Made by a program: the position numbers and the translations under genes | Shown here: piece by piece, positions 1 to 64,000 of the stretch | Layout of the letters: each line of letters opens with the position of its first letter | Numbering within the stretch: position 1 is the first letter of the stretch | Notes under the pieces: generated by a model | Told to the model about the DNA's origin: nothing | The model's database searches: none | Seen by the model: only the letters and a program-made list of their open reading frames with translations | From: a virus | Virus record (IMG/VR): IMGVR_UViG_3300037258_000375 | Location: 32,001-96,000 of that record | Length of the DNA: 64,000 bases | Strand: one strand, 5' to 3'

Positions 1-429
1 GCCGTCCAGCGTCTTTACAAGTGTGTGAGCCATATCCACGAACGGTTGACCGCTGTACGCGTCACAAAGGACCGTGCGACTAAAGCGCGCACACTGAAGA
101 AGGATCATTATGACAAGGTCACAGGCGAATTGATTCCAGCGGGGACCGTGATACCAGGACGCGCCATTGCGGGCGGCCAAGTAAAAAATGCAACCTTCCG
201 CGATACCCTGGTAGACAACGCGCGAGAACTCTGTGAGATTCTCCGCTATATCAACCTTGCGGATGACCCGAAGTTAGAAGAATTCCGCCGTCAAACGGAA
301 CTTATAGCGGGCAGCACTGAAGCGGAAACACTCCGCGACAGCGACGCCGTACGGAAAGACACTGCGAACCGCGCACAATCCATCTTGGACGCAATGGCAG
401 CTACCTACGGCGCGGCGGTGCAAGCATGA
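1..429 (+). CDS. DUF3150-like protein, C-terminal part (5' truncated by window)
   Basis: Frame open from base 1; FRDTLVDNARELC..L..INLADDP..ETLRDS..VRK tail typical of the helical protein next to DUF2201 genes. Confidence 0.55.
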   Translation, partial: AVQRLYKCVSHIHERLTAVRVTKDRATKARTLKKDHYDKVTGELIPAGTVIPGRAIAGGQVKNATFRDTLVDNARELCEILRYINLADDPKLEEFRRQTELIAGSTEAETLRDSDAVRKDTANRAQSILDAMAATYGAAVQA

Positions 430-1586
430 ACAGCGCAGAACATAAAATGATGGCGGCGCGCACGTCTCTTGTATTGGAACAGCCTTTTTGGGGTTCGCTC
501 ATTCTTTCACTAGAATTCCGCGCGGACCTTACTTGTAAAACTGCATGGGTAGACGGGCGAACACTCGGATACAATCCCGCGTTTATCGAATCACTCACCC
601 ATGACCGCATTGTCGCGTTGCAAGCACATGAGGTAAGCCACTGTGCATTGGGGCATCCATGGCGGCGCGATGCGCGGGACCTTTATCACTGGAATCTCGC
701 GTGTGACAAGGCAATCAACACAGATTTACGCGCGTCCGGATTCACTCTCCCGGAGAACGTCTTTTATGCGGAAGGGGAGGAAATAGGAAAATCGGCGGAG
801 TGGATTTTCGCCCGCCTTGACAGAGGGAACGGGGACGCGCCGCAAGAGGACAGCGCGCAAGAGGGAGAGCAAGACGCGCAGGACGGGGACGGCGGCGCGG
901 GTGATCCGCTGGGCGAAGTGAGAGACGCGCCGAAAACTCCGGATGCGGATGGAGACGCCCCGCCCAGCGAACAAGATTGGAAACAACGCACCATTGCGGC
1001 GGCGCAACAAGCGAAAATGCAAGGCAAGCTACCGGGGGGAATGGCGCGTCTAGTGTCGCAGGCAATGAAACCAAAAATAGACGTTCGATCTCTTTTGTTG
1101 CGCTTTTTCTCCGAACGTTCCACGGGCGATTATTCGTGGACTCGCCCGAACACACGGTACCTTTCACAAGGTCTCTACTTGCCCGCATTGGAATCGCGCG
1201 CGCTGGGCGAAGTGGCAATCATGATAGACACGTCTGGAAGCGTGGATGACGTCGCGCTGGGCTATGCGCGCAATATCGTGCAAGACGTCTTAGACGAATG
1301 CAACCCCACGGGGACCACGCTTGTATTCGCGGATGCGGACGTCAAGCACACGGAACGGGTGGAACAAGGCGCGCCGCTCACGTGGGAACCGCAAGGCGGA
1401 GGTGGTACGGATTTTTGTCCCGCACTGGAGTACATAGACAAAGATGGTCAATTCGCCTGTGTCGTATGCATCTCTGATTTGGCGGGGACCTTTCCGGACG
1501 CGCCGCCCGCCTTGCCTATCCTGTGGCTGTCTACTGAAGAAAATGCAATCGCACCATTCGGGGAAACGGTCTTCATAGACCACTAG
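426..1586 (+). CDS. DUF2201-type putative metallopeptidase with C-terminal vWA domain
   Basis: TAWVDG, HEVSH (HExxH), WNLACD, acidic linker, DTSGS MIDAS motif, GGGGTDF. Confidence 0.85.
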   Translation: MNSAEHKMMAARTSLVLEQPFWGSLILSLEFRADLTCKTAWVDGRTLGYNPAFIESLTHDRIVALQAHEVSHCALGHPWRRDARDLYHWNLACDKAINTDLRASGFTLPENVFYAEGEEIGKSAEWIFARLDRGNGDAPQEDSAQEGEQDAQDGDGGAGDPLGEVRDAPKTPDADGDAPPSEQDWKQRTIAAAQQAKMQGKLPGGMARLVSQAMKPKIDVRSLLLRFFSERSTGDYSWTRPNTRYLSQGLYLPALESRALGEVAIMIDTSGSVDDVALGYARNIVQDVLDECNPTGTTLVFADADVKHTERVEQGAPLTWEPQGGGGTDFCPALEYIDKDGQFACVVCISDLAGTFPDAPPALPILWLSTEENAIAPFGETVFIDH

Positions 1587-1659
1587 ACACGGCGGCGCGC
1601 GCGTCCAGTGGCACTAGGACGCGCGCGCGCTGGGCGGGCGGGGGGAATCCCCCCGCCGT

Positions 1660-1679
1660 AACCGTCCGAAGTCTGGACG
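1660..1679 (+). promoter_or_regulatory. Repeated hairpin AACCGTCC-GAANNCT-GGAC, copy 1
   Basis: Near-identical copies at 3489-3507 and 10679-10699, each upstream of an RBS/start. Confidence 0.5.
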
Positions 1680-1699
1680 CATGAGAAGAGGGAGACACT

Positions 1700-1912
1700 A
1701 TGCAGCTACCGGATTATCTTTCACCCGTGATTGTCATATCGCTTGCAGTGGGATTCGCCTTGCTTGCACTCGCGGTACATCTCATCTTGCGCGCCGAACG
1801 GCGGGCGCGCGGATGGCAGGCACTCGCCCGGTACCTTGACGCGCGCCCGTCCGCGAGCGCACCACTCACACCGGAAGAGATTGCAGAGTTGAATGCAGCA
1901 CGCTGGGATTGA
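1700..1912 (+). CDS. small membrane protein
   Basis: GAGGGAG RBS, one hydrophobic helix. Confidence 0.6.
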   Translation: MQLPDYLSPVIVISLAVGFALLALAVHLILRAERRARGWQALARYLDARPSASAPLTPEEIAELNAARWD

Positions 1913-2000
1913 CGCGCGTGCATTGATAGGGAACGGCGAGCAAGCCAACCGAAAATAAGCGGCGCGTGAATCCATCGCGCGCAAGATTGGAGAATACGTT

Positions 2001-2261
2001 ATGAGTAAAAGACGCGCATCTTTCGAAACCAGGCTAGCAGGGTACCCCATTTCGCTGGTCCAAACCGGTTTCGACCGCTTCACAGTCCAATACGGGCAGC
2101 AACGGATGGACAATCTGGATTACTGCCGCGCGGCTGCAAAGCTGGGCGAATCCATCATGCACGCCATAGCGTGCGAGGGGAAGCTAGACAATCGTACGAA
2201 GACGGAGGCGCGCGAACAAGGGGATACGCGCCCGGTATTCGACTTGATAGGGAACGACTGA
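2001..2261 (+). CDS. hypothetical protein
   Basis: GGAG RBS, co-oriented with early genes. Confidence 0.6.
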   Translation: MSKRRASFETRLAGYPISLVQTGFDRFTVQYGQQRMDNLDYCRAAAKLGESIMHAIACEGKLDNRTKTEAREQGDTRPVFDLIGND

Positions 2262-2399
2262 GCTAGCACACGAAAGAGAAAGGGATATACCGATGGCGCG
2301 CAAAGGATATAAATATCACCTCACAGTTGCGGATGTGGCCAAGATTTTCGATTGCTTCCCGGATGCCGTCCTGACCCGCTCCGATCGGAGGGAAACACA

Positions 2400-2720
2400 A
2401 TGGAAAAGCTTATGAAACGTCTGCACTGGTACCAACTCGCTTTCGTAGTAGTGACGGTCACAATCGCCGCCATGGCTTCGCACACCACCCGCAAGATCAC
2501 GAAGCCGGTCACCGTCTACCTGCCCGACGCGAACCAAGCCACAGCGACTCTGTGTGTGTCGAATCGCACGCACACAACCGTCATCATCCCGCACGGCGTA
2601 GCCATCAAGGCGGGCCACGCCGTGAACGCGTCCGTGGTTCGTGACTTCCAGTGGGAGTTCGGCACGCCATACCCGGCCACAGATCGCGCGGACGTTGACT
2701 GTTTCGTGGTCTCGCAATAG
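2400..2720 (+). CDS. hypothetical secreted/membrane protein
   Basis: GGAGG RBS before ATG 2400, N-terminal hydrophobic stretch. Confidence 0.55.
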   Translation: MEKLMKRLHWYQLAFVVVTVTIAAMASHTTRKITKPVTVYLPDANQATATLCVSNRTHTTVIIPHGVAIKAGHAVNASVVRDFQWEFGTPYPATDRADVDCFVVSQ

Positions 2721-2774
2721 ACCCGATTGATAGCGACCAACTTGATAGCGAGCGACAAACCGCCTGGAGGAAAT

Positions 2775-3218
2775 ATGCCTAAGACGAAGGAACAGGTACA
2801 AGGGCTCATTGCAGCCCTGCATGATGCAGGATACGAACCGCGCAGCTACAGCGGGCGCGGCATGAACGGCAAGCAATGCGTAGGTGTCTCGGCTACCAGC
2901 GCATTCGGCATCGGGGCGGCGCTTGAGGACATCACCGCGCCGGAGCCGTGCCAAGATCAACTCGGCAAGCGATACATTTTCTATTGGCCTGCGTATGAAT
3001 GGCCTGGAGTCTACGACGGCCCATGTGCGGCAGATGGTCTTTTGAGCTATCGCTACCCTTCCGCGTATGGCGGATGGATCATGATCGGCGCGCTCGACAA
3101 GGCACAAGCTTTGAGCGAAGCACGCCGCTCCACTGACAGCGAAGTGTCTCTGGCAAAGCTCGAAACTTGGAGCGAGACCGACAAGCAGTATGTGGCCGTC
3201 ACTTCTACAGACAAGTAA
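2775..3218 (+). CDS. hypothetical protein
   Basis: GGAGG RBS; RSYSGRGM..K.C.GV motif of the kind seen in phage early proteins. Confidence 0.65.
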   Translation: MPKTKEQVQGLIAALHDAGYEPRSYSGRGMNGKQCVGVSATSAFGIGAALEDITAPEPCQDQLGKRYIFYWPAYEWPGVYDGPCAADGLLSYRYPSAYGGWIMIGALDKAQALSEARRSTDSEVSLAKLETWSETDKQYVAVTSTDK

Positions 3219-3247
3219 TCACACACGAAGCACTCGGAGGGAAAACG

Positions 3248-3490
3248 ATGAAAACGAAACTCGTCTATAGCGCAGCGCTGCTCCTCCTCACGTTCGCATC
3301 CGCGACCGCGACAAGCCGCGCACCCGAACCAAAAACCAAGCTGCAAGTCATCTATCGCGAAGACCCGCAGCAAGGTCAATGGAACGTCTACATTTTTGGA
3401 ACGGTGTGCGAGGAGGGCAAGCTCACTCTTCATCAGCCAGCGGAGCCGCGCGTTGAACCGCTCCGCATTGAATGTGTCGAACCTCGCTAA
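3248..3490 (+). CDS. small secreted protein
   Basis: GGAGG RBS, signal-peptide-like N-terminus. Confidence 0.55.
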   Translation: MKTKLVYSAALLLLTFASATATSRAPEPKTKLQVIYREDPQQGQWNVYIFGTVCEEGKLTLHQPAEPRVEPLRIECVEPR

Positions 3491-3527
3491 CCGTCCGAAG
3501 CCTGGACAGAAATACGGAGAGAACACC

Positions 3528-4115
3528 ATGAGCAATATCCACGAGAACTACGACAACCTAACGGAAGAGGAACGCGAGAGACTTGACGTGGCGTTCAAGG
3601 CGCTCACCAACTCACTGCGCCGAGACGGCATACTTTTCGACGGCGGAGATCAGATCGAGCGCAGCGTGGACGCCGTCGCACTCGCCATCATCAGCGCGCG
3701 GGCGCTTCAGGAGTTTGTCCGTATGGACATCGCAGTCCGCAACGCCACCGAACGTGACATGATTGTGGCCATCCCATCCTTGACCGCTGGGCTCGTCTAC
3801 CGCGTTGTCGAGCCTGGGAGCCCGCTGCCACCGCCGCCCATGGTCATCATGCAACACCACAAGACCGACTACACGAACGAACAGATCAGAGCCGTCACCA
3901 ACGCCGCCACGCAAATGCACCAATGGTGGACTCTCATCAGCGAGAAGGAGCGGCAAGAAATCGTAAAGGGCATCAAGGGCTGCCATAACTATGGAGCCAC
4001 CATCATGCTCCAAGCGATGCCGCAAGAGGGTAAGGATGCCGTCCGCATCGCATACGCAAACCACTTGCAGCATGTTCTAGAACTCGAAGCGGCACATCCA
4101 GAACACAAGGGGTGA
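3528..4115 (+). CDS. hypothetical protein
   Basis: GGAG RBS before ATG 3528. Confidence 0.6.
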   Translation: MSNIHENYDNLTEEERERLDVAFKALTNSLRRDGILFDGGDQIERSVDAVALAIISARALQEFVRMDIAVRNATERDMIVAIPSLTAGLVYRVVEPGSPLPPPPMVIMQHHKTDYTNEQIRAVTNAATQMHQWWTLISEKERQEIVKGIKGCHNYGATIMLQAMPQEGKDAVRIAYANHLQHVLELEAAHPEHKG

Positions 4116-4548
4116 ACCATGGCAACGATGCGCGTAACCAACATTCGCGGTACCGCAAACTTCGTCATCACTCGCGACGACGGCCACCAATTGAGCATGG
4201 CCGAAGATAACGAGGTGATCCACTTCTCCGGACTCGTCCCCGCCGAGGATCACGGGCGCGTCTTCAACGTACAGAAGTTCCTTGCGATTGCTCTCCAGTT
4301 CGTCGCTATGGAAGAAGAGTGAGGTTGATAATAGACGACGACAACCGCATCGCCCAATTCCTGCGCAAGCGTGGCTGGCAGTATGCCTACACAGTCAAGC
4401 TGGGAATGTACAAGAGAGTCATGTGGCGCTCTCCGCGCGAAGACGAACTCTACGGCCAGGGGATCGCCTACAACCTGGAGCGCGAGAACGACCGGATCGC
4501 CAAGCTCCGCGACAACGCACAACGGTTCATCGAGAAGGGACATTGACC

Positions 4549-4833
4549 ATGAAAATAACAGCAGCAAGTAACCCCCGTGAGGTACTCGACATTCAGCAGG
4601 CAGCCGAGTACCTTGGCATCGCAGCAGACACACTCTACAAGTACGCTGCGGAAGGTTCCCTCCCAGCTTTCAAGCTGGGCAACCGGTGGCGCTTTCGCCT
4701 CACCCACATCAATGAGTGGATAGATCGCAAGGCATACGAGCACACCGTGTACGAATCGGAGCTTCGTTCATCGACGGAGCCGAAGCGCGAAGCTTTGATA
4801 AAGACCAATGCGAATGGTCGCGCCAAGTCCTAG
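4549..4833 (+). CDS. excisionase-family helix-turn-helix DNA-binding protein
   Basis: VLDIQQAAEYLGIAADTLYKYA..GSLPAFKLGNRWRF. Confidence 0.85.
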   Translation: MKITAASNPREVLDIQQAAEYLGIAADTLYKYAAEGSLPAFKLGNRWRFRLTHINEWIDRKAYEHTVYESELRSSTEPKREALIKTNANGRAKS

Positions 4834-5098
4834 GGAGGCCACCGATGAGATTCCTGCATATTATCGACCACGTCCTCGGTGTCATCTTCGCTGTCTATTT
4901 CTTCGTCGTGGCCGTGATCTTTGCGGGCATGGTTCTCACGCCGACAGAAGGCTCACGCGAGGCTGACAAGGACATCCACGACAAACACATCCATTGTATG
5001 AGCGACAGGTTTGTTCTTCTCAACATCAAGCTTTATATCTCGCTGATATGTCCTATCCTCTACGTCGAACATCTTTGGAAGGATCGGGGGAAATAGCT

Positions 5099-6028
5099 AT
5101 GTTCGCAACCTACATGAGAGCACTGGAGAAACGCGCGGGCTGGGCACGCTGGGCAGAGGAATATGTCACCAAGCGCATGGATCACTCGAAGACGCCGAAC
5201 TATGACCACGTGATGCTTTTCTATAAAGCAAGCTTGATGCACGGGGACACGCTGTACATGAACAAGGAATTTTGCGCCCTGGTCGATCACGCCCGCGCAA
5301 CGGCCCCCGACGATCTTGTCTTTGAGGATAGCTGGATGCAGACCCCGTCCGGATTCATGTGGCTGGAGATTCCGTTCCGAGTTCCCCGGCCCGCAGAGTT
5401 TGATGACACCAGACTCCTCGACCAAGGTATAGACGTCGATCCGCACCTTCACGCTGTATCGTGGTTCAAACAGGATGGCGGCTATGTGTTTCTTACCTAT
5501 CAAGACTGGCATGATGTCCATCCGAACGCCGAAGGGTTCGGATGCTGGAGCCATTTCATCATGCGCCCCGGCGACGTCTTGGCCGAACGCATGAAGCGCT
5601 TCGAGACGACCGCGTTCGATCCGGATGCACCTGGGCATGGCGTCTATGCCAGAAGCGCTTTGAATAACAGCCTGCATGAGATGCGCTGGGTATTCACAGC
5701 AATGCACCTCATGGCGCAACGTCTCTCTATGACAGTCGAGCACCGTGCAAGCTCCATGGCTCGCGACTCAGCACGCCGCAAGAAGCTGGCCATCACTCCG
5801 TTTCTCAAGGTAGTCACTCTCCGCAGGATGGAAGCAGAGCGGCCCGCAGGCGGAGAGCACAAGCAGCATGACTGGCAATGGAAGTGGGTAGTCCTCGGTC
5901 ACTGGCGTAACCAGTGGTATGAGACCGACAAGACACACAAGCGTATCTTCATCGAGAGCTACATGAAGGGTCCGGATGACAAGCCACTCAAGATGCCCGG
6001 TCATACTCTCTTCAAAGTTCTGAGATGA
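5099..6028 (+). CDS. hypothetical phage protein
   Basis: Long ORF; C-terminal W.V.GHWRNQW..I..Y.KGP motif. Confidence 0.7.
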   Translation: MFATYMRALEKRAGWARWAEEYVTKRMDHSKTPNYDHVMLFYKASLMHGDTLYMNKEFCALVDHARATAPDDLVFEDSWMQTPSGFMWLEIPFRVPRPAEFDDTRLLDQGIDVDPHLHAVSWFKQDGGYVFLTYQDWHDVHPNAEGFGCWSHFIMRPGDVLAERMKRFETTAFDPDAPGHGVYARSALNNSLHEMRWVFTAMHLMAQRLSMTVEHRASSMARDSARRKKLAITPFLKVVTLRRMEAERPAGGEHKQHDWQWKWVVLGHWRNQWYETDKTHKRIFIESYMKGPDDKPLKMPGHTLFKVLR

Positions 6029-6050
6029 ACTCACTAGCGTAAAGATTTTC

Positions 6051-6080
6051 TTGACATGAACACGACAGATAGCGCAGACT
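6051..6080 (+). promoter_or_regulatory. putative phage promoter TTGACA-N18-CAGACT
   Basis: Same motif with AGCG before the -10 at 12230-12258 (+) and 31165-31193 (-). Confidence 0.55.
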
Positions 6081-6104
6081 AAGAAACGATCCGGGGGATG
6101 ACGC

Positions 6105-6845
6105 ATGACAAGAGTTTTATCTATTGACTGGGATTACTTCTGCGAGGAAGACCCGCTGCTTGATATAAACCACCGTGAGTGCGATCTATTTCTCGAACAG
6201 ATGTGGGCAATCCGTAAATTTCACGCCAAGATGGAAAAGGGAAAGTTCGTCCTGGTAGACGGCGTGCCAGAAATAGTCGAGAGAGACTTTACCAAGATGC
6301 TTCCCTTTCGTGGGAGCGAACGTCAAGTCCTGGACTTGCCTTGCCTGCAATCTAACTACCAGATCGGCATCGCCGAAAGCCACGTCGCCATCCTCGAAAT
6401 GCTCGGGGATAAACGCGGGCTCGACATCGTGAACATCGATGCCCATCATGACCTTGGCTATGCCGAGGCTGATGACGATTACCACTTCGAGATGCATAAC
6501 GCCGATTGTGGCAATTGGGGCGCTTACTTGATCGTTTCCAGGCGCGTGAACTCCTTCACGCAGATATACCCCGCGTGGCGCAAGAAGTTCCGCGAGCATG
6601 GTTCCAGAAACACCGGGATCGGCTGGGCCAGGAAGAAGCTCAAAACCAAGATGCGCGTCTCCAATCTCCCGCCATGCGAGGTGGTCTCGTGGGATGAGTT
6701 GGATTATGTGTTCTTGTGCCGGTCCGGATGTTGGACACCGCCTGACTATGACGAGCGCTTCAACACGTTTTGCCGGATGCTGGGCAGCGAGGCAACGTTG
6801 CCAGTCCGTGACATTTCGGCCAATCCGGAGGTAAAGATCGCATGA
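6105..6845 (+). CDS. arginase/deacetylase-fold (UPF0489-like) metallohydrolase
   Basis: LSIDWDYF, SH, NIDAHHDL, CGNW, CRSGCWTPP. Confidence 0.6.
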   Translation: MTRVLSIDWDYFCEEDPLLDINHRECDLFLEQMWAIRKFHAKMEKGKFVLVDGVPEIVERDFTKMLPFRGSERQVLDLPCLQSNYQIGIAESHVAILEMLGDKRGLDIVNIDAHHDLGYAEADDDYHFEMHNADCGNWGAYLIVSRRVNSFTQIYPAWRKKFREHGSRNTGIGWARKKLKTKMRVSNLPPCEVVSWDELDYVFLCRSGCWTPPDYDERFNTFCRMLGSEATLPVRDISANPEVKIA

Positions 6846-7233
6846 GTGAAGCTAAAGCTCGTCTACAGGCTATGTGCCGCCGTCTCGCCCTCGCGCCAGT
6901 TCGCGTGTGTAAATCACTCCATCAGTGTGTGTTTTGTGGCCACCCGATCACTGTCGGCAATTCCTACAGAGATCGTGGCTATGGAGAGCGCGCGCACGTC
7001 ATTTGCTTTGAAGCCGTCAACCGTGAAGTCAATAAGGTCCGCAAGTGACCTGCATGACATGCAACGGTGACAAGTGGCTGCGCCGCGAGGTTCCGCACAA
7101 GTACATGCGAGAAGTCACCGTCACAACTGCGCGCATCTGCCCGCAGTGCAAGGGGACCGGAGTTATGCCGAAGATCGCACCGCCCGATCCGAGACAGTTT
7201 GAAGCAGAGGCTATAGAAAGCTAGGGGGTATCT

Positions 7234-7812
7234 ATGAGCGTGATTGGAATTATTGGCGAATTCTACAAGGACTCGGGGAATAGACTCAAGCTGAATTCCT
7301 TGACGGTTATCACCGAGACCTTGAAAGCGTACGACGGAAAGGTTCATCGCGGACGCGACGGATACGATGTCGAGTGGTCACGACACTATGGATACATGTT
7401 CCACAACAGCAGCGGAGGAGGAGCCAAGACCGTTGAAGTGAGTGGAATCTATTTCATGAGCGGAGACGTGACGGTAGAGGAATTTCCTTGCCAGTTCGTC
7501 GATCATCGTGATAGGTCGCCGTTCAACGGCAAGCGAACGAAAGCCGTCCGCAAACGCAATCGCACGCGCCGCCTGCCTGTGCTTCCGAAGGCGTTCGATA
7601 TGGACGGTTGCGCGAATCTTCTGGAGTGGCTAGAACAGCACGCCATCCAAAGCGACGCGGTCTACTGCTCTGTTTGTCGCGATTACTACCCAACCAGCGA
7701 TGAATGGAATATGTGTGAGCACATCTGGTGGTGTGAAAAAACGGGATGGTGGTCTACTCCCAGCGAACGGTGCAAATGCAAGACGCGTGAACTATGCCAA
7801 GGAGAAGAGTAG
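7234..7812 (+). CDS. hypothetical Cys-rich (Zn-binding) protein
   Basis: CxxC, CEH and CxC motifs. Confidence 0.55.
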   Translation: MSVIGIIGEFYKDSGNRLKLNSLTVITETLKAYDGKVHRGRDGYDVEWSRHYGYMFHNSSGGGAKTVEVSGIYFMSGDVTVEEFPCQFVDHRDRSPFNGKRTKAVRKRNRTRRLPVLPKAFDMDGCANLLEWLEQHAIQSDAVYCSVCRDYYPTSDEWNMCEHIWWCEKTGWWSTPSERCKCKTRELCQGEE

Positions 7813-7816
7813 CCAC

Positions 7817-8353
7817 ATGCCGAAGATTACGAGAGATGACTTGATTTGGGCCGCTGGGCTATTCGATGGAGAGGGGTGTATCAGTCTCAGTAAAAGGAGT
7901 CCTCAAGTGCTTAACAATGCAGTGAGCCATAACTATGTTCTCATCGCCAAAGTTACGATGTGTCACGAATCTACGGTCTTACGCCTCCATGATATTTTCG
8001 GCGTCGGCACTGTTCATAAACAACGCCGACAAAAGAAGCACTTCTCTCGATCTTGGGTCTGGTTCTGCAATCGTGCTGATGCTGAATTTGTGATACTCCA
8101 GATGAAGCCATGGTTATTCACTAAAGCCAGCGAAGCAGATTTGGCGGTTGAGTTTTTCTCTCTTCCACTCATGGAAAAGGGTGGAAGGTGGGGAAGTCGC
8201 CCGGTGACACCGCAGCTTGAAACAAAGCGCCATCAACTCTTCGTGAAGCTGCGCAACTGCAAATCTCGGAATGCCGCAATAGAAAGGAGAGCTAAGAATG
8301 AAAATAAAATATCAAGACATAAAACTGGGCGCTCGATCACTGGAATTGATTAA
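7817..8353 (+). CDS. LAGLIDADG homing endonuclease
   Basis: WAAGLFDGEGCI motif, FGVG, PWLFTK. Confidence 0.85.
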   Translation: MPKITRDDLIWAAGLFDGEGCISLSKRSPQVLNNAVSHNYVLIAKVTMCHESTVLRLHDIFGVGTVHKQRRQKKHFSRSWVWFCNRADAEFVILQMKPWLFTKASEADLAVEFFSLPLMEKGGRWGSRPVTPQLETKRHQLFVKLRNCKSRNAAIERRAKNENKISRHKTGRSITGID

Positions 8354-9224
8354 AATCTGCAACACGATTGTTGCCGATTATCAACGTCAGGGTTACATAC
8401 TGACACTTCGGCAGCTTTTTTATCAGCTTGTCAGCCGTGATGTGATCCCGAACAGACAAAGCGAGTACAAACGCGTCGGTTCGGTCGTCAATGACGGCAG
8501 GCTCGCCGGGTTAATCGACTGGAGCGCTTTAGAAGACCGCACACGCAACGTCAAGTCTGTGGGCCACTGGGACTCGCCGGAGGAGATCGTCGAGGCCATC
8601 TCCCGCCAGTACGCCATCGACAAGTGGGAAGGGCAACCCACGCGCCCCGAGGTGTGGATCGAGAAAGACGCCCTTGTTGGCGTTATTGAACGAACATGCA
8701 GAGATATTGACGTGTCTTACTTCTCTTGCCGTGGCTACACTTCGCAGTCGGAGATGTGGGGAGCCGCGCAGCGGTTCATCCAGAATGCGAAGCAGAAACA
8801 AGTGACACACGTCATTCACCTGGGAGATCACGACCCTTCCGGGATCGACATGAGCCGCGACATCGAAGACCGCATCCGCATGTTCATGTCGCACCATGGC
8901 TACGGTGCCAGCTTGTTTGAATTCTCGCGCATCGCGCTCAACCGCGACCAGATCGACCAGTACAATCCACCACCGAACCCAGCGAAGTCAACGGATAGCC
9001 GCTTCCAGGGATACAGCGACGAGCACGGTGACGAGTCCTGGGAGTTGGATGCCTTGGAGCCCGCTGTCTTGGACGGTTTGATACGGGACAAAATTGCTGA
9101 GTTTCGCGACGACGACCTGTATGCCGAGAGGCAGGATCAGGAAGACCGCGAAAAGAGCCAGCTTGCCAAGGTCAGCGACAAGTGGGAAACGGTTGTCGAG
9201 TTCATCGAAAACGAAGACGAATAA
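8298..9224 (+). CDS. Topoisomerase VI subunit A/Spo11-like Toprim protein
   Basis: TLRQLFYQL (catalytic-Tyr helix), EVWIEKDAL, RGY.S, GDHDPSG, WELDAL. Confidence 0.75.
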   Translation: MKIKYQDIKLGARSLELIKICNTIVADYQRQGYILTLRQLFYQLVSRDVIPNRQSEYKRVGSVVNDGRLAGLIDWSALEDRTRNVKSVGHWDSPEEIVEAISRQYAIDKWEGQPTRPEVWIEKDALVGVIERTCRDIDVSYFSCRGYTSQSEMWGAAQRFIQNAKQKQVTHVIHLGDHDPSGIDMSRDIEDRIRMFMSHHGYGASLFEFSRIALNRDQIDQYNPPPNPAKSTDSRFQGYSDEHGDESWELDALEPAVLDGLIRDKIAEFRDDDLYAERQDQEDREKSQLAKVSDKWETVVEFIENEDE

Positions 9225-9235
9225 TCGGAGGGTTT

Positions 9236-9670
9236 ATGAGCGAATCGAAAATGGGGGCCATCGTCCAGTATTGCGGGCACGATGGATGGTTCATCGCCGA
9301 TATCCATCGAGTGGAAAACGTGAATGTCATCTACGCTTCACGGCCTGTCACGATGGAGAATCTCAACCGTCCAGCGGAGGACTGCACGCACCACATCACA
9401 GACTTCCCGGTTGGTGGCTTCTGGAAGCCGCAGAAGGGTATCTTCGTGATCCCTGAAGCGCAGTGCAAGGCATTGTCTGGCAATGGCGCGCCCAAGCAGG
9501 GGAAGGAGTTTGTTGCATCGATCCTCCCCGAAGTGGTATGCAGCGACGAAGTCAATGGTTGGATGATCCTCGCCGCTCCGGGTGCTAAATGCGCCTTGCT
9601 ATCTGGAGCAAAAACTGAAGTGGCCGCATGGAACAGAGCCGCTCGAATGCTCGGCTGTACCGCTTATTAA
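9236..9670 (+). CDS. hypothetical protein
   Basis: GGAGG RBS. Confidence 0.55.
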   Translation: MSESKMGAIVQYCGHDGWFIADIHRVENVNVIYASRPVTMENLNRPAEDCTHHITDFPVGGFWKPQKGIFVIPEAQCKALSGNGAPKQGKEFVASILPEVVCSDEVNGWMILAAPGAKCALLSGAKTEVAAWNRAARMLGCTAY

Positions 9671-9679
9671 GGAGGGCCT

Positions 9680-10466
9680 ATGCCAGCGCTAGGATCAGAG
9701 TGGATCAAAGTACGACCGGAACTCGCCGCAGGCGGAGAGCATTTCACGTTTAAGACGGAGATCAGCGTGGACCGTGGGGGAATGTTCACGTTCACGATCC
9801 CGGAAGAATTGGAAGATACCGCCAGGGCGAACGCGAAGGGTAAGGTCGATGTATCGGTCGGCAAGATGCGCGTGAATTACTACATTATGACGCGGACGAA
9901 AGACCAAGGTATGGAATTCCTTCGCTCGGTCGCGCAAGATTACATCAACTGCGACGTCACTCGTGAGACAGTGATTCTCTACACGACACGTGCGAACGTA
10001 AGCTATTGGAAGAAACAAGACGGTGCCATCGTTCCGAACGGAGCCTACGATCCAAACTACAGCAAGATGGACATGGCACGGTAAGACTTCGAACGAATGG
10101 AGGTTTGATAGGGATATAACTTATTCGGTGGGCTTGATGGCTCATGCGTATATCAAGGTCACGGCACACCGCAAGTCCGGGGATCAGATTGGATGGGAAC
10201 GCGCCGGGGAGAACTGCCACTCGGAGCCAGACAACTACCTGGACAAGCTCAACTCCTTCATCGGCGGTCTTTCCATAAGTGACATGGGAGAGTACCAGGA
10301 GATTCCGTACACCGAAGAAGCGGCCAAGTTCTTCTATGAGGCTATCCTCTCGATCTGCAAGCTCTCGGATCGAATCGAATCCTTCTTCGGTAATCCGGGG
10401 AACGTACAGAAAGCCATTGAGAGCCGCGCAAGCTTCATGCTCGGGGCTGGGAAGGAAAAATCATGA
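9680..10466 (+). pseudogene. probable single gene split by a +1 frameshift near 10065-10080
   Basis: ORF 9680-10084 stops while an overlapping frame with no RBS continues to 10466. Confidence 0.5.
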
Positions 10467-10735
10467 CTACTCGCTTGAAGGGGTTCACGGTCGTACTCGA
10501 CCATGACATCCGCGATGACGACGCCGAGACAATCAAGCAAGCGATCCTCGCGCTTCGCCACGTACAAGACGTTCAACCGGTGCCGGTGGACGTCGCAGAC
10601 TTTATCATCCGCGCTCGCGTCCGGCGTGAACTATTGGAAAAAGTTCTCAAGGTCATTGAGGAGAACTAAGCCGGATTCAACCGTCCGAACTCTGGACGGG
10701 TAACCACAACCATCAACCAAAGGGAGAAGAACATC

Positions 10736-11041
10736 ATGAGTGATATAAGAGCAGCAGTCAAAGAAGTCGAGGGGCAGATTGAGACGCGTATGCGTTTCCT
10801 CCAGGCTCTTGCGTTTCTCGAATCGCTGGGCAAGACCATCGGGATACATCTTGTGGCACAAGACATCTCGGGGCGAAAGGTCAAGTCTGCGAAGGTGAGC
10901 CATCACAAGAAGGCAGCCCAACCAGCCAAGCGCAAGCTGAGCACAGCGGGCCGCAAGGCAATCGCAGCAGCAGCAAAGAAGCGCTGGGCAAAGGTCCACG
11001 CCGCACAGCGGGCAGCAAAGAAGAAGAAGGCCGCGAAGTAA
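10736..11041 (+). CDS. Lys/Ala-rich basic protein (histone-like tail)
   Basis: KRKLSTAGRKAIAAAAKKRWAK motif. Confidence 0.7.
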   Translation: MSDIRAAVKEVEGQIETRMRFLQALAFLESLGKTIGIHLVAQDISGRKVKSAKVSHHKKAAQPAKRKLSTAGRKAIAAAAKKRWAKVHAAQRAAKKKKAAK

Positions 11042-11100
11042 GCGGCCCTTCCTGGACTCCCTCCCCCTCACCCTCTCACACACAGAAAGGTATTCGAGCG

Positions 11101-12201
11101 ATGGCAAAGACGAAGGTACCCACGATCACGACCACTGTAGAAGCATTCGTAGCAGCGCTAAAGAACACGGTCACGGAAAGAGGCTCTGTCACCATACCCA
11201 TCCTTGGCTACGCGCGCGTACAAAACGCGACAGTGATCGGCACGACTCTCGATGTGTTCACTATCGTGAAGTTCGAGGGCAAGGGGCAGGGAGACTTCCT
11301 CATCCACCCACGTCGCGCTATCGATGTATTGAGCGGAGAAAAAGGTCCGCTTGTGATCGAATTTCACGACACAAACGAACCGAGGGGCGAGCGCAAGGTA
11401 AAGCTCAAGGTGGGCACGCTTGAGTTCACGCTTCCGACGCTGGCGGTCGAGAACTTCCCTCACATGCCGGAGCCGATAAAGACGACTCTCGCCATAGATG
11501 GTGCCGCGCTCAAGACGATGATCGACCGCACCCGCATCGCAGTCTCAGCAGACGAATCGCGCTACACGATCAACGGCACACTCCTATCAACTGAAAATGG
11601 AACTGTCACGATGGTAGCGACAGATGGGCACCGCATGAGTGTCGTAACCGCACCTGGAGAAGGAGAGCTTGAGAATGTCATTCTCTCGAAGAGCACAACG
11701 GAGTGGCTTCGCAACAACTGCCGGGGCAAGGTACAGATCGGCAGAGATACCAGTGGTAACATCATCTCCACGGATACGGGAATTGTGATATCGAAGACGC
11801 TGAGCGGCCAATTCCCGAACTATCAGGCTGTGATCCCAACAAAGTCTTCAGTCTCCGTACGCTTCTCTTCCTCCAAAACAGCCGCCGCCTTCTTGAAGCG
11901 CGCTTGCAAATGCGCGAGCCGAGAGAGCGGCACGATCAAGCTGTTTCTCGAAAAAGGAAAGCAAGAGGTAGTGATTTTGGCTGAATCGTTGGAGCGCGGA
12001 TCGGCGCGTGTTCCAGTCCCCGCAGCTATTGAAAACATGCAGACTACGGGAATGACGATTGGATTCTGCGGAGAGTTCATTCTCGATTTTCTTGCCGTGC
12101 TCCCCGACCAGGAATTCACCCTCTCTCTCACCAAGGCAGACATGGCCGGAATGTTCGAGGTGGAGAACTTCAAGTACATTGTCATGCCGATGCGCCTCTG
12201 A
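11101..12201 (+). CDS. dnaN: DNA polymerase III beta sliding clamp
   Basis: TIPIL, ENFP, DESRY.ING, VATDGHR, GQFPNY, IVMPMRL. Confidence 0.92.
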   Translation: MAKTKVPTITTTVEAFVAALKNTVTERGSVTIPILGYARVQNATVIGTTLDVFTIVKFEGKGQGDFLIHPRRAIDVLSGEKGPLVIEFHDTNEPRGERKVKLKVGTLEFTLPTLAVENFPHMPEPIKTTLAIDGAALKTMIDRTRIAVSADESRYTINGTLLSTENGTVTMVATDGHRMSVVTAPGEGELENVILSKSTTEWLRNNCRGKVQIGRDTSGNIISTDTGIVISKTLSGQFPNYQAVIPTKSSVSVRFSSSKTAAAFLKRACKCASRESGTIKLFLEKGKQEVVILAESLERGSARVPVPAAIENMQTTGMTIGFCGEFILDFLAVLPDQEFTLSLTKADMAGMFEVENFKYIVMPMRL

Positions 12202-12307
12202 CAATAACCTCACTTGTGTACGATTATTCTTGACACCGAATAAAAAGGAGCGCAGAGTAACAAAGAACCGCTCATGCGGGCAATCAATCTCCGGGAGGAA
12301 TAACGCT

Positions 12308-13120
12308 ATGGCAGTTGAATGGGCATCGGAAGATATAAAGCGGGCGGGGGCACTTTACGTTGCATTCCCGGAAGACATCACCATTGTCGAGGAACTCAAC
12401 GGACGGCATGATCCGACCGACATCGAGGCTCTTGCCGCTGACATCGAAGCCAACGATCAGCACACGCCGGTTGGCCTTCGCAAGAATGACGACGGGCAAC
12501 CAGTGCTTGTGTACGGTCACCGCCGCTGGGAAGCGGTCGCGTTGCTCAACAAGAAGTACCCGCATAGCAAGCGCAAGCTTGTCGGCACCTATCTGAGCGT
12601 GGATGAGAACGGCGCGTTCATCGCCGCGATCAGCGAGAACCGTTTCCGCAAGGACGTATCCCCCATAGACGACTGTGCGAATATCAACACGCTGCGCAAG
12701 CGGCTGAAGTTCGCAGATGAGGACATCGCTAAGGTCTATTTCCCCGAAGCCAAGAGCAAGGAAGAACTCGCAGCGGCTCTCCGCTTCGTGAAGCAACGCG
12801 GATCGCTCATTGAACTCGCGCCCGAGGCAGCTACCGCCGTCCGCGAGGGCAAGGTCAAGGTAACCGCTGCCGTCAGGCTCGCGAAGCTCTCCAAGAACTT
12901 GCAGCGCGAGAAGCTGAAAGAGCAGCCAGCCAAGATGAAGGCAAAGGACGTGCCCGCGCCGAAGCCGAAGCGTGAGAGCATTCCCGCGACCATGCTTCCC
13001 CTGGTGAAGAAGGCAATCAAGGACTTGCTGTTGAAAGACCTCGAAAACACGCAGTATCCCTACGTCGAGGTCAAGCGGGAGCCTATGCTTGCTCTCTACC
13101 GTCTCATCAACCCTAGCTAG
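12308..13120 (+). CDS. ParB/Srx-family protein
   Basis: LAADI..Q..PV, LVYGHRR, ISEN..RKDVSP. Confidence 0.8.
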   Translation: MAVEWASEDIKRAGALYVAFPEDITIVEELNGRHDPTDIEALAADIEANDQHTPVGLRKNDDGQPVLVYGHRRWEAVALLNKKYPHSKRKLVGTYLSVDENGAFIAAISENRFRKDVSPIDDCANINTLRKRLKFADEDIAKVYFPEAKSKEELAAALRFVKQRGSLIELAPEAATAVREGKVKVTAAVRLAKLSKNLQREKLKEQPAKMKAKDVPAPKPKRESIPATMLPLVKKAIKDLLLKDLENTQYPYVEVKREPMLALYRLINPS

Positions 13121-13151
13121 TCCGAGCTTCGGATAGGTCAAGGAGATATCG

Positions 13152-13706
13152 ATGAAGCTGAGCTATGCTGAACGCCATCGCTTCGACAAGGCCGCTCCAT
13201 TCAAGATCGATGGTGTTTACTGTAAGCTGATTCCTTTGACGAAGGGGCAGTACGCAATCGTGTGGGAATCCGATTACGAATGGTTAATGTTTTGGAACTG
13301 GTGCGCTAGATGGAACGGCCATCCCAAGACGTACTATGCCGTTCGTGGCGTACAAAAAGACGATAGACAGCAACTGATTTATATGCACCGCTTTATCAAA
13401 GGGCTTGCCCCCGGTGATTTACTCCAATGCGATCATAAAAGTCCTGGGAGCGGCTTGGATTGCCGACGCTCTAATTTACGCATTGCCTCTAACGCGCAGA
13501 ATCACTGGAATCAAGGTGTACGCAAGAATAACAAAAGTGGCTATAAAGGCGTATATCTTCGGAAAGATACAGGGAAATGGACGGCACAGATTACAGTGAA
13601 CGGACGATGCAAGACACTCGGTTCATTTCGCAGTAGACGCGTAGCTTTTCTCGCGTATTGTAAGGCAGCAGAACTTTACCATGGCGAATTCGCACGAGTC
13701 GCTTAA
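13152..13706 (+). CDS. HNH-AP2 homing endonuclease
   Basis: MHRFI, DH..GLD.RRSNLR, SGYKGV..W.AQI..LG.F, AA..YHGEFA. Confidence 0.9.
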   Translation: MKLSYAERHRFDKAAPFKIDGVYCKLIPLTKGQYAIVWESDYEWLMFWNWCARWNGHPKTYYAVRGVQKDDRQQLIYMHRFIKGLAPGDLLQCDHKSPGSGLDCRRSNLRIASNAQNHWNQGVRKNNKSGYKGVYLRKDTGKWTAQITVNGRCKTLGSFRSRRVAFLAYCKAAELYHGEFARVA

Positions 13707-14393
13707 GATAAGGAAAATTGCATGAGTGTCAAAATCAAAGGGCATCGCCTTCTTCCCGCTGATCCACAACAACCGCGCAGAGCCACATGTGGATGTGGCG
13801 CATGGTGTAACTTAATCACCGGAGTCGGGTCCGCGCTTATTCTCAAGGCAAGGTCCGATTGGCACCTGGAGCATAAGCTCAACGTCCTCCACAGCCAGGG
13901 TAAGCTCGACGAAGAGGAGGATAAACCGATATGGGCGGACATGCGATAGGTGCTGTGATCTTTGGGATATTTTTCCTTTCGGCTATCAGCGTTGCATTGA
14001 TCGGTCTTATTCGGCTTGACGATAAGAGCGGGCGGAGTGTTGACTGGCACAGACGCAATGGACGCTGGCGTGTACAGTATCCAAACGGCGGTGTCTCGCA
14101 ACCATTTACGCGCTCCGTGGCTAAGGATTACGCGAAGTTGTTCGGCGGTGTTGTCGTTCGAAAGGAGAAGGAACCAAATGAATCTGGACAAAGCGAACTG
14201 GAGGAAGGGTCTTCATCCGGAAGACATTGAAGCGGACGGTCAGCGCTATGGCCCAGCATTCGTGTTTGGCACACGCATGTACCATTCGCATAAACCTATC
14301 AACTACACGGCAATTTTTGTCGTCTTCTTTTTCATCTCTTTCGTTCTCTCGTTTCTTGGATTCCGACTCGGCTGGTGGTAATGAGGTGCTGCT

Positions 14394-14672
14394 GTGAGCA
14401 TTAAAGAAATCGTAATTCACACGTACAGTTGCCGGTGCGATTTACCAGAATGTCCGGGGAAGGGAAAGCCTTGGATCGCAACAAAAGGAGTACCGAAGCG
14501 ATGCCGGTACTGCAAGAGACTGGCCTGGAACGGCAAAGGTCGGGAGGTACGAAAGAACGCACTCCCCATCAAGTACGACGACATGACCGACGAAGAGCGT
14601 CGTGAATACAACCGCAAGAAGAAAACTGAGTCGAGAGCCAGGATAAAAAAAGAGGCTGGGGATGACGACTAA
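14394..14672 (+). CDS. small Zn-ribbon protein
   Basis: CxC..C / PKRCRYC..W; similar to 16154-16387. Confidence 0.55.
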   Translation: MSIKEIVIHTYSCRCDLPECPGKGKPWIATKGVPKRCRYCKRLAWNGKGREVRKNALPIKYDDMTDEERREYNRKKKTESRARIKKEAGDDD

Positions 14673-14979
14673 CAAAAAGACGCTGCCTCTCCGAATCCTT
14701 GAGGCTCTAGCCGCGTTCGAAGATGGGCGCGCCGCGTACGTCCATCTCATGTGGAAGGTGTGGCCACCGAAGGATTACCCACGAGCTTATCGGCACTCAG
14801 GCAAGGGTGGTCCTCCGGGAGTGTCACGAGTTTTCAGTGGGGCTCTCAACCGGATGCGGCAACAGGGGTTGATTGCACGTACGCGATATTCCATTGGATA
14901 CGAGCAGCGATATGGACAGCCAGATGTAATCATTCTCTCCACCGGAAGAAAGGCGCTCAAAGATGATCTTCAAGCGTGA
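14662..14979 (+). CDS. hypothetical (winged-helix-like) protein
   Basis: Translationally coupled ORF; LNRMRQQGLI..LSTGRKAL. Confidence 0.5.
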   Translation: MTTNKKTLPLRILEALAAFEDGRAAYVHLMWKVWPPKDYPRAYRHSGKGGPPGVSRVFSGALNRMRQQGLIARTRYSIGYEQRYGQPDVIILSTGRKALKDDLQA

Positions 14980-15166
14980 ACGCAGAACCTATCCAACTGT
15001 ACATTGGCAGGGCGGACGCCTGCCAGGAAGTATCCGTACGTTCTGCGGACCTCTCATCACCGACAAGACGGCGCATTCGCCCGACAAAGCAAAGGTGAAC
15101 TGCAAGCGGTGTCTCCAGTGCATGAGGCGGCACGGGCATCTTCCGACAGAATAAGGAGGTCATGGG

Positions 15167-15823
15167 ATGGAATTCCCCGATCTTGAAAAATTGGACGACA
15201 TAGCGCTCATGAAAGAAGTCGTTGCTGAGAACGGCGATGCGCTCGCGGTATTATTTGACCGTTACCACAACAGGGTTCTTAGTGTAGGGCTCAGAATTCT
15301 CAAGAATCGCGAAGAAGCTGAAGAAGTAATGCAGCAGGTATTTTTAGAAGTTTGGCGTGTAGGAGCAAAGTTCGATCCCGCAAAGGGAAAGTTCTACACG
15401 TGGTTGATGCAATACGCTTATCATCGAAGTCTTAATCGGAGGCAGAGCCTTATCTCTCGACGTTTCTGGAGTCATTGCGGCTTCGACATATTCGCCGGGA
15501 TGCGTGCAGGGAGCGACGATAAGGTTAATCGGCGATTCCGCGATGGCACCTTTGAGCCGCCCGAGGAGTTAATGTTGCGGCCTCAAGGTGAGTGCAACCG
15601 GCTCGTGGAGGAAGTGCTGAAGGCATTGAATGAAGAACAGCGACATGCAATTCGCCTTGTCCACTACGAAGGCATGAGTTTGAAAGAGGCTGCTGAAGTA
15701 GCTAACACGCCTTTTCACAATATGCGTCACCATTATTACCGGGGTTTGCAAAAGATGAAAAAGCATCTTTCTATACTTGCTCAAAAAAACAAAAACTTGG
15801 ACACTCTCGGAGGAAAATCGTGA
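15167..15823 (+). CDS. ECF sigma-70 family RNA polymerase sigma factor
   Basis: ALAVLFDRY, EAEEVMQQVFLEVW..FDP.KG.F.TWL (region 2); L.EEQR.AI.L..YEGMS..E.A (region 4). Confidence 0.9.
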   Translation: MEFPDLEKLDDIALMKEVVAENGDALAVLFDRYHNRVLSVGLRILKNREEAEEVMQQVFLEVWRVGAKFDPAKGKFYTWLMQYAYHRSLNRRQSLISRRFWSHCGFDIFAGMRAGSDDKVNRRFRDGTFEPPEELMLRPQGECNRLVEEVLKALNEEQRHAIRLVHYEGMSLKEAAEVANTPFHNMRHHYYRGLQKMKKHLSILAQKNKNLDTLGGKS

Positions 15824-16152
15824 GCGAATTTATGACCGTGGACCATCCGCGAGCTTTCGAGGGTATGACTCTCGATCCTCACAAAGAGTTGCGGATCAAG
15901 CACTATCCGGAAGAGACGCATCTATGCCCGCTCTGCAAGGGCTACGGCGGATGGCATCTCCAGTTCGACGCCTACGGTCCAGGCAAGCACTTTGACTCTA
16001 GTTGCTTCCAGTGCAACGGGTGGGGATACGTCTCGGCAAAGGATGCAGATCACATACATAAGTACGGTCCAGGCACTACGGTAGGGCACTGCCTGAATAA
16101 CTATACCTGTGAGATTTGCAATCAAGTACGCACTGTCGATTCGAGCGACTGA
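15820..16152 (+). CDS. Zn-finger hypothetical protein
   Basis: CPLCKGYGGW, CFQCNGWG, C..C..VDSSD. Confidence 0.65.
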   Translation: MSEFMTVDHPRAFEGMTLDPHKELRIKHYPEETHLCPLCKGYGGWHLQFDAYGPGKHFDSSCFQCNGWGYVSAKDADHIHKYGPGTTVGHCLNNYTCEICNQVRTVDSSD

Positions 16153-16153
16153 A

Positions 16154-16387
16154 ATGAAGCGGCGGGTCGTCATCGAAGTGTGGGAGTGTGAGTGCTCGCA
16201 GTGCGGGCATCCGCGAGACCGATACAAGCCTTGGTACAGTCTCGCGAAGCGTCCTCCGCAAGAATGCCCTGGTTGTGGATCGCGTGAATGGGACGGCAAG
16301 AAGATCAAGCACAAACCGGGGGCGAAGCCGAAGATCGAATTACCAAAACCAGTTCGAGTGAGAGCTACCGAGGGGGACGAATGCTAA
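16154..16387 (+). CDS. small Zn-ribbon protein
   Basis: CECSQCGH, P.ECPGCGSREWD. Confidence 0.55.
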   Translation: MKRRVVIEVWECECSQCGHPRDRYKPWYSLAKRPPQECPGCGSREWDGKKIKHKPGAKPKIELPKPVRVRATEGDEC

Positions 16388-16662
16388 AGAGTGTTTTCTT
16401 GATGCTTCTATTGGTCGTTGGATGTGAAGTGACGGACGAATCCAAGGCCATTCACGTGATCGGAACAATAACAGCCGTGGAAAATGACGGCTCCTTCGAT
16501 CTGGAGAATAGCCAGTCCAAAATTATCCATTTCGATAGGTGCTGGGAACAGATCGGCCACTTTGATGTATGGAAAAATGAGCGCGTCGATCTCAATCTGC
16601 AAATCAAGGTAATGAATGGAGGACAGTGCGCCTTTATTGTTTCCTCTACTGATCTGCACTGA
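16381..16662 (+). CDS. putative lipoprotein
   Basis: Hydrophobic signal ending VVGC. Confidence 0.55.
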   Translation: MLKSVFLMLLLVVGCEVTDESKAIHVIGTITAVENDGSFDLENSQSKIIHFDRCWEQIGHFDVWKNERVDLNLQIKVMNGGQCAFIVSSTDLH

Positions 16663-16664
16663 AA

Positions 16665-17252
16665 GTGAGGATAGCTATGATTAAAAGCTGGAAGCAAGAC
16701 CACGGTATAAGCAACGGCCCTGGAATCATCCTTGTCAATTCCAAGTACGTCCACAACGTCGCGGCGGCGATCCGCGCGGCGTCTTGCTTTGACGTGACTC
16801 GGCTTGTGTGGACGGGCAGCCGCGTCAATCCCGATCTACTCGACCGCCTGCCTCGCGAAGAGAGGATGAAGGGCTACAAAGACATCCTGTGGACACACGA
16901 CGTCAAGGACCGGCCCTTTGATTTATTCTCGCCTCGCGTCGTTCCGGTGTGCGTGGAGTTGCTCGAAAACTCCGAACCGCTCACAACCTTCGAACACCCT
17001 GATAACGCTGTGTACGTGTTCGGACCTGAAGATGGGGGAGTGCCGCAAGTGCTGCGCCGCTTCTGCCATCGCTTCGTTCACATTCAATCGAACCACTGCC
17101 TCAATCTTTCGGCAGCGGTGAATGTGGTTCTTCATGACAGAAAGTCTAAACGGCAGATCGCGGGCCTTGAGCCCATCTTGCCAACCGGCGAAATGCTCAA
17201 TGAACACAGAGGCCCGATGGAGATTGCCATAGCGGGATGGGATGGGTACTGA
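16665..17252 (+). CDS. SpoU/TrmH-family (SPOUT) RNA methyltransferase
   Basis: HNVAAAIRAASCF, YVFGPEDGGV, CLNLSAAVNVVLHDR. Confidence 0.85.
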   Translation: MRIAMIKSWKQDHGISNGPGIILVNSKYVHNVAAAIRAASCFDVTRLVWTGSRVNPDLLDRLPREERMKGYKDILWTHDVKDRPFDLFSPRVVPVCVELLENSEPLTTFEHPDNAVYVFGPEDGGVPQVLRRFCHRFVHIQSNHCLNLSAAVNVVLHDRKSKRQIAGLEPILPTGEMLNEHRGPMEIAIAGWDGY

Positions 17253-17667
17253 ATGCTGACCAAATTCTGGACGGTATGCAAACCATGCAACGGACGCGGT
17301 GAAGTCAATCCAAACTCTCCACATGCGCGCAAGCCGCCGAAGATGACCGGAGAGATTACGGATCGCACCACGAGCGTTTGTAAGAAGTGCTCCGGGTGCG
17401 GGATGCAGTGGAATATGACGAGGGGGAAATGATGAGAACTTGGTGGATTGCTCCTGGTGACAATGAAAAAGTGATGCGCGGTGACGAGGTGATCGCTACC
17501 ATCACAACAATGAAAAGCGGGAACTATCGCTGGGACGGAATGAATATGTATCGTGAAAACTTCTTAATGAAGGACCATATCTTGGAGGACGTCAAGTATT
17601 TTTACCGCTACCCGCACCGTCGCAAAACTGTCATCACATTTAAGAGCGGCAGAAAGGTCGTGCTCTG

Positions 17668-17886
17668 ATGAGCGACCGCTGGTATAAGAATCACCGCCTG
17701 GAGTGGATCGCCGAGATGCTCCGCATTTATGGCTTCATCAACCGCGAGCACGTGATGCGGAAGTTTGGCATCTCGACACCGCAAGCTTCGAAAGACCTGA
17801 ACGACTTTCAGAAGAAGAATCCGAACGCGGTGAGTTACGATCTTAGCGTTAAGAAATTTATTGCTCGGGATGGACGGAAGATATGA
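17668..17886 (+). CDS. stand-alone CapW/BrxR-like winged HTH protein
   Basis: RLEWI..L..G.INR..VM.KFGIS.PQASKDL resembles the N-terminal wHTH of WYL repressors. Confidence 0.6.
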   Translation: MSDRWYKNHRLEWIAEMLRIYGFINREHVMRKFGISTPQASKDLNDFQKKNPNAVSYDLSVKKFIARDGRKI

Positions 17887-18581
17887 CTGCATCGAATGAA
17901 TCCGAAGTTTACCGCGCGGTCTGTTACATGCGCTGCTCAGGCGATGGCCAGATTCTCGGAGACACCTGGGAACGCCAGCGCGAGGTGATCTTCAAACACG
18001 CCTTGGCGAACGACTTTGACGTGGTTGAGGAGTTCCGAGACGAGGGTGTCACCGGCAAGATGGAACTGGAGAATCGCGCAGGGCTGTCCGCTTGTATGCA
18101 GTTCATCCAGGCGAACAGCATCAAGTTGGTCTTGGTCGAGTCCAGCGACCGGCTCGCCCGCGACATGATCGTGGCTGAGGTCATCGTGCGCGAGTTCCAG
18201 AAGATCGGCGTCAAGGTGATCGCGGCCTCGGGGGGTGTGGACCTCACCGCAGGCGACGATCTGAATCCAACCGCCAAGCTGATCCGGCAAATCCTCGCCG
18301 CAATCGCCGAGTTCGACCGCTGTGTCACCGTGCTCAAGCTGCGCGGCGCGCGCGAGCGCATCCGAAGCAAGAACGGGAAGTGTGAAGGCCAGCACGCCTT
18401 CGGCGAGAAGCCCGAAGAGCATGAGACCATGGAAGCGATTAGAAATTTCCGCGCCATCGGATGGACCTGTAAGACGATTGCCGACACCCTCAATGAGCGT
18501 TCTTTCCGGACCCGCTCCGGACGGCCTTGGCACCGATCCACGGTCGCGAAGATTCTCGCGCGTAAAGCTACCACCAACTAA
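17883..18581 (+). CDS. serine recombinase (resolvase family)
   Basis: Y.R.S catalytic motif, DEGVTG, SDRLARD, AIAEFDR, C-terminal IADTLN..TRSG..W. Confidence 0.88.
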   Translation: MTASNESEVYRAVCYMRCSGDGQILGDTWERQREVIFKHALANDFDVVEEFRDEGVTGKMELENRAGLSACMQFIQANSIKLVLVESSDRLARDMIVAEVIVREFQKIGVKVIAASGGVDLTAGDDLNPTAKLIRQILAAIAEFDRCVTVLKLRGARERIRSKNGKCEGQHAFGEKPEEHETMEAIRNFRAIGWTCKTIADTLNERSFRTRSGRPWHRSTVAKILARKATTN

Positions 18582-19245
18582 TCTTCAGATTGCTTACCAG
18601 GATCGACCAAGGCGCGCCAGCCGGTAGACTTCCCAATTGCACCTGGACGTACACGCCCGGAGTCCAGTTGCTGGCCGTGGCGGGCATGTTGCCCAGCGAC
18701 GTCGGAACCTGGGACACCATCTTGTCGCACTCGTAGCTCACCACAGAGCAAGTCTTCGCTGTGAGGTTGAACGAGTACGCCCACTTCACTTTGTGCTGCA
18801 CGTTCGGCTTGAGCGCACCCAAGAGCAGCCCGGTCGAGGTCCAGTTCCCGATGTCGATCTGGCCGGTCGCCACGTGGCGCTGGCCGCTCAGGTTGTACTT
18901 CATCCCACCCGTGACAATCAGGAGATCGGTCTCGATCACGTTCGCGTTGGTCGGGGTACCGGCGTCGATATCCAGGCCGTACGACAGAGACACATTGCCG
19001 GTGTTGACAGGAATCTGCCGAGGCTCGGCCACGCCGTTGAGCACACCGGCCTGCGCCGGGTAAAACTCGACGGCAGGGTACGACCCAGGCTGGCTGTTTC
19101 CCGAGGTCCAGCAGAGCAGGGTGGTTTTCTTGGCGGGCACTAGACGGGACCCGTAGGCGAGAGGGGGAACGCCCCCTATCGGGGTCGCCGCAGTGTTGAC
19201 ATGGACACCCCACAAAGTGGTCGGATCGAGCCGGTCGATGAGCAT
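18568..19245 (-). CDS. hypothetical beta-rich (lectin/lyase-like) protein
   Basis: GGAG RBS, 225 aa, rich in Thr/Gly/aromatic residues. Confidence 0.55.
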   Translation of the reverse strand: MLIDRLDPTTLWGVHVNTAATPIGGVPPLAYGSRLVPAKKTTLLCWTSGNSQPGSYPAVEFYPAQAGVLNGVAEPRQIPVNTGNVSLSYGLDIDAGTPTNANVIETDLLIVTGGMKYNLSGQRHVATGQIDIGNWTSTGLLLGALKPNVQHKVKWAYSFNLTAKTCSVVSYECDKMVSQVPTSLGNMPATASNWTPGVYVQVQLGSLPAGAPWSILVSNLKISWW

Positions 19246-19409
19246 AAAGTCTCCTGGACTTTATGATGCACCCAAATCGATCCAAAAACACCCTAAAAGC
19301 GACCGTGGAGCGGCACATGAACTGCGCTTACTCTGCGCTTTTCGACCCCGTTTCGCCGAAGAGACGTGTATGTCACCTGTAAAGCTATCTACGTGTAATT
19401 TCTATCGCT

Positions 19410-19904
19410 TCACTCCGGGAACAGGCCGTACTTTGGCTCTGTGGAAAGCAGCCCGCTCGACGCTTTTCGCAACTCTTCAGTCGGAACGTCGAAAAAGCTC
19501 TGCTTTCCGGCCCACGGGATGGGGTTTCTGAGCTTGATTGGATCGCGCAGAACAAACGCATAGCGGAGCTTTCTGTCGTCTCCATATTGCCGGTAGTCGC
19601 CCCACACGATCTGCCATGGTTCCCTCGCCGGAGCGACGTCGCAAGCGGGCTGGCAACGCACGAGATCGACGGTGCCGATGATGCACCCAAAGGGTAGCTG
19701 AGACCACTTCATACCCAGCATCGTGAGCTTCGGCTCGTAGAACGCGCGAGTGCTTTTGTCCTGGTGCTTGGCCGCGTGGATCGCGATCCGGCCCCGGACG
19801 GCGGTCGGCCAGCCGCGCGTTTCGTCCGGCTTTACCATCCGGCCCTGGTCGTCTTTCTCGAAGATGACGGACGCCCACGGCTGCCATAAGCTGAGGCACT
19901 TCAT
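19410..19904 (-). CDS. ASCH domain protein
   Basis: MKCLSLWQPWAS..K..ETR.W...RG.IAIHA, G.IIG.V.L. Confidence 0.85.
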   Translation of the reverse strand: MKCLSLWQPWASVIFEKDDQGRMVKPDETRGWPTAVRGRIAIHAAKHQDKSTRAFYEPKLTMLGMKWSQLPFGCIIGTVDLVRCQPACDVAPAREPWQIVWGDYRQYGDDRKLRYAFVLRDPIKLRNPIPWAGKQSFFDVPTEELRKASSGLLSTEPKYGLFPE

Positions 19905-19914
19905 ATCAGGCTCC

Positions 19915-20679
19915 TCACGTTTTCCGACTCCACCGCTGGATGGGATTGATTAGCTCGATGTCGTCCGGAATTCTTTTGCCGAGGTAGAGCGCTTCGTCTG
20001 TGCGCGCATAATCCGTAATGGGGATCGGCGTACAGTGTGGAAAGGTGCCAACCGCCGCGATGATCTTAAAGTGGTTTTTGAGCGTCTCTCGCGCCTTCTC
20101 TGAAATCTGGAACCAGTCATCAACCATAACCTCTTGACCGCATCCTCGGAGGCTGTGAAGCTCCTCACTCCCGACGAAGTCAAGGCGGGCGAACTGATGG
20201 GGGCGTCCTTCGCGGAGACGGCGGCGGGCAGCTTCGGCGATGATGTTCTCTTTGTGCGGAGAGATGATCGTGATGTGGCTCTGCGTTTGACTTGCGACCT
20301 CTTCCGCGCTATCGAACAAGGCGGTGGTCTTTCCACTGCGGCGCTCGCAGTGCAGAACTGTTCCCTGCCGAAACGCGTCACGCATCATGCCGGTGCGTAT
20401 TGTCACAAGCTCAGGCGAGGGGCTTGTGCAAGATCGCATGTGATCGTCCAGCCTGTCGATGATATTGTGCGCGTACGTATGGAACCGCCGTGCATACTCC
20501 ACGAACATCTCGCGCGCAACTTCGACCGGGATCGCGTCACATCTATGCTGCGCTTGCTCCTCGTAACTGTTGAGCATCCGGTTAAAGTGTTCTTCATCTG
20601 GATCGCGGCGTCGCGAAAGAGGAAGCATCGCTGGCTCAAATTTCTCGAACGGGCTTATTGAAAAATACTCCATTTGCAA
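19915..20679 (-). CDS. hypothetical protein with P-loop-like motif
   Basis: RRSGKTT, SLRG, VMVDD. Confidence 0.5.
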   Translation of the reverse strand: MQMEYFSISPFEKFEPAMLPLSRRRDPDEEHFNRMLNSYEEQAQHRCDAIPVEVAREMFVEYARRFHTYAHNIIDRLDDHMRSCTSPSPELVTIRTGMMRDAFRQGTVLHCERRSGKTTALFDSAEEVASQTQSHITIISPHKENIIAEAARRRLREGRPHQFARLDFVGSEELHSLRGCGQEVMVDDWFQISEKARETLKNHFKIIAAVGTFPHCTPIPITDYARTDEALYLGKRIPDDIELINPIQRWSRKT

Positions 20680-20723
20680 TTATGGAACTATCGAGGTCGC
20701 CGATTTTCAAGCAGTCCTCTTGT

Positions 20724-21260
20724 TTATGCCCCGCGCGAAACAGTGAGAGAATCAATTTCGCCGAATAGTTCATATATATCATCCCAGTCTGGTGGATCGT
20801 AATCTTCTTTCTCCTCGTTCCATTTACCGCAAAACGGATTCACGCTCACTGATGTGCAGTGCAAACCAATCCCCGGTACATCCGGATTCGACAAGAAAAG
20901 CTCTCGCAGCGCTGGCCAGTGATTGACATTATCCGATGGAATCGAAAAGTCTTCGAGAAATACCTTGATCGCGTCGGCCATGCGCGGGTAGTCCTTCTTC
21001 GCGACATAAGCACGATCAAAGGTAAGCATGAAAACGGCTTTGTGCTCCGTTTTTACGCGCGGGTCTTTCCAGAGATTCCACAAGGTGTCCCCGAGTTGCA
21101 TGTAGCCCTTGTTCGGGTGGTCATAAGACCTCGTTACGCTCAGATAGCGAGCGGCCATCAGTTCCCAAATTATCGGAGCCGACCCCCAGCTATTGCCGTA
21201 TTCATCCAGCACGTCCACCCTATCTCCTGGATAAACTGCTATAACATCCGTCTGGCTCAT
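20724..21260 (-). CDS. hypothetical protein
   Basis: Translationally coupled ORF. Confidence 0.55.
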   Translation of the reverse strand: MSQTDVIAVYPGDRVDVLDEYGNSWGSAPIIWELMAARYLSVTRSYDHPNKGYMQLGDTLWNLWKDPRVKTEHKAVFMLTFDRAYVAKKDYPRMADAIKVFLEDFSIPSDNVNHWPALRELFLSNPDVPGIGLHCTSVSVNPFCGKWNEEKEDYDPPDWDDIYELFGEIDSLTVSRGA

Positions 21261-21680
21261 GTCGTCATCTCCCCGAGCTTCTCCTTCGTCTCGTTGAACT
21301 GCTTTCTGTTGTAGAGCAGCAGACAAGCTATAAGCTCTCCGGTTACGAGGCTGCCAACCACATCCCCGGCAATGCCCATCGTGACCTGGGTGCCCAAGCG
21401 GCACTTCGTCGCTTGCACAACGTCTACGCCAAGGCGGATGTCCAGATTATCGTCGGCCATCTTTTTCAGTACATCGAAACTGTTCACTGGCATCCTATTC
21501 CTCCGTCAGAGCCCGAGCGTCTTCCCAGCGTACGGCTCTTTCTTGTCTTCTGACTCTTCATCGTTCACGTGAATATCTTCAAAATACGTGGCCACGCACT
21601 TGATGATTCCAATGACCAAACAGAGCGTGAAAATCGCGGCTGGGAATAACAGTTCCCAAGCGATCCGAACCTCGATATAT

Positions 21681-22178
21681 TCACGCCAAGTGATTGCGTG
21701 ATCCACTCAGACTCCTGGGCGGTGGTCGTAGCCCCGCTTTACGTTCGTCGCGAAATCTTTGTTGCTTTTGCCGCTCACACTCTCTACATCTACGTGATCC
21801 TTTTCGCGAGTCGATTATTAGATTCTCTCCCTCATAGGGATGACCGCGTGGACAGTGAGTTTTTCTGCTCTCTTTATTGTTTGTCACTAGGTCAGCATTA
21901 AGAGCCTGCTCCCGAGGAGTTGCCCACCGACAGTTTTCAGCGGTGTAATCTCCATTATTGTTTTCACGATCTAATGTCTTCCCTGGTGGTCGTTCGCCCA
22001 TGTCTGCATAAAAATTCGCGAAACTGTTCTGCCAGCGTTCACAAATCTTTATCCCACGTCCGCCATAGCGCGGGTATTTGTGGGATTTTGAATTGAGGCA
22101 TCGTTCTTTCATTGCGCGCCACGAACGATACGTCCGCGTTTCTCCCTGCTTTCGCGTGCTGTGCCCATGTTTCTTCAT
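21681..22178 (-). CDS. HNH homing endonuclease
   Basis: YRSW.AMK.RC, YGGRGIKIC.RW, TLDR.NN.G.Y..ENCRWAT, KTHCPRGHPY. Confidence 0.88.
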   Translation of the reverse strand: MKKHGHSTRKQGETRTYRSWRAMKERCLNSKSHKYPRYGGRGIKICERWQNSFANFYADMGERPPGKTLDRENNNGDYTAENCRWATPREQALNADLVTNNKESRKTHCPRGHPYEGENLIIDSRKGSRRCRECERQKQQRFRDERKAGLRPPPRSLSGSRNHLA

Positions 22179-22945
22179 ATTGCCGACATCGGATCATCAA
22201 GTGTATGCTGCTGAGCGCGTTTCCAAAAGTCATGCTCATCTGCCCTGATAGCCAATAAGTCCGCCAACACTTGGTCTGATGGCGGATATACGCCCACGTG
22301 GGTGCCTTGATACCAGCCGAGACAATGGGAACACAAGGCTGCGAGAAAATGGAAATAGACCTTGTCCGCTTTTTTCTCCGGCTTCAGCGCGAGAGTGGGA
22401 AGGCCCTTGCGCAGGCAGTACATCACGCCAGAGCGCTTGCTCTTCTCCAGAAAGGCCCCGGCGAGAATGTAGCTGTCATGCTGCACTTCGTTGAGACGCC
22501 GGAGCAGTGCGCCCATGGCCTTCCACTCCGCAACGGGCTTTACCGCTCCGGCTTGGCAGATCATCGAAGTGATGTACATGTCGAGACGTTCGTTTGTGGT
22601 CACGAACTTCTCCACGATTGCGCCCTTCGAATGCTTCGCCACCGCGATTGTTTTTGGCCGCGTCGTCCAGACATTCACGACCATAGGCGAGTCGTCCTGC
22701 TCATCGACGTCCGAGGTGGAGCACACGCGCACTTCAGGAACGCCATTCATCGAGACAGGCACATCGTGACCGTGCTTGTCGGCAAGCGGGCAGCCCTTCG
22801 CAAGAACGATCTTGCGATCCTGGTCGAAGATGCTCACGATGGGCACGCCGTGGTGCCAGCCGCGCGCTTTGCAGAGTTCATGCACGCCGGATCGGAGAGA
22901 TTCCCAGGTGAGTTCTCCCTTGATGGGCAGTAGGTCTGTGGCCAT
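22175..22945 (-). CDS. CxH/P..D/DE..F family protein (paralog of 29768-30421)
   Basis: A..L...L...Q...Y...G.F, YxLR, LCSH, PPSD..LA.LL..R.DE..F...A. Confidence 0.7.
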   Translation of the reverse strand: MATDLLPIKGELTWESLRSGVHELCKARGWHHGVPIVSIFDQDRKIVLAKGCPLADKHGHDVPVSMNGVPEVRVCSTSDVDEQDDSPMVVNVWTTRPKTIAVAKHSKGAIVEKFVTTNERLDMYITSMICQAGAVKPVAEWKAMGALLRRLNEVQHDSYILAGAFLEKSKRSGVMYCLRKGLPTLALKPEKKADKVYFHFLAALCSHCLGWYQGTHVGVYPPSDQVLADLLAIRADEHDFWKRAQQHTLDDPMSAI

Positions 22946-22946
22946 A

Positions 22947-23312
22947 CTATCCTCCACTTCGCGGCGCAATCGCCACCGTTCGTCCAGATTCCGGACTCAC
23001 TCTCCCATACGATGCCCTACGTGGCAGCCCCTTCGGCCTGCCACGGCCTTTCTTGCGAGGCACTGTCTCCACGGCTTCATCGGGAGTTTCCTGTGTGTCC
23101 AGGCGAATCATGAGCTTGTTCGTCACCGGATCGTAGCCCAACACCCTGTACGTGTGAGTCACATCGCCGATTTCCCTTTCGAGAAAGACGGCGGACCCGG
23201 ACTTGATGAGATCGCCGACGAGCTTGGCAGCTTGCTTGCGGCCATCCTCGTTCGTTGTGTCGATCTCTGAGTTGTCATCGCCGGAAAAGCTATTGAGGAT
23301 TTGGATATTCAT
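22947..23312 (-). CDS. small protein ending in di-Gly (paralog of 30862-31116)
   Basis: ILN..GD..D..N, L.KSG, YDP, C-terminal APRSGG. Confidence 0.7.
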   Translation of the reverse strand: MNIQILNSFSGDDNSEIDTTNEDGRKQAAKLVGDLIKSGSAVFLEREIGDVTHTYRVLGYDPVTNKLMIRLDTQETPDEAVETVPRKKGRGRPKGLPRRASYGRVSPESGRTVAIAPRSGG

Positions 23313-24445
23313 ATGACCACCTCTGAGTACAACACCCGTTCTATCGCGCTCGGTCCATGTGCCGTGATGGCCACAGGCACACGTAGGTTCGCCGCCATCG
23401 AGTAGAGAAAATCAACTTCCGACTCACCGATACGTGGCAGGTAGTCTAGGTGGCTCACTGCGAGGTAATCGACACCGCCGATGATTCGGAGAGCCCGCCG
23501 CGCCATGTTGAAATCGAACTGCCCCACCCGAAACTTTCCCTGAAGCGAGCTATCGGAGTTGTGTAGCTCTGGCAAATCGAGCGCTGGGTCTTCGCTCGGG
23601 AACGGACCGGCACCGTGGCGCGTGTAATAGCTGCGCAGGCAGCCGACGCGGGTACGCTCTTTGACTTTCGCTTCATCGAGAAGTGTATTCGCATTTTCGA
23701 AGGTAGTGTTCGTCCAGGTGTTGTGCGGCGCGGTGCCGTACGTCTCATCGAGCATCACGCCCTGTGCGCCCTCAAAGACCATGCATTCTTCCGGCTTGAA
23801 GTGATCGACGATCTTGGCTGGCCAACTCTCGAAGTCGGCCATGGTCCGGCTGAGAACTGCTATGTCTTTGCTGCGATGAATGACGATGCCCAGTTCTTCC
23901 CGAAGCTTCACGATCTCATCGAGAAGCATATCCGAGATAAATGTGAGCTTACGGCGGAGCGTGACCAGATTCTGCGTGTCACCAGCGTAGGGAACATAGA
24001 GCGGGTGCTTTATCTGCATCTCTCGCGCCACACCGATGCCCATTCCGCAGCTTCCATGTCTTGCATCGCCGCGCGCCATCTCGCGAAGTTGATTGAGATG
24101 CTTATGAAACGGCGTGACCAGGAGCGCTCTCTGATCGACTGTGGTGCGGTCCCATACGTCTCCCGCCAGATTTGAAAGCTCTTCTGCCTCTCGCATCATC
24201 GACACCGGATCGATAACCATGTAGCGCGAGAGAAATGTCTTCACGTGCGGGTTCGCCAGTGTTCCCGCTCCAAACTGCGCGAAGGTGTGGTGGTCTCCCT
24301 CTGGAGTAACCACGTTGTGCGCCGCCTGAGAGCCGCCGTTATAGCGCACCACTAGATCGACCGGATATTCACGACATAATTTATCGACACATGCCCCCTT
24401 GCCTTCGTCTCCGAAGGCAAGTCCTGCCACAAGAAATGCTTTCAT
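23309..24445 (-). CDS. adenylosuccinate synthetase-like protein
   Basis: GDEGKG, RYNGG.QAAH, HGSCG.GIG, EGAQG..LD, YTRHGAGPFP. Confidence 0.85.
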   Translation of the reverse strand: MKAFLVAGLAFGDEGKGACVDKLCREYPVDLVVRYNGGSQAAHNVVTPEGDHHTFAQFGAGTLANPHVKTFLSRYMVIDPVSMMREAEELSNLAGDVWDRTTVDQRALLVTPFHKHLNQLREMARGDARHGSCGMGIGVAREMQIKHPLYVPYAGDTQNLVTLRRKLTFISDMLLDEIVKLREELGIVIHRSKDIAVLSRTMADFESWPAKIVDHFKPEECMVFEGAQGVMLDETYGTAPHNTWTNTTFENANTLLDEAKVKERTRVGCLRSYYTRHGAGPFPSEDPALDLPELHNSDSSLQGKFRVGQFDFNMARRALRIIGGVDYLAVSHLDYLPRIGESEVDFLYSMAANLRVPVAITAHGPSAIERVLYSEVVI

Positions 24446-24724
24446 TTATTCCCCCAGGTTCTTTATACACACCGTAAATGCAGTGAGCGGGCGGTTCGGC
24501 CTCCCGTCCGGGCGAAGCGGATGCGTGTCGCTGATCTGACGGTAGAAGGTCATAGCCTGCGCCCCATCGTCGAATCGCTTCGCCTCGGCGAGGTTGAAGG
24601 TCGTAGTGAGATCGCCATGGCCGTCGTGACCGTTAGGGTCGTACGTTTTCACATACGACCCCTCCAGTTCGGACGGCAATGACTCAAGCCCGCCAAGCCG
24701 TTCGATTTGGATAACGGCGCTCAC
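24446..24724 (-). CDS. hypothetical protein
   Basis: Coupled ORF; RPDGRPNRPLTAFTV. Confidence 0.6.
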   Translation of the reverse strand: MSAVIQIERLGGLESLPSELEGSYVKTYDPNGHDGHGDLTTTFNLAEAKRFDDGAQAMTFYRQISDTHPLRPDGRPNRPLTAFTVCIKNLGE

Positions 24725-25659
24725 AGACGTGCGGCCTTGCCTGCTCCGGACGTCGTCAGCGCAGCCGCCGCGTGCGCGCTGTGCTTCACCAGGGCATGTG
24801 CTTCGTGATCGCTCACGCCGACCGCAACCAGATCGTCAACGACCGAGTCTGCCGACTTCTCTTCACAGAGAGCGACGGTAGAGGCGATGAGTTCGCAAAT
24901 CAGGTTCGCGTGCTGCAACACAAGAACAGACTCTTCTCCGAAAAGCTTCTTGTATTGCTCAAACGAGTGCTGATAGGAACCGTGCGGCCAGATCACGAAA
25001 ATGGTAAAGTTGCGGCGTGCTTCTTCGATGATCTCTGCGATGGGGATGTCGGCCTGGATGGTATCGCCGAACACAGCGTGGACATGCTTTTTCCCCACTT
25101 GATCGAAGATCGGCTCGTCTGCGAACATGAAGAAGTATCCCTTCTTGTCACGCTTCTCCAGGCAATCGAGGCTGACCTTGCGCGCCGCCGCATAAAGCAG
25201 CAGATCGTAAGACTCGCCGTGATTAGAGCCGCCTTGGCCGACAAGCCAGATGTTCCGGATGTGCTCATCCACGCGGATATCGCTCTCGAAGTCCGAAATC
25301 TGGATGCAGTTCTTGCCGACAGAAAAGAAGTCGTCGTTCGCGGCAACGGCAACTTGCGGGTCCGGCAAATACTTATTCAAGAGGTCCATGAGGTTCGGGA
25401 GCTTCTTCTGCGCATCGACGGCGCGGTCGTAGTTCGAACCGGTTACGTCGAACGCGACCAGCACTGCATTCGATGTCGGATGCTCAGCGGAATCCCGCGA
25501 TTCAAGCTTGCCGACAGGCTTTGTGTTAATACGCATCGGGTCCAGGTTCGCATGAACCGAACTCGCGGTTGTTGTGTAGGCAAAGTCTGGCGTGCCTGAA
25601 GCACGACGACTTGAAGTTGTACTGTGATATGTACCTGAGTCCCAGCGGCCACCGCCCAT
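24721..25659 (-). CDS. vWA domain protein
   Basis: MGGGRW, ESRDS.EHP, FDVTGS, GGxNxGESY, KGYFF..ADE. Confidence 0.85.
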   Translation of the reverse strand: MGGGRWDSGTYHSTTSSRRASGTPDFAYTTTASSVHANLDPMRINTKPVGKLESRDSAEHPTSNAVLVAFDVTGSNYDRAVDAQKKLPNLMDLLNKYLPDPQVAVAANDDFFSVGKNCIQISDFESDIRVDEHIRNIWLVGQGGSNHGESYDLLLYAAARKVSLDCLEKRDKKGYFFMFADEPIFDQVGKKHVHAVFGDTIQADIPIAEIIEEARRNFTIFVIWPHGSYQHSFEQYKKLFGEESVLVLQHANLICELIASTVALCEEKSADSVVDDLVAVGVSDHEAHALVKHSAHAAAALTTSGAGKAARL

Positions 25660-25671
25660 GATTTCCTCCGC

Positions 25672-26715
25672 TTACGTCGGCAAGTTGAATGCGATCCACT
25701 TCGGAGAGCCGTACTCCTTAGCAGCCGCCTCTTTCCAGTCCTGCAAAACATCTCCAGCTTTCTGGTAGCGTTTCTTATAGTCAGAATCGAGGCACTTCAC
25801 AAGAATTTTTCCCAAGGCGGGCATCCACAACGATCCGCAAAGATACACCATCAACTTCGCGGCCATGTAGATGTCCGAAGCAGGGCCGATGTACTTCTTA
25901 GACAGAAGCTCTGGCGCATAATGGTCCTGCCACGCCGGAATCCAGGATGACAGTCTTGTCCGCTCTTCGTAATTGACTGAATAGCACCAGTCGATCATCC
26001 GGATGGAGTGCTTGCGTGGATCGACACCGGAGCCTCCGTCGTTATCTGGATAGAACATAACGTGTGGCGGAAGGATCGCCCCATGCACCAGCCGGAAGTG
26101 ATGTGTCCATGTCAGTACAGCCAAAATCCTCTTAAACATCCAGACGCCGGTTCGCGTGTCAACATTCTCGATCTTCACGTGAACTTGCTGCGCGGTCACG
26201 AATCCTGAGAAATTCGTGATGACGTTCGCCTCGCGCTTCATCGTTGCCTCGATCCAGAAGTTGTCGATTAGCACAGGTACGCCTTCGCGGATCGGCCCGT
26301 CAATCTTGCTCAACGCTTTGAGTGCGACGATCTCCGCCCTAAGAAGGTCGTTGTCATCGTGATTTCTCGCAACCTTGATGAGTTCCTTGCCGCCTTCCGT
26401 TGTGTAGAGATCGGCGATGTCGCCGATGCGTGGGTGCGGCTTGGCGTTGTACTTACCGATCTTCAGAGGAACGCAGTGGGGGAGCGGAAGACGCTTGCCC
26501 CAATTGCCTTTCCTTACTCGAATATCGGCCTCATTCTTCAACGCGGAGAGTTGCTGGAACACTTTCGCAGCGAGCGGCTCTGTCGGATGAAAGTCGGGGT
26601 GACAAGACCGCGCGAGCTTCCTGAAGACCACAGACGGATCATCTCCCGATCCGAATACATCCTCCGGACAGCACGCGCTCTCCAGCTTATCGTGCATCAA
26701 TTGCAATTCGCTCAT
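25672..26715 (-). CDS. J-domain-like plus Ser/Thr kinase-like (pseudokinase) protein
   Basis: FRKLARSCHPD; GDIADLY, K.AR..DNDLL..E, VHGAILPPHV, IDWCYS, YAPE, SDIYM. Confidence 0.8.
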   Translation of the reverse strand: MSELQLMHDKLESACCPEDVFGSGDDPSVVFRKLARSCHPDFHPTEPLAAKVFQQLSALKNEADIRVRKGNWGKRLPLPHCVPLKIGKYNAKPHPRIGDIADLYTTEGGKELIKVARNHDDNDLLRAEIVALKALSKIDGPIREGVPVLIDNFWIEATMKREANVITNFSGFVTAQQVHVKIENVDTRTGVWMFKRILAVLTWTHHFRLVHGAILPPHVMFYPDNDGGSGVDPRKHSIRMIDWCYSVNYEERTRLSSWIPAWQDHYAPELLSKKYIGPASDIYMAAKLMVYLCGSLWMPALGKILVKCLDSDYKKRYQKAGDVLQDWKEAAAKEYGSPKWIAFNLPT

Positions 26716-27347
26716 GCAGCTTCGTCCATGAACTTGCGCCGGGGCAAGATCGGTCCACTTGGCTTCACGCCTAAAGGATTTTCCGTGTAGCCCTCATACC
26801 ACGGTGCGGTTGAAGGAAGCGATAGGCGAATGAACTGGCGATCCACGTCGCCAAGCTGGCGGGTCGATTCATGCACACACATCCCGTCCACCCAATAGAC
26901 CATGCCTGGAGCGAAGATGGTGCCCGGAGAGCGTAGCTCGCCCCGCAGATGCTCGCAGCTTCCCTCTTCTCCCACTTCACCGTGGAATTGCTGCGCCCAG
27001 GCGCAACAGCCCGCGTGCGAAGACACAGTGAGCATCCCAGTCGCTCTGCTCGCCCAAGGCGCACCTCCACCCCATCCGCGACCCTCCCCGCCATCTACGT
27101 GCAGTCCTGCGCGCCGATGCGTTCGTCCGAGGGCAACCGTCTTCTCATCGATGGTGAGGTAGCCGACTTTCCCCAAATGCTTCGCGTCCATCATCCGGAA
27201 AAGGCACCACGCCACATCCCAGTAATGTAAAACAAAATCGGGAAAGGTCGATACGCCCCCGAGAATAATCGGAAGCATCATGACCCGTGTGCCCGAGAAC
27301 GGCGGTAATTTAACTTCGCCGACTTCGCGAAAAGTGCTTGTAAACAT
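26712..27347 (-). CDS. putative 2OG-Fe(II) oxygenase-fold protein
   Basis: YLTIDE, HRR.GLHVDG (HxD), HES, RQFIR. Confidence 0.55.
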   Translation of the reverse strand: MFTSTFREVGEVKLPPFSGTRVMMLPIILGGVSTFPDFVLHYWDVAWCLFRMMDAKHLGKVGYLTIDEKTVALGRTHRRAGLHVDGGEGRGWGGGAPWASRATGMLTVSSHAGCCAWAQQFHGEVGEEGSCEHLRGELRSPGTIFAPGMVYWVDGMCVHESTRQLGDVDRQFIRLSLPSTAPWYEGYTENPLGVKPSGPILPRRKFMDEAA

Positions 27348-27375
27348 ACCCTTCCCCCTTTTACTCATACACGAA

Positions 27376-28707
27376 CTAGAAGCTACCGCTATCGCCTCCG
27401 AAGCTACCGCTATCCCCGCCTCCGAAGTCCGATGAAGATGACGAGTCGCTGAAGCTGCTACTGCTGCTGTCGTCAAAGCCGCTCGATGACGATGAATCGC
27501 TAAAACTACTGCTACTGCTGTCATCGAAGCTGCTCGATGACGACGAGTCATTCCAACTGCTGCTCGATTCCTCTCGAACCGCGACCGGCTCCGGCTCTGG
27601 AACGAAGACGGGCTCGATGATGGGAACAATGACCGGGCTGGGGCCATAATAACCATCGTCGATGTACGCTGGCCGAGCAGGGGCCTTATTGATGATCGTC
27701 GTATTCGTCACAGACGGAGACGCTGCCGGAGCGGCCTGCGGAGGGGTTGGAGGTGTAGGGCCGGGTTTCGGAACGTCGGGATCAGGATTGCCCGCAGGAG
27801 CGGTAGAGTGGCCGTCGCCGGAATGCCTCGAAGCACTACGATCAAACCGGAACTTGCGCGAAGCTTGAGCTACTTCCGCATCGACTTTGTCGGCAATCCA
27901 CTTATAGCGCTTCCCGATCTCCTCGTACTCCTCGATGTCGAGACCTTTCGTATCCGGATTGAAGGTCTCGCTCTGGTTCAACCGGGAGAACTCCTCCGAC
28001 AATGCGTAGTTAGTGCTGTTGATGATCTTCCCCGCCGCCTCGTTCCGCCATAGCACCGCTTGTTGCTGCGCCAGGAGACGCTTGCGCCGGAAGTTAAACA
28101 GGGCGAGAATACCGATCACGCAACAACCGAGAAGGATCGCGCCAAGCAACCAATCCAGCCATCTCCAAAGTCCGGACATGTCTGTTGCTTGCTTGGTAAT
28201 AACGGTGGTGGCCGGATGTAGAGCCGCCGTTTGAAATGCTTCGATCTGCACTGCGGCTTGAGACATACCGGCAATCATGCCCCGTGTCCAGTCGCCGTCT
28301 CGGAAGGCGGGAGCCATGAACTGCGTGCGGATCACAGACGTATTGAGTGCCCGTCCGAACTCGTTCCCCACAAACAACCCCGCCGCGTGCCGCTTCGGGA
28401 ACACGAGGAACACGATCAGGTTGTTCTTCACTCCTCCGCTGGCCGATTGCCACGATGGACACTCCTTCTGTAGTGTGGCGACGTACTGCTCGGGCGTGGT
28501 CTTGGAGGTGTCATCCAAGATCACGCGCGGGTCGGCACCCTTCGCCGCGAGCATAGAAGCAGAATGAACAAGCGCATCACCCTGACCGCTCCTGAGAAGC
28601 GATGACGGGTCCGCGAAAACTGGCGAGTCGCACGAATGCGAAAACACTTGACTCCAGCCCATGGAGGCCAGAGCCACAAATATGCAGGCGATCAAAACTC
28701 GTCTCAT
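27376..28707 (-). CDS. TPM-domain membrane protein with Pro-rich and Ser/Gly/Asp-rich tail
   Basis: Signal peptide, NNLIVFLV, M.PAFRDGDW..G, TM helix, low-complexity C-terminus. Confidence 0.75.
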   Translation of the reverse strand: MRRVLIACIFVALASMGWSQVFSHSCDSPVFADPSSLLRSGQGDALVHSASMLAAKGADPRVILDDTSKTTPEQYVATLQKECPSWQSASGGVKNNLIVFLVFPKRHAAGLFVGNEFGRALNTSVIRTQFMAPAFRDGDWTRGMIAGMSQAAVQIEAFQTAALHPATTVITKQATDMSGLWRWLDWLLGAILLGCCVIGILALFNFRRKRLLAQQQAVLWRNEAAGKIINSTNYALSEEFSRLNQSETFNPDTKGLDIEEYEEIGKRYKWIADKVDAEVAQASRKFRFDRSASRHSGDGHSTAPAGNPDPDVPKPGPTPPTPPQAAPAASPSVTNTTIINKAPARPAYIDDGYYGPSPVIVPIIEPVFVPEPEPVAVREESSSSWNDSSSSSSFDDSSSSSFSDSSSSSGFDDSSSSSFSDSSSSSDFGGGDSGSFGGDSGSF

Positions 28708-28757
28708 GGAACTTCCTTTCACATCGAGCATTCGAGGGAGGGTTTCCGTGTGGTCGT

Positions 28758-29417
28758 TTATTTCAGTGACGCGAGAAGGGCATCCACTTCAGGGCTGTTC
28801 GCGTTCGATGGTTGAGGCGTTGTGGTGAGTGCCCGGTCAAACTCAGCGCTGGCTACATCGTTGTGGCGGCGCATTCTTTGCTCCACATCATCGACGGATT
28901 GATTGCCATCAAAGCCAAGTGCGGCATTCGCTTGGGTCAACGCGGAAGCGGCCTGATGCTTTGCCTTCGTGTCCATATCCAGGCGTTCGAGTTCACGCAC
29001 GCGAGCAACCATCAACTGATGCTTCGCGTTCAACAAATCGGCGGACTCCTTCAGCTTGGCCACCACGGTCTGTTGGTCGGTGATGTCGGTACCCATCTTC
29101 GTGAAGTGCGTCGTCTCTTCGACGATGTTTGCGGCCTTCATCCGCGCTGCCTGAGAATTGGGATCGGCAATGAGAATGGCCTTGACTTCCTTCTTCTGTG
29201 ATTCAATTTGATTGCCGAGGTCCTGGTATTCGCGGGTGAGCGTACGCAGTCCGCCATCCTGCGCAGCGATTTCGGTATTCATCTTGCCCATCGCGTCTTC
29301 GAGATCACGGCAATACTGACGCACGGCAGATGGTGAGTTCGCGTCAATCTCTTTATCCAGCAGATCATGTGCTGCACCCAGCGTGACGACGCGAAGCTTT
29401 TGCAGAAAACCAGTCAT
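28758..29417 (-). CDS. PspA/IM30 (ESCRT-III-like) family protein
   Basis: H.LLDK..D..P..VRQ..RDLE, long coiled coil, VDALLASLK end. Confidence 0.7.
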   Translation of the reverse strand: MTGFLQKLRVVTLGAAHDLLDKEIDANSPSAVRQYCRDLEDAMGKMNTEIAAQDGGLRTLTREYQDLGNQIESQKKEVKAILIADPNSQAARMKAANIVEETTHFTKMGTDITDQQTVVAKLKESADLLNAKHQLMVARVRELERLDMDTKAKHQAASALTQANAALGFDGNQSVDDVEQRMRRHNDVASAEFDRALTTTPQPSNANSPEVDALLASLK

Positions 29418-29457
29418 AAACTCTTCTCCTGGAGCGCCACGCAGTGGCCGGTTGCTG

Positions 29458-29736
29458 TTACAGTGCCGCTGCTAATTCGTAATCTTCCGCCAGTAGATCA
29501 CTCTGAGAGCACGCCCACGGTACGACGGTTCCCTGATAAGTCATCATGTCTACGTGCGACTGATACTGAATCTCCGTCCCTTCGGGATAGATACCCAAAA
29601 GCGGAAGTCGGTTCACCTGGAACTTAGAGCCCGGAACCAGGAACAGATACATTCCCTTCCCGTTCCAGCCAGCCCGACATACCCGCTCGCCGCTTTGCAA
29701 CTGTTCGAGTGCCCATCCTAATCCTTGCTTCTCCAT
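29458..29736 (-). CDS. DUF2829 domain protein
   Basis: AL..L..G..V.R.GWNGKGM.L, VPW..SQ.DLLAED. Confidence 0.85.
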   Translation of the reverse strand: MEKQGLGWALEQLQSGERVCRAGWNGKGMYLFLVPGSKFQVNRLPLLGIYPEGTEIQYQSHVDMMTYQGTVVPWACSQSDLLAEDYELAAAL

Positions 29737-29767
29737 TGATTTTTCCTTCCGCCACAACTGTGGCTGG

Positions 29768-30421
29768 TTATGCTGCTAGTCGAGTGCGATTTGCTATTTC
29801 AAGAAATTTCTTCTCATCGGTGCGCAGCATCAAAAGCTGCGATACCATGTTATCCGCATCCGGCATCCACTCCGACGGATGCGCACACAACCGCAAGATC
29901 GGTTTGCCCTTCTCGATCTGCTCGATGTTTTGCGACCGCTCCTTCTTGATCCGGTAGATGCGCTCGTTCACATGGGTCTCGAAATAGCCATGGTCTCGAT
30001 ACTGCCGAACCTGTTCTGGCTTGAGGATCGTAAACATCAACTGCTCGGCGCGCGCCTCCGCGATCTTTCGCTTTTCGGCTGCCTCGAAACGTGCCGCTTT
30101 CTCTTCGGCTGACTCGGGCGGTTGGCATCCAAGCCCAAGAATGGAAATCATTTGGTTATGATTGTTATTCATCATCTGGCTGTACATCATCTGGCTGTAC
30201 CAGATATTGGCGTTCGAGACGGTTACATAAGACATAGATGTGCCTGTCCCCCCACCTATTGCATAGGCAGAGTCCGCACTCTTCGACGCGCCCCCGAGCA
30301 GCTTTGACCAGTTATTGCTCATTTGATCCACCATCGCTTGCGCGCCATAGGCAGTCCTCGCGCCCTTCACATCCGATCCGTTCAACGCTTTTGAAATCCA
30401 CGACTCCGATTTATATGGCAT
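29768..30421 (-). CDS. CxH/P..D/DE..F family protein (paralog of 22175-22945)
   Basis: A..L....L..EQ..QY...GYF, YRI, LCAHP, P..D....QLL.LR.DE..F...AN. Confidence 0.7.
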   Translation of the reverse strand: MPYKSESWISKALNGSDVKGARTAYGAQAMVDQMSNNWSKLLGGASKSADSAYAIGGGTGTSMSYVTVSNANIWYSQMMYSQMMNNNHNQMISILGLGCQPPESAEEKAARFEAAEKRKIAEARAEQLMFTILKPEQVRQYRDHGYFETHVNERIYRIKKERSQNIEQIEKGKPILRLCAHPSEWMPDADNMVSQLLMLRTDEKKFLEIANRTRLAA

Positions 30422-30854
30422 TGTCGCTCGCCTTCATCATTCTTTTTGCTTTGTCGAGGAAGGTTTGCTCATCCTTCTTGGGAGGCCATCCGTTGGGATC
30501 GGACGGTACGAACATCTCCTGGGCCACGACAACCTGCTTGCTAGTTTGTATGCCAAGACATGTGATCTTCCGCACGAAGACGCGCCTCAGACCGCCCATC
30601 TCCTTCAACTCCTGCTCGTTGTAGAAGACGTGAAATCCGGGAGCATACGGCTTCGAGTCTAATGCGGTGATTTTTTTCCCTGGAGTGTGTTCGTCTGTGG
30701 CGGTGATCCATTTATCCAGCGGCACGTCTGCCGATTTGGCGATGGTGAACTGCTGGAAGGTCGGCTTCCTCGCGGTGCCGCCGAATTCCTTCCAGGCATC
30801 CATGATGAGGCCCGAAGGATTATCGTATGTCTCTTTGACTATGGAGAGGCACAT
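30411..30854 (-). CDS. hypothetical protein
   Basis: MCLS start, Y..GFH motif. Confidence 0.6.
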   Translation of the reverse strand: MCLSIVKETYDNPSGLIMDAWKEFGGTARKPTFQQFTIAKSADVPLDKWITATDEHTPGKKITALDSKPYAPGFHVFYNEQELKEMGGLRRVFVRKITCLGIQTSKQVVVAQEMFVPSDPNGWPPKKDEQTFLDKAKRMMKASDNAI

Positions 30855-30861
30855 AGCTCAA

Positions 30862-31116
30862 CTAACCCCCGATCATGCGCGCATGAAGAATTATGCGTTC
30901 GGCGGTCGGATCGAACGCATTGAGAACCTCACCCTGGTCGCCTTTTTTGCTGACCGAGTAAGCGAGGTAGCCTTTGGCTTTTAGCTCATTGAAACGCGCT
31001 TCCGCCTTGGAAACTTCGGCTGGGTTGTTGCGATCCCATTGCATCCGGGTATCGCCTGTGTCATCGAGTATGTTGAGTTCTCCCCCGTGGGCGCGGTCAA
31101 TGATTTCTAGTTCCAT
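30862..31116 (-). CDS. small protein ending in di-Gly
   Basis: ILD.TGD..WD..N, L..KGY, FDP, C-terminal RMIGG; own promoter at 31165-31193. Confidence 0.75.
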   Translation of the reverse strand: MELEIIDRAHGGELNILDDTGDTRMQWDRNNPAEVSKAEARFNELKAKGYLAYSVSKKGDQGEVLNAFDPTAERIILHARMIGG

Positions 31117-31219
31117 TGTCTGTCTTCTCCCGAAGATTGAACGATTTACCTATAGCTTCCCAATAGTCTGCGCTATCCGGGATGGGCTGTCAAGAAAAAT
31201 TGCGCCCATGATGCGGATG

Positions 31220-31690
31220 CTAGATCGCCGTCGAAATATCCTCTGGCGGTGCGATTCTACGGCTCCCTTGCAAACTATTACAAAAAGGGCAGATGGCATA
31301 ATTATGTGGCTTTCCGTCCACAACGATGCGGTCGTCTCTGCTGCCCCCGCCCATGCCACGCGATGACTCGTGCCCGAAGACCACTTCATCGAACGGCCAT
31401 TGGCCTTGACGCTTCTTGCATTCGTCTGAAATCTGGAGAGCACAGCGCTTGCCCTGCTGATCCCACCGCGTCCGCTTGCGGCTGATATATTCGTCCATGC
31501 CCTTCTTGCTGTCGAGCTTGCAGACCTCGCGGCCATCGGGATAGCGAAAGACGCCGTCTTCGCATAGGAACTTTGGCACGTGCTTCACTTGAGATGGTCT
31601 CCCGAATGCCTGTGCTTCTCTTTTCACGCCGCGAGGCTCGGGGCGTTTAGGACGCAGCGGAGTCTTTCGGCGGAGTGGCGTTCGTTTCAT
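31220..31690 (-). CDS. HNH-like/Zn-binding hypothetical protein
   Basis: MKRTPLRRKTPL, H..SRGMGG, CPFCN. Confidence 0.55.
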   Translation of the reverse strand: MKRTPLRRKTPLRPKRPEPRGVKREAQAFGRPSQVKHVPKFLCEDGVFRYPDGREVCKLDSKKGMDEYISRKRTRWDQQGKRCALQISDECKKRQGQWPFDEVVFGHESSRGMGGGSRDDRIVVDGKPHNYAICPFCNSLQGSRRIAPPEDISTAI

Positions 31691-31976
31691 TAGTCTGCGA
31701 GTGTTGCAAGAACTTCATCGGGAATACTTGAATGACTGAAGCCCACACGTTCGAGCACTATGTCTTCCCGCCCGTCGTCCGGCTTGGGAGTCCACATCGC
31801 CCTCATCCCCTGCCACCATAGTCTATCGCCAACCTTCATTTCTTTGGTGTCTCTGATCCGGATTGCACATGTCTGATCTGCATACGTCGTATCCAAACAT
31901 TGGACCCCAGGTACTCTCCGTAAGCTTCACGATGTTAATGACTACGCCGCCGACCATTATGTGACCTTTCCTCTTG

Positions 31977-32708
31977 TTAAGTGCCGACCTTCGGCCCATC
32001 CGTTCCGTTCATCTCATACCATACAAATTCGCCGTCTTCCCCGATAGGGAAGTGGTCACGGCATGTAGAGCAGAAAGTTCCCTGGTAAAAATATGGATCG
32101 CGCGCGTACGTTTCCGCAATTGCGCGACTCATGATCGTGATCCTCCCGCAACCCATACCTCGCTTGTTCAATTGCTCCTGTGTCCAGAAACGACCGACGG
32201 TATTACTGCCCTTGTATGACTCCGGGTAGGACTCAAACTTCACATACCCATAGTCGCTATAGCGTTGCCGCTCCTCTTCCGTCAGATCACGCACGGAGAA
32301 CTGAGGCCCAGGTGGTCCGATGTGCTTGTAAGCATCGCGGTACGGTCTCACAAAGCCCTTGGCGCGTTCCTCAACGGTCAGGACTACATATCCCTTCTGC
32401 TGCCCATCGTCGCGCAGTTGAGTGTGGCTCCGGTCTTCAGGAACCGGAGCGCCACTGGCAAGAACCTGAGCGCTGCGATCCACTGGAGGTACATTCTTCA
32501 ATCTCTCAGCTTCTCGCTTGGCCGCTAATTCCTCGTAAGCTTCGTGCGCTTTTCCCGATAATAAGCGGGCAAAATTGTGCGCCTGCTCAACGGAGAAGAC
32601 GATGTGCCCGACGCCGTTCTCGTCTGGTTTTAAATCTGAATGGACAACGACAACCTCGCCTTCCCCGTTCGTGCCAATCTCCAACGTTCCCGCTACCTTA
32701 TCTGTCAT
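31977..32708 (-). CDS. hypothetical Zn-binding phage protein
   Basis: YVVL..EERAKGFVRP, CG..T.M..IAETYARDP, FC..C..HF. Confidence 0.7.
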   Translation of the reverse strand: MTDKVAGTLEIGTNGEGEVVVVHSDLKPDENGVGHIVFSVEQAHNFARLLSGKAHEAYEELAAKREAERLKNVPPVDRSAQVLASGAPVPEDRSHTQLRDDGQQKGYVVLTVEERAKGFVRPYRDAYKHIGPPGPQFSVRDLTEEERQRYSDYGYVKFESYPESYKGSNTVGRFWTQEQLNKRGMGCGRITIMSRAIAETYARDPYFYQGTFCSTCRDHFPIGEDGEFVWYEMNGTDGPKVGT

Positions 32709-33136
32709 GCCGATAGCCCTCCCTCTTTGCGTAACAACGCCATGCTTTCAGCCTCACTCAAAAGGCGCAACTCTATGCCTTTCGTATCGTCGAAGCGTAC
32801 CGTGATGTTCTTCCCCTCAAGGCCCATAATCTCTTCCGGCGAAATGATGACATGATTTGTTCCCATCTTCGCCATGAGAAGAGCCGCGATCTTGTGCCAG
32901 TGGTCATGGGCTGCCTTGGTGGCAGGATGATTTGGGTTAGCTTCCATCGATTCCTCCGCGCATCGCCAAAGTACGGCAGGCTTCATTGATTCCCTGCGAG
33001 ATGATGTGATAGTACGTCTTTTCGATATAGCGCAGCATCAAATTCAGTTTCTCAATGCCATGGCAAGGAGCGTATGCCCTGCGCACGTATTCCTCAGCGG
33101 CGTGCGCAAGCTGGTCGTCGCTGAGAAACACATGGC

Positions 33137-33997
33137 TCACGCGCTTCTCTCTTCTTCCGTCTCACCACAGCAAAGATCGATCTGCTTCTGAATTCCTATC
33201 ACGTAATTCGCAACGTAGAGCTTCAGTTGGGCGAGGTCATCGGATGTCTTGATCTGCTCGACTAGATCAGAACGTGATTGCAGTAGGAAGCCGACCAAGG
33301 TCGGGCGTGAGTGGATTTCGGCGAGCATGGTCTCCAGCGCAAACACGTCGTCCTCGATTCCGTGCTCTTCTTTCCATGAGGCGAGAGCGAGTTCGATCAC
33401 CTTCCTCTGCTCGACGCGCATGAGCCACTTCACCTGGACCCAGTGTTCGCGCTTCGGCCTGCCGTCCCGATGCGCACCACGGGTTGTCATCTCATCGTCG
33501 AATTTTTCCGCTGTCATCTCCGCTGCGAGTTGAAGCACGGTGGGATCGAGACGAATCTCTGGCGGCTCGATGCTGAGGCGCTCCGCGTTCTCCATGCTCA
33601 TTGCGACGTACACTTCGCGGTCGATTGTGAGGAACTTCGAAGCCACACCGACAACCCGGTACCAGTTCGATCTACCGATCCCCTCCGCAATCCGGAAGTC
33701 GTGCTGGTTGTGAAAACCAAGGAACGTCCACGATCCACGCTCGGCAAGACTGTCGATCACCGCACCGTCATAGCCGATGGCCATAGCCGCCTTGCGAAGG
33801 GTCACTTTGTTGTTGCGGATGCGGCCCGCGCATCCCAATACAACCGCTTGCAGGCTCTCATCCAGGGCGTGCGCCGGTACCATTTCGATGATGTTGCTCA
33901 TAATTCCTCCTCTGTCTTCTCCCGGAGGGTTAAATGTACTTGTCTTTGATGTCGCGCAGATAGAACAATTGTTTGACCGAGACGGAAGTCGCATCAT
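33137..33997 (-). CDS. hypothetical protein (probable start MSNIIE near 33901)
   Basis: GAGGAGG RBS. Confidence 0.55.
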   Translation of the reverse strand: MMRLPSRSNNCSICATSKTSTFNPPGEDRGGIMSNIIEMVPAHALDESLQAVVLGCAGRIRNNKVTLRKAAMAIGYDGAVIDSLAERGSWTFLGFHNQHDFRIAEGIGRSNWYRVVGVASKFLTIDREVYVAMSMENAERLSIEPPEIRLDPTVLQLAAEMTAEKFDDEMTTRGAHRDGRPKREHWVQVKWLMRVEQRKVIELALASWKEEHGIEDDVFALETMLAEIHSRPTLVGFLLQSRSDLVEQIKTSDDLAQLKLYVANYVIGIQKQIDLCCGETEEERSA

Positions 33998-34132
33998 TCA
34001 TGCGCGTGATGAAGTTGAATTCGCTGGGTGTGAAAGTACCTAACGTTTCTTCATTCAGAATCTTCAGAATGCGCCCCGCTTCCGCAATCCGCTCGTCATC
34101 GGTCAATGTGCATTCAGATAGATCGTGATAGC

Positions 34133-34633
34133 TCATGGAAGCTCCGTTCCTTTCGGAAAAAATAGCTGTGGTGCATCCGTGTACGCTTCGCGGACCGGAT
34201 GCACCGGATTCCCTGCTTTTGAACGACGGATGCAGTAGAGATCGCGATAGTTCAACATGTTCACCACGTCTCTATCCCGCGAAGTCATCCACTGCGAAAA
34301 CGCATCCACATTATCACCCCACGCACACACAACGCTATGGGCCATCTTGGCTTCACGGTCGAGATGGGCTGTATTGTCTTCACCAATCGCAAGGCGGAAT
34401 CCGCCTTCACGCATAAGAAGCGTCTTCAGGTCTTTGGGATTGGTCGCGCGATAGGCGAAAAGATTGGTCACGACCAAACCGCAATAGCCCCACCGTTTCG
34501 CAAACCCCACACAGCGGCGGATTGTAGGATCGTCCGTCACATCGTCGGCAGTTGACGGATTGAGCATGATGAAGTTCACAACCCCGCCGTTGCCCATCCA
34601 GCTACGACGCAGTGTGTACCGGTGCTCGTTCAC
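34133..34633 (-). CDS. DUF1643 domain protein
   Basis: RY.L.R.W, MLNPSTAD..DDPTIRRC, NLFA.RAT.P, AWG, P.HP. Confidence 0.9.
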   Translation of the reverse strand: MNEHRYTLRRSWMGNGGVVNFIMLNPSTADDVTDDPTIRRCVGFAKRWGYCGLVVTNLFAYRATNPKDLKTLLMREGGFRLAIGEDNTAHLDREAKMAHSVVCAWGDNVDAFSQWMTSRDRDVVNMLNYRDLYCIRRSKAGNPVHPVREAYTDAPQLFFPKGTELP

Positions 34634-35060
34634 TTTTTTGACTCCTGGCCGCGCCGAAATGCTTCGCGAAGCCGTTCATTGAGCACCTCCGGCTTGAAAA
34701 AGCCGCTCTCGATATCAGGAAGGATCAAGTCTTTGATCTCCTCCGACACTTCCGGTTTCGGCGCGTCGTATCGCTCGTAGAGTCGATTTCCGCAGAAGAT
34801 CAGGATATCGACGAAACTTATGTCGCTTAATTCGCTCCATTGCGCCGTAAATTTATTCCACTCTTTGAGTGAGCGGGTATACCACGGTTCAGGCATCCGC
34901 TCCGCGTTTGGCGCGGTGCTCCAATTCTCTTTCTGCCAGCGCAAAGCATCGTAAAGAGCGCTTTCCGCAATCATCTTGTCGTGAAAATTATCCCTCACTT
35001 CAGACAAGACCGCTCTCAACATTCCTTGGGGAACATAGACGTTTGGTTTTTTTGATTCAC

Positions 35061-36530
35061 TCATGCCACATCCTCCTCGTCGTCATTGCTCTGATAGGAA
35101 AGGTGCCCCTGGTAGTCTGGCGTCGGCTTCGCCCCGGAGCACCATAGCGCAGTTTTTGGGTCCTTCCAAAGAGCCACATTGCAGGGCACACCGAAACGCT
35201 GTTTGGGAATGATCCCCGCGCCTTCATCGGTGAAATGACCTTGCTCCTCGTCGTACTTCAAATGCAGCAGGAGAACAGTCGCGGCGTCGTTCTCGATCTG
35301 GCCACTCTCGCGAAGCCGGTCCATCGTCGGCAAGGTGCTCATACCACCAGACCGGCTCAACTGCGACAGGATGACATTGCGGCACTTCGTGCCCTTGACG
35401 AGATCGGCGTTGCTTGTGCTCACACGTCCGATCTTCAGACGTGTGTCATCGTTCTTGTCCGCGTTCTTTACCTTCATGCGTTGGAGGTAGTCAATCGCGC
35501 TCAACTCAATTCCATGGCGGTGCATCGCTAGCCGTTGATGCGCCAGTTGCTCGTCGAGCGTCATGTTGCTGTTGTCGTAGATGAAAAGGTCCCACTCGGC
35601 CACTTGGTACTCCGCCCAGGTCAACTGATCTCGCTCGGCCTTTGTGGCCAGCCACGGCTTGATCGCTGCGGTATAGCGCACGTTGCCGACAATCGACCAC
35701 AGACGGCGCAGAAAATCATGCCGTGTTGGCTCAATCAAAAACAAAGCTGTGGGGTGACCCTTCGGACAGTTAGCGGCGACGATCTGTGCCAAGATGGTGG
35801 TCTTACCGACGCCTGAAAAACACCCGATAACAACTTGCTCGCCCTCTTGAATTCCACCTGTGGCATCGTCGATGGCAGGCACGCCGTAGCTGAATCCAGG
35901 AGATTGCGTCAATTGCGCTTGAGCGAGGAAACGGTCCATCACCTCTTGCGAAAGCTCGGCGGCAGAGACAAGGCCGCGTTGAATGCCGCCCGCGATGATC
36001 CTCTCAAGCTCGGCGGCGTGCCACGTAGCCACGGAGAGCGCCGTCTCGGATTGATCCGCAGCTTTGGCGATAGTTAAACTCGAAAGACCCATGATCTGGC
36101 GCGCGAGGCTCTTGTCTTTCACGATGCGGATGTATTCCTCAATCACCGGGCGGCGCGGCATCCCTTCTGTGAGGGATGCAAGATAAGCGACTCCTCCAAT
36201 CGCCTCAATCTCCTTGTTGACCCGAAGCTCGTTAGCGAGCGTCACAATGTCAACCGCGTGATTGGCATCCATCAGGTCTTTCATGCGAAGAAAAATACGC
36301 CGATGTGAATCCAATGAAAAGTCATCGGCTTTGAGTTTCTCGGATGCTTCGAGATATGCTTCATTGTCGAGTAAGATCGCACCGAGAATTGTTGTTTCCG
36401 CCTCAATGTTTGCGGGGAGCCCAACTTCAAGTGTGAGATCAGGTATGGAGTTGGAGTAATTCTCCCGCTTCTCTTCACGCGGCGGCTCCGGAGCTTTATC
36501 TGGAACCCGATAGTTGTTAACGTCTTCCAC
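35061..36530 (-). CDS. dnaB: replicative DNA helicase
   Basis: LP.N.EAE..ILGA.LL, GG.AYL..L, Walker A GVGKT, IDYLQ, LSQLSR, LRESGQIENDA. Confidence 0.92.
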   Translation of the reverse strand: MEDVNNYRVPDKAPEPPREEKRENYSNSIPDLTLEVGLPANIEAETTILGAILLDNEAYLEASEKLKADDFSLDSHRRIFLRMKDLMDANHAVDIVTLANELRVNKEIEAIGGVAYLASLTEGMPRRPVIEEYIRIVKDKSLARQIMGLSSLTIAKAADQSETALSVATWHAAELERIIAGGIQRGLVSAAELSQEVMDRFLAQAQLTQSPGFSYGVPAIDDATGGIQEGEQVVIGCFSGVGKTTILAQIVAANCPKGHPTALFLIEPTRHDFLRRLWSIVGNVRYTAAIKPWLATKAERDQLTWAEYQVAEWDLFIYDNSNMTLDEQLAHQRLAMHRHGIELSAIDYLQRMKVKNADKNDDTRLKIGRVSTSNADLVKGTKCRNVILSQLSRSGGMSTLPTMDRLRESGQIENDAATVLLLHLKYDEEQGHFTDEGAGIIPKQRFGVPCNVALWKDPKTALWCSGAKPTPDYQGHLSYQSNDDEEDVA

Positions 36531-36543
36531 TTCATCTCCCCCG

Positions 36544-37374
36544 TTACTTGTTTACAAATTTCATTTTTTCCAAAGGATCGGCTTTCTTTTTCTTTTTTTC
36601 TTTAGGCAAGTAACGCTGATCGGTGATCCAAAAACGGTTGATCGTCTCGCCGTCTTGCTTCGCCTGCTTCGCGGCCTGGAGAATGAAATCTGCGGCCATC
36701 TTGAGATCGCCGCCTTCTTTCGCCAGCGCGCGGAATGCTTGTGCTGTGACGTCGCGTGTCCCGAAATCGGCGGGCACCCCGAGTTCTTCGTAGAACCACG
36801 TGGCAAGTGCTATCTCTACGCCAGAGTCGGGATTGACTGGTTGAGTGGGGGGAGCGCTGCCGTTGTTCCCCTCTGCATCTGCTCTCTGCTTTCTGCCTCT
36901 GCTATGCGTAACGTTCGGGGGTACCGTTACGCCGTTACGCCGAACATCATCTTCTTTCCTTCGCTCCCGGAGCTTGCGCATCCGGTCGGCTGCGCCATGA
37001 TCGTAATCGCGGAAGCGCATGTAGTTCAACACAATGTAGCCACCATTCACGCGAGCCATACGTCGCCCGTCGTACTCCTGGCTCCGGCTCTCCGATTCCG
37101 GCTCCCCAAGCTGTCTGAGCGCCTTCAGACCCGCGTCTGGCTCGACCATGGCCCGCCGCACAATCCCCGGCCCCGAGGCCGGGACGAACCCGTACCAGCC
37201 TGGAGGAACCATAAAACCGGTCTCCTTCAAAGCATCCACTTCAAGCTGCGGAATAGGCGCATCAAACTCCTCCGGCTTCGCCATCAAGAGCGCCGTGATG
37301 AAAATATCCCGTTGGTCTTTTTGCAGCCAAAGGGTCGAGTCGAGAATTCCAGTATCCAACTTAACGAAGGCCAT
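36544..37374 (-). CDS. putative replication initiator/replisome organizer
   Basis: Directly upstream of dnaB; FVKL..IL.ST.W, VLNY..R, A.RMRK.RER. Confidence 0.6.
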   Translation of the reverse strand: MAFVKLDTGILDSTLWLQKDQRDIFITALLMAKPEEFDAPIPQLEVDALKETGFMVPPGWYGFVPASGPGIVRRAMVEPDAGLKALRQLGEPESESRSQEYDGRRMARVNGGYIVLNYMRFRDYDHGAADRMRKLRERRKEDDVRRNGVTVPPNVTHSRGRKQRADAEGNNGSAPPTQPVNPDSGVEIALATWFYEELGVPADFGTRDVTAQAFRALAKEGGDLKMAADFILQAAKQAKQDGETINRFWITDQRYLPKEKKKKKADPLEKMKFVNK

Positions 37375-37762
37375 TAACCGCCTCAAAAAAGACACACTTC
37401 TCCTGTCAGCGCAAGAGCCTTAAATTGCGTAGGAAGAATGCCGTTGATGATCCAAGCCTGAAGCTCGCGGGGCGGCTTTGGGACCGCCCCGGACCTTTTC
37501 AACGGCGAGGAATCGAGGAGCTACCCCGACACTGGCAATGATAGCGGCCTTGAAATCGAAGTCAAGCGGTTTTCCACAAAAAGTGGGTGTGGAGAATCAG
37601 GAAAACTACTACCGTTGTCTGCAAAACAAAAGCCCGATCATCGGGGGAGAGATCGGGCCTTCGTTGGGGGCGCACTCCCTCGGAGGAAAGAACGCGCAAC
37701 CCGGCGCTGCACCGCGCCATTCGACTATTGAAGAATAAACCGCGCTCTCTGTCAAGCGGAAA

Positions 37763-38884
37763 CTATGGCCGGTCGAACAACCCCTCCGGGTCCGAAGGAA
37801 TAGAACCGTCACTCTCTGCTTCTTTCGGTCCGAAGTTCTTGAGCAGAGTGTCGAGGATGAGTTGAAATTGGTCCTGCCGGATATGAGGCCGATGCTGAAT
37901 CTCGAACTCACGGTCGAGCATATCTTTCACTTTCTGATCTCCCTCAGCGCCCTTCAATCCGAGCTTCTCTTCGATTCCCTTCATCTGAAGAAACTCGTTG
38001 AACGAGATGTGAATCTTGGGATCATGTCCCTCGTAGTTATCCCAAATCTCACGCGTCTTCTTCTTCCCTCCAGGTTTATTTTTTGGATTCAGCTTACAGT
38101 CGTCAGTGTGGCCGTTCGTCTTGCGACACTCCGCGCAGATCGTGGATTCATTCTGCTGCGTGCCTTCCTTGCCGTGGCCGCGATTGGGCTCGCTCGACGT
38201 CTTCATGGTGCCGAGTTCACGCTTGGTCTTGTCCTGCTTCGGCGGCTCCGCTTGCGGAGGCAGATACTGTGGACTGTCGGCGTGCTGCATCTCCTCATCG
38301 ACATAGATGCCGCCAAGCTCTTCTGGCCAGCCCTTGCGCAAGGCGAGCGCCTCGGCGCACTTTGTCAACTGGTTGACCGGCATCTTCTCCCACATTGAAT
38401 TGGGAACTGGCTTATTGCTCTCGTCTTTACGTGTTTGCACAAACTCGCGGTAGTAAGCTGTTGCCGAAAATTCATGCCACGTGTTCGAAAGCAAGTGAAA
38501 CTTCTTCACGTGCATCGTGATGCGCATCGTCTCCGATCCAGCGCCCTCAATGATTGCCGGTTTATCGGATGGCATGTACACGCCGGTACGATTCGCGATG
38601 GAGCGATAACCGTCGATCCCCGTCTGAATCGTCATCTTCTCTTCGTAGCCGCCCTTGCCGCCATTCAAAGATGAATTCCACGACCGACGCTTCACCGCGT
38701 GAATCTGGCGCTGCAATGGGTCCAGATGTCGGACGCGCGCGACATAGCAGAAGAGTTGAAACTCTTCCGCGTTTAGGCCCGGAGCCACGGTTTTGGCGAC
38801 GAGATCGAGTGAGTCTTCCCAGGCGTTCCTCGGGATGATCGCAGCCGGTTGCTGCGGTATGACTGCAAGGTTTGATTCAGGCAT
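37763..38884 (-). CDS. bet: single-strand annealing protein, Bet/RecT family
   Basis: F...A....LDP..RQI, IQTGIDGYR.IA.R, W..MP...L.KCAEALALRK.WP....G.Y..EEM. Confidence 0.88.
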   Translation of the reverse strand: MPESNLAVIPQQPAAIIPRNAWEDSLDLVAKTVAPGLNAEEFQLFCYVARVRHLDPLQRQIHAVKRRSWNSSLNGGKGGYEEKMTIQTGIDGYRSIANRTGVYMPSDKPAIIEGAGSETMRITMHVKKFHLLSNTWHEFSATAYYREFVQTRKDESNKPVPNSMWEKMPVNQLTKCAEALALRKGWPEELGGIYVDEEMQHADSPQYLPPQAEPPKQDKTKRELGTMKTSSEPNRGHGKEGTQQNESTICAECRKTNGHTDDCKLNPKNKPGGKKKTREIWDNYEGHDPKIHISFNEFLQMKGIEEKLGLKGAEGDQKVKDMLDREFEIQHRPHIRQDQFQLILDTLLKNFGPKEAESDGSIPSDPEGLFDRP

Positions 38885-38900
38885 TATTCCCCTCCGTGTG

Positions 38901-39152
38901 TTATGCGTCCAGCGGCATATCTGGAACTTGCTTGCCGAATTGTTCCTGGTAGACACGCATGGCGCGTGCGTGGGCTCGGGCGGTTTCCACAATAGCCTCG
39001 GAAGCCCCCGACGCTTCCGCTAAAGCCGCCCAAGCTTCCACCGCTGCCGGAGCAGCGATGTCCTTACCTCGAATCAAGAACACCGGTTCATCAGCCGGGA
39101 TTATGCCTTCCGGGTCTTGGATGCGTTCGTAGTCTTTACGCGCGTGCTTCAT
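38901..39152 (-). CDS. hypothetical phage protein
   Basis: IP.DEPVFLIRGKD..A motif. Confidence 0.65.
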   Translation of the reverse strand: MKHARKDYERIQDPEGIIPADEPVFLIRGKDIAAPAAVEAWAALAEASGASEAIVETARAHARAMRVYQEQFGKQVPDMPLDA

Positions 39153-39411
39153 AACCTCTCCATTTCTCGTTCGATGATTCTCGAACCTTCAATTTCTTCG
39201 TGCGTAATCATACAGCCGAGGTCTCGGAAAATTGAGTTGCAACACCTGAATAAGATCGCCCGCGCTTCCAAATTCGACCCCGCCTCTACACGGTCCATGT
39301 CTATGTCGAACTGCTTCTTGATGTAGACACACGCATTGTGCAGCATACCCAAAGCTACCAATTGACCGGGCGAAGCCGACGCAGACAAATCATTCATAGC
39401 GATTCTCACTG

Positions 39412-40476
39412 TTACGGGACGGGCACTTGCGCTGTGATCTGCACCAGCTTCGGTTTCTTCGAGTACGGGCAGATGTCGAACCAGCCGCACCACTTCTGCG
39501 AGCATCCCCACCAACTCTGGTTCGCAGGAACAAATACCCCGGTCTTCATTGCGTGAATCAGATTGGTGAAGCGATTGAGAAACACATTCACGTCGTCCAA
39601 ATCCCGGTGAGTTGCCGTGGGGACATACTTCACGGTCGGCTTCGCCGCATTCGTGCGTATGAGGTAATCGAGAACCAGCTTGTCGGGGAGCTTACCGTCA
39701 ACAACGTAGCTGGCAGTCGCATAGGCCGTGAGTTGTTCCGACTCGTCGGCGGCTCCAGCCCTCGTGCCACCGTCCATAAACGAAGGGGTAGGAGATTTCG
39801 AGGAAGTCTTTGTGTCGCGGATCACCAGAGTCTGGCCGATGATCTCTTGAATATCTTGCTCTCCCACGAAGTCGATGCCGGTGCGCGCCACTGCGTTCAA
39901 TGCGGTCGCTTGGCCATGCAGGAGCTTCGTGCTGAATTTATCTCCGGACTCATCTCCGGCCTTGTGAAGCTCCTTGGCCCTGCCGCGCAGGAATGCATCC
40001 ATGTTGATCGAGAACTTGCGGCGTGTACGCACAGCCTGGATGTTCGGGGCAGCCTCGTCATGGTGAAGACCGGAGAGGCAGACAGCCTTGTCTTTGGCGT
40101 CGCCGAGAACGTCCTTCAGAGACTTGCCCTCGGCCTTTTCGTCAGCATCGAGTTCGATAGGCTCGTTCTTCTGCTCTTCCTCGAACTTGGTTGCTGAAAT
40201 ATCGAGCACATCTTTGCGAGCCAAAAGCTCGCCAGTCTCGATCTTGTGGTCGAGATCGCGAGTCACAGATTCATCGGTGGACTTGCCGACCAGGAGAAAA
40301 GCGTTCGGTGGGCGTTTGATGCCCAGCAGGTACCGGAAAATATAGCGCTGACCGCAATCGTTGGCCATATTGACACCGGAAACGTGAATCTGTTGACGCT
40401 GTTTGCTCTTGGAGATGAGGTCCCGCATATCAGGGACGATGGGATCGTGCGGCATTGGTGGGGCTCCATTTGGCAC
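39412..40476 (-). CDS. PD-(D/E)XK exonuclease (RecB/Cas4-like)
   Basis: S.....C...Y..RY, G..D, IRDTKT, QL..Y, W.C..KWC.WF..C. Confidence 0.75.
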   Translation of the reverse strand: MPNGAPPMPHDPIVPDMRDLISKSKQRQQIHVSGVNMANDCGQRYIFRYLLGIKRPPNAFLLVGKSTDESVTRDLDHKIETGELLARKDVLDISATKFEEEQKNEPIELDADEKAEGKSLKDVLGDAKDKAVCLSGLHHDEAAPNIQAVRTRRKFSINMDAFLRGRAKELHKAGDESGDKFSTKLLHGQATALNAVARTGIDFVGEQDIQEIIGQTLVIRDTKTSSKSPTPSFMDGGTRAGAADESEQLTAYATASYVVDGKLPDKLVLDYLIRTNAAKPTVKYVPTATHRDLDDVNVFLNRFTNLIHAMKTGVFVPANQSWWGCSQKWCGWFDICPYSKKPKLVQITAQVPVP

Positions 40477-40511
40477 TGGACTAGCAGCGACTTTCCGCCT
40501 ATCATACGCTC

Positions 40512-40724
40512 ATGAAGGCCGCAAATAAAGCAGCAAAACCAGCAGAAAAACTGACGAAGGCTGATCCGGATTTTTACCGCAAAATTGCCAAGATCGCTGG
40601 CCGTAAACTTAAACGCAAAAGAGGTAACAAGTATTTCTCGGAACTAGCCAAAAAGAGCCATCCACGAAAGGTCTACAACGGCGGTCGCCCCAAAAAGAAA
40701 TCTGCTAGTAAGACGAAGCCTTAA
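40512..40724 (+). CDS. small basic protein (KGG/stress-protein-like)
   Basis: PDFYRKIAKIAG...YFSELAKKS; leaderless TATCAT-N6-ATG. Confidence 0.55.
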   Translation: MKAANKAAKPAEKLTKADPDFYRKIAKIAGRKLKRKRGNKYFSELAKKSHPRKVYNGGRPKKKSASKTKP

Positions 40725-41379
40725 TCAATCGTCATTGCCAACTTTTGTACGGACATATCCATCGATCCAAAACTAGCTCTGCGCGCCAAAAAGTTGATAA
40801 CTGCTTTGGTCTTTTTCTCTAGGTTGCCCTCAGTCGAATCGATGACCTTCTTCAACTCTTCCTTCGCTAACCAGAATCCAGGAAGGAACCAGATTTCCCA
40901 AAATCTCCCATCTGTGCCGCGCTTAGATCGTAGACAGTGAAACCCCCACCTTGTCAATTTTTCCGCTTCACTCTTGTATCTGAGCGGGGTATAGTCATAG
41001 CCGCACAAGTGCTGGATAGATATGCTCGGCTCATGCCAATTCGGTAAAGGCTCGAAATCATCGAGCTTGAGTGCGGTTTGCGCTTCCTGATGTTTACGCC
41101 AGAACGGCTCCATGCCCTCGTCTGTTACCGGAGGTGGAGGTGTAAGTTTATTCGATTTAACCAGCCGTCCATTTTGGCTTACAGTCACCCATCCTGTTCC
41201 GTTCGAGGCGGACTCCATCATGGTGACCTCGGCTGGCGTCAAGCCAGTGAACTCCGCTTTGCCAGCCCCATAGCTAGATAGTCTGACACGCTCTTCTTTT
41301 TTGTCTTCCAGGCTCATTCTGTCTCCCCGACACGAACACTTAGCAAATAAACACACTGCAAATTTTGAGCACTTCCTTG

Positions 41380-41817
41380 TCACTTCTCTGGCTGGATTCT
41401 GAATTTCACTCCACGGTCATGAAGCTCTTTCTTCGACAGGTAATCGCATACATCGTTCTCGTCACGAGGTACCCAGGTGAGTTGCGCCCTGTGCTTGAGC
41501 TTAGCCCACAGCGTTCGCGCCTTCTCGTAAAACGGTAGATATAGGCCACCGTTCACGTTCCATGTGCCGTTTATCTGGTTGATGACGAGCTTCGAGTCCC
41601 CGCGTATGATCGCTACACCTGGATGCTTGAGTATCTCCGTCGCCACGGCGATGAAAGCTGAGTATTCGCTGACGTTATTTGAGATATGCTTACCGTGACC
41701 GATGTACCCACCTTTCTCAAAAACCGTTACGCCATCTACGCGAACGACTCCTCCCCATGCGCCATGCCCCCCTGGATTGACCGGCTCCGCGACGCCATCG
41801 AACCAAGCTTCAATCAT
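41380..41817 (-). CDS. ribonuclease HI family protein
   Basis: WFDG...NPG, SNNVSEY, GDSKLVINQ..G.W, WVPRDEN..CD.LS. Confidence 0.88.
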   Translation of the reverse strand: MIEAWFDGVAEPVNPGGHGAWGGVVRVDGVTVFEKGGYIGHGKHISNNVSEYSAFIAVATEILKHPGVAIIRGDSKLVINQINGTWNVNGGLYLPFYEKARTLWAKLKHRAQLTWVPRDENDVCDYLSKKELHDRGVKFRIQPEK

Positions 41818-42214
41818 GATCCTTTTGACCTCCGATCTCTTCGGCAACTGTGATGCAATGGTCTTCCTTGTTCGTATCGGCTCCCCAGGCCCCATCTCGA
41901 ATTCTTTGCTCGATGCCTCGCTCCGCTCCGGTGAACCCGAACAGGCCAGCGATAGCACTCACGGCTATCGGGTTCGGATAGAGCGTTTCAGACGGAATCG
42001 AAATGGAAAGGTGCCGAACGAGTTTGTCCGGGTACTCCTTCACTTTTGTGAACGTGAACACGCAGCGATAGGTATTTAACTGGGTGACGAAGTTTGGGTT
42101 GCCGCCAGGGATGGGATCGCCAGTATCCGGTTCGTAAATGTGACCTTGTGCATATTCCAACACCTTCTCAACTTTCGCAACCGCCTCATCGTCAATTACT
42201 AAAACTCTCGCCAT
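41810..42214 (-). CDS. hypothetical protein
   Basis: Coupled ORF; RHLSIS..YPNP. Confidence 0.55.
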   Translation of the reverse strand: MARVLVIDDEAVAKVEKVLEYAQGHIYEPDTGDPIPGGNPNFVTQLNTYRCVFTFTKVKEYPDKLVRHLSISIPSETLYPNPIAVSAIAGLFGFTGAERGIEQRIRDGAWGADTNKEDHCITVAEEIGGQKDHD

Positions 42215-43324
42215 ACTGCCTCACTTTGTCTCGATGCTCGCCTTGAGTTTGTCGTACCGTTCTCTCCACGATAGATCGGCATCCACTTCCGAATAGATCA
42301 CGGTGGGGAGGAACGGCTCAACACCGGAGGCGCGCTCAACTATCGCTTCCGCCGCCTTGCCGACGCTGATCTCACCATCCGCGAGCAGTGTCATGATGTC
42401 GCGAAACTTCTCGTGTTTCAAGTCCTGGAAGACGTCGGAAGCGCAAACGTGTTTCCAGTTTTCGGACTCGCGCTGATAGAGCTTGCGAGCGTATTCGTCA
42501 CGCTCCGTCTTCAGATTCGCAGCCATATCGGCAAATTTGGACGCAAACAACTTCGGCAAATATTGGCCGAGACTCTCCCGGTGACCATCTGGATGTTGGA
42601 CCTGGGTTGTATCGAAGAAACAGACTACGTCGTCGTAGCTCATCAGATATGGAGCCTTCGGCTTGTCGCTCATGGCTTCTGTTCCTCCGGTTTTCCGACG
42701 TTCGTCATCACCACGCCAGACGGCGGTTTCACTTCCACAAGACGCCTGCGCCAGACGAGCGTACCGGTGATCTTTTCGGCATCGCGAGACTCTTCTACGA
42801 ACTCCAGTTCCGGAGGATCGTCCGGAAGTCGGACATCGATATATTCCCCCGGTGTAACCAGCACGACCGTCCCCGGAGGCAGAGAAGCATTGGCGCGGAG
42901 TTTCGGGAAAGTCATGTGCTTTATCCCTCCGAATTCTTCTCTATCGAGCGAAGTGTCTCGCTCTCCTCATGCTCCAACTTACGACCGATCTGGAGTCCCC
43001 AATAGAAGAACTCAAATGGAATATTGAAAGCTTGCAGATTTCCAAGAATGATTTTTGCGAATGCCTCTTCCTTTTCCTTCTGACTCGTTCCCCGGTGGGC
43101 AGCCATCTCCGTCGCTATCGTTCGCCCGCTCAAGCCTACAGCAACCAGCATGAGCATCAAGAGTCCCGATACAGTCGAACTCTTCATCAGTTCACGCACA
43201 ATTTCTGGATACCCGTCTCCCGTAAGCAGTCCGAAATTATCTTGCGTAAACTGGTTGCTGGCCTTGATCTGCTCTTCGAGCATCGTGCGTATTTGCTGCA
43301 TCTCCATCTTTCCTCCAAATCTGT

Positions 43325-43933
43325 TTACGGTTTTAGTTGCGGGGCTTCCGGCACTTTCGGCATGAGTTGGTCAGCGATGTATCGGCTCACCGATTCCTGA
43401 ATCTGTGTTTTCGCTGTTGCCGCCACCTTGCCGACTTGTTCCTTGATGGCCGCGTTGAGTGGATCGATGGCGAGTAAACGCAGGAAGTAGACGGCGCGCG
43501 GTATGCTGTCGTTATAGTTGGCCTCGTTGCCGGAAGTGTTCACTTTCTGGCTGAGATACTCTCGAAACATCTGGCCAAACATCTCGACGACCGATATCTT
43601 TTCGCCGCTTCTCTGTCCATAGTTATTTGTTTTATAGAAATCTTTTTCAAAGAACTCAGCAGTGAGTTTCTGTGCGTGCTTTTCGAATTCTCCCCTAGCT
43701 GCGGCTAAGACCGTTTCTTCGACGCGCTTCTGAATCACTTTTTCTAGCGAAGAACTGATTTGCCGACTCAGATTATTGGCAATCAAATCTTCAAGCTTGC
43801 CTCCGCTCAAGTATTTGTCGAGTTGAAGTGTGATGGTGATCGTTCCGGTTGGCAACTCGGTCGGCGGCTGTGTGCCCGCATCGAGTTCAGTCCCTTCGTC
43901 TTCATCTTCCTGGTATGACATTCTTTCCTCCAT
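43325..43933 (-). CDS. hypothetical coiled-coil phage protein
   Basis: RBS; TNNYG motif. Confidence 0.55.
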   Translation of the reverse strand: MEERMSYQEDEDEGTELDAGTQPPTELPTGTITITLQLDKYLSGGKLEDLIANNLSRQISSSLEKVIQKRVEETVLAAARGEFEKHAQKLTAEFFEKDFYKTNNYGQRSGEKISVVEMFGQMFREYLSQKVNTSGNEANYNDSIPRAVYFLRLLAIDPLNAAIKEQVGKVAATAKTQIQESVSRYIADQLMPKVPEAPQLKP

Positions 43934-43973
43934 GCGCGCAAGAATACCATACTCTGCGCTCCATGCGCGCAGT

Positions 43974-44627
43974 TTATTTCGGTCTCATCCACTCTGCCAA
44001 ACGAACCCGCAGCAACCGCCAAATGCTCATCGATTTGATACGCTCATCTAACTCTTGAACAACCGCTTCACGGAATTTATGCTCCTCGCGAAGTTGCGCG
44101 AGTTGCTCAGCTACATCCTTCAGTTTGATCCGTTCGGCGTTGAGTGCGGAGAGAGCTTGATCGCGCTGCTCCAGCAGCACATCTTCTCGTGAGCGCTTCA
44201 CGGAGGGAATGTAGGTGCCAGCCATGATCTGCTTCTTCTCATCACCTGTGAGCGCGACATGTCCATTTGCCTTAGATTTTTTGGTGTAACCACGTGGGAA
44301 GTAGTCGCCAAGAAGTGAGCCTTCCGGGAGCCCGCGCATGTCCTCGTGCGCGCGCCGGTTATTGCAGAGACGGCAGGCGCAGACGAGATTGCTGTCATCG
44401 TTGGTCCCGCCTCTGTGCCGAGGCACGACGTGATCGATGGTCGCTAAATCCCACGCTTCGAGGTTGAAGGTTCCATCAGGCTTCGGTATACGCAGATGCG
44501 TCGGGCTCTTGCACCAGAAGCAGACATGTCCGCCCTTCTCCCACAGCACGGCGCGGCGCGGCAATGCCCCTGCTTCTAGCAGCCACGATATGGCCGGAGG
44601 TTTGATCTGGTCGGCAGAATCTACCAC
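43974..44627 (-). CDS. HNH endonuclease with coiled-coil tail
   Basis: CFWC, TIDHVVPR.RGG....NLVCAC..CN. Confidence 0.85.
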   Translation of the reverse strand: MVDSADQIKPPAISWLLEAGALPRRAVLWEKGGHVCFWCKSPTHLRIPKPDGTFNLEAWDLATIDHVVPRHRGGTNDDSNLVCACRLCNNRRAHEDMRGLPEGSLLGDYFPRGYTKKSKANGHVALTGDEKKQIMAGTYIPSVKRSREDVLLEQRDQALSALNAERIKLKDVAEQLAQLREEHKFREAVVQELDERIKSMSIWRLLRVRLAEWMRPK

Positions 44628-45244
44628 GAGTCTCCCACACGTTCGGGGCCATCGAGGATGATACTTTCGTGGACAGTGGTTTTAGGGAAGCGTATGTTGA
44701 CTTGATCGACGAACCAGCGGATCATTTCACGGCCCTTGGAGGGCGTGCAGGAATCGATGATGGAGAACAAGAGAAGTAAGTCTTTGTCCTCGACAGCGTC
44801 AAGGCCCTGCATGAGCTTGGCTTCGTCGAGCTTGCCGGTCTGCTGGAACTTGCGGTACACGGCATATCCTAAATCGTGGTACTGGACGATGTTGAGTAAG
44901 TCCGGATCGTCGAGGAACTCAGCAAGGAACGCGCGAGCGAGCGAAGCATGACTCTTGGGATCAAGGATCGCACTGCCATGCTTCGCGACCGCTTTGAAGG
45001 AGTCATGCACGTGAATCAAGATCATCAACTTCCAGCGCTCGTCGTCGCTGACTCGCCACTTCCCATCGATGGCGCGAAGGTTCGCTTCGAGGTCGGCGAT
45101 GTGCGCCTTGATCGTTCCTTCCGCATGGCCACGGCGCGGCTTTCCGTACTCGATGTTTAACTTGTAGCGCGCATCGGCAGTGATTCGCTGAAAGATTTCA
45201 AGATAATTTGCGCCCATGGAGAAAGTATATCCCGAAGCGCGCAA
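44621..45244 (-). CDS. HD-domain protein
   Basis: GH.EG....H, HVHDSFK, H...A..F, HD. Confidence 0.65.
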   Translation of the reverse strand: MRASGYTFSMGANYLEIFQRITADARYKLNIEYGKPRRGHAEGTIKAHIADLEANLRAIDGKWRVSDDERWKLMILIHVHDSFKAVAKHGSAILDPKSHASLARAFLAEFLDDPDLLNIVQYHDLGYAVYRKFQQTGKLDEAKLMQGLDAVEDKDLLLLFSIIDSCTPSKGREMIRWFVDQVNIRFPKTTVHESIILDGPERVGDSW

Positions 45245-45435
45245 TTTTTAAACGGAAGATTCCTCTCCCGCTTGTTGCGGCCAGCCGGACATAGATAGGA
45301 CAGGGTGGTTTGCTAGATGGGTTACTTTTGGGTAGGATGGTGTTACGCAGACATTCGCAGGAACTGGCCAATTAGGAATCACTATATACAAAAGGCTGGC
45401 ATCGCGCCAGCCCTTTGTGGGGATGCCTTGAAAAG

Positions 45436-45933
45436 TTAGGGCGTCGGTGTGGAGAACTCCACCGCGACCGACTGGGTAAGTTGGGTTGGCGGAGGCGGAG
45501 TAACGGCGCTGGTTGTGATCGTAAACGCCTGGGTCCACGTCGAGACAGCGCCATCGGTATCGGTCACGGTGCAAGACGCCGCTCCGCTTACCGCGCCGGA
45601 CGACGCAGCCACGCCGGTACAAGTAGCCGTGACCCCATCGGAGTTCAAGGTGACAGTGGCGGATGGGTCGTTAAACGAATAGCTGACATTCGAGAGGGTG
45701 CCTCCCGAGTTGGTGACGCCATCGGCCTCAAGAGGGACGATGGACGCCTGCGAAGTCTGGCCTACGTTAAAGACCAGGGCATTGTTCGGCATGGGGGATT
45801 CTCCTGTGAAGCGAATTGTGATGCTTTTAGTGAGGGTTCGGGAGCGAAGCTCGTTCTTGATCTCGCGAAGATCGTGCGCGATCTCTTTGAGGAGACCAAC
45901 TATTTCGTGATCGTGGTCATGGAACAAACTCAT
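45436..45933 (-). CDS. hypothetical protein with Ig-like C-terminal region
   Basis: Thr/Ser/Val-rich beta pattern; internal RBS before MPNN. Confidence 0.5.
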   Translation of the reverse strand: MSLFHDHDHEIVGLLKEIAHDLREIKNELRSRTLTKSITIRFTGESPMPNNALVFNVGQTSQASIVPLEADGVTNSGGTLSNVSYSFNDPSATVTLNSDGVTATCTGVAASSGAVSGAASCTVTDTDGAVSTWTQAFTITTSAVTPPPPTQLTQSVAVEFSTPTP

Positions 45934-46266
45934 GGCACCATCCTACACCGGATTGCAATGGGCCTGGATTGTAAATTTTTGACTAGAACCGGGGGCGTTG
46001 ATTGAGGGGCGGGACACATGGCGAGGGAACGATCCGGAGACCCGGATTCAGCGAATGCTTTAGGATGAGCGTCCGGAATCCGGACTTGATCCAGTCGGCT
46101 CGGCGCGCCTCGGCTGTCCGCCGCAGCATGAATCCCTGATCCACCCAGTGAGCGCCGCTCTTCTCTTCGACAAGTAGACGCACCAGGGCGATCCGGCTGA
46201 ATGGAGACTTCTTGACGATGTCAGCGATGGATGCGCGGTAGATGAGCATGGGAAGCATCATGTTTA

Positions 46267-46342
46267 TGGAGCGGGCGGCGGGACTCGAACCCGCGATCAA
46301 CTGCTTGGAAGGCAGAGGTCTTAGCCGCTAGACGACACCCGC
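46267..46342 (-). tRNA. tRNA-Gly(TCC)
   Basis: Cloverleaf, loop CTTCCAA, CCA end. Confidence 0.92.
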
Positions 46343-46863
46343 TAAAGTTTCAACCTTTCGATCTCCTGCTCTACGAACCCGCGCGTGATGGGATGGAGGA
46401 TTATCCGGTCACGTCGTTCTTTGTACCAACCGCTCACATCCCACACGCCGCGAATGGCCCGTCCCGCTCCCGCCCAGTCGGCGATCATCTCGCGAACGTA
46501 TTTGACCGGCATCGGCAGCGCTGCCGTATTGTCATCTGTGTTCGACGCTGGATCGTCAAGCAGAACCCAGTATTGCCAGTGATGCTTGTTCCAGTGAATG
46601 TGATGGAGCCACGCTGTCTGGAACTCCGACGCAACACTTTCTTTCGTCCGACCGCAGTAGCCAGAGCATTGAATCTTCGCCGCGTCCCACTCTGGATAAT
46701 CACCGTAAAAGTAGCGCAGATAGGGGAACCATTCGCACGGCAGCAACTTGCTCCAATCGTGAATCACCAGCCGCCACAGCGAAGCTTTGGTTCTGAGCCC
46801 AGCTTGAAAGACAAACAGCTTGTGGCGGAACAGGTACCGAACGTACTGCAAGTTCTTCGTCAT
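46342..46863 (-). CDS. DUF5662-like HD-fold protein
   Basis: HK..V, HDWSK, AW.HH...N.HH, MP..Y..EMIADW. Confidence 0.75.
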   Translation of the reverse strand: MTKNLQYVRYLFRHKLFVFQAGLRTKASLWRLVIHDWSKLLPCEWFPYLRYFYGDYPEWDAAKIQCSGYCGRTKESVASEFQTAWLHHIHWNKHHWQYWVLLDDPASNTDDNTAALPMPVKYVREMIADWAGAGRAIRGVWDVSGWYKERRDRIILHPITRGFVEQEIERLKL

Positions 46864-47189
46864 GCGAAAATTTTAGCGCCAAATTCCTTAGTTACCGGCG
46901 AAATTTTAGTAACGTTTCTGGAAAACTCGATGTTGCCCTTGCATCCGCTTGCGTTCTTTATTGCGCCATTTCTCGGTCGGCATCTTGTTAAGCCTCAGCG
47001 AGAGGTGTTCCGGATTGAACTTACTTCTGCGGATTTTGCGCAAGTTGAATTCGTGACGAGTGCAGAACGTGAGGCGATTCCCTTTTCCGTCATGTCCAAG
47101 AAGCGAGCAGTCTGGATAAAAACACCCACAATCGCTTGCTTGTTGATTTTCGAAATACGGTCCTTTTTTCATGTCCGCAATTATAGACT

Positions 47190-47266
47190 TGGTGGCGATG
47201 GGAAGCATCGAACTTCCGACCTCACCCTTATCAGGGGTGCGCTCTGTCCAACTGAGCTACATCGCC
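47190..47266 (-). tRNA. tRNA-Ile(GAT)
   Basis: Loop CTGATAA, CCA. Confidence 0.92.
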
Positions 47267-47270
47267 AAAA

Positions 47271-47346
47271 TGGGGCCGGGAACCGGGATCGAACCGGTGA
47301 CCTCTCCCTTACCAAGGGAGTGCTCTGCCAACTGAGCTATCTCGGC
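47271..47346 (-). tRNA. tRNA-Thr(GGT)
   Basis: Loop TTGGTAA, CCA. Confidence 0.92.
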
Positions 47347-47406
47347 AAACGTCAGTGAACTTTCGAAACGTCATACAAACGTCAGTGAAAAGTCATTGAC
47401 AGAAGT

Positions 47407-47482
47407 TGGTGCGGAGTGAGGGACTCGAACCCCCGGCGACCTGCTTGTAGGGCAGACGATCTAGCCGCTGATCTAACTCCGC
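47407..47482 (-). tRNA. tRNA-Val(TAC), C at position 33
   Basis: Loop CCTACAA, CCA. Confidence 0.8.
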
Positions 47483-47487
47483 AAAAC

Positions 47488-47564
47488 TGGTGCGCGTGGA
47501 CGGAATCGAACCGCCGACCTCAAGTTTCGGAAACTTGCGCTCTCTCCAACTGAGCTACACGCGC
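47488..47564 (-). tRNA. tRNA-Arg(CCG)
   Basis: Loop TTCCGAA, CCA. Confidence 0.92.
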
Positions 47565-47884
47565 ATTTGACTTCCAACCCATTAAACATGGAAAACATGT
47601 TCTCTTCCATGCCACTTCGCTGCGATTAAAACATGGCTCGACGTCTCCACATATCTTGCACCGCACGTTAATCAGGAGATTGGATGCATCAGCATTCGCA
47701 AGGTCCACTTCTTCATCCGTCAGTGGATCGCTCAATGACGACGCTCGAATCACAATCTCCTCCGACAAACCCGGTGCCGACCCGAAGATCGGGAAGGAGT
47801 CGAACCTTCCACCTCGTCCACGATTCTCCGCGTCGGAGATTCCCGCCGAGGACCCGACCCTCGGATGTGCGACGTGGTGCAAAC

Positions 47885-47961
47885 TGGTGACCCCGGCGTG
47901 AGTCGAACACGCGACCTGTCGTTTAGGAAACGACCGCTCTATCCGTCTGAGCTACGGGGTC
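47885..47961 (-). tRNA. tRNA-Arg(CCT)
   Basis: Loop TTCCTAA, CCA. Confidence 0.92.
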
Positions 47962-48210
47962 GTGACTTACTGGACACTTATCATTCGGCGCAGGCATCCA
48001 ACAAGTACACTGTGGGTCGATGAATGTCTCCAGCACCCGATCACACTCTGCGTAGTCGCTGCCCACTGCCTGGAACATGCATTTCTGAAGTGCTTCGAAA
48101 GCTCTCACTCTGGACGCAACGCGTGTCTTAATAAACACCGTTTTTCCGTCGCGTTCGTGCGTGCCGCGTTCCAATGCTTCTTCTGCCCAGGTTCTCATGG
48201 CGACCATCAT
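47923..48210 (-). CDS. hypothetical protein; stop codon inside tRNA-Arg(CCT)
   Basis: 95-aa ORF between tRNAs. Confidence 0.45.
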   Translation of the reverse strand: MMVAMRTWAEEALERGTHERDGKTVFIKTRVASRVRAFEALQKCMFQAVGSDYAECDRVLETFIDPQCTCWMPAPNDKCPVSHDPVAQTDRAVVS

Positions 48211-48220
48211 ACATCTAAAC

Positions 48221-48297
48221 TGGTGCTGGCGACTGGAGTCGAACCAGTGGCCTCAAGCTTAGAAGGCAAGTGCTCTATCCGTCTGAGCTACGCCAGC
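48221..48297 (-). tRNA. tRNA-Arg(TCT)
   Basis: Loop CTTCTAA, two U-U mismatches in the anticodon stem, CCA. Confidence 0.85.
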
Positions 48298-48302
48298 AAA
48301 AT

Positions 48303-48377
48303 TGGTGGGACCGGTCAGAGTCGAACTGACATTTCAACGCTTAAAAGGCGTGGCCTCTACCATTGAGTTACGATCCC
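48303..48377 (-). tRNA. tRNA-Lys(TTT)
   Basis: Loop CTTTTAA, CCA. Confidence 0.9.
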
Positions 48378-48778
48378 AATTTCCTTTTCCTTTTCCACTC
48401 GTTGACGTATCCGTTGTGCGCCTTCTTACATAAATCACATCGGCAATACCGATAGGAAGAAATCGTGCCGTGCGTACCTTTTGCCTTGGTGAAGCCCAGG
48501 TCCACGATACTCTTATCCTGGTGGCACGGCCTGCAAAGCAATTGGCATTTCGCAACTTCCTCCCAAAAACGCCGGTCGCTATACGACCATATCCTGGCGA
48601 TATCGGCGATCTTGGATGTTCGGGCTTTATGATCGAACTCAAGTTGTTTTTTACTGCCGCACCTGACGCACTTGCCGCCGAGTTTTCGAATTGCCGCCTT
48701 GCGCCTGCGGTGATATCTTTCCTTGATATACACGCGCATGTACGCATTGTATTCGGCTTTGTTTTTCCCGACTGGCAT
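48368..48778 (-). CDS. HNH homing endonuclease in tRNA array
   Basis: LGGKC..CG....LEFDH, E..KCQLLC..CH, HGT...Y..CRC..C. Confidence 0.85.
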   Translation of the reverse strand: MPVGKNKAEYNAYMRVYIKERYHRRRKAAIRKLGGKCVRCGSKKQLEFDHKARTSKIADIARIWSYSDRRFWEEVAKCQLLCRPCHQDKSIVDLGFTKAKGTHGTISSYRYCRCDLCKKAHNGYVNEWKRKRKLGS

Positions 48779-48803
48779 GGATTAAGCATACCATGCTTCA
48801 ACT

Positions 48804-48879
48804 TGGTGGGCGCGGAGGGCATCGAACCCCCGACCTTATGGTTAAGAGCCATCTGCTCTCCCAACTGAGCTACGCGCCC
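48804..48879 (-). tRNA. tRNA-Lys(CTT)
   Basis: Loop CTCTTAA, CCA. Confidence 0.92.
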
Positions 48880-48883
48880 AAAC

Positions 48884-49075
48884 TTACCGGATCGGACGTA
48901 CCAACGGACCGCCCGTCAACAAACCGAATGCACTTAGAAGCCACAGCACCACTGCGACGAGAACCACGATGTTCAAGATAGTCTTGATCTTCGGGTCCAT
49001 CGGAATGAACTGGTTTATCAACCACAAAAGCAAACCAACGACCACCAAGGTGACGATCAATCCAATCAATGTCAT
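48884..49075 (-). CDS. small two-TM membrane protein (Thivi_2564-like)
   Basis: AGGAGG RBS; LIVTLVVVGLLLWLIN.FIPM..KIK.ILN.VV. Confidence 0.75.
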   Translation of the reverse strand: MTLIGLIVTLVVVGLLLWLINQFIPMDPKIKTILNIVVLVAVVLWLLSAFGLLTGGPLVRPIR

Positions 49076-49106
49076 GAAGTTCCTCCTGCTGATTGGATGC
49101 AACCTT

Positions 49107-49184
49107 TGGTGGGGCTGGTGACGACTCGAACCCACAACCGGAGAATTATGAGTTCTCTGCTCTGCCGACAAATCTTACAGCCCA
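49107..49184 (-). pseudogene. degenerate tRNA(CAT), Ile2-like
   Basis: Loop CTCATAA intact; D-arm and T-stem pairing broken. Confidence 0.6.
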
Positions 49185-49186
49185 TT

Positions 49187-49263
49187 TGGTAGACGTGCGG
49201 AGCATCGAACTCCGAACCTTGCTCTTATAAGGAGCATGCTCTAGCCGATTGAGCTACACGTCT
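49187..49263 (-). tRNA. tRNA-Ile(TAT)
   Basis: Stem TGCTC/GAGCA, loop CTTATAA, CCA. Confidence 0.88.
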
Positions 49264-49274
49264 ATAAAACTTGT

Positions 49275-49434
49275 TTCACAGCGGGATGGCGTTGCGCCAT
49301 CGGAGTAGACAAACTCCGCTGTGAACTTTTTCGTAGTGGCCCACTGCAACGGCTAACCTTTCGGTGAGTTCTGCACGTCTCGGTAGTCTTAGCTTTCCGA
49401 TACCGCCAGTGAATTATGCGCCGCCGCTACGAAA
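49275..49434 (-). ncRNA. two unassigned multibranch structured elements
   Basis: Closing stems TTCACAGC/GCTGTGAA and TTTCGTAGTGGC/GCCGCTACGAAA with internal hairpins. Confidence 0.5.
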
Positions 49435-49436
49435 CT

Positions 49437-49505
49437 TGGTGGCACGCCCGGAGTCGAACCGGATTACGTCCTTATGAGAGACGCTTCCCGCCTTGGGTAC
49501 GTGCC
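49437..49505 (-). tRNA. tRNA-Met(CAT)-like with short D-arm
   Basis: Loop CTCATAA, TTCGA T-loop, CCA; about 69 nt. Confidence 0.65.
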
Positions 49506-49510
49506 AAATC

Positions 49511-49584
49511 TGGCAGGGGATGAACGATTTGAACGCTCAAATTCCGGGTTGGAGCCGGACGGTTTGCATTAAGCCTAATCCCCC
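49511..49584 (-). tRNA. tRNA-Trp(CCA)
   Basis: Loop CTCCAAC, GCCA end. Confidence 0.8.
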
Positions 49585-49920
49585 AAAAGTTATCTTTCGA
49601 TGACAATTAGCGCAGATGAGATCGCATTTTTGAATCTCGGCATAGATACGCGTCTTAGAGATACCCATCACCGCAATTGCATACGACACATCAAAGCATT
49701 TTTCCTCGTCGGGTCGGTGATGGAATTCGAGGCACGCCCAAAATGACTCCTCACAATACAAGCAGTGCTTATCCTTTTTTAAGGACCGTGACCATTCAAC
49801 CCGCTTTGCCTTTTGAGCTATGGCGCGATCAATATAAGGCTGCTTATTGTTCCGGTAATGTTTCCTCCGGTAGCCTCGCAGTTTTTCTTGATTCGCGTCA
49901 CGCCACGCTTTCGTAGACAT
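49537..49920 (-). CDS. HNH homing endonuclease associated with tRNA-Trp
   Basis: C..C......LEFHH, EI.KC.LICANCHR. Confidence 0.85.
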   Translation of the reverse strand: MSTKAWRDANQEKLRGYRRKHYRNNKQPYIDRAIAQKAKRVEWSRSLKKDKHCLYCEESFWACLEFHHRPDEEKCFDVSYAIAVMGISKTRIYAEIQKCDLICANCHRKITFGGLGLMQTVRLQPGI

Positions 49921-49936
49921 ACAAAAAGTATAGCGC

Positions 49937-49975
49937 TTTGGAGACCGGCAGTGTAGCCGCTGCGCTTACTCCCCT
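49937..49975 (-). pseudogene. orphan 5' half of tRNA-Trp
   Basis: AGGGGAG..CCGGT CTCCAAA ends at the anticodon loop just before the HNH gene. Confidence 0.7.
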
Positions 49976-49992
49976 ATGATGTCAAAGACCAA

Positions 49993-50020
49993 CAAAAAAC
50001 CCTCTCCTGAGAGAGGGTCC
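49993..50020 (-). terminator. attenuator terminator of tRNA operon A
   Basis: ACCCTCTC-TCAG-GAGAGGGT followed by a U-run; 5' arm can alternatively pair with leader GAGGGT. Confidence 0.85.
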
Positions 50021-50041
50021 GGATTCCAATCTGTCTACAGA

Positions 50042-50128
50042 TTAGGAACCACAACCCTCACGCACGATTCCCCAAATGACCCGCTTGGTCCCGGTCATGG
50101 TTCTCGCCGATTTGGTTATGGTCAGCAC
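50042..50128 (-). CDS. leader peptide A (MLTITKSARTMTGTKRVIWGIVREGCGS)
   Basis: GTG 7 nt after TTGCAT-N17-TACGCT; codons match downstream tRNAs. Confidence 0.8.
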   Translation of the reverse strand: MLTITKSARTMTGTKRVIWGIVREGCGS

Positions 50129-50307
50129 GAAAATAAGCGTACACCTGTTCGCATTTCGATGCAAGCGGAAAATGGAAATATTCTTGTCAAGCGGAAAATC
50201 GACACAGGCTTATCAGTGACTTGCAGACGAAGAAATGCGAAAACCCCTGTATTTATGCATGTTTGCAAATGCTCGCAATTAAAATTGACGTATCGGAGGA
50301 AACAACT

Positions 50308-50659
50308 ATGGATGGACAGATCAGCAAGTACGACCGGGTACGCGGCGGTCTTCATAACGTCGCGATGTTTACCAGGGCGAGCACAGTCAAAGACCGTGCA
50401 AGCCATCACCGGCAAGTCAGAAACGTTCGTCGTCGAGACAGCGCGGTTCGAAGACGAGGGAGATACCATCTTCATTGAGGCGCTCGATGAGAATGGCCTC
50501 ACACGGCTCGCACTTCCACCAAAGGTTGCTGCGCTCATTGCTTCCCAGCGTGACAGTTTGACGGCGCGCCGCCGCTCGAAGGCCGCACAGCGAATTGCCC
50601 AGGAGCGCAAGGACCGAGGTGAGCTACCAGGGTTCATGCGCAAGAAGAGTACTGAATAA
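50308..50659 (+). pseudogene. hypothetical gene split by a +1 frameshift at ~50388-50392
   Basis: GGAGG-ATG ORF MDGQISKY..STVK continues as TVQAITGK.. in another frame after GTCAAAGACC. Confidence 0.6.
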
Positions 50660-50701
50660 AAGTACCGTTGCCTCCCCCCAAAAGCGCGGTATCATGGGCG
50701 C

Positions 50702-51238
50702 ATGACAAACATTGAAGAAAAGGCGATGGTGTTTGCCACGCGAGCCCACAGAGGGCAGTTGAGAAAGTATACGAACGATCCGTACATTGTGCATCCACTG
50801 ACGGTCGCGGAGATCGTACGCGCCGTTCCCAACCACACAGAAGAGATGATCGCCGCCGCGTGGCTGCACGATGTCAAGGAAGATTGCGGCGTTCAACTGC
50901 CGGAGATCGCGGTAGAGTTCGGCTGGCCGGTCGCCACCATGGTTGATGAACTCAGCGACGTCTCGACCCACTTCGATGGCAACAGGAAGGCACGGAAGGC
51001 CATCGATCTACGACACACAGCGAAGGCGTCTCCGCAGAGCAAGACGATCAAGCTGGCCGACCTCATCGACAACACATCGAGCATCGTGCAATTCGACCCG
51101 AAGTTTGCGAAGGTCTACCTGCCGGAGAAGCTGGCCCTTCTCGAAGTGCTCAAGGATGGCGATTCCGAACTCTGGAAACGAGCCTACAGGTTGGCGCGGA
51201 GAAACGTCTCCCACACCGCGATGTTCTCCAGCCGATAA
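50702..51238 (+). CDS. HD-domain small alarmone hydrolase (SpoT/MESH1-like)
   Basis: AH.GQ.RK...PYIVHP, AAWLHDV.ED, IKLADLIDN. Confidence 0.85.
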   Translation: MTNIEEKAMVFATRAHRGQLRKYTNDPYIVHPLTVAEIVRAVPNHTEEMIAAAWLHDVKEDCGVQLPEIAVEFGWPVATMVDELSDVSTHFDGNRKARKAIDLRHTAKASPQSKTIKLADLIDNTSSIVQFDPKFAKVYLPEKLALLEVLKDGDSELWKRAYRLARRNVSHTAMFSSR

Positions 51239-51495
51239 CGCCGCCTCTGCCTGGAGCCTGGGACGAACCCCACGGCGCGCACGTCCAGGCCGTAAGCTCG
51301 GCATCGAGTGACCGAGTCGGCTCCCTGGAAGTCACCGAGAATCTCTGCGATCTGCGTGGACACCACCGCATCGTTGCTTCTGAAAAGCTCGATGAGCACA
51401 GGAAGAGAACTCTCCACGGACTGCTTCATGCTTCCCTCAAAAAAAGGGCTGCGGGGATTGGCCCCGCAGCGAAGTTGATCGGTGTTGTTGTAATA

Positions 51496-51786
51496 CTAGA
51501 TCGACTCGCCAAGGTCTGCCAACTCCTTGTCGATCTGCGCGCGCTTCTCCTGAGCAGTCTTAAGGCTCTCGCGCTCTGACTTCAACTGACGAATACGCGT
51601 CGCACGACGGTCTTCCATACGTGAAGAAATCTCACGGGAAATGGTATTCAGGTTATCGGAAACGTACTCCGGAACCGTGACCTTCTGTGCCTCGAACTCG
51701 CTACGAAGCTGCTTACCGAATGCTGACAGTGCGACAAGCTCATCGATGTCAGACTCTACATTGAAGTTCTTGAAATCCTGAAGCAT
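51496..51786 (-). CDS. helical protein downstream of Ro60
   Basis: AAAGGAGG RBS; frame also open from 51903. Confidence 0.65.
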   Translation of the reverse strand: MLQDFKNFNVESDIDELVALSAFGKQLRSEFEAQKVTVPEYVSDNLNTISREISSRMEDRRATRIRQLKSERESLKTAQEKRAQIDKELADLGESI

Positions 51787-51899
51787 GGTCTTCCTCCTTT
51801 CCGCGATCCTCTGCTTCGAGAGATCGACAAAGATATTCTTCTTCGGAACCCTATTGCGGCTCGGGTTCTCATGCTTCTTGTTGTGGTAGTTCACTGCCA

Positions 51900-53408
51900 T
51901 CACACACCTACCAGTTCCGTATCCTTCAGCACATCGCTGAGCGACTTCAACGGCGTCGCCATGATCTCGTCAACGAGGCTGTACTGGTTCGACCGCATCG
52001 TCTGCACAAGGTTCGGGATCGCATAATAGTCCGTCTTGCCGTCGCGAAGATCGAACGTCTGCATCTCGATACCCAGTGCATTCATGCGGTAGCTCAAGTT
52101 ATCTGTACCGCCAGCGCAGTGGTAGAAGTAGACCGGCACGTCCTTATCCACGAACGTCGCATACTTCTTATACACATCCGGGAAGTGAGGTGCCCTATTC
52201 TCCTCGCCGTCCGACACGATGGCAATGCCGTCAACCGCGATCTTCTCCGCCAGCATCCGATTCAGACCGCAACCGATGGACGTCGCCGAGCCAGTCTTGA
52301 TGTGCTTCGTCGCGGCGATGACCTGATCCAGCGAGCAACCGGTGACATCTACAGTCATCGGAGTTTCGTCGAAGAACACGAGATACACCTTGCCCTTCAC
52401 GAACTGCGCCAGAGACGCCGCCACATGCTTACCGAACTCGATGCTCTTCTCCATGCTCGGGCTGCGATCCACCAGCACAAGCCAATCGCCAGCCGGACCG
52501 CCAGCCTTCGCGATCTGCTTCGCCTGCAAGCCGCGCAGCTTCTCCTTCAGGCCCTCATCCGTGACGCCCTCGACTGCCTGGGTCGTCTTGAGCGTGTTCT
52601 GCGTAGACGTTGCCGCCTTCTGAAGTGCCTGCTCAAGCGCACCACGCAAAGCTGGGTTGGTCTTGACGCCGAGCTTCTCCAACATCTTCATGCTGGTCGC
52701 TAACTCGGTTGCCGTCATTTGGCCGATGAGGGCCAACACAAGGTCCGGCTCCTTCGCCTTCGCACCAAGAGCACCCGCAGCGATCAAGAACGGCACCTTG
52801 AACCTGATGATTGCGCCCGCCGCCTCAACCGGAGACATGTCCTTGAGGTGTGCCACTGCTTCGAAGACAGAGCCCTTCGGCAAAGCCAGCTTGGTCACAA
52901 CCACGGTACCGTCGATCTTCTCCTTCCACTGGCCGGAGATGACCGCAGCGACGCGGCGGTTACCAGGACCGGTACGTGAGAGCGCGTACAGCGCCTTGAG
53001 CACGCTGCGGTGCTGGATCGCGATGTGATCCCAGTTCCGTGACTCTTCCTTCTGCCGGAGATAGGCGCGAATCACGCGATCCATCTGCGACATCTTGCCC
53101 TTCGGACGAATCTCACGCACGAAATCGAAGGCGCGGCGCAACTCACGCGGGCCGAGCGCAGCCATGTGCGCGACGCTGTTGTCGAGTAATTCGAGATCAC
53201 TCTCGAACGCGAGGCCGAGAACCGGCAACGCGACCTTGCTGTCACGAATCTGACCATGCCGCGCGTTCCAGGCGATCAAATGCTGGAAGAACTCGCCATC
53301 CTGCGCAATGGCCTGCTTGCCAACCTCGACATACTCGCCGAGCTTGCCGTGAGGAGACTTACTCAACTCGCTAAAAACCTTGGAGCGCGTTAAACCCTGC
53401 TTCTCCAT
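51900..53408 (-). CDS. Ro60/TROVE-like RNA-binding protein with C-terminal vWA domain
   Basis: About 500 aa; helical N-terminal region then LVLVDRSPSM, T..GC, IVSDGEEN; adjacent tRNA-mimic RNA array. Confidence 0.75.
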   Translation of the reverse strand: MEKQGLTRSKVFSELSKSPHGKLGEYVEVGKQAIAQDGEFFQHLIAWNARHGQIRDSKVALPVLGLAFESDLELLDNSVAHMAALGPRELRRAFDFVREIRPKGKMSQMDRVIRAYLRQKEESRNWDHIAIQHRSVLKALYALSRTGPGNRRVAAVISGQWKEKIDGTVVVTKLALPKGSVFEAVAHLKDMSPVEAAGAIIRFKVPFLIAAGALGAKAKEPDLVLALIGQMTATELATSMKMLEKLGVKTNPALRGALEQALQKAATSTQNTLKTTQAVEGVTDEGLKEKLRGLQAKQIAKAGGPAGDWLVLVDRSPSMEKSIEFGKHVAASLAQFVKGKVYLVFFDETPMTVDVTGCSLDQVIAATKHIKTGSATSIGCGLNRMLAEKIAVDGIAIVSDGEENRAPHFPDVYKKYATFVDKDVPVYFYHCAGGTDNLSYRMNALGIEMQTFDLRDGKTDYYAIPNLVQTMRSNQYSLVDEIMATPLKSLSDVLKDTELVGV

Positions 53409-53437
53409 AGTGTCACCGTCTCTTTCAGTTGTGGTAG

Positions 53438-53989
53438 TTATGGGAGTGTACGAGTTCTGAGATATTCGAGAAGGTCGATATAGCTGATCTTCTTCAACTG
53501 GCACCACGCCACCGCCGACATACCACCTTTGTCTTTGTTGCATTTTCGGCACGCAGACAGGTAGTTACTCGGATCATTCAAGCCGCCCATCTCCAACGGA
53601 TTGAAGTGGTCAATGGTCAATTGAACCTTGCCCATCGGCAGACTACAGTACACACATTTACAGCCGTCAGCCATCCATACTTTCTGCTGGACGGCACCGG
53701 AAATGTCGTAGCGTAGCTTCCGATGGAAAATCTTCTCCATCGAGCCTTGGACAAGAATCTCAGGATCGTCCGATCTCTGGAGCCAGTCCGACCATTCTTC
53801 GGTGGTAAGAATTCGAACTGACGCTACAGTAGAAAGACCACGCGCGTTCGGCAATAAGAACACGGCTTGCGCGCCTTCGCCGCCGATCACGACACCTTCA
53901 ATTTTGAGGATGGAGCCTACGTCGCCGTGGAGAGCGGGACGATGGCGCAATTCTAGCTGATAAAATCTTGAGTCACTCGCCATCGTCAT
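53438..53989 (-). CDS. HNH nuclease with N-terminal extension
   Basis: C.YC, LTIDHF.P...GG.....NYLSAC..CN..KG. Confidence 0.8.
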   Translation of the reverse strand: MTMASDSRFYQLELRHRPALHGDVGSILKIEGVVIGGEGAQAVFLLPNARGLSTVASVRILTTEEWSDWLQRSDDPEILVQGSMEKIFHRKLRYDISGAVQQKVWMADGCKCVYCSLPMGKVQLTIDHFNPLEMGGLNDPSNYLSACRKCNKDKGGMSAVAWCQLKKISYIDLLEYLRTRTLP

Positions 53990-54007
53990 CCCCCCGGATC
54001 GAACTTA

Positions 54008-54141
54008 CGTGCTGTAGTCGATATGGCTTAGATTTTGCAGAGCCTTTCGGCCCGCGCCCCCCGTATATGAAGCCGGTATGGTGGTGGAAGGGGCCGGGGT
54101 TTCCCCCGGAACAAGATCATGTACCCATGTCAGTCAGCACG
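54008..54141 (-). ncRNA. Y-RNA-like unit G
   Basis: GCTGACTG..GGTACATG ... CGACTACAGC terminal stem. Confidence 0.7.
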
Positions 54142-54356
54142 AACTTAATGCAGCGGCCAAGGAGGCAATTCGTAGCGGTAAAACCTGCTGTTGAGCTTCA
54201 GAGAGTCACTCGGCTCCGCTACACCCTTCTATTCCAGCCTCGGTAGGTCACCCCGCCGCTGCAAAACAAACTTGATCGCGGTACCTTCTATGGCTCTCGA
54301 AGAGTACCTGTTTGGGATCGCATCCTTCTAAAGCCTTCCCTCGGGCACCGCGAACT

Positions 54357-54470
54357 TGGCTGGGGAACTCGGTTACGAGCCGAGAGCCTTCTTGCGAAGG
54401 CGCAAAGACATGTATCCAAGTCAGTCGGCAGTAACGCCGTAGTCGATCTGGAACTTCTTCAGTTCCCCAG
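54357..54470 (-). ncRNA. Y-RNA-like unit F (permuted; acceptor stem plus CCA)
   Basis: TGGGGAA/TTCCCCA-GCCA ends; internal CGACTACGGC-loop-GCCGACTG..TACATG. Confidence 0.7.
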
Positions 54471-54547
54471 TAAAACTTGCTGGCGGGAGTTGCCTCGGCA
54501 CCTTCCACTCCCGGATCGCCTCGCGGCTGTCGAGCCAGCTAAATTAT

Positions 54548-54664
54548 TGGGGGCGGGTCTTGGATTCGAACCAAGATGCTCAGTTGATGAGACTTCGCTT
54601 TGCCATGTACCCGAATCTGTCAGCGTTTCCGCTGTAGTCGCTCCGGATTGTTTCATAACCCGCC
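54548..54664 (-). ncRNA. Y-RNA-like unit E (permuted; acceptor stem, T-arm, CCA)
   Basis: GGCGGGT/ACCCGCC-CCCA ends; CGACTACAGCG-GAAA-CGCTGACAG..GGTACATG; GGTTCGAATCC. Confidence 0.75.
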
Positions 54665-54673
54665 CCAACTTAC

Positions 54674-54796
54674 TGACCTGTAGTCGAAGTGCTATTCCCT
54701 TTCGGGAACGGAGTTGGAATTGAACCAACAACCTTCTGCTTAAGAGGCAGATGCTCTACCAAGTGAGCTATCCATGTAAGCACTTCAGTCAGGCCA
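54674..54796 (-). ncRNA. Y-RNA-like unit D carrying tRNA-Lys(CTT)-like D, anticodon and T arms
   Basis: CCTGACTG..CTTACATG, TAGCTCA..GGTAGAGC, CTCTTAA, GGTTCAATTCC, CGACTACAGG. Confidence 0.78.
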
Positions 54797-54809
54797 TTCT
54801 CAAACTTAC

Positions 54810-54946
54810 TGGGCTGTAGTCGATCTGCTTGTGTTGCTAAGCGCTCTACCACTGAGCTAATCCCGCATAAAATTATGGGGCGGGATGAAGGATTCGAACC
54901 TCCGACCTCTGCCTTGGAAGGGCATGTAAGCAAATCAGTCAGCCCA
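54810..54946 (-). ncRNA. Y-RNA-like unit C carrying a circularly permuted tRNA-Gly(TCC)-like domain
   Basis: GCTGACTG..CTTACATG, CTTCCAA, T-arm, acceptor 3' strand+CCA, loop, acceptor 5' strand, D-arm, CGACTACAGC. Confidence 0.8.
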
Positions 54947-54953
54947 TACTTAC

Positions 54954-55029
54954 TGGCTTGTAGTCGTTCCGCATTGCCTTTCGGCGTGTTCGTGTTCAAA
55001 GCGATCATGTATGCGAAACAGTCAAGCCA
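54954..55029 (-). ncRNA. Y-RNA-like unit B (minimal)
   Basis: GCTTGACTG..ATACATG ... CGACTACAAGC. Confidence 0.7.
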
Positions 55030-55042
55030 TACTCAAAATTTC

Positions 55043-55159
55043 TCCGCTGTAGTCGTCTGGCAACCCCTTGCGGGGACACGGTCGGATTTGAACCGACTGC
55101 TTTTCATCCAAATTGAAATGTGGGACCAACCCACACATGTAAGCCAAACAGTCAGCGGA
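55043..55159 (-). ncRNA. Y-RNA-like unit A with T-arm
   Basis: GCTGACTG..CTTACATG, GGTTCAAATCC, CGACTACAGC; promoter TTGCGC-N17-TAAGGT upstream. Confidence 0.72.
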
Positions 55160-55196
55160 AACTCAAACTCAACTTCACAACCTTACCACAACCCTG

Positions 55197-55862
55197 TCAT
55201 GCGCGCAATTTCTTTTTCTGCGCCGATCTATGGAGGGGCCGGAGGGAGTCGAACCCACGACCTGTTGATTCGTAGTCAACCGCTCTATCCGTCTGAGCTA
55301 CGGCCCCGTGGTCGGGACTGTGGGATTCGAACCCACGACCACCTGTTCCCAAAACAGGAGCGCTACCTGACCGCGCCCAGTCCCGATACTCTAAGTCTTG
55401 GTCGGGGAGAGGGGATTCGAACCCCTGCATAGCCGAGCTACCTGCCCTTTGGTACGCGCCCAAGGATTCGAACCTCGGACCTCCGTCAGACTGCAACGGC
55501 GCTCTGACCACTGAGCTAGGCGCGTATGAAACATTCTTCTCACTCCACAGTTTATAGTTCTGCAAGACCGCGCGCTGTTCCTCATCGAGGGGCACGGTCA
55601 CGACCGCTGTGAGACCAAGGTCATTGTCCGGCTCATAGAAAGCGGACGCATCGATGTGATGCAGCTTGAGCTTGGCAATGACTCTTTCGAGAGCTTTTTT
55701 GTTGGGGACGCCGATCAACACGAGGGACGGAACAAGATCATCCACACTCTGTGAAAGTGTGTAGGCCATCTCAAATGTCGCATGATTGGTCTGAATGATC
55801 TGCTGCGCCAAGGTCAGGTCTTGGCGGACGAACAAGAAGTAGTATGGATTCCCCTAATGCAT
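55197..55862 (-). CDS. peptidyl-tRNA hydrolase (Pth2-like), TAG at codon 3, frame runs through tRNAs
   Basis: YYFLFVRQDL..Q...Q..HA, F.EPD...LTA, L..YKLW; ATG CAT TAG in frame. Confidence 0.7.
55231..55307 (-). tRNA. tRNA-Arg(ACG)
   Basis: Loop CTACGAA, CCA. Confidence 0.92.
55309..55385 (-). tRNA. tRNA-Pro(TGG)
   Basis: Loop TTTGGGA, CCA. Confidence 0.92.
55399..55447 (-). pseudogene. tRNA-Pro-like remnant lacking the anticodon arm
   Basis: T-arm and CCCCGACCA end present; about 49 nt. Confidence 0.55.
55450..55525 (-). ncRNA. tRNA-like RNA with non-canonical anticodon loop
   Basis: Intact acceptor, D and T arms and CCA; loop GCAGTCT lacks U33/R37. Confidence 0.7.
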
Positions 55863-56157
55863 GTGAGTATCTTTCACCTGTTCTAAAATTTTGTCAAGGG
55901 GAATTTTCTAAACACGCCCTCATGAATCACATCTAGCTGGTAGCAAGTGATACCTATTTGTCTCGCTTTCACTTTCATGATGAGGGTTCGGCTGTTGGAA
56001 TCCCATTCTCCGACATCGATGCCGATGACGTACTTACTTGGAGGCGGGAGCGTGACCATGCCCGCACTCACCGGTTCCAATGCCGCGACAGCAGCCAAGG
56101 GCGCGAGAGCTTTCGCGCCAGCAAGACCAGCTATCGATCTGAGAAAGCCGCGCCGAT

Positions 56158-56397
56158 TCACGACGACATCCCAATTCCTACTCTCACATCGGGCAGTTTG
56201 CGCAAATTCTCAGCAGCATTCACGGCCTGCGCAGCGTCCTCGTAGCGGAAGACAAGATCACGGGTATAAGTGCCCGAGAGCATACAGCCGGAGTCACACT
56301 TCACTGGGCCATCAGGCACGTAACCGGCAGCTACGAAGATCGCTTCATCGGTCGCACTCTTGATGCCGCCGTCGTACTCGACAATTACGTTGTGCAT
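56158..56397 (-). CDS. hypothetical protein
   Basis: GGGAG RBS; DSGC..TRDL.F. Confidence 0.5.
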   Translation of the reverse strand: MHNVIVEYDGGIKSATDEAIFVAAGYVPDGPVKCDSGCMLSGTYTRDLVFRYEDAAQAVNAAENLRKLPDVRVGIGMSS

Positions 56398-56415
56398 GAA
56401 GACTCCCGGAGAGAT

Positions 56416-56490
56416 TGGTAGAGCGTGCGGGACTCGAACCCGCGTCTTAGCCTTGAAAGAGCCATGTCCTAGCCGCTAGACGAACACTCC
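56416..56490 (-). tRNA. tRNA-Glu(TTC)
   Basis: Loop CTTTCAA, CCA. Confidence 0.9.
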
Positions 56491-56696
56491 ACAACTTACT
56501 CTTCTTTGTTTAAGGCATCAAGCGCCTTCGACGGAGCCTGCTTGATCCTCAAACGGAATCTGCACCATGCCTCGAATGCGCTACCGGCCATCAGCATAAT
56601 AAACTCGGCACCGATGCAGATGAACATCAAATCAATGAGGCCGTTAAAGAGCCATTTCTGGAAATAAGATACGTCCATGCTTCACCCCCGTGAACT

Positions 56697-56771
56697 TGGT
56701 AGGGAGTACGGGAATCGAACCCGTGTGGCAAGATTGAGAATCTTGCATCCTAGCCGCTAGATGAACTCCCC
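56697..56771 (-). tRNA. tRNA-Glu(CTC)
   Basis: Loop TTCTCAA, CCA. Confidence 0.9.
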
Positions 56772-56994
56772 AAAAATCAGGCAGAACCAGTATATCCCGA
56801 ACCTGCACTTGTAATCACAACGGAAGCAATCCGGCCATTCGCATTGAGGGTTACCTCGGTCCCAACCCGGCGAGCCTCCCAGGCACGAGCCGATCTCAGA
56901 AAGATATTCCGGATCAGAGCCGCTTTCCGCCGCCTCTGAATCCGCGCCAAGACCTTCTTGCGCTTGTGCTTCTTTTTGCGATTCTCGGGCATAA

Positions 56995-57348
56995 AAATCG
57001 AGGCCGGGTATTGCTTTGCATGGAACCCGGCGAACCACGGATAGCTGTTTTTAGGCAGCCATCGGCAACGCATTATCCTCAGCGTTTATTGGTCTGCATC
57101 CCTTTTGCGGGCGGTAGCAGGGTTCCCGGCACGAAGCTGGAGTTCATTGATCTCGTCGAAACCTTGACGCCCCCACCAAGAAACACTGATTGAGAAATGT
57201 CTAGCCTGTCCACGAAGCTTTTTGACCAGCTTCGCCCTCGTAGCGCCGGAATCGAACCGACGACGCAATTAGTGCTTCTTGGTGGAGGCGGCGGGAGTCG
57301 AACCCGCGTCCGAAATCAACTTCCTTCAGTGTTGACGTGCGTAACTCA
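56995..57348 (-). ncRNA. ssrA: circularly permuted (two-piece) tmRNA; tag (A)AEDNALPMAA
   Basis: Acceptor piece ..GGACGCGGGTTCGACTCCCGCCGCCTCCACCA (to 57280) precedes coding piece GGGGGCG..TTTCGAC (from 57174); G3:U70; tag ORF 57083-57051. Confidence 0.85.
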
Positions 57349-57373
57349 AATACTGCTCTCCTTTTCTTGAAAA

Positions 57374-57916
57374 TCATTGGACTTGAATATACACCGTCTT
57401 GTCTTCTGACGGGACGATTAAAAAGCTCCGGTCTGGTAAATCCGGAATCCCATGGATCAATCGCTGTCGTAGGGATTCGTGATGTACCCCATAATTCTTA
57501 GCTACCGACCGCATGGACTCACCAGACCTGATCCGCTCTCTCGCGATAGCAAGCTGGTCTTCTGAAAATCTCCTGGTCACCTCGCGTCTTCTGCGCCCAC
57601 GCGCCGGGTCATACGAGGTAATCGCTTTATCTATCTGCGATTGGCGACGAATCGACATCAATGGCCTGAGCAACTGCATCATCTGCAATATCCTCAAGCC
57701 GCCAATGTTGACAACCCAGGAATCTTTCCACTGAGGCTTACGCTTTTTCTTTCGAACTTTGTGATACTTCGCGTTTAACAACCTTGCGATTCGCGCGATC
57801 ACATCTTCATCTGTCATATTGCATGATATGCGTGGGCAATTTGGCTTAGAAGGAGGGCTACATAGAAATGACCCCTCCCCTTCAAGAATGCCAGCAAGCC
57901 AATGAAGATCATGCAT
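57374..57916 (-). CDS. LAGLIDADG endonuclease with C-terminal HTH
   Basis: WLAGILEGEGSF, MTDEDVI, PLMS.RR..QI, SMRSVAKNYGV. Confidence 0.82.
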   Translation of the reverse strand: MHDLHWLAGILEGEGSFLCSPPSKPNCPRISCNMTDEDVIARIARLLNAKYHKVRKKKRKPQWKDSWVVNIGGLRILQMMQLLRPLMSIRRQSQIDKAITSYDPARGRRRREVTRRFSEDQLAIARERIRSGESMRSVAKNYGVHHESLRQRLIHGIPDLPDRSFLIVPSEDKTVYIQVQ

Positions 57917-57924
57917 CAAAATTA

Positions 57925-58000
57925 TGGCGCGACCGACCGGGGTTGAACCGGCGACCTCTTGATCGACAATCAAGCGCTTTTCCATCTAAGCTACGGTCGC
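57925..58000 (-). tRNA. tRNA-Asp(GTC)
   Basis: Loop TTGTCGA, GCCA. Confidence 0.9.
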
Positions 58001-58097
58001 GTGTGCCCAAATAGGTTCAAGCTTTCGCCGCTCCAATATGCGTTCGCGGAAACGCCTAAGCGCTCCAGACCCTACTAGCATTACCCTTGGGCTTAAT

Positions 58098-58174
58098 TGG
58101 TTGCGGGCGCACGCTCCGACCGTGCCGATGTGGTGGTTATGAGCCACCCGAGACGCCTTTTCTCCATGCCCGCG
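58098..58174 (-). tRNA. initiator-type tRNA-fMet(CAT)
   Basis: C1:A72 mismatch, loop CTCATAA, atypical T-loop; promoter TTGCGC-N17-TACATT. Confidence 0.75.
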
Positions 58175-58210
58175 TTTCATAATGTACCACGGAATGGGAA
58201 TGCGCGCAAA

Positions 58211-58705
58211 TTACTCCAGCCCTGGACCCTGGGACAGATCGAGCGCTTCGCCTCCCGCGCGACGCTGAATGCCGTACTTGCTGAAATCGATGTGCCACGA
58301 TGGCCATCCCTTCTCAATGCGCTCCAATGCTCCAGCCCATGCAGCTTCCATCGTGTCGTAGAACGTTTGGCTCGCACTCACGACAAGATAGCTACCGCCT
58401 TGGACGTTTGGCGGGATTTCTTCGCCGAGGATGACAAATCCAAGTTGTCCGATTTGCTTTGCATGGGCTTGTGGAAAGTCATTTGCTACTCGGTTTGCAG
58501 CCGCGATGGACAGCTTTTGTTTGACAAAGTCTGGATCACAAACGTGAGGATGCCACTCAGTGTTGGGATAGATGGAACCTTGAGGATTGGTGAACGCGGT
58601 GCCGCCCCACTCAGTACCCATTTTGACGATTAGGATACCGCAGTTCGGGCAATCGTGGGGACCGTAGTAGACGATCCTAGAGTTACGAAAGGTGATGGGT
58701 GACAT
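58211..58705 (-). CDS. hypothetical protein
   Basis: AGGAG RBS; CPNCG..H.C. Confidence 0.6.
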   Translation of the reverse strand: MSPITFRNSRIVYYGPHDCPNCGILIVKMGTEWGGTAFTNPQGSIYPNTEWHPHVCDPDFVKQKLSIAAANRVANDFPQAHAKQIGQLGFVILGEEIPPNVQGGSYLVVSASQTFYDTMEAAWAGALERIEKGWPSWHIDFSKYGIQRRAGGEALDLSQGPGLE

Positions 58706-58759
58706 AGATTTTCTCCTGCGTAAGTAGTTCCGCTTTCACGGAATGACAGGAGTCTAGCA

Positions 58760-58885
58760 CAAAAGGAAAGACCCCGCCGAAGCGAGGCCGTTCCTTTGCC
58801 CAATAGGTTGTAGCTACCTAACCGGATCAGTCGTTTGTGTCGTTGTCCATCCCCATTTTCTGCCGGGTTGACCGACCCTTCTGCG
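58760..58885 (-). ncRNA. putative stand-alone small RNA with intrinsic terminator
   Basis: TTGAGA-N16-TAGAAT promoter; GGGTCGGTC/GACTGATCC stem; TTCG hairpin plus U-rich tail. Confidence 0.45.
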
Positions 58886-58906
58886 AATCATTCTATCACG
58901 TATTTT

Positions 58907-60103
58907 CTACGTCTCAAGAATTTTCCCGATCTTTACGGCGGTCGGATGGTCGCCGATCTCCAGCGAGATCGAGGATGAATCCGTCATCGTCAGCGGACCT
59001 TCTTGAGCGAATGGTTCATAGACGGCGACATAGCAATTCGACGGCAGCGTGAGGATCACTGAGACATTCGGATTGGTGATGTCCGTGTTCGTCGTCAAGT
59101 TGTAGCAGCTAATCTCCTGCCACAAGAACAATAGCCATGTGCCGTCCGATTGTTGGAGTAGAAGGCTCGAAACAGATGCACCGCTTAACGTATAATTCAA
59201 CGCGGTCAAGGCCGGACTCGTGTTGGTCGGAAGCAGTGTGAGCAAGTTTCTCACTGCTCGATATACTGGCTTCACGGTACCATCCCAGCGGATCATGCCC
59301 CAGGCATAGGTCGCATTCGTGAGAGTGGGATCGCTGCCTTCGTCCTGCAACTCGTAGAGATAAGTACGCACGATACCGCGTGAGAAGTTGTTGAGCAGCA
59401 AACGCAGTATGTACTTCGCGGCGGCGATCTCGGAGACTCCGGGCTGTCCACCTGTCTGGTGAATCGCGTTGTGATATCCACTCTCGGTTGCCATGATCGG
59501 CTTGGTTCCGTTAATGGCTTCGAGTTGTGTCGGCTGGGCTGGAGTGCTCGTAAAGCCGACCGTGGGCATGTTTCCAGCCGGGTAGTAGTGCCAGTTCCCG
59601 AAATCGCACTCCATTAGACCCGCCGCCGCAGCGCTTGAAGGATATGCCATCGAAGGAGCGATTACCGGCATCGCAATGCCCTGAGCCATGGTCTTGGCGA
59701 ATCCATATAGCGGGGTCTGGTAGGCAGCGAGTACGGCTGGCCAGTTCGCTTCACCGCTCACGTCCATCTCGTTCGGGCCTTCGAGGCATTCGATGCTCAT
59801 TCCGCTCTTCCAATAGAACTGGTTCAATAGGTCGGCGGTGAGTGTACCGAGGTCTGAGCGCGGATCGACGACCGCATCGAACGAGATGCCCTGCCTTGCG
59901 ATGAGTGTCCAGGTTGTGAAGAGTGTGTTGTCGTAGTCGTCGTTCAACGTGTGAAGGCCATCTCGCACGTGGACCAGACCGAGGGCCTTGAGTTGTGTCG
60001 CTACGAGAAGAGCATTCCCATAATTCAGATTGAAGTAGTTTAAGTGTGTGTTGACGCCAACACTCTGGAAGAGCGCGGTAGAAGTGGAAAACGGAACCGG
60101 CAT
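58907..60103 (-). CDS. clan GH-A glycoside hydrolase-like protein
   Basis: GVNTH, HVRDG, EGPNE, N.H.Y, ATESGY, YLYEL.D. Confidence 0.75.
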   Translation of the reverse strand: MPVPFSTSTALFQSVGVNTHLNYFNLNYGNALLVATQLKALGLVHVRDGLHTLNDDYDNTLFTTWTLIARQGISFDAVVDPRSDLGTLTADLLNQFYWKSGMSIECLEGPNEMDVSGEANWPAVLAAYQTPLYGFAKTMAQGIAMPVIAPSMAYPSSAAAAGLMECDFGNWHYYPAGNMPTVGFTSTPAQPTQLEAINGTKPIMATESGYHNAIHQTGGQPGVSEIAAAKYILRLLLNNFSRGIVRTYLYELQDEGSDPTLTNATYAWGMIRWDGTVKPVYRAVRNLLTLLPTNTSPALTALNYTLSGASVSSLLLQQSDGTWLLFLWQEISCYNLTTNTDITNPNVSVILTLPSNCYVAVYEPFAQEGPLTMTDSSSISLEIGDHPTAVKIGKILET

Positions 60104-60135
60104 AGGTCACCTCCGATGCCGGTGATTATAGCTTA

Positions 60136-60226
60136 TGGTGCGTCGGACAGGATTCGAACCTGCAATGTCATCAAAGATGATCCAGATTTACAGTCTGGTA
60201 GTGTCCACCGTCTCACCAGCCGACGC
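60136..60226 (-). tRNA. tRNA-Tyr(GTA)
   Basis: Loop CTGTAAA, long V-arm, CCA. Confidence 0.9.
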
Positions 60227-60688
60227 ATCTCTTAATCTTGTTTTGTAATTCGCTTTATTCCTTGCTTTGCTTCTGCAAAACTTACATTCGGTCTGAAGGC
60301 CGCGTCGTTTATGTTTATTCTTCGTAAAATGTCCAACCGGAGCAAAATGTTCACCAAGACAGCACCATGCCATTCCCGGAGGATCAACTACTCGCAGGTG
60401 CGCCTGCGAGTCTAAGACTTTACGTTCTCGCAGTGTCTTTTCCAGATGACAACGATGGCACCGCACCCTACATTTTGCTAATTCAATTGTTCTTTTTCTT
60501 TCTCCCCAACTCCAGATCGCAGAACTGATTTTTGTTTTTGGATTGTTGTGATCTAGCTCAAGATTGTCCCATGATCTACAGTCAGTGCAAGGGCCATTTT
60601 CTACGAACCATTTCCGTCGTCTCTTCTTTACGACTTCTTCGTACCACCGCTTCTGCGCGGCGCGCTGTTTTTCAATATCTCTCGCCAT
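60188..60688 (-). CDS. HNH homing endonuclease in tRNA array
   Basis: GPC.DC....LELDH.NP..K, ELAKC.V.C..CH..KT. Confidence 0.85.
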   Translation of the reverse strand: MARDIEKQRAAQKRWYEEVVKKRRRKWFVENGPCTDCRSWDNLELDHNNPKTKISSAIWSWGERKRTIELAKCRVRCHRCHLEKTLRERKVLDSQAHLRVVDPPGMAWCCLGEHFAPVGHFTKNKHKRRGLQTECKFCRSKARNKANYKTRLRDASAGETVDTTRL

Positions 60689-60730
60689 ATTGTCATTATA
60701 ACAAAACTGGCGGATACTTAACGAACTAAC

Positions 60731-60823
60731 TGGAGGAAGCGGCGAGATTCCAACTCGCGGTGCCGATCTCTCGGACACTCCCGTTTTCAAAACGGGTGGT
60801 TTAACGCACTCACCCACGCTTCC
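60731..60823 (-). tRNA. tRNA-Ser(TGA)
   Basis: Loop TTTGAAA, long V-arm. Confidence 0.88.
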
Positions 60824-60828
60824 AAACT

Positions 60829-60915
60829 TGGCGGTAGCGACAGGAGTTCAACCTGCAAAGGCTTTCACCTTGTCCCGTTTCGAGCGGGGTGGGCCTAGCA
60901 ATGCCCAACGCTACC
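60829..60915 (-). tRNA. tRNA-Ser(CGA)
   Basis: Loop CTCGAAA, long V-arm, GCCA. Confidence 0.88.
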
Positions 60916-60916
60916 G

Positions 60917-61003
60917 TGGCGGGAAGCAGACCACTCGAAGGCCACTCCTTGCGGAGCCATTCGGTTTCCAACCGATGCCGCAGACCTCTGCGGTTTACTT
61001 CCC
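60917..61003 (-). tRNA. tRNA-Ser(GGA)
   Basis: Loop TTGGAAA, long V-arm, GCCA. Confidence 0.88.
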
Positions 61004-61007
61004 TAAT

Positions 61008-61094
61008 TGGCGGAGAGCCGAGAACACGATTCCCAAACCCGAAGGTTCCATCTGTTTAGCAAACAGCGCCGTCAGCCTCAACGGTTGACTCTCC
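61008..61094 (-). tRNA. tRNA-Ser(GCT)
   Basis: Loop TTGCTAA, long V-arm, GCCA. Confidence 0.88.
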
Positions 61095-61101
61095 ATACAA
61101 C

Positions 61102-61179
61102 TGGTGCTCCCGGTCGGATTCGAACCGACACTGTCTTCGTTTTGAATGAAGCGCCTCCTGCCGATTGGGCTACGAGAGC
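61102..61179 (-). tRNA. tRNA-Leu(CAA), short V-arm
   Basis: Loop TTCAAAA. Confidence 0.88.
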
Positions 61180-61181
61180 AT

Positions 61182-61260
61182 TGGTGCCTGCGAGGGGATT
61201 CGAACCCATACTGTTCTGATCCTAAGTCAGACGCCTCCTGCCAAATTGGGCTACGCAGGC
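61182..61260 (-). tRNA. tRNA-Leu(TAG), short V-arm
   Basis: Loop CTTAGGA. Confidence 0.88.
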
Positions 61261-61269
61261 ACATAAAAC

Positions 61270-61347
61270 TGGTACACGGGGTGAGATTTGAACTCACACT
61301 GCCACGCCCCTCAAGCGTGTGCCTCCTGCCGTTTGGGCTACCCGTGC
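61270..61347 (-). tRNA. tRNA-Leu(GAG), short V-arm
   Basis: Loop TTGAGGG. Confidence 0.88.
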
Positions 61348-61348
61348 A

Positions 61349-61426
61349 TGGTACTCCGGATGGGATTTGAACCCACACTAACACGGACCTGAACCGTGTG
61401 CCTCCTGCCGTTTGGGCTACCCGTGC
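61349..61426 (-). tRNA. chimeric tRNA-Leu(CAG) duplicate
   Basis: 5' part identical to Leu(GAG), 3' part identical to Leu(CAG); mismatched acceptor stem. Confidence 0.6.
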
Positions 61427-61427
61427 A

Positions 61428-61504
61428 TGGTACTCCGGATGGGATTTGAACCCACACTAACACGGACCTGAACCGTGTGCCTCCTGCCGTTGGGCTACCG
61501 GAGC
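61428..61504 (-). tRNA. tRNA-Leu(CAG), short V-arm
   Basis: Loop TTCAGGT. Confidence 0.88.
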
Positions 61505-61514
61505 AAATTAAATT

Positions 61515-61591
61515 TGGACAGCCGAGGGAGAATCGAACTCCCGCATGATCTGATCTGCAATCAGACGCCTTACCGTCTTGGCTATCGGCTG
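61515..61591 (-). tRNA. tRNA-Cys(GCA)
   Basis: Loop TTGCAGA, U73 discriminator. Confidence 0.88.
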
Positions 61592-61592
61592 T

Positions 61593-61669
61593 TGGTACCC
61601 GTCGAGGGATTCCAACCCCCATCCAAGCCGTCTTAAGCGACTCCGCTCTTGCAATTGGCGTACACGGGC
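61593..61669 (-). tRNA. tRNA-Leu(TAA)
   Basis: Loop CTTAAGA; somewhat divergent body. Confidence 0.75.
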
Positions 61670-61671
61670 AC

Positions 61672-61705
61672 AAACTAAAAACCCCCCGAATCATCGGAGG
61701 GCTGG
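61672..61705 (-). terminator. attenuator terminator of tRNA operon B
   Basis: GCCCTCCGA-TGAT-TCGGGGGGT followed by a U-run; CCAGCCCTC can alternatively pair with leader GAGGGTTGG. Confidence 0.82.
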
Positions 61706-61728
61706 AAACTTTCGACCGTGCTCAGTCG

Positions 61729-61791
61729 CTAGTCAACCCAACCCTCAGAAGAGGAGAGATACAGGCACGAACTGAGTGACAAGGTCTTCAC
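61729..61791 (-). CDS. leader peptide B (MKTLSLSSCLYLSSSEGWVD)
   Basis: GTG 7 nt after TTGACA-N17-GAGCAT; twelve consecutive Leu/Ser/Cys/Tyr codons. Confidence 0.82.
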   Translation of the reverse strand: MKTLSLSSCLYLSSSEGWVD

Positions 61792-61812
61792 GAAAATGAT
61801 GCTCTCACAAAT

Positions 61813-62073
61813 CTATTTTGCTGTCAACGCCAATTTTCTGCGCTCCAGCCATTGCTCAAGAGTCAAGCCGCCTGGATGGTCCGGATCGTAATGCATCCAT
61901 ACAGTCCATCCTCCTTTGGCTTTTTCGGGAAATGGGTGGCACGGGCATTCCGGCGAGAGTATATGCAGACATGACGGAACACGCTGTCCATCTATCTCGA
62001 TCAAAGGAACCACGTGATTACATCCGGTGCCGTCGTCATCCTCACTGCGAACAACGCCCCAATGTTGCATCAC
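61813..62073 (-). CDS. hypothetical protein
   Basis: HVVP..H....CPCHP. Confidence 0.55.
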   Translation of the reverse strand: MMQHWGVVRSEDDDGTGCNHVVPLIEIDGQRVPSCLHILSPECPCHPFPEKAKGGWTVWMHYDPDHPGGLTLEQWLERRKLALTAK

Positions 62074-62256
62074 TGCACCTGTGGCACTCTCGTCCTTGAA
62101 TTCGGCGGCGGCGGCGGCGGACCCGGAATTTCATGCACATGCACATCGTGGCCCGCGTAGCGAAGATCGCCGAGCTTGCGTTTACATGCCTGCCCCTCGT
62201 CTGCGCCGCAGCAAGGGCACCAGAGGGATAACCGATTGGGTACGTACCGGGAGTGT

Positions 62257-62508
62257 TCATCCATTTTGTTTTTTCGCCTTCGTCAGTTCATCGAGTGCCT
62301 GCACCAAATCTTCCATCGAGACCGGCTCAGAATCTTCGGCAAGATAGGCGTCGATCTCTGTCTCTGCTTCCTCGCCGGAACAGTTGACGACGTGACCTTC
62401 AAGCGCGCTCTGTCCCACAAAGAAAACACTGCACGTGTTGTCGTCGATATCCTTGATTGCCGTGACATACTGTGCAGCGATTCGGAAGCCTTTGACCAAG
62501 TGCAGCAT
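62257..62508 (-). CDS. hypothetical protein
   Basis: Acidic 83-aa ORF. Confidence 0.5.
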   Translation of the reverse strand: MLHLVKGFRIAAQYVTAIKDIDDNTCSVFFVGQSALEGHVVNCSGEEAETEIDAYLAEDSEPVSMEDLVQALDELTKAKKQNG

Positions 62509-62559
62509 GATGCCAATCTACACCCAGCGGTCACGGTCGGCAATGATTTTGGTGATACC

Positions 62560-62940
62560 ATGGCTCCGATGCCGCAAGAATCAAAAGCTGAAAGAGAAGC
62601 GTGGACCGCACTTGTCGAAGGCCGCGCGCCCAAGAAAGAACCGAAGTACCACAATGAACGTAAGGGCAAATACGCCTCTGGCTACGAGGCCGAGGTCGCG
62701 GCCAAGCTCTGGACACTTCTCGAAGCTGGCAAGATCGAGGGGCTCCGCGAGCAAGTTCCCTTCGAGCTTGTGCCGCGTCGCGGCAAGATGGGGCCGGTGA
62801 TCTACGTCGCTGATTTCACGTTTTACGAGGACGGGAAGTGGCGCGTCTGCGACGCAAAAGGTTTCGCGCACAATCGGGTTTACATGCTCAAAAAACGGAT
62901 GATGTACCTCGTCCACGAGATCGAGATTGAGGAACTGTAA
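62560..62940 (+). CDS. DUF1064 family PD-(D/E)XK nuclease
   Basis: KY.N, S..EA, I..L..QVPFEL, YVADF.Y, DAKG, Y.LKK. Confidence 0.85.
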   Translation: MAPMPQESKAEREAWTALVEGRAPKKEPKYHNERKGKYASGYEAEVAAKLWTLLEAGKIEGLREQVPFELVPRRGKMGPVIYVADFTFYEDGKWRVCDAKGFAHNRVYMLKKRMMYLVHEIEIEEL

Positions 62941-62983
62941 TTTCTCCTTGCGTTCGCCGATACTCTGCGCTAGTCTCTTCTGC

Positions 62984-64000
62984 ATGGCCGCAATTAAACC
63001 ACTTCTCATTATTTCAGATGCAGTCTCGGCCCCTACAGGGCTCGCCCGGATCACCCGCGATCTCTCAACACGTATTCACCAGAATCTCAAGGATGTTTAC
63101 CGTGTCGCCACGTTTGGGTACGGCGCGCCCGGATCATGCAGGTTCGGTTTTACACAATACGCTGCGAATGACGTTGACAACTTCGTTTTGGGTCAGTTGC
63201 CCGAGGTGTGGCATGACTTCGCCGGACAGGAGCAAGGGGTCGTGCTGTGCATTTGGGACCCGAGCCGCCTCGGCTGGCTCTCCACACCACATACGAGTGA
63301 CTTCCTCAAAGATTTGAAGTATCAGGCTCTCCGGGTCTGGCTCGAACGCGCTCCTTTTAAGAAATGGATTTACGCCCCCGTAGATGCGGAAGGACCGAAT
63401 AACCGGCTTACTTTTTCGATCATGAAGTCGCTGTTTGGATTCGACCGCATTCTTGCCTATAGCGCGTGGGGAGCGGGAGTGATCGAACGCACGATGAGTA
63501 CAGGCGAGGCACGCAGTCGCAACCTCACTTCACTACCTCACGGAATCGATGGAGGCGTGTTCTCTCCATCTCCGGATCGTTCTCTGGCACGCTCTGTGTT
63601 TAACAGCATCACGGGAGCGACATCGATCATTACGAAATACAAAGAGATCGAGGCAGACGAGGTGCTCGTCGGCATCGTCGCAACCAACCAAGCACGCAAG
63701 GATTGGGCACTCGGTATCGAGACCGCCGCGATACTGTCAAAAGAGATGAAGGTGCGGTTGTGGATTCACACGGACGCCCTAGCGCGCAACTGGGATATTC
63801 TCGGCCTTCTTATCGATCATGGGATGCTCGGAGAGCAGACTGTCTTGTCGAGCGGGTACATCGCGGATGAACAAATGGCCGAGGCTTATTCTGCTTGCGA
63901 TGTCACTTTGGGTATCGGACCGGAAGGTTTTGGCTATCCGATTTTCGAATCGATCTTCTGCGGAACTCCATGCGTCCACGGTAACTACGGCGGCGCTCCA
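62984..64000 (+). CDS. glycosyltransferase family 4 (3' truncated by window)
   Basis: LLIISDA...TGLARI, PHGID, IVATNQ.RKDW, Y.ACDV, EGFGYPIFES..CGTP. Confidence 0.85.
   Translation, partial: MAAIKPLLIISDAVSAPTGLARITRDLSTRIHQNLKDVYRVATFGYGAPGSCRFGFTQYAANDVDNFVLGQLPEVWHDFAGQEQGVVLCIWDPSRLGWLSTPHTSDFLKDLKYQALRVWLERAPFKKWIYAPVDAEGPNNRLTFSIMKSLFGFDRILAYSAWGAGVIERTMSTGEARSRNLTSLPHGIDGGVFSPSPDRSLARSVFNSITGATSIITKYKEIEADEVLVGIVATNQARKDWALGIETAAILSKEMKVRLWIHTDALARNWDILGLLIDHGMLGEQTVLSSGYIADEQMAEAYSACDVTLGIGPEGFGYPIFESIFCGTPCVHGNYGGAP

Follow-up and report, generated by a model that had tools for sequence, protein, structure and literature searches.

In this soil phage genome, a block of Leu, Cys, Ser and Tyr tRNA genes is quite probably controlled by a ribosome-mediated leader-peptide transcription attenuator, which would sense the supply of the very tRNAs it governs. 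This reading comes from sequence comparison together with RNA folding models. We infer that a short leader ORF is translated and that ribosome stalling on it drives read-through into the block; tRNA output would then probably be raised solely when the codons of the block are read slowly. The kind of mechanism is a known one, while the gene class it acts on (tRNAs) and the design of its sensor are new.

Results

The phage tRNA array and its first block

The virus record is 105,298 bp long, has a GC content of 54% and comes from a soil metagenome; the window, the whole stretch of 64,000 nucleotides that was analysed, is part of it. About 33 tRNA genes and a tmRNA gene were located at 61669-46267, all on the minus strand, with HNH genes interspersed in the array. 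Among sequencing runs, the stretch was listed for three DNA runs, one of which is probably the source soil metagenome, and for no RNA run. A search of viral_contigs with the 86-aa protein encoded upstream and the 398-aa protein encoded downstream gave no match, and blastn against the cultured-phage collection returned tRNA-level matches to Streptomyces phages and nothing else.

Block 1, the putatively regulated block (61669-60136, minus strand), was delineated by ARAGORN, Rfam and inspection. It begins with Leu(TAA), Cys(GCA), two copies of Leu(CAG), Leu(GAG), Leu(TAG) and Leu(CAA), and continues with Ser(GCT), Ser(GGA), Ser(CGA), Ser(TGA), an HNH endonuclease gene (about 60688-60188, minus strand) and Tyr(GTA). 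Six Leu, one Cys, four Ser and one Tyr tRNAs are thus encoded, with 11 distinct anticodons. With default ARAGORN and the Rfam tRNA model, Ser(TGA) was the sole Ser tRNA detected in the block; the Ser tRNAs with anticodons GCT, GGA and CGA (61094-60829) are visible by eye and with relaxed ARAGORN thresholds. The preliminary description of this DNA had named exactly this tRNA content, including the four Ser anticodons, and it proved right; the HNH gene, which it did not mention, is also there.

Promoter, leader ORF and terminator of putative attenuator 1

A putative promoter was read from the sequence at 61827-61799 on the minus strand. As had been described before, it is composed of a -35 hexamer TTGACA (61827-61822), a 17-nt spacer and a -10 hexamer GAGCAT (61804-61799); TGn precedes the -10 hexamer. 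The -10 hexamer is poor (3/6), and the promoter falls below the threshold of a consensus scan. Its -35 hexamer lies within the final codons of an upstream 86-codon ORF (61813-62073).

Leader ORF 1 (61791-61729, minus strand) opens with GTG at 61791-61789, comprises 20 sense codons and closes with TAG at 61731-61729. Its start codon stands 7 nt past the -10 hexamer without a Shine-Dalgarno sequence, which is the leaderless geometry already proposed for it. Leaderless GTG is a weak initiator in E. coli; the likely host here belongs to the Acidobacteria. Codons 4-15 (61782-61747, minus strand) form the putative sensor. As stated in the earlier description, these twelve consecutive codons all specify Leu, Ser, Cys or Tyr, and each of the first eight calls for a different tRNA of block 1.

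An intrinsic terminator was found at 61703-61671 on the minus strand, with a 10-pair stem (61703-61680), the loop TGAT and a T-run. The hairpin begins 27 nt beyond leader ORF 1, and tRNA-Leu(TAA) starts at 61669, some 10 nt further on. It was formed in the minimum free energy (MFE) fold, with an equilibrium probability of 0.87. Because about 10 nt separate the terminator from the first tRNA, block 1 would be transcribable solely via read-through, and the gap is too small for another promoter. Terminator 1 also sits 110 nt downstream of a three-gene operon, which it would end.

The 5' strand of the candidate antiterminator, GAGGGTTGG (61746-61738, minus strand), is made up of codons 16-18 of leader ORF 1, and its 3' strand, CCAGCCCTC (61705-61697, minus strand), overlaps the 5' arm of the terminator. 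The 9-bp pairing between the two, proposed previously, holds with eight Watson-Crick pairs and one G-U pair. A possible anti-antiterminator was also noted at 61776-61721 (minus strand), where CTCAGT (61776-61771) can pair with ACTGAG (61726-61721). In this helix, which is present in the MFE fold, sensor codons pair with the segment after the stop codon and the antiterminator strand is enclosed. No Rfam covariance model, including those of the Trp, His, Leu and Thr leaders and of the T-box, matched the leader at E<=1 in a scan of 44000-64000.

Codon content of leader 1 in relation to block 1

The run of 12 Leu/Ser/Cys/Tyr codons is the longest in the six frames of the genome, the next being 8. 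Twelve of 19 leader codons belong to the block-1 set (p=4e-5 against the genome codon usage). The match also exceeded that obtained when the bases of the leader were shuffled (p=0.005), the other two frames giving 7 and 6. Cognate codons for 11/11 of the block-1 anticodons occur in the leader, compared with a null mean of 3.7 (p=0.0006).

A second putative attenuator in the same genome

A paralogue of attenuator 1 was identified at 50164-49997 on the minus strand. Its promoter (-35 TTGCAT at 50164-50159 and -10 TACGCT at 50141-50136, minus strand) is in a register identical to that of promoter 1. Leader ORF 2 has 28 codons, with GTG at 50128 and its end at 50042 (minus strand), and is followed by terminator 2 (50020-49997, minus strand), whose 5' arm contains CCCTC, as in terminator 1. 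Next come an HNH gene and block 2 (49584-46267, minus strand), which is made up of Trp, Met, Ile, Lys, Arg, Val, Thr and Gly tRNAs (Trp, Met, Ile, two Lys, three Arg, Val, Thr, Ile and Gly). Leader 2 is preceded by a direct repeat.

The interior codons of leader 2 specify Thr, Ile, Lys, Arg, Met, Gly, Val and Trp, that is, the amino acids of block 2, and include the rare codons ATA, AGA and CGG, each with a matching block-2 tRNA. In total, 21/27 residues fall in the block-2 set and 11/12 anticodons are sampled. Neither leader matches the block of the other. Leaders 1 and 2 nevertheless share ATTTTCGTG followed by nnG ACC at their start, where nine bases around the GTG are identical, and have GAGGGTTG in the same place near the end of the ORF. 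The shared ends and the rewritten middle suggest a duplication followed by recoding.

Another unit at 58917-58770, with a promoter, a 9-codon ORF bearing Met and Asp codons and a terminator, was rejected because of its 37-nt untranslated leader, its coverage of only 2/4 and the lack of an orthologue in relatives. It precedes an ORF and the tRNA Met/Asp/tmRNA/Glu genes.

Three leader families in related phages

Relatives were found via a Ro60-like protein (51900-53543), which led to an 83-kb contig, and further contigs of 16-138 kb were retrieved with two short conserved DNA cores of the leaders. Most matches to these cores arose by chance and were removed by genomic context. In 10 related phage contigs, 24 non-redundant units of three types were obtained; orthologous units are not independent of each other, and the set represents about three independent inventions. 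The tRNA island is syntenic in all related contigs. A promoter-ORF-terminator unit stands ahead of the Leu/Cys/Ser/Tyr block and of the Trp-to-Gly block in every one of them, and four contigs hold a block-4 unit, which precedes Asn, Gln, Gly, Thr, His, Ala, Phe, Pro and Arg tRNAs. Hence, the correspondence between upstream ORF and tRNA content in homologues, which the preliminary description had put forward as its own test, is present.

The geometry of the units is largely constant: the ORF has 18-28 codons (18-27 in the orthologues of leader ORF 1) and as a rule starts 6-10 nt after the -10 hexamer, and in 24/24 cases a terminator lies 20-47 nt past the stop codon. For the units of the Leu/Cys/Ser/Tyr and Trp-to-Gly blocks, this spacer measures 20-33 nt. 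Most of the 24 leaders have a consensus -35 hexamer, a spacer of 17-18 nt and a hexamer of the form nAnnAT or TAnnnT, in front of which TG is usually found. The block-2 leader of one contig (G004) starts far from its promoter and has a Shine-Dalgarno sequence instead of the leaderless geometry. In another contig (G001), the block-2 promoter begins 3 nt after tRNA-Tyr.

The composition of the leaders follows that of the blocks behind them. Leu, Cys, Ser and Tyr account for 62% of the block-1 leaders against a background of 20%, W/M/I/K/R/V/T/G for 84% of the block-2 leaders against 41%, and N/Q/G/T/H/A/F/P/R for 86% of the block-4 leaders against 48%, while non-cognate combinations of leader and block were at or below background. 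Over the 24 leaders, the fraction of cognate codons was 0.75 in frame compared with 0.33 and 0.31 out of frame, and the in-frame enrichment beat composition-preserving shuffles in 24/24 cases, with a median p of 4e-4. All detected block anticodons are covered by 18/24 leaders and the remaining six miss one each, compared with a null coverage of about 40%. Among the codons for the amino acids of each set, those that the tRNAs of the block can read were over-used as well (324/404 against 271 expected). In some arrays, certain leader codons lack a detected tRNA, for example Cys codons in the contigs G006 and G009 or, in block 2 of G001, Thr(GGT); tRNA detection is imperfect.

Orthologous block-1 leaders keep the ORF, its length, the distance to the terminator and the Leu/Ser/Cys/Tyr content, while their sequence drifts; substitutions among orthologous leaders remain inside the amino-acid set. 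That these leaders have diverged and are still rich in Leu, Ser, Cys and Tyr argues for selection on codon identity and not on peptide or RNA sequence. Indels within the ORF portion of the block-2 alignment are mostly multiples of three. The block-2 leaders also have a near-invariant stretch and a conserved Gln codon 2, which is more than codon sensing requires; the search pattern accounts for part of the invariance of the stretch, which folds into a conserved hairpin as well.

Predicted RNA switch

The switch was modelled on transcripts truncated before the 3' arm of the terminator, with a 28-nt ribosome footprint masked. In the truncated transcripts, the final codons of the ORF and its stop region form the pairing partner of the terminator 5' arm; for leader 1, folding of the alternative structures, as the preliminary description had advised, predicts the proposed antiterminator between GAGGGTTGG and CCAGCCCTC. 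The cognate duplexes between ORF end and terminator arm had a strength of -16.8 kcal/mol, compared with -12.95 kcal/mol for non-cognate ones (permutation p=5e-5), and that of leader 1 ranked 1st of 24 (-19.3 kcal/mol). Cognate duplexes were also the stronger within the families (p=0.0004, 0.003 and 0.08). Since this advantage exists among orthologues of the same family, the pairing co-varies.

With the ribosome on the sensor codons, the mean antiterminator pairing was predicted to be 0.81, as compared with 0.47 when the ribosome was at the stop codon. Shuffled leaders gave a difference of 0.03, against 0.34 for the real ones (Wilcoxon p=5e-6). The predicted switch was small or absent in 5/24 leaders, and two block-1 leaders with longer ORFs showed poor cognate pairing. 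In full-length equilibrium folds of three relatives' leaders, the ribosome position had no effect, because the terminators of these relatives are very stable.

When the ribosome was omitted from the model, the antiterminator was formed in many leaders, with a mean of 0.69 and a value of 0.85 for leader 1. An untranslated transcript may therefore read through, unlike that of trp. The possible anti-antiterminator helix would hide the antiterminator in untranslated RNA; at its position, orthologues have different pairing sequences, with weak statistics (p=0.055 in the block-1 family and no signal in the other two). Altogether, the logic of a trp-type attenuator, which had been put forward for leader 1, gains support from the correspondence in homologues, the predicted pairing and its covariation with the terminator.

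Homologous arrays in Acidobacteriaceae chromosomes

The block-2 core matched 33 contigs of Acidobacteriaceae and Terracidiphilus metagenome-assembled genomes (MAGs), some of them 200-990 kb long. Two of the MAG contigs were examined, and both contain a compact array with gene order and leader units as in the phage, flanked by ordinary cell genes and with RtcB adjacent. Scanning of three MAGs, including those two, gave 66-72 tRNA matches, of which the majority lie scattered elsewhere in the genome and not in the array. The chromosomal leader copies have a possible Shine-Dalgarno sequence, GGTGA. These matches make the Acidobacteriaceae the likely host clade of the phage, and their chromosomal arrays look like accessory L-arrays of the type described in PMC8421152.

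Discussion

Proposed mechanism

According to our model, a sigma-70-type promoter would fire and the RNA would begin at or within a few bases of the leader start codon. A ribosome would load on this leaderless start and trail the polymerase through codons 4-15, where every downstream tRNA species would be called upon. Were all of these tRNAs available, the ribosome would reach the stop codon and cover GAGGGTTGG, so that the terminator would form and transcription would stop about 10 nt before the first tRNA. Were any one of them scarce, whether not yet made, uncharged or destroyed, the ribosome would stall upstream and leave GAGGGTTGG free. The free strand would then pair with CCAGCCCTC, the terminator would be blocked and the polymerase would enter the tRNA block. 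The products of the block would speed up leader translation and close the block again, which would constitute a negative feedback on tRNA supply.

Comparison with known systems

The leader-peptide attenuators of trp, his, leu, pheA, thr, ilvGMEDA and pheST likewise possess a short 5' ORF with regulatory codons followed by an intrinsic terminator. In them, too, terminator and antiterminator are mutually exclusive, a ribosome at the stop codon covers the 5' strand of the antiterminator, and stalling leads to read-through. The multivalent thr and ilvGMEDA leaders mix several amino acids, as is the case here. By contrast, the genes regulated here are tRNAs and not biosynthetic enzymes or a synthetase, and the leaders sample 8-14 tRNA species, each with a single codon or a few, where the known ones have runs for one or two amino acids. 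Here the start is leaderless, the sequence bears no relation to the Rfam leader families, and the behaviour without translation may differ. T-box riboswitches are likewise transcription attenuators that read the state of a specific tRNA; they differ in binding uncharged tRNA directly without a ribosome and in controlling synthetase and amino-acid genes.

In mycobacteria, leaderless short ORFs with polycysteine serve as ribosome-stalling sensors at the 5' end for downstream genes; they sense one amino acid and act on translation via a structure that sequesters the ribosome-binding site (bioRxiv 10.1101/834739). The units described here similarly place a putative leaderless short-ORF sensor at the 5' end of the transcript, whereas here an intrinsic terminator with a T-run precedes tRNA genes, which are untranslated.

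L-arrays such as the trn operon of Anabaena PCC 7120 carry supernumerary tRNAs and HNH endonuclease genes and spread horizontally, and the regulation of individual tRNA genes is largely unknown (PMC8421152). The control of the Anabaena trn operon was ascribed to a hypothetical repressor acting on direct repeats at the promoter, and the terms leader ORF, terminator and attenuation have 0 occurrences in that text (PMC8421152). In its gene content and distribution, the phage array studied here resembles an L-array, with about 33 tRNAs and a tmRNA accompanied by HNH genes, and with homologous arrays in Acidobacteriaceae chromosomes. A full-text literature search, of incomplete coverage, found no published account of the attenuation of tRNA genes. 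In the annotated tRNA region of phage T5, promoters stand directly before tRNAs or small ORFs, and no promoter-ORF-terminator units were seen. In phiCbK, annotated terminators lie immediately ahead of tRNA blocks, and a 45-codon ORF, half of which is Pro/Lys/Leu/Ser, precedes a Pro/Lys/Leu/Ser tRNA block.

Other explanations

The leaders could also act as general sensors of translation stress, in which any slowing of ribosomes by antibiotics, toxins, starvation or host shut-off opens the block and the codon match is inherited or incidental. The structural evidence is equal for this reading and for tRNA-specific reading, several leader codons lie outside the block set, and the long array of Anabaena is silent until chemically unrelated antibiotics impair translation (PMC8421152). 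Such a sensor requires no codon match, yet each of the three leader types matches its own block and not the others; most leaders sample every block anticodon, and substitutions between orthologues stay in the set. We thus consider it unlikely that translation stress in general is what the leaders report. A different view would make the ORF no sensor at all, with read-through governed by a protein or RNA of phage or host, in the manner of lambda N/Q or HK022 put-type processive antitermination, or with the hairpin serving as an insulator that closes the upstream operon and stabilises the tRNA precursor. It leaves the conserved ORF, its frame-specific composition and the anticodon coverage unexplained, as well as the fact that the partner of the terminator arm is made of the final codons, which would be hidden under a ribosome terminating there; known RNA families gave no match to the leader either. 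What speaks for it is that terminator 1, 110 nt past the three-gene operon, would end that operon, that the block-2 terminator of G001 also ends block 1, with a promoter only 3 nt after tRNA-Tyr, and that the motifs common to leaders 1 and 2 could be protein-binding sites, along with the direct repeat upstream of leader 2. On balance, this view appears decidedly improbable.

The near-invariant peptide stretch of the block-2 leaders across contigs might instead indicate functional micropeptides, for example a small hydrophobic peptide rich in Leu and Ser, whose adjacency to tRNAs is incidental. We find this very hard to accept, as the block-1 and block-4 peptides conserve composition and not sequence, the three families have unrelated compositions that each fit the block behind them, and the block-2 invariance stems partly from the search pattern and concerns a stretch that is also a conserved hairpin. 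Finally, polypyrimidine runs readily yield Leu and Ser codons and the promoter fails the consensus scan, so leader 1 might be a chance ORF in a pyrimidine-rich spacer ahead of an ordinary gene terminator. The run is the longest in the genome, the shuffle test gave p=0.005 with the other frames at background, and conservation in 10 contigs together with two further leader types contradicts a chance origin, to which we give practically no credence. A leader that senses the tRNAs of its own block remains our preferred reading.

Implications

We lean towards the view that these units represent a widespread and unpublished class of gauge, in which tRNA blocks of phages and L-arrays are gated by a leaderless mini-ORF with a codon for every tRNA species it precedes, any single shortage opening the block and its products closing it. 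The two units of this genome suggest that new gauges arise by duplication of a unit and rewriting of its sensor codons. To our knowledge, the reason for which phages carry tRNA arrays is still debated. If our reading is true, the shortage that opens a block could be caused by host shut-off, by a mismatch in codon usage, by starvation or by anticodon nucleases, the last of which the preliminary description had suggested. As the units are found in bacterial chromosomes as well, it is more prudent to speak of feedback on tRNA supply than of a role in counter-defence.

The attenuators, if they operate as proposed, would supply the missing mechanism by which silent tRNA arrays switch on under translational stress. 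They would also explain the small hypothetical ORFs and "misplaced" terminators in the annotation of phage tRNA regions, and would provide a small natural device with which the availability of selected tRNAs could be sensed. A ribosome-read gauge before each block would set tRNA output by demand, codon by codon, and one simple mechanism would link phage tRNA arrays, bacterial accessory arrays and translational-stress responses.

Genes and RNAs within the tRNA island

An HNH homing-endonuclease gene (49537-49920, minus strand) lies between attenuator 2, the promoter-leader-terminator unit ahead of the Trp/Met/Ile/Lys/Arg/Val/Thr/Gly tRNA block, and the first tRNA of that block. Because of this position, the HNH gene would be co-regulated with the tRNA block, as reported for the HNH gene of the Anabaena array (PMC8421152). 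The same arrangement was found in the related phage contig G001. A second HNH gene was located at 60188-60688 (minus strand) within the island. Neither ARAGORN at default settings nor the Rfam tRNA model (E<=1) detected three Ser tRNA genes (CGA, GGA and GCT; 60829-61094, minus strand), each of which has an encoded CCA end.

The minus-strand interval 51900-57372, between the tRNA blocks, is an RNA-repair and ribosome-rescue neighbourhood. A Ro60-like protein (phrog_850) is encoded there, together with Y-RNA-like and tRNA-like modules that give weak YrlA matches at 54838-55341 (minus strand) and a permuted tmRNA at 56960-57391 (minus strand).

Candidate regulatory units and other phage features

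In front of attenuator 2, a 15-nt motif, ATTTTCCGCTTG followed by ACA or CAT, occurs twice at 50159-50197 (minus strand), 25 nt apart. Both copies contain a -35-like hexamer, and the pair may represent tandem promoters or an operator. Another unit consisting of a promoter (TTGAGA-16-TAGAAT), a short ORF and a terminator was identified at 58770-58917 (minus strand). Its RNA of about 95 nt carries a 9-codon ORF abundant in Met, Asp and Asn codons and is followed by a strong terminator; downstream are a 165-codon ORF and the tRNA Met, Asp, tmRNA and Glu genes. No orthologue was found in related phage contigs. The unit might specify a small RNA, or it might be an attenuator of recent origin.

In phage phiCbK (JX100813, 47000-53000), a small ORF upstream of the Glu/Asp tRNAs is preceded by a promoter-like sequence, TTGACAGC, 7 nt and then GATTTGTGAGAGC, which resembles the promoter of attenuator 1 (ahead of the Leu/Cys/Ser/Tyr block); the two phages have unrelated hosts. 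Elsewhere, a PurZ-like adenylosuccinate synthetase (23309-24445, minus strand; phrog_1211) is about 40% identical to its cluster C mycobacteriophage counterparts. The DNA of this phage may contain 2-aminoadenine.

Homologous arrays in Acidobacteriaceae chromosomes

Compact tRNA arrays homologous to those of the phage, with the same leader-terminator units, were found in MAG chromosomes of Acidobacteriaceae and Terracidiphilus (L231, G015:C14:148000-167999; L232, G013:C1:24000-43999; and 31 other genome_contigs loci). They are flanked by ordinary cell genes, and RtcB adjoins one array. In one chromosomal array (L232, 10880-11060), the leader ORF of the type preceding the Asn/Gln/Gly/Thr/His/Ala/Phe/Pro/Arg tRNAs has lost the stop codon and its frame runs on through the terminator, which suggests that the unit is decaying in some copies. 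Acidobacteriaceae/Terracidiphilus is the likely host clade of the phage, and the chromosomal arrays are an example of the accessory L-arrays (long tRNA arrays) common to phages and bacteria.
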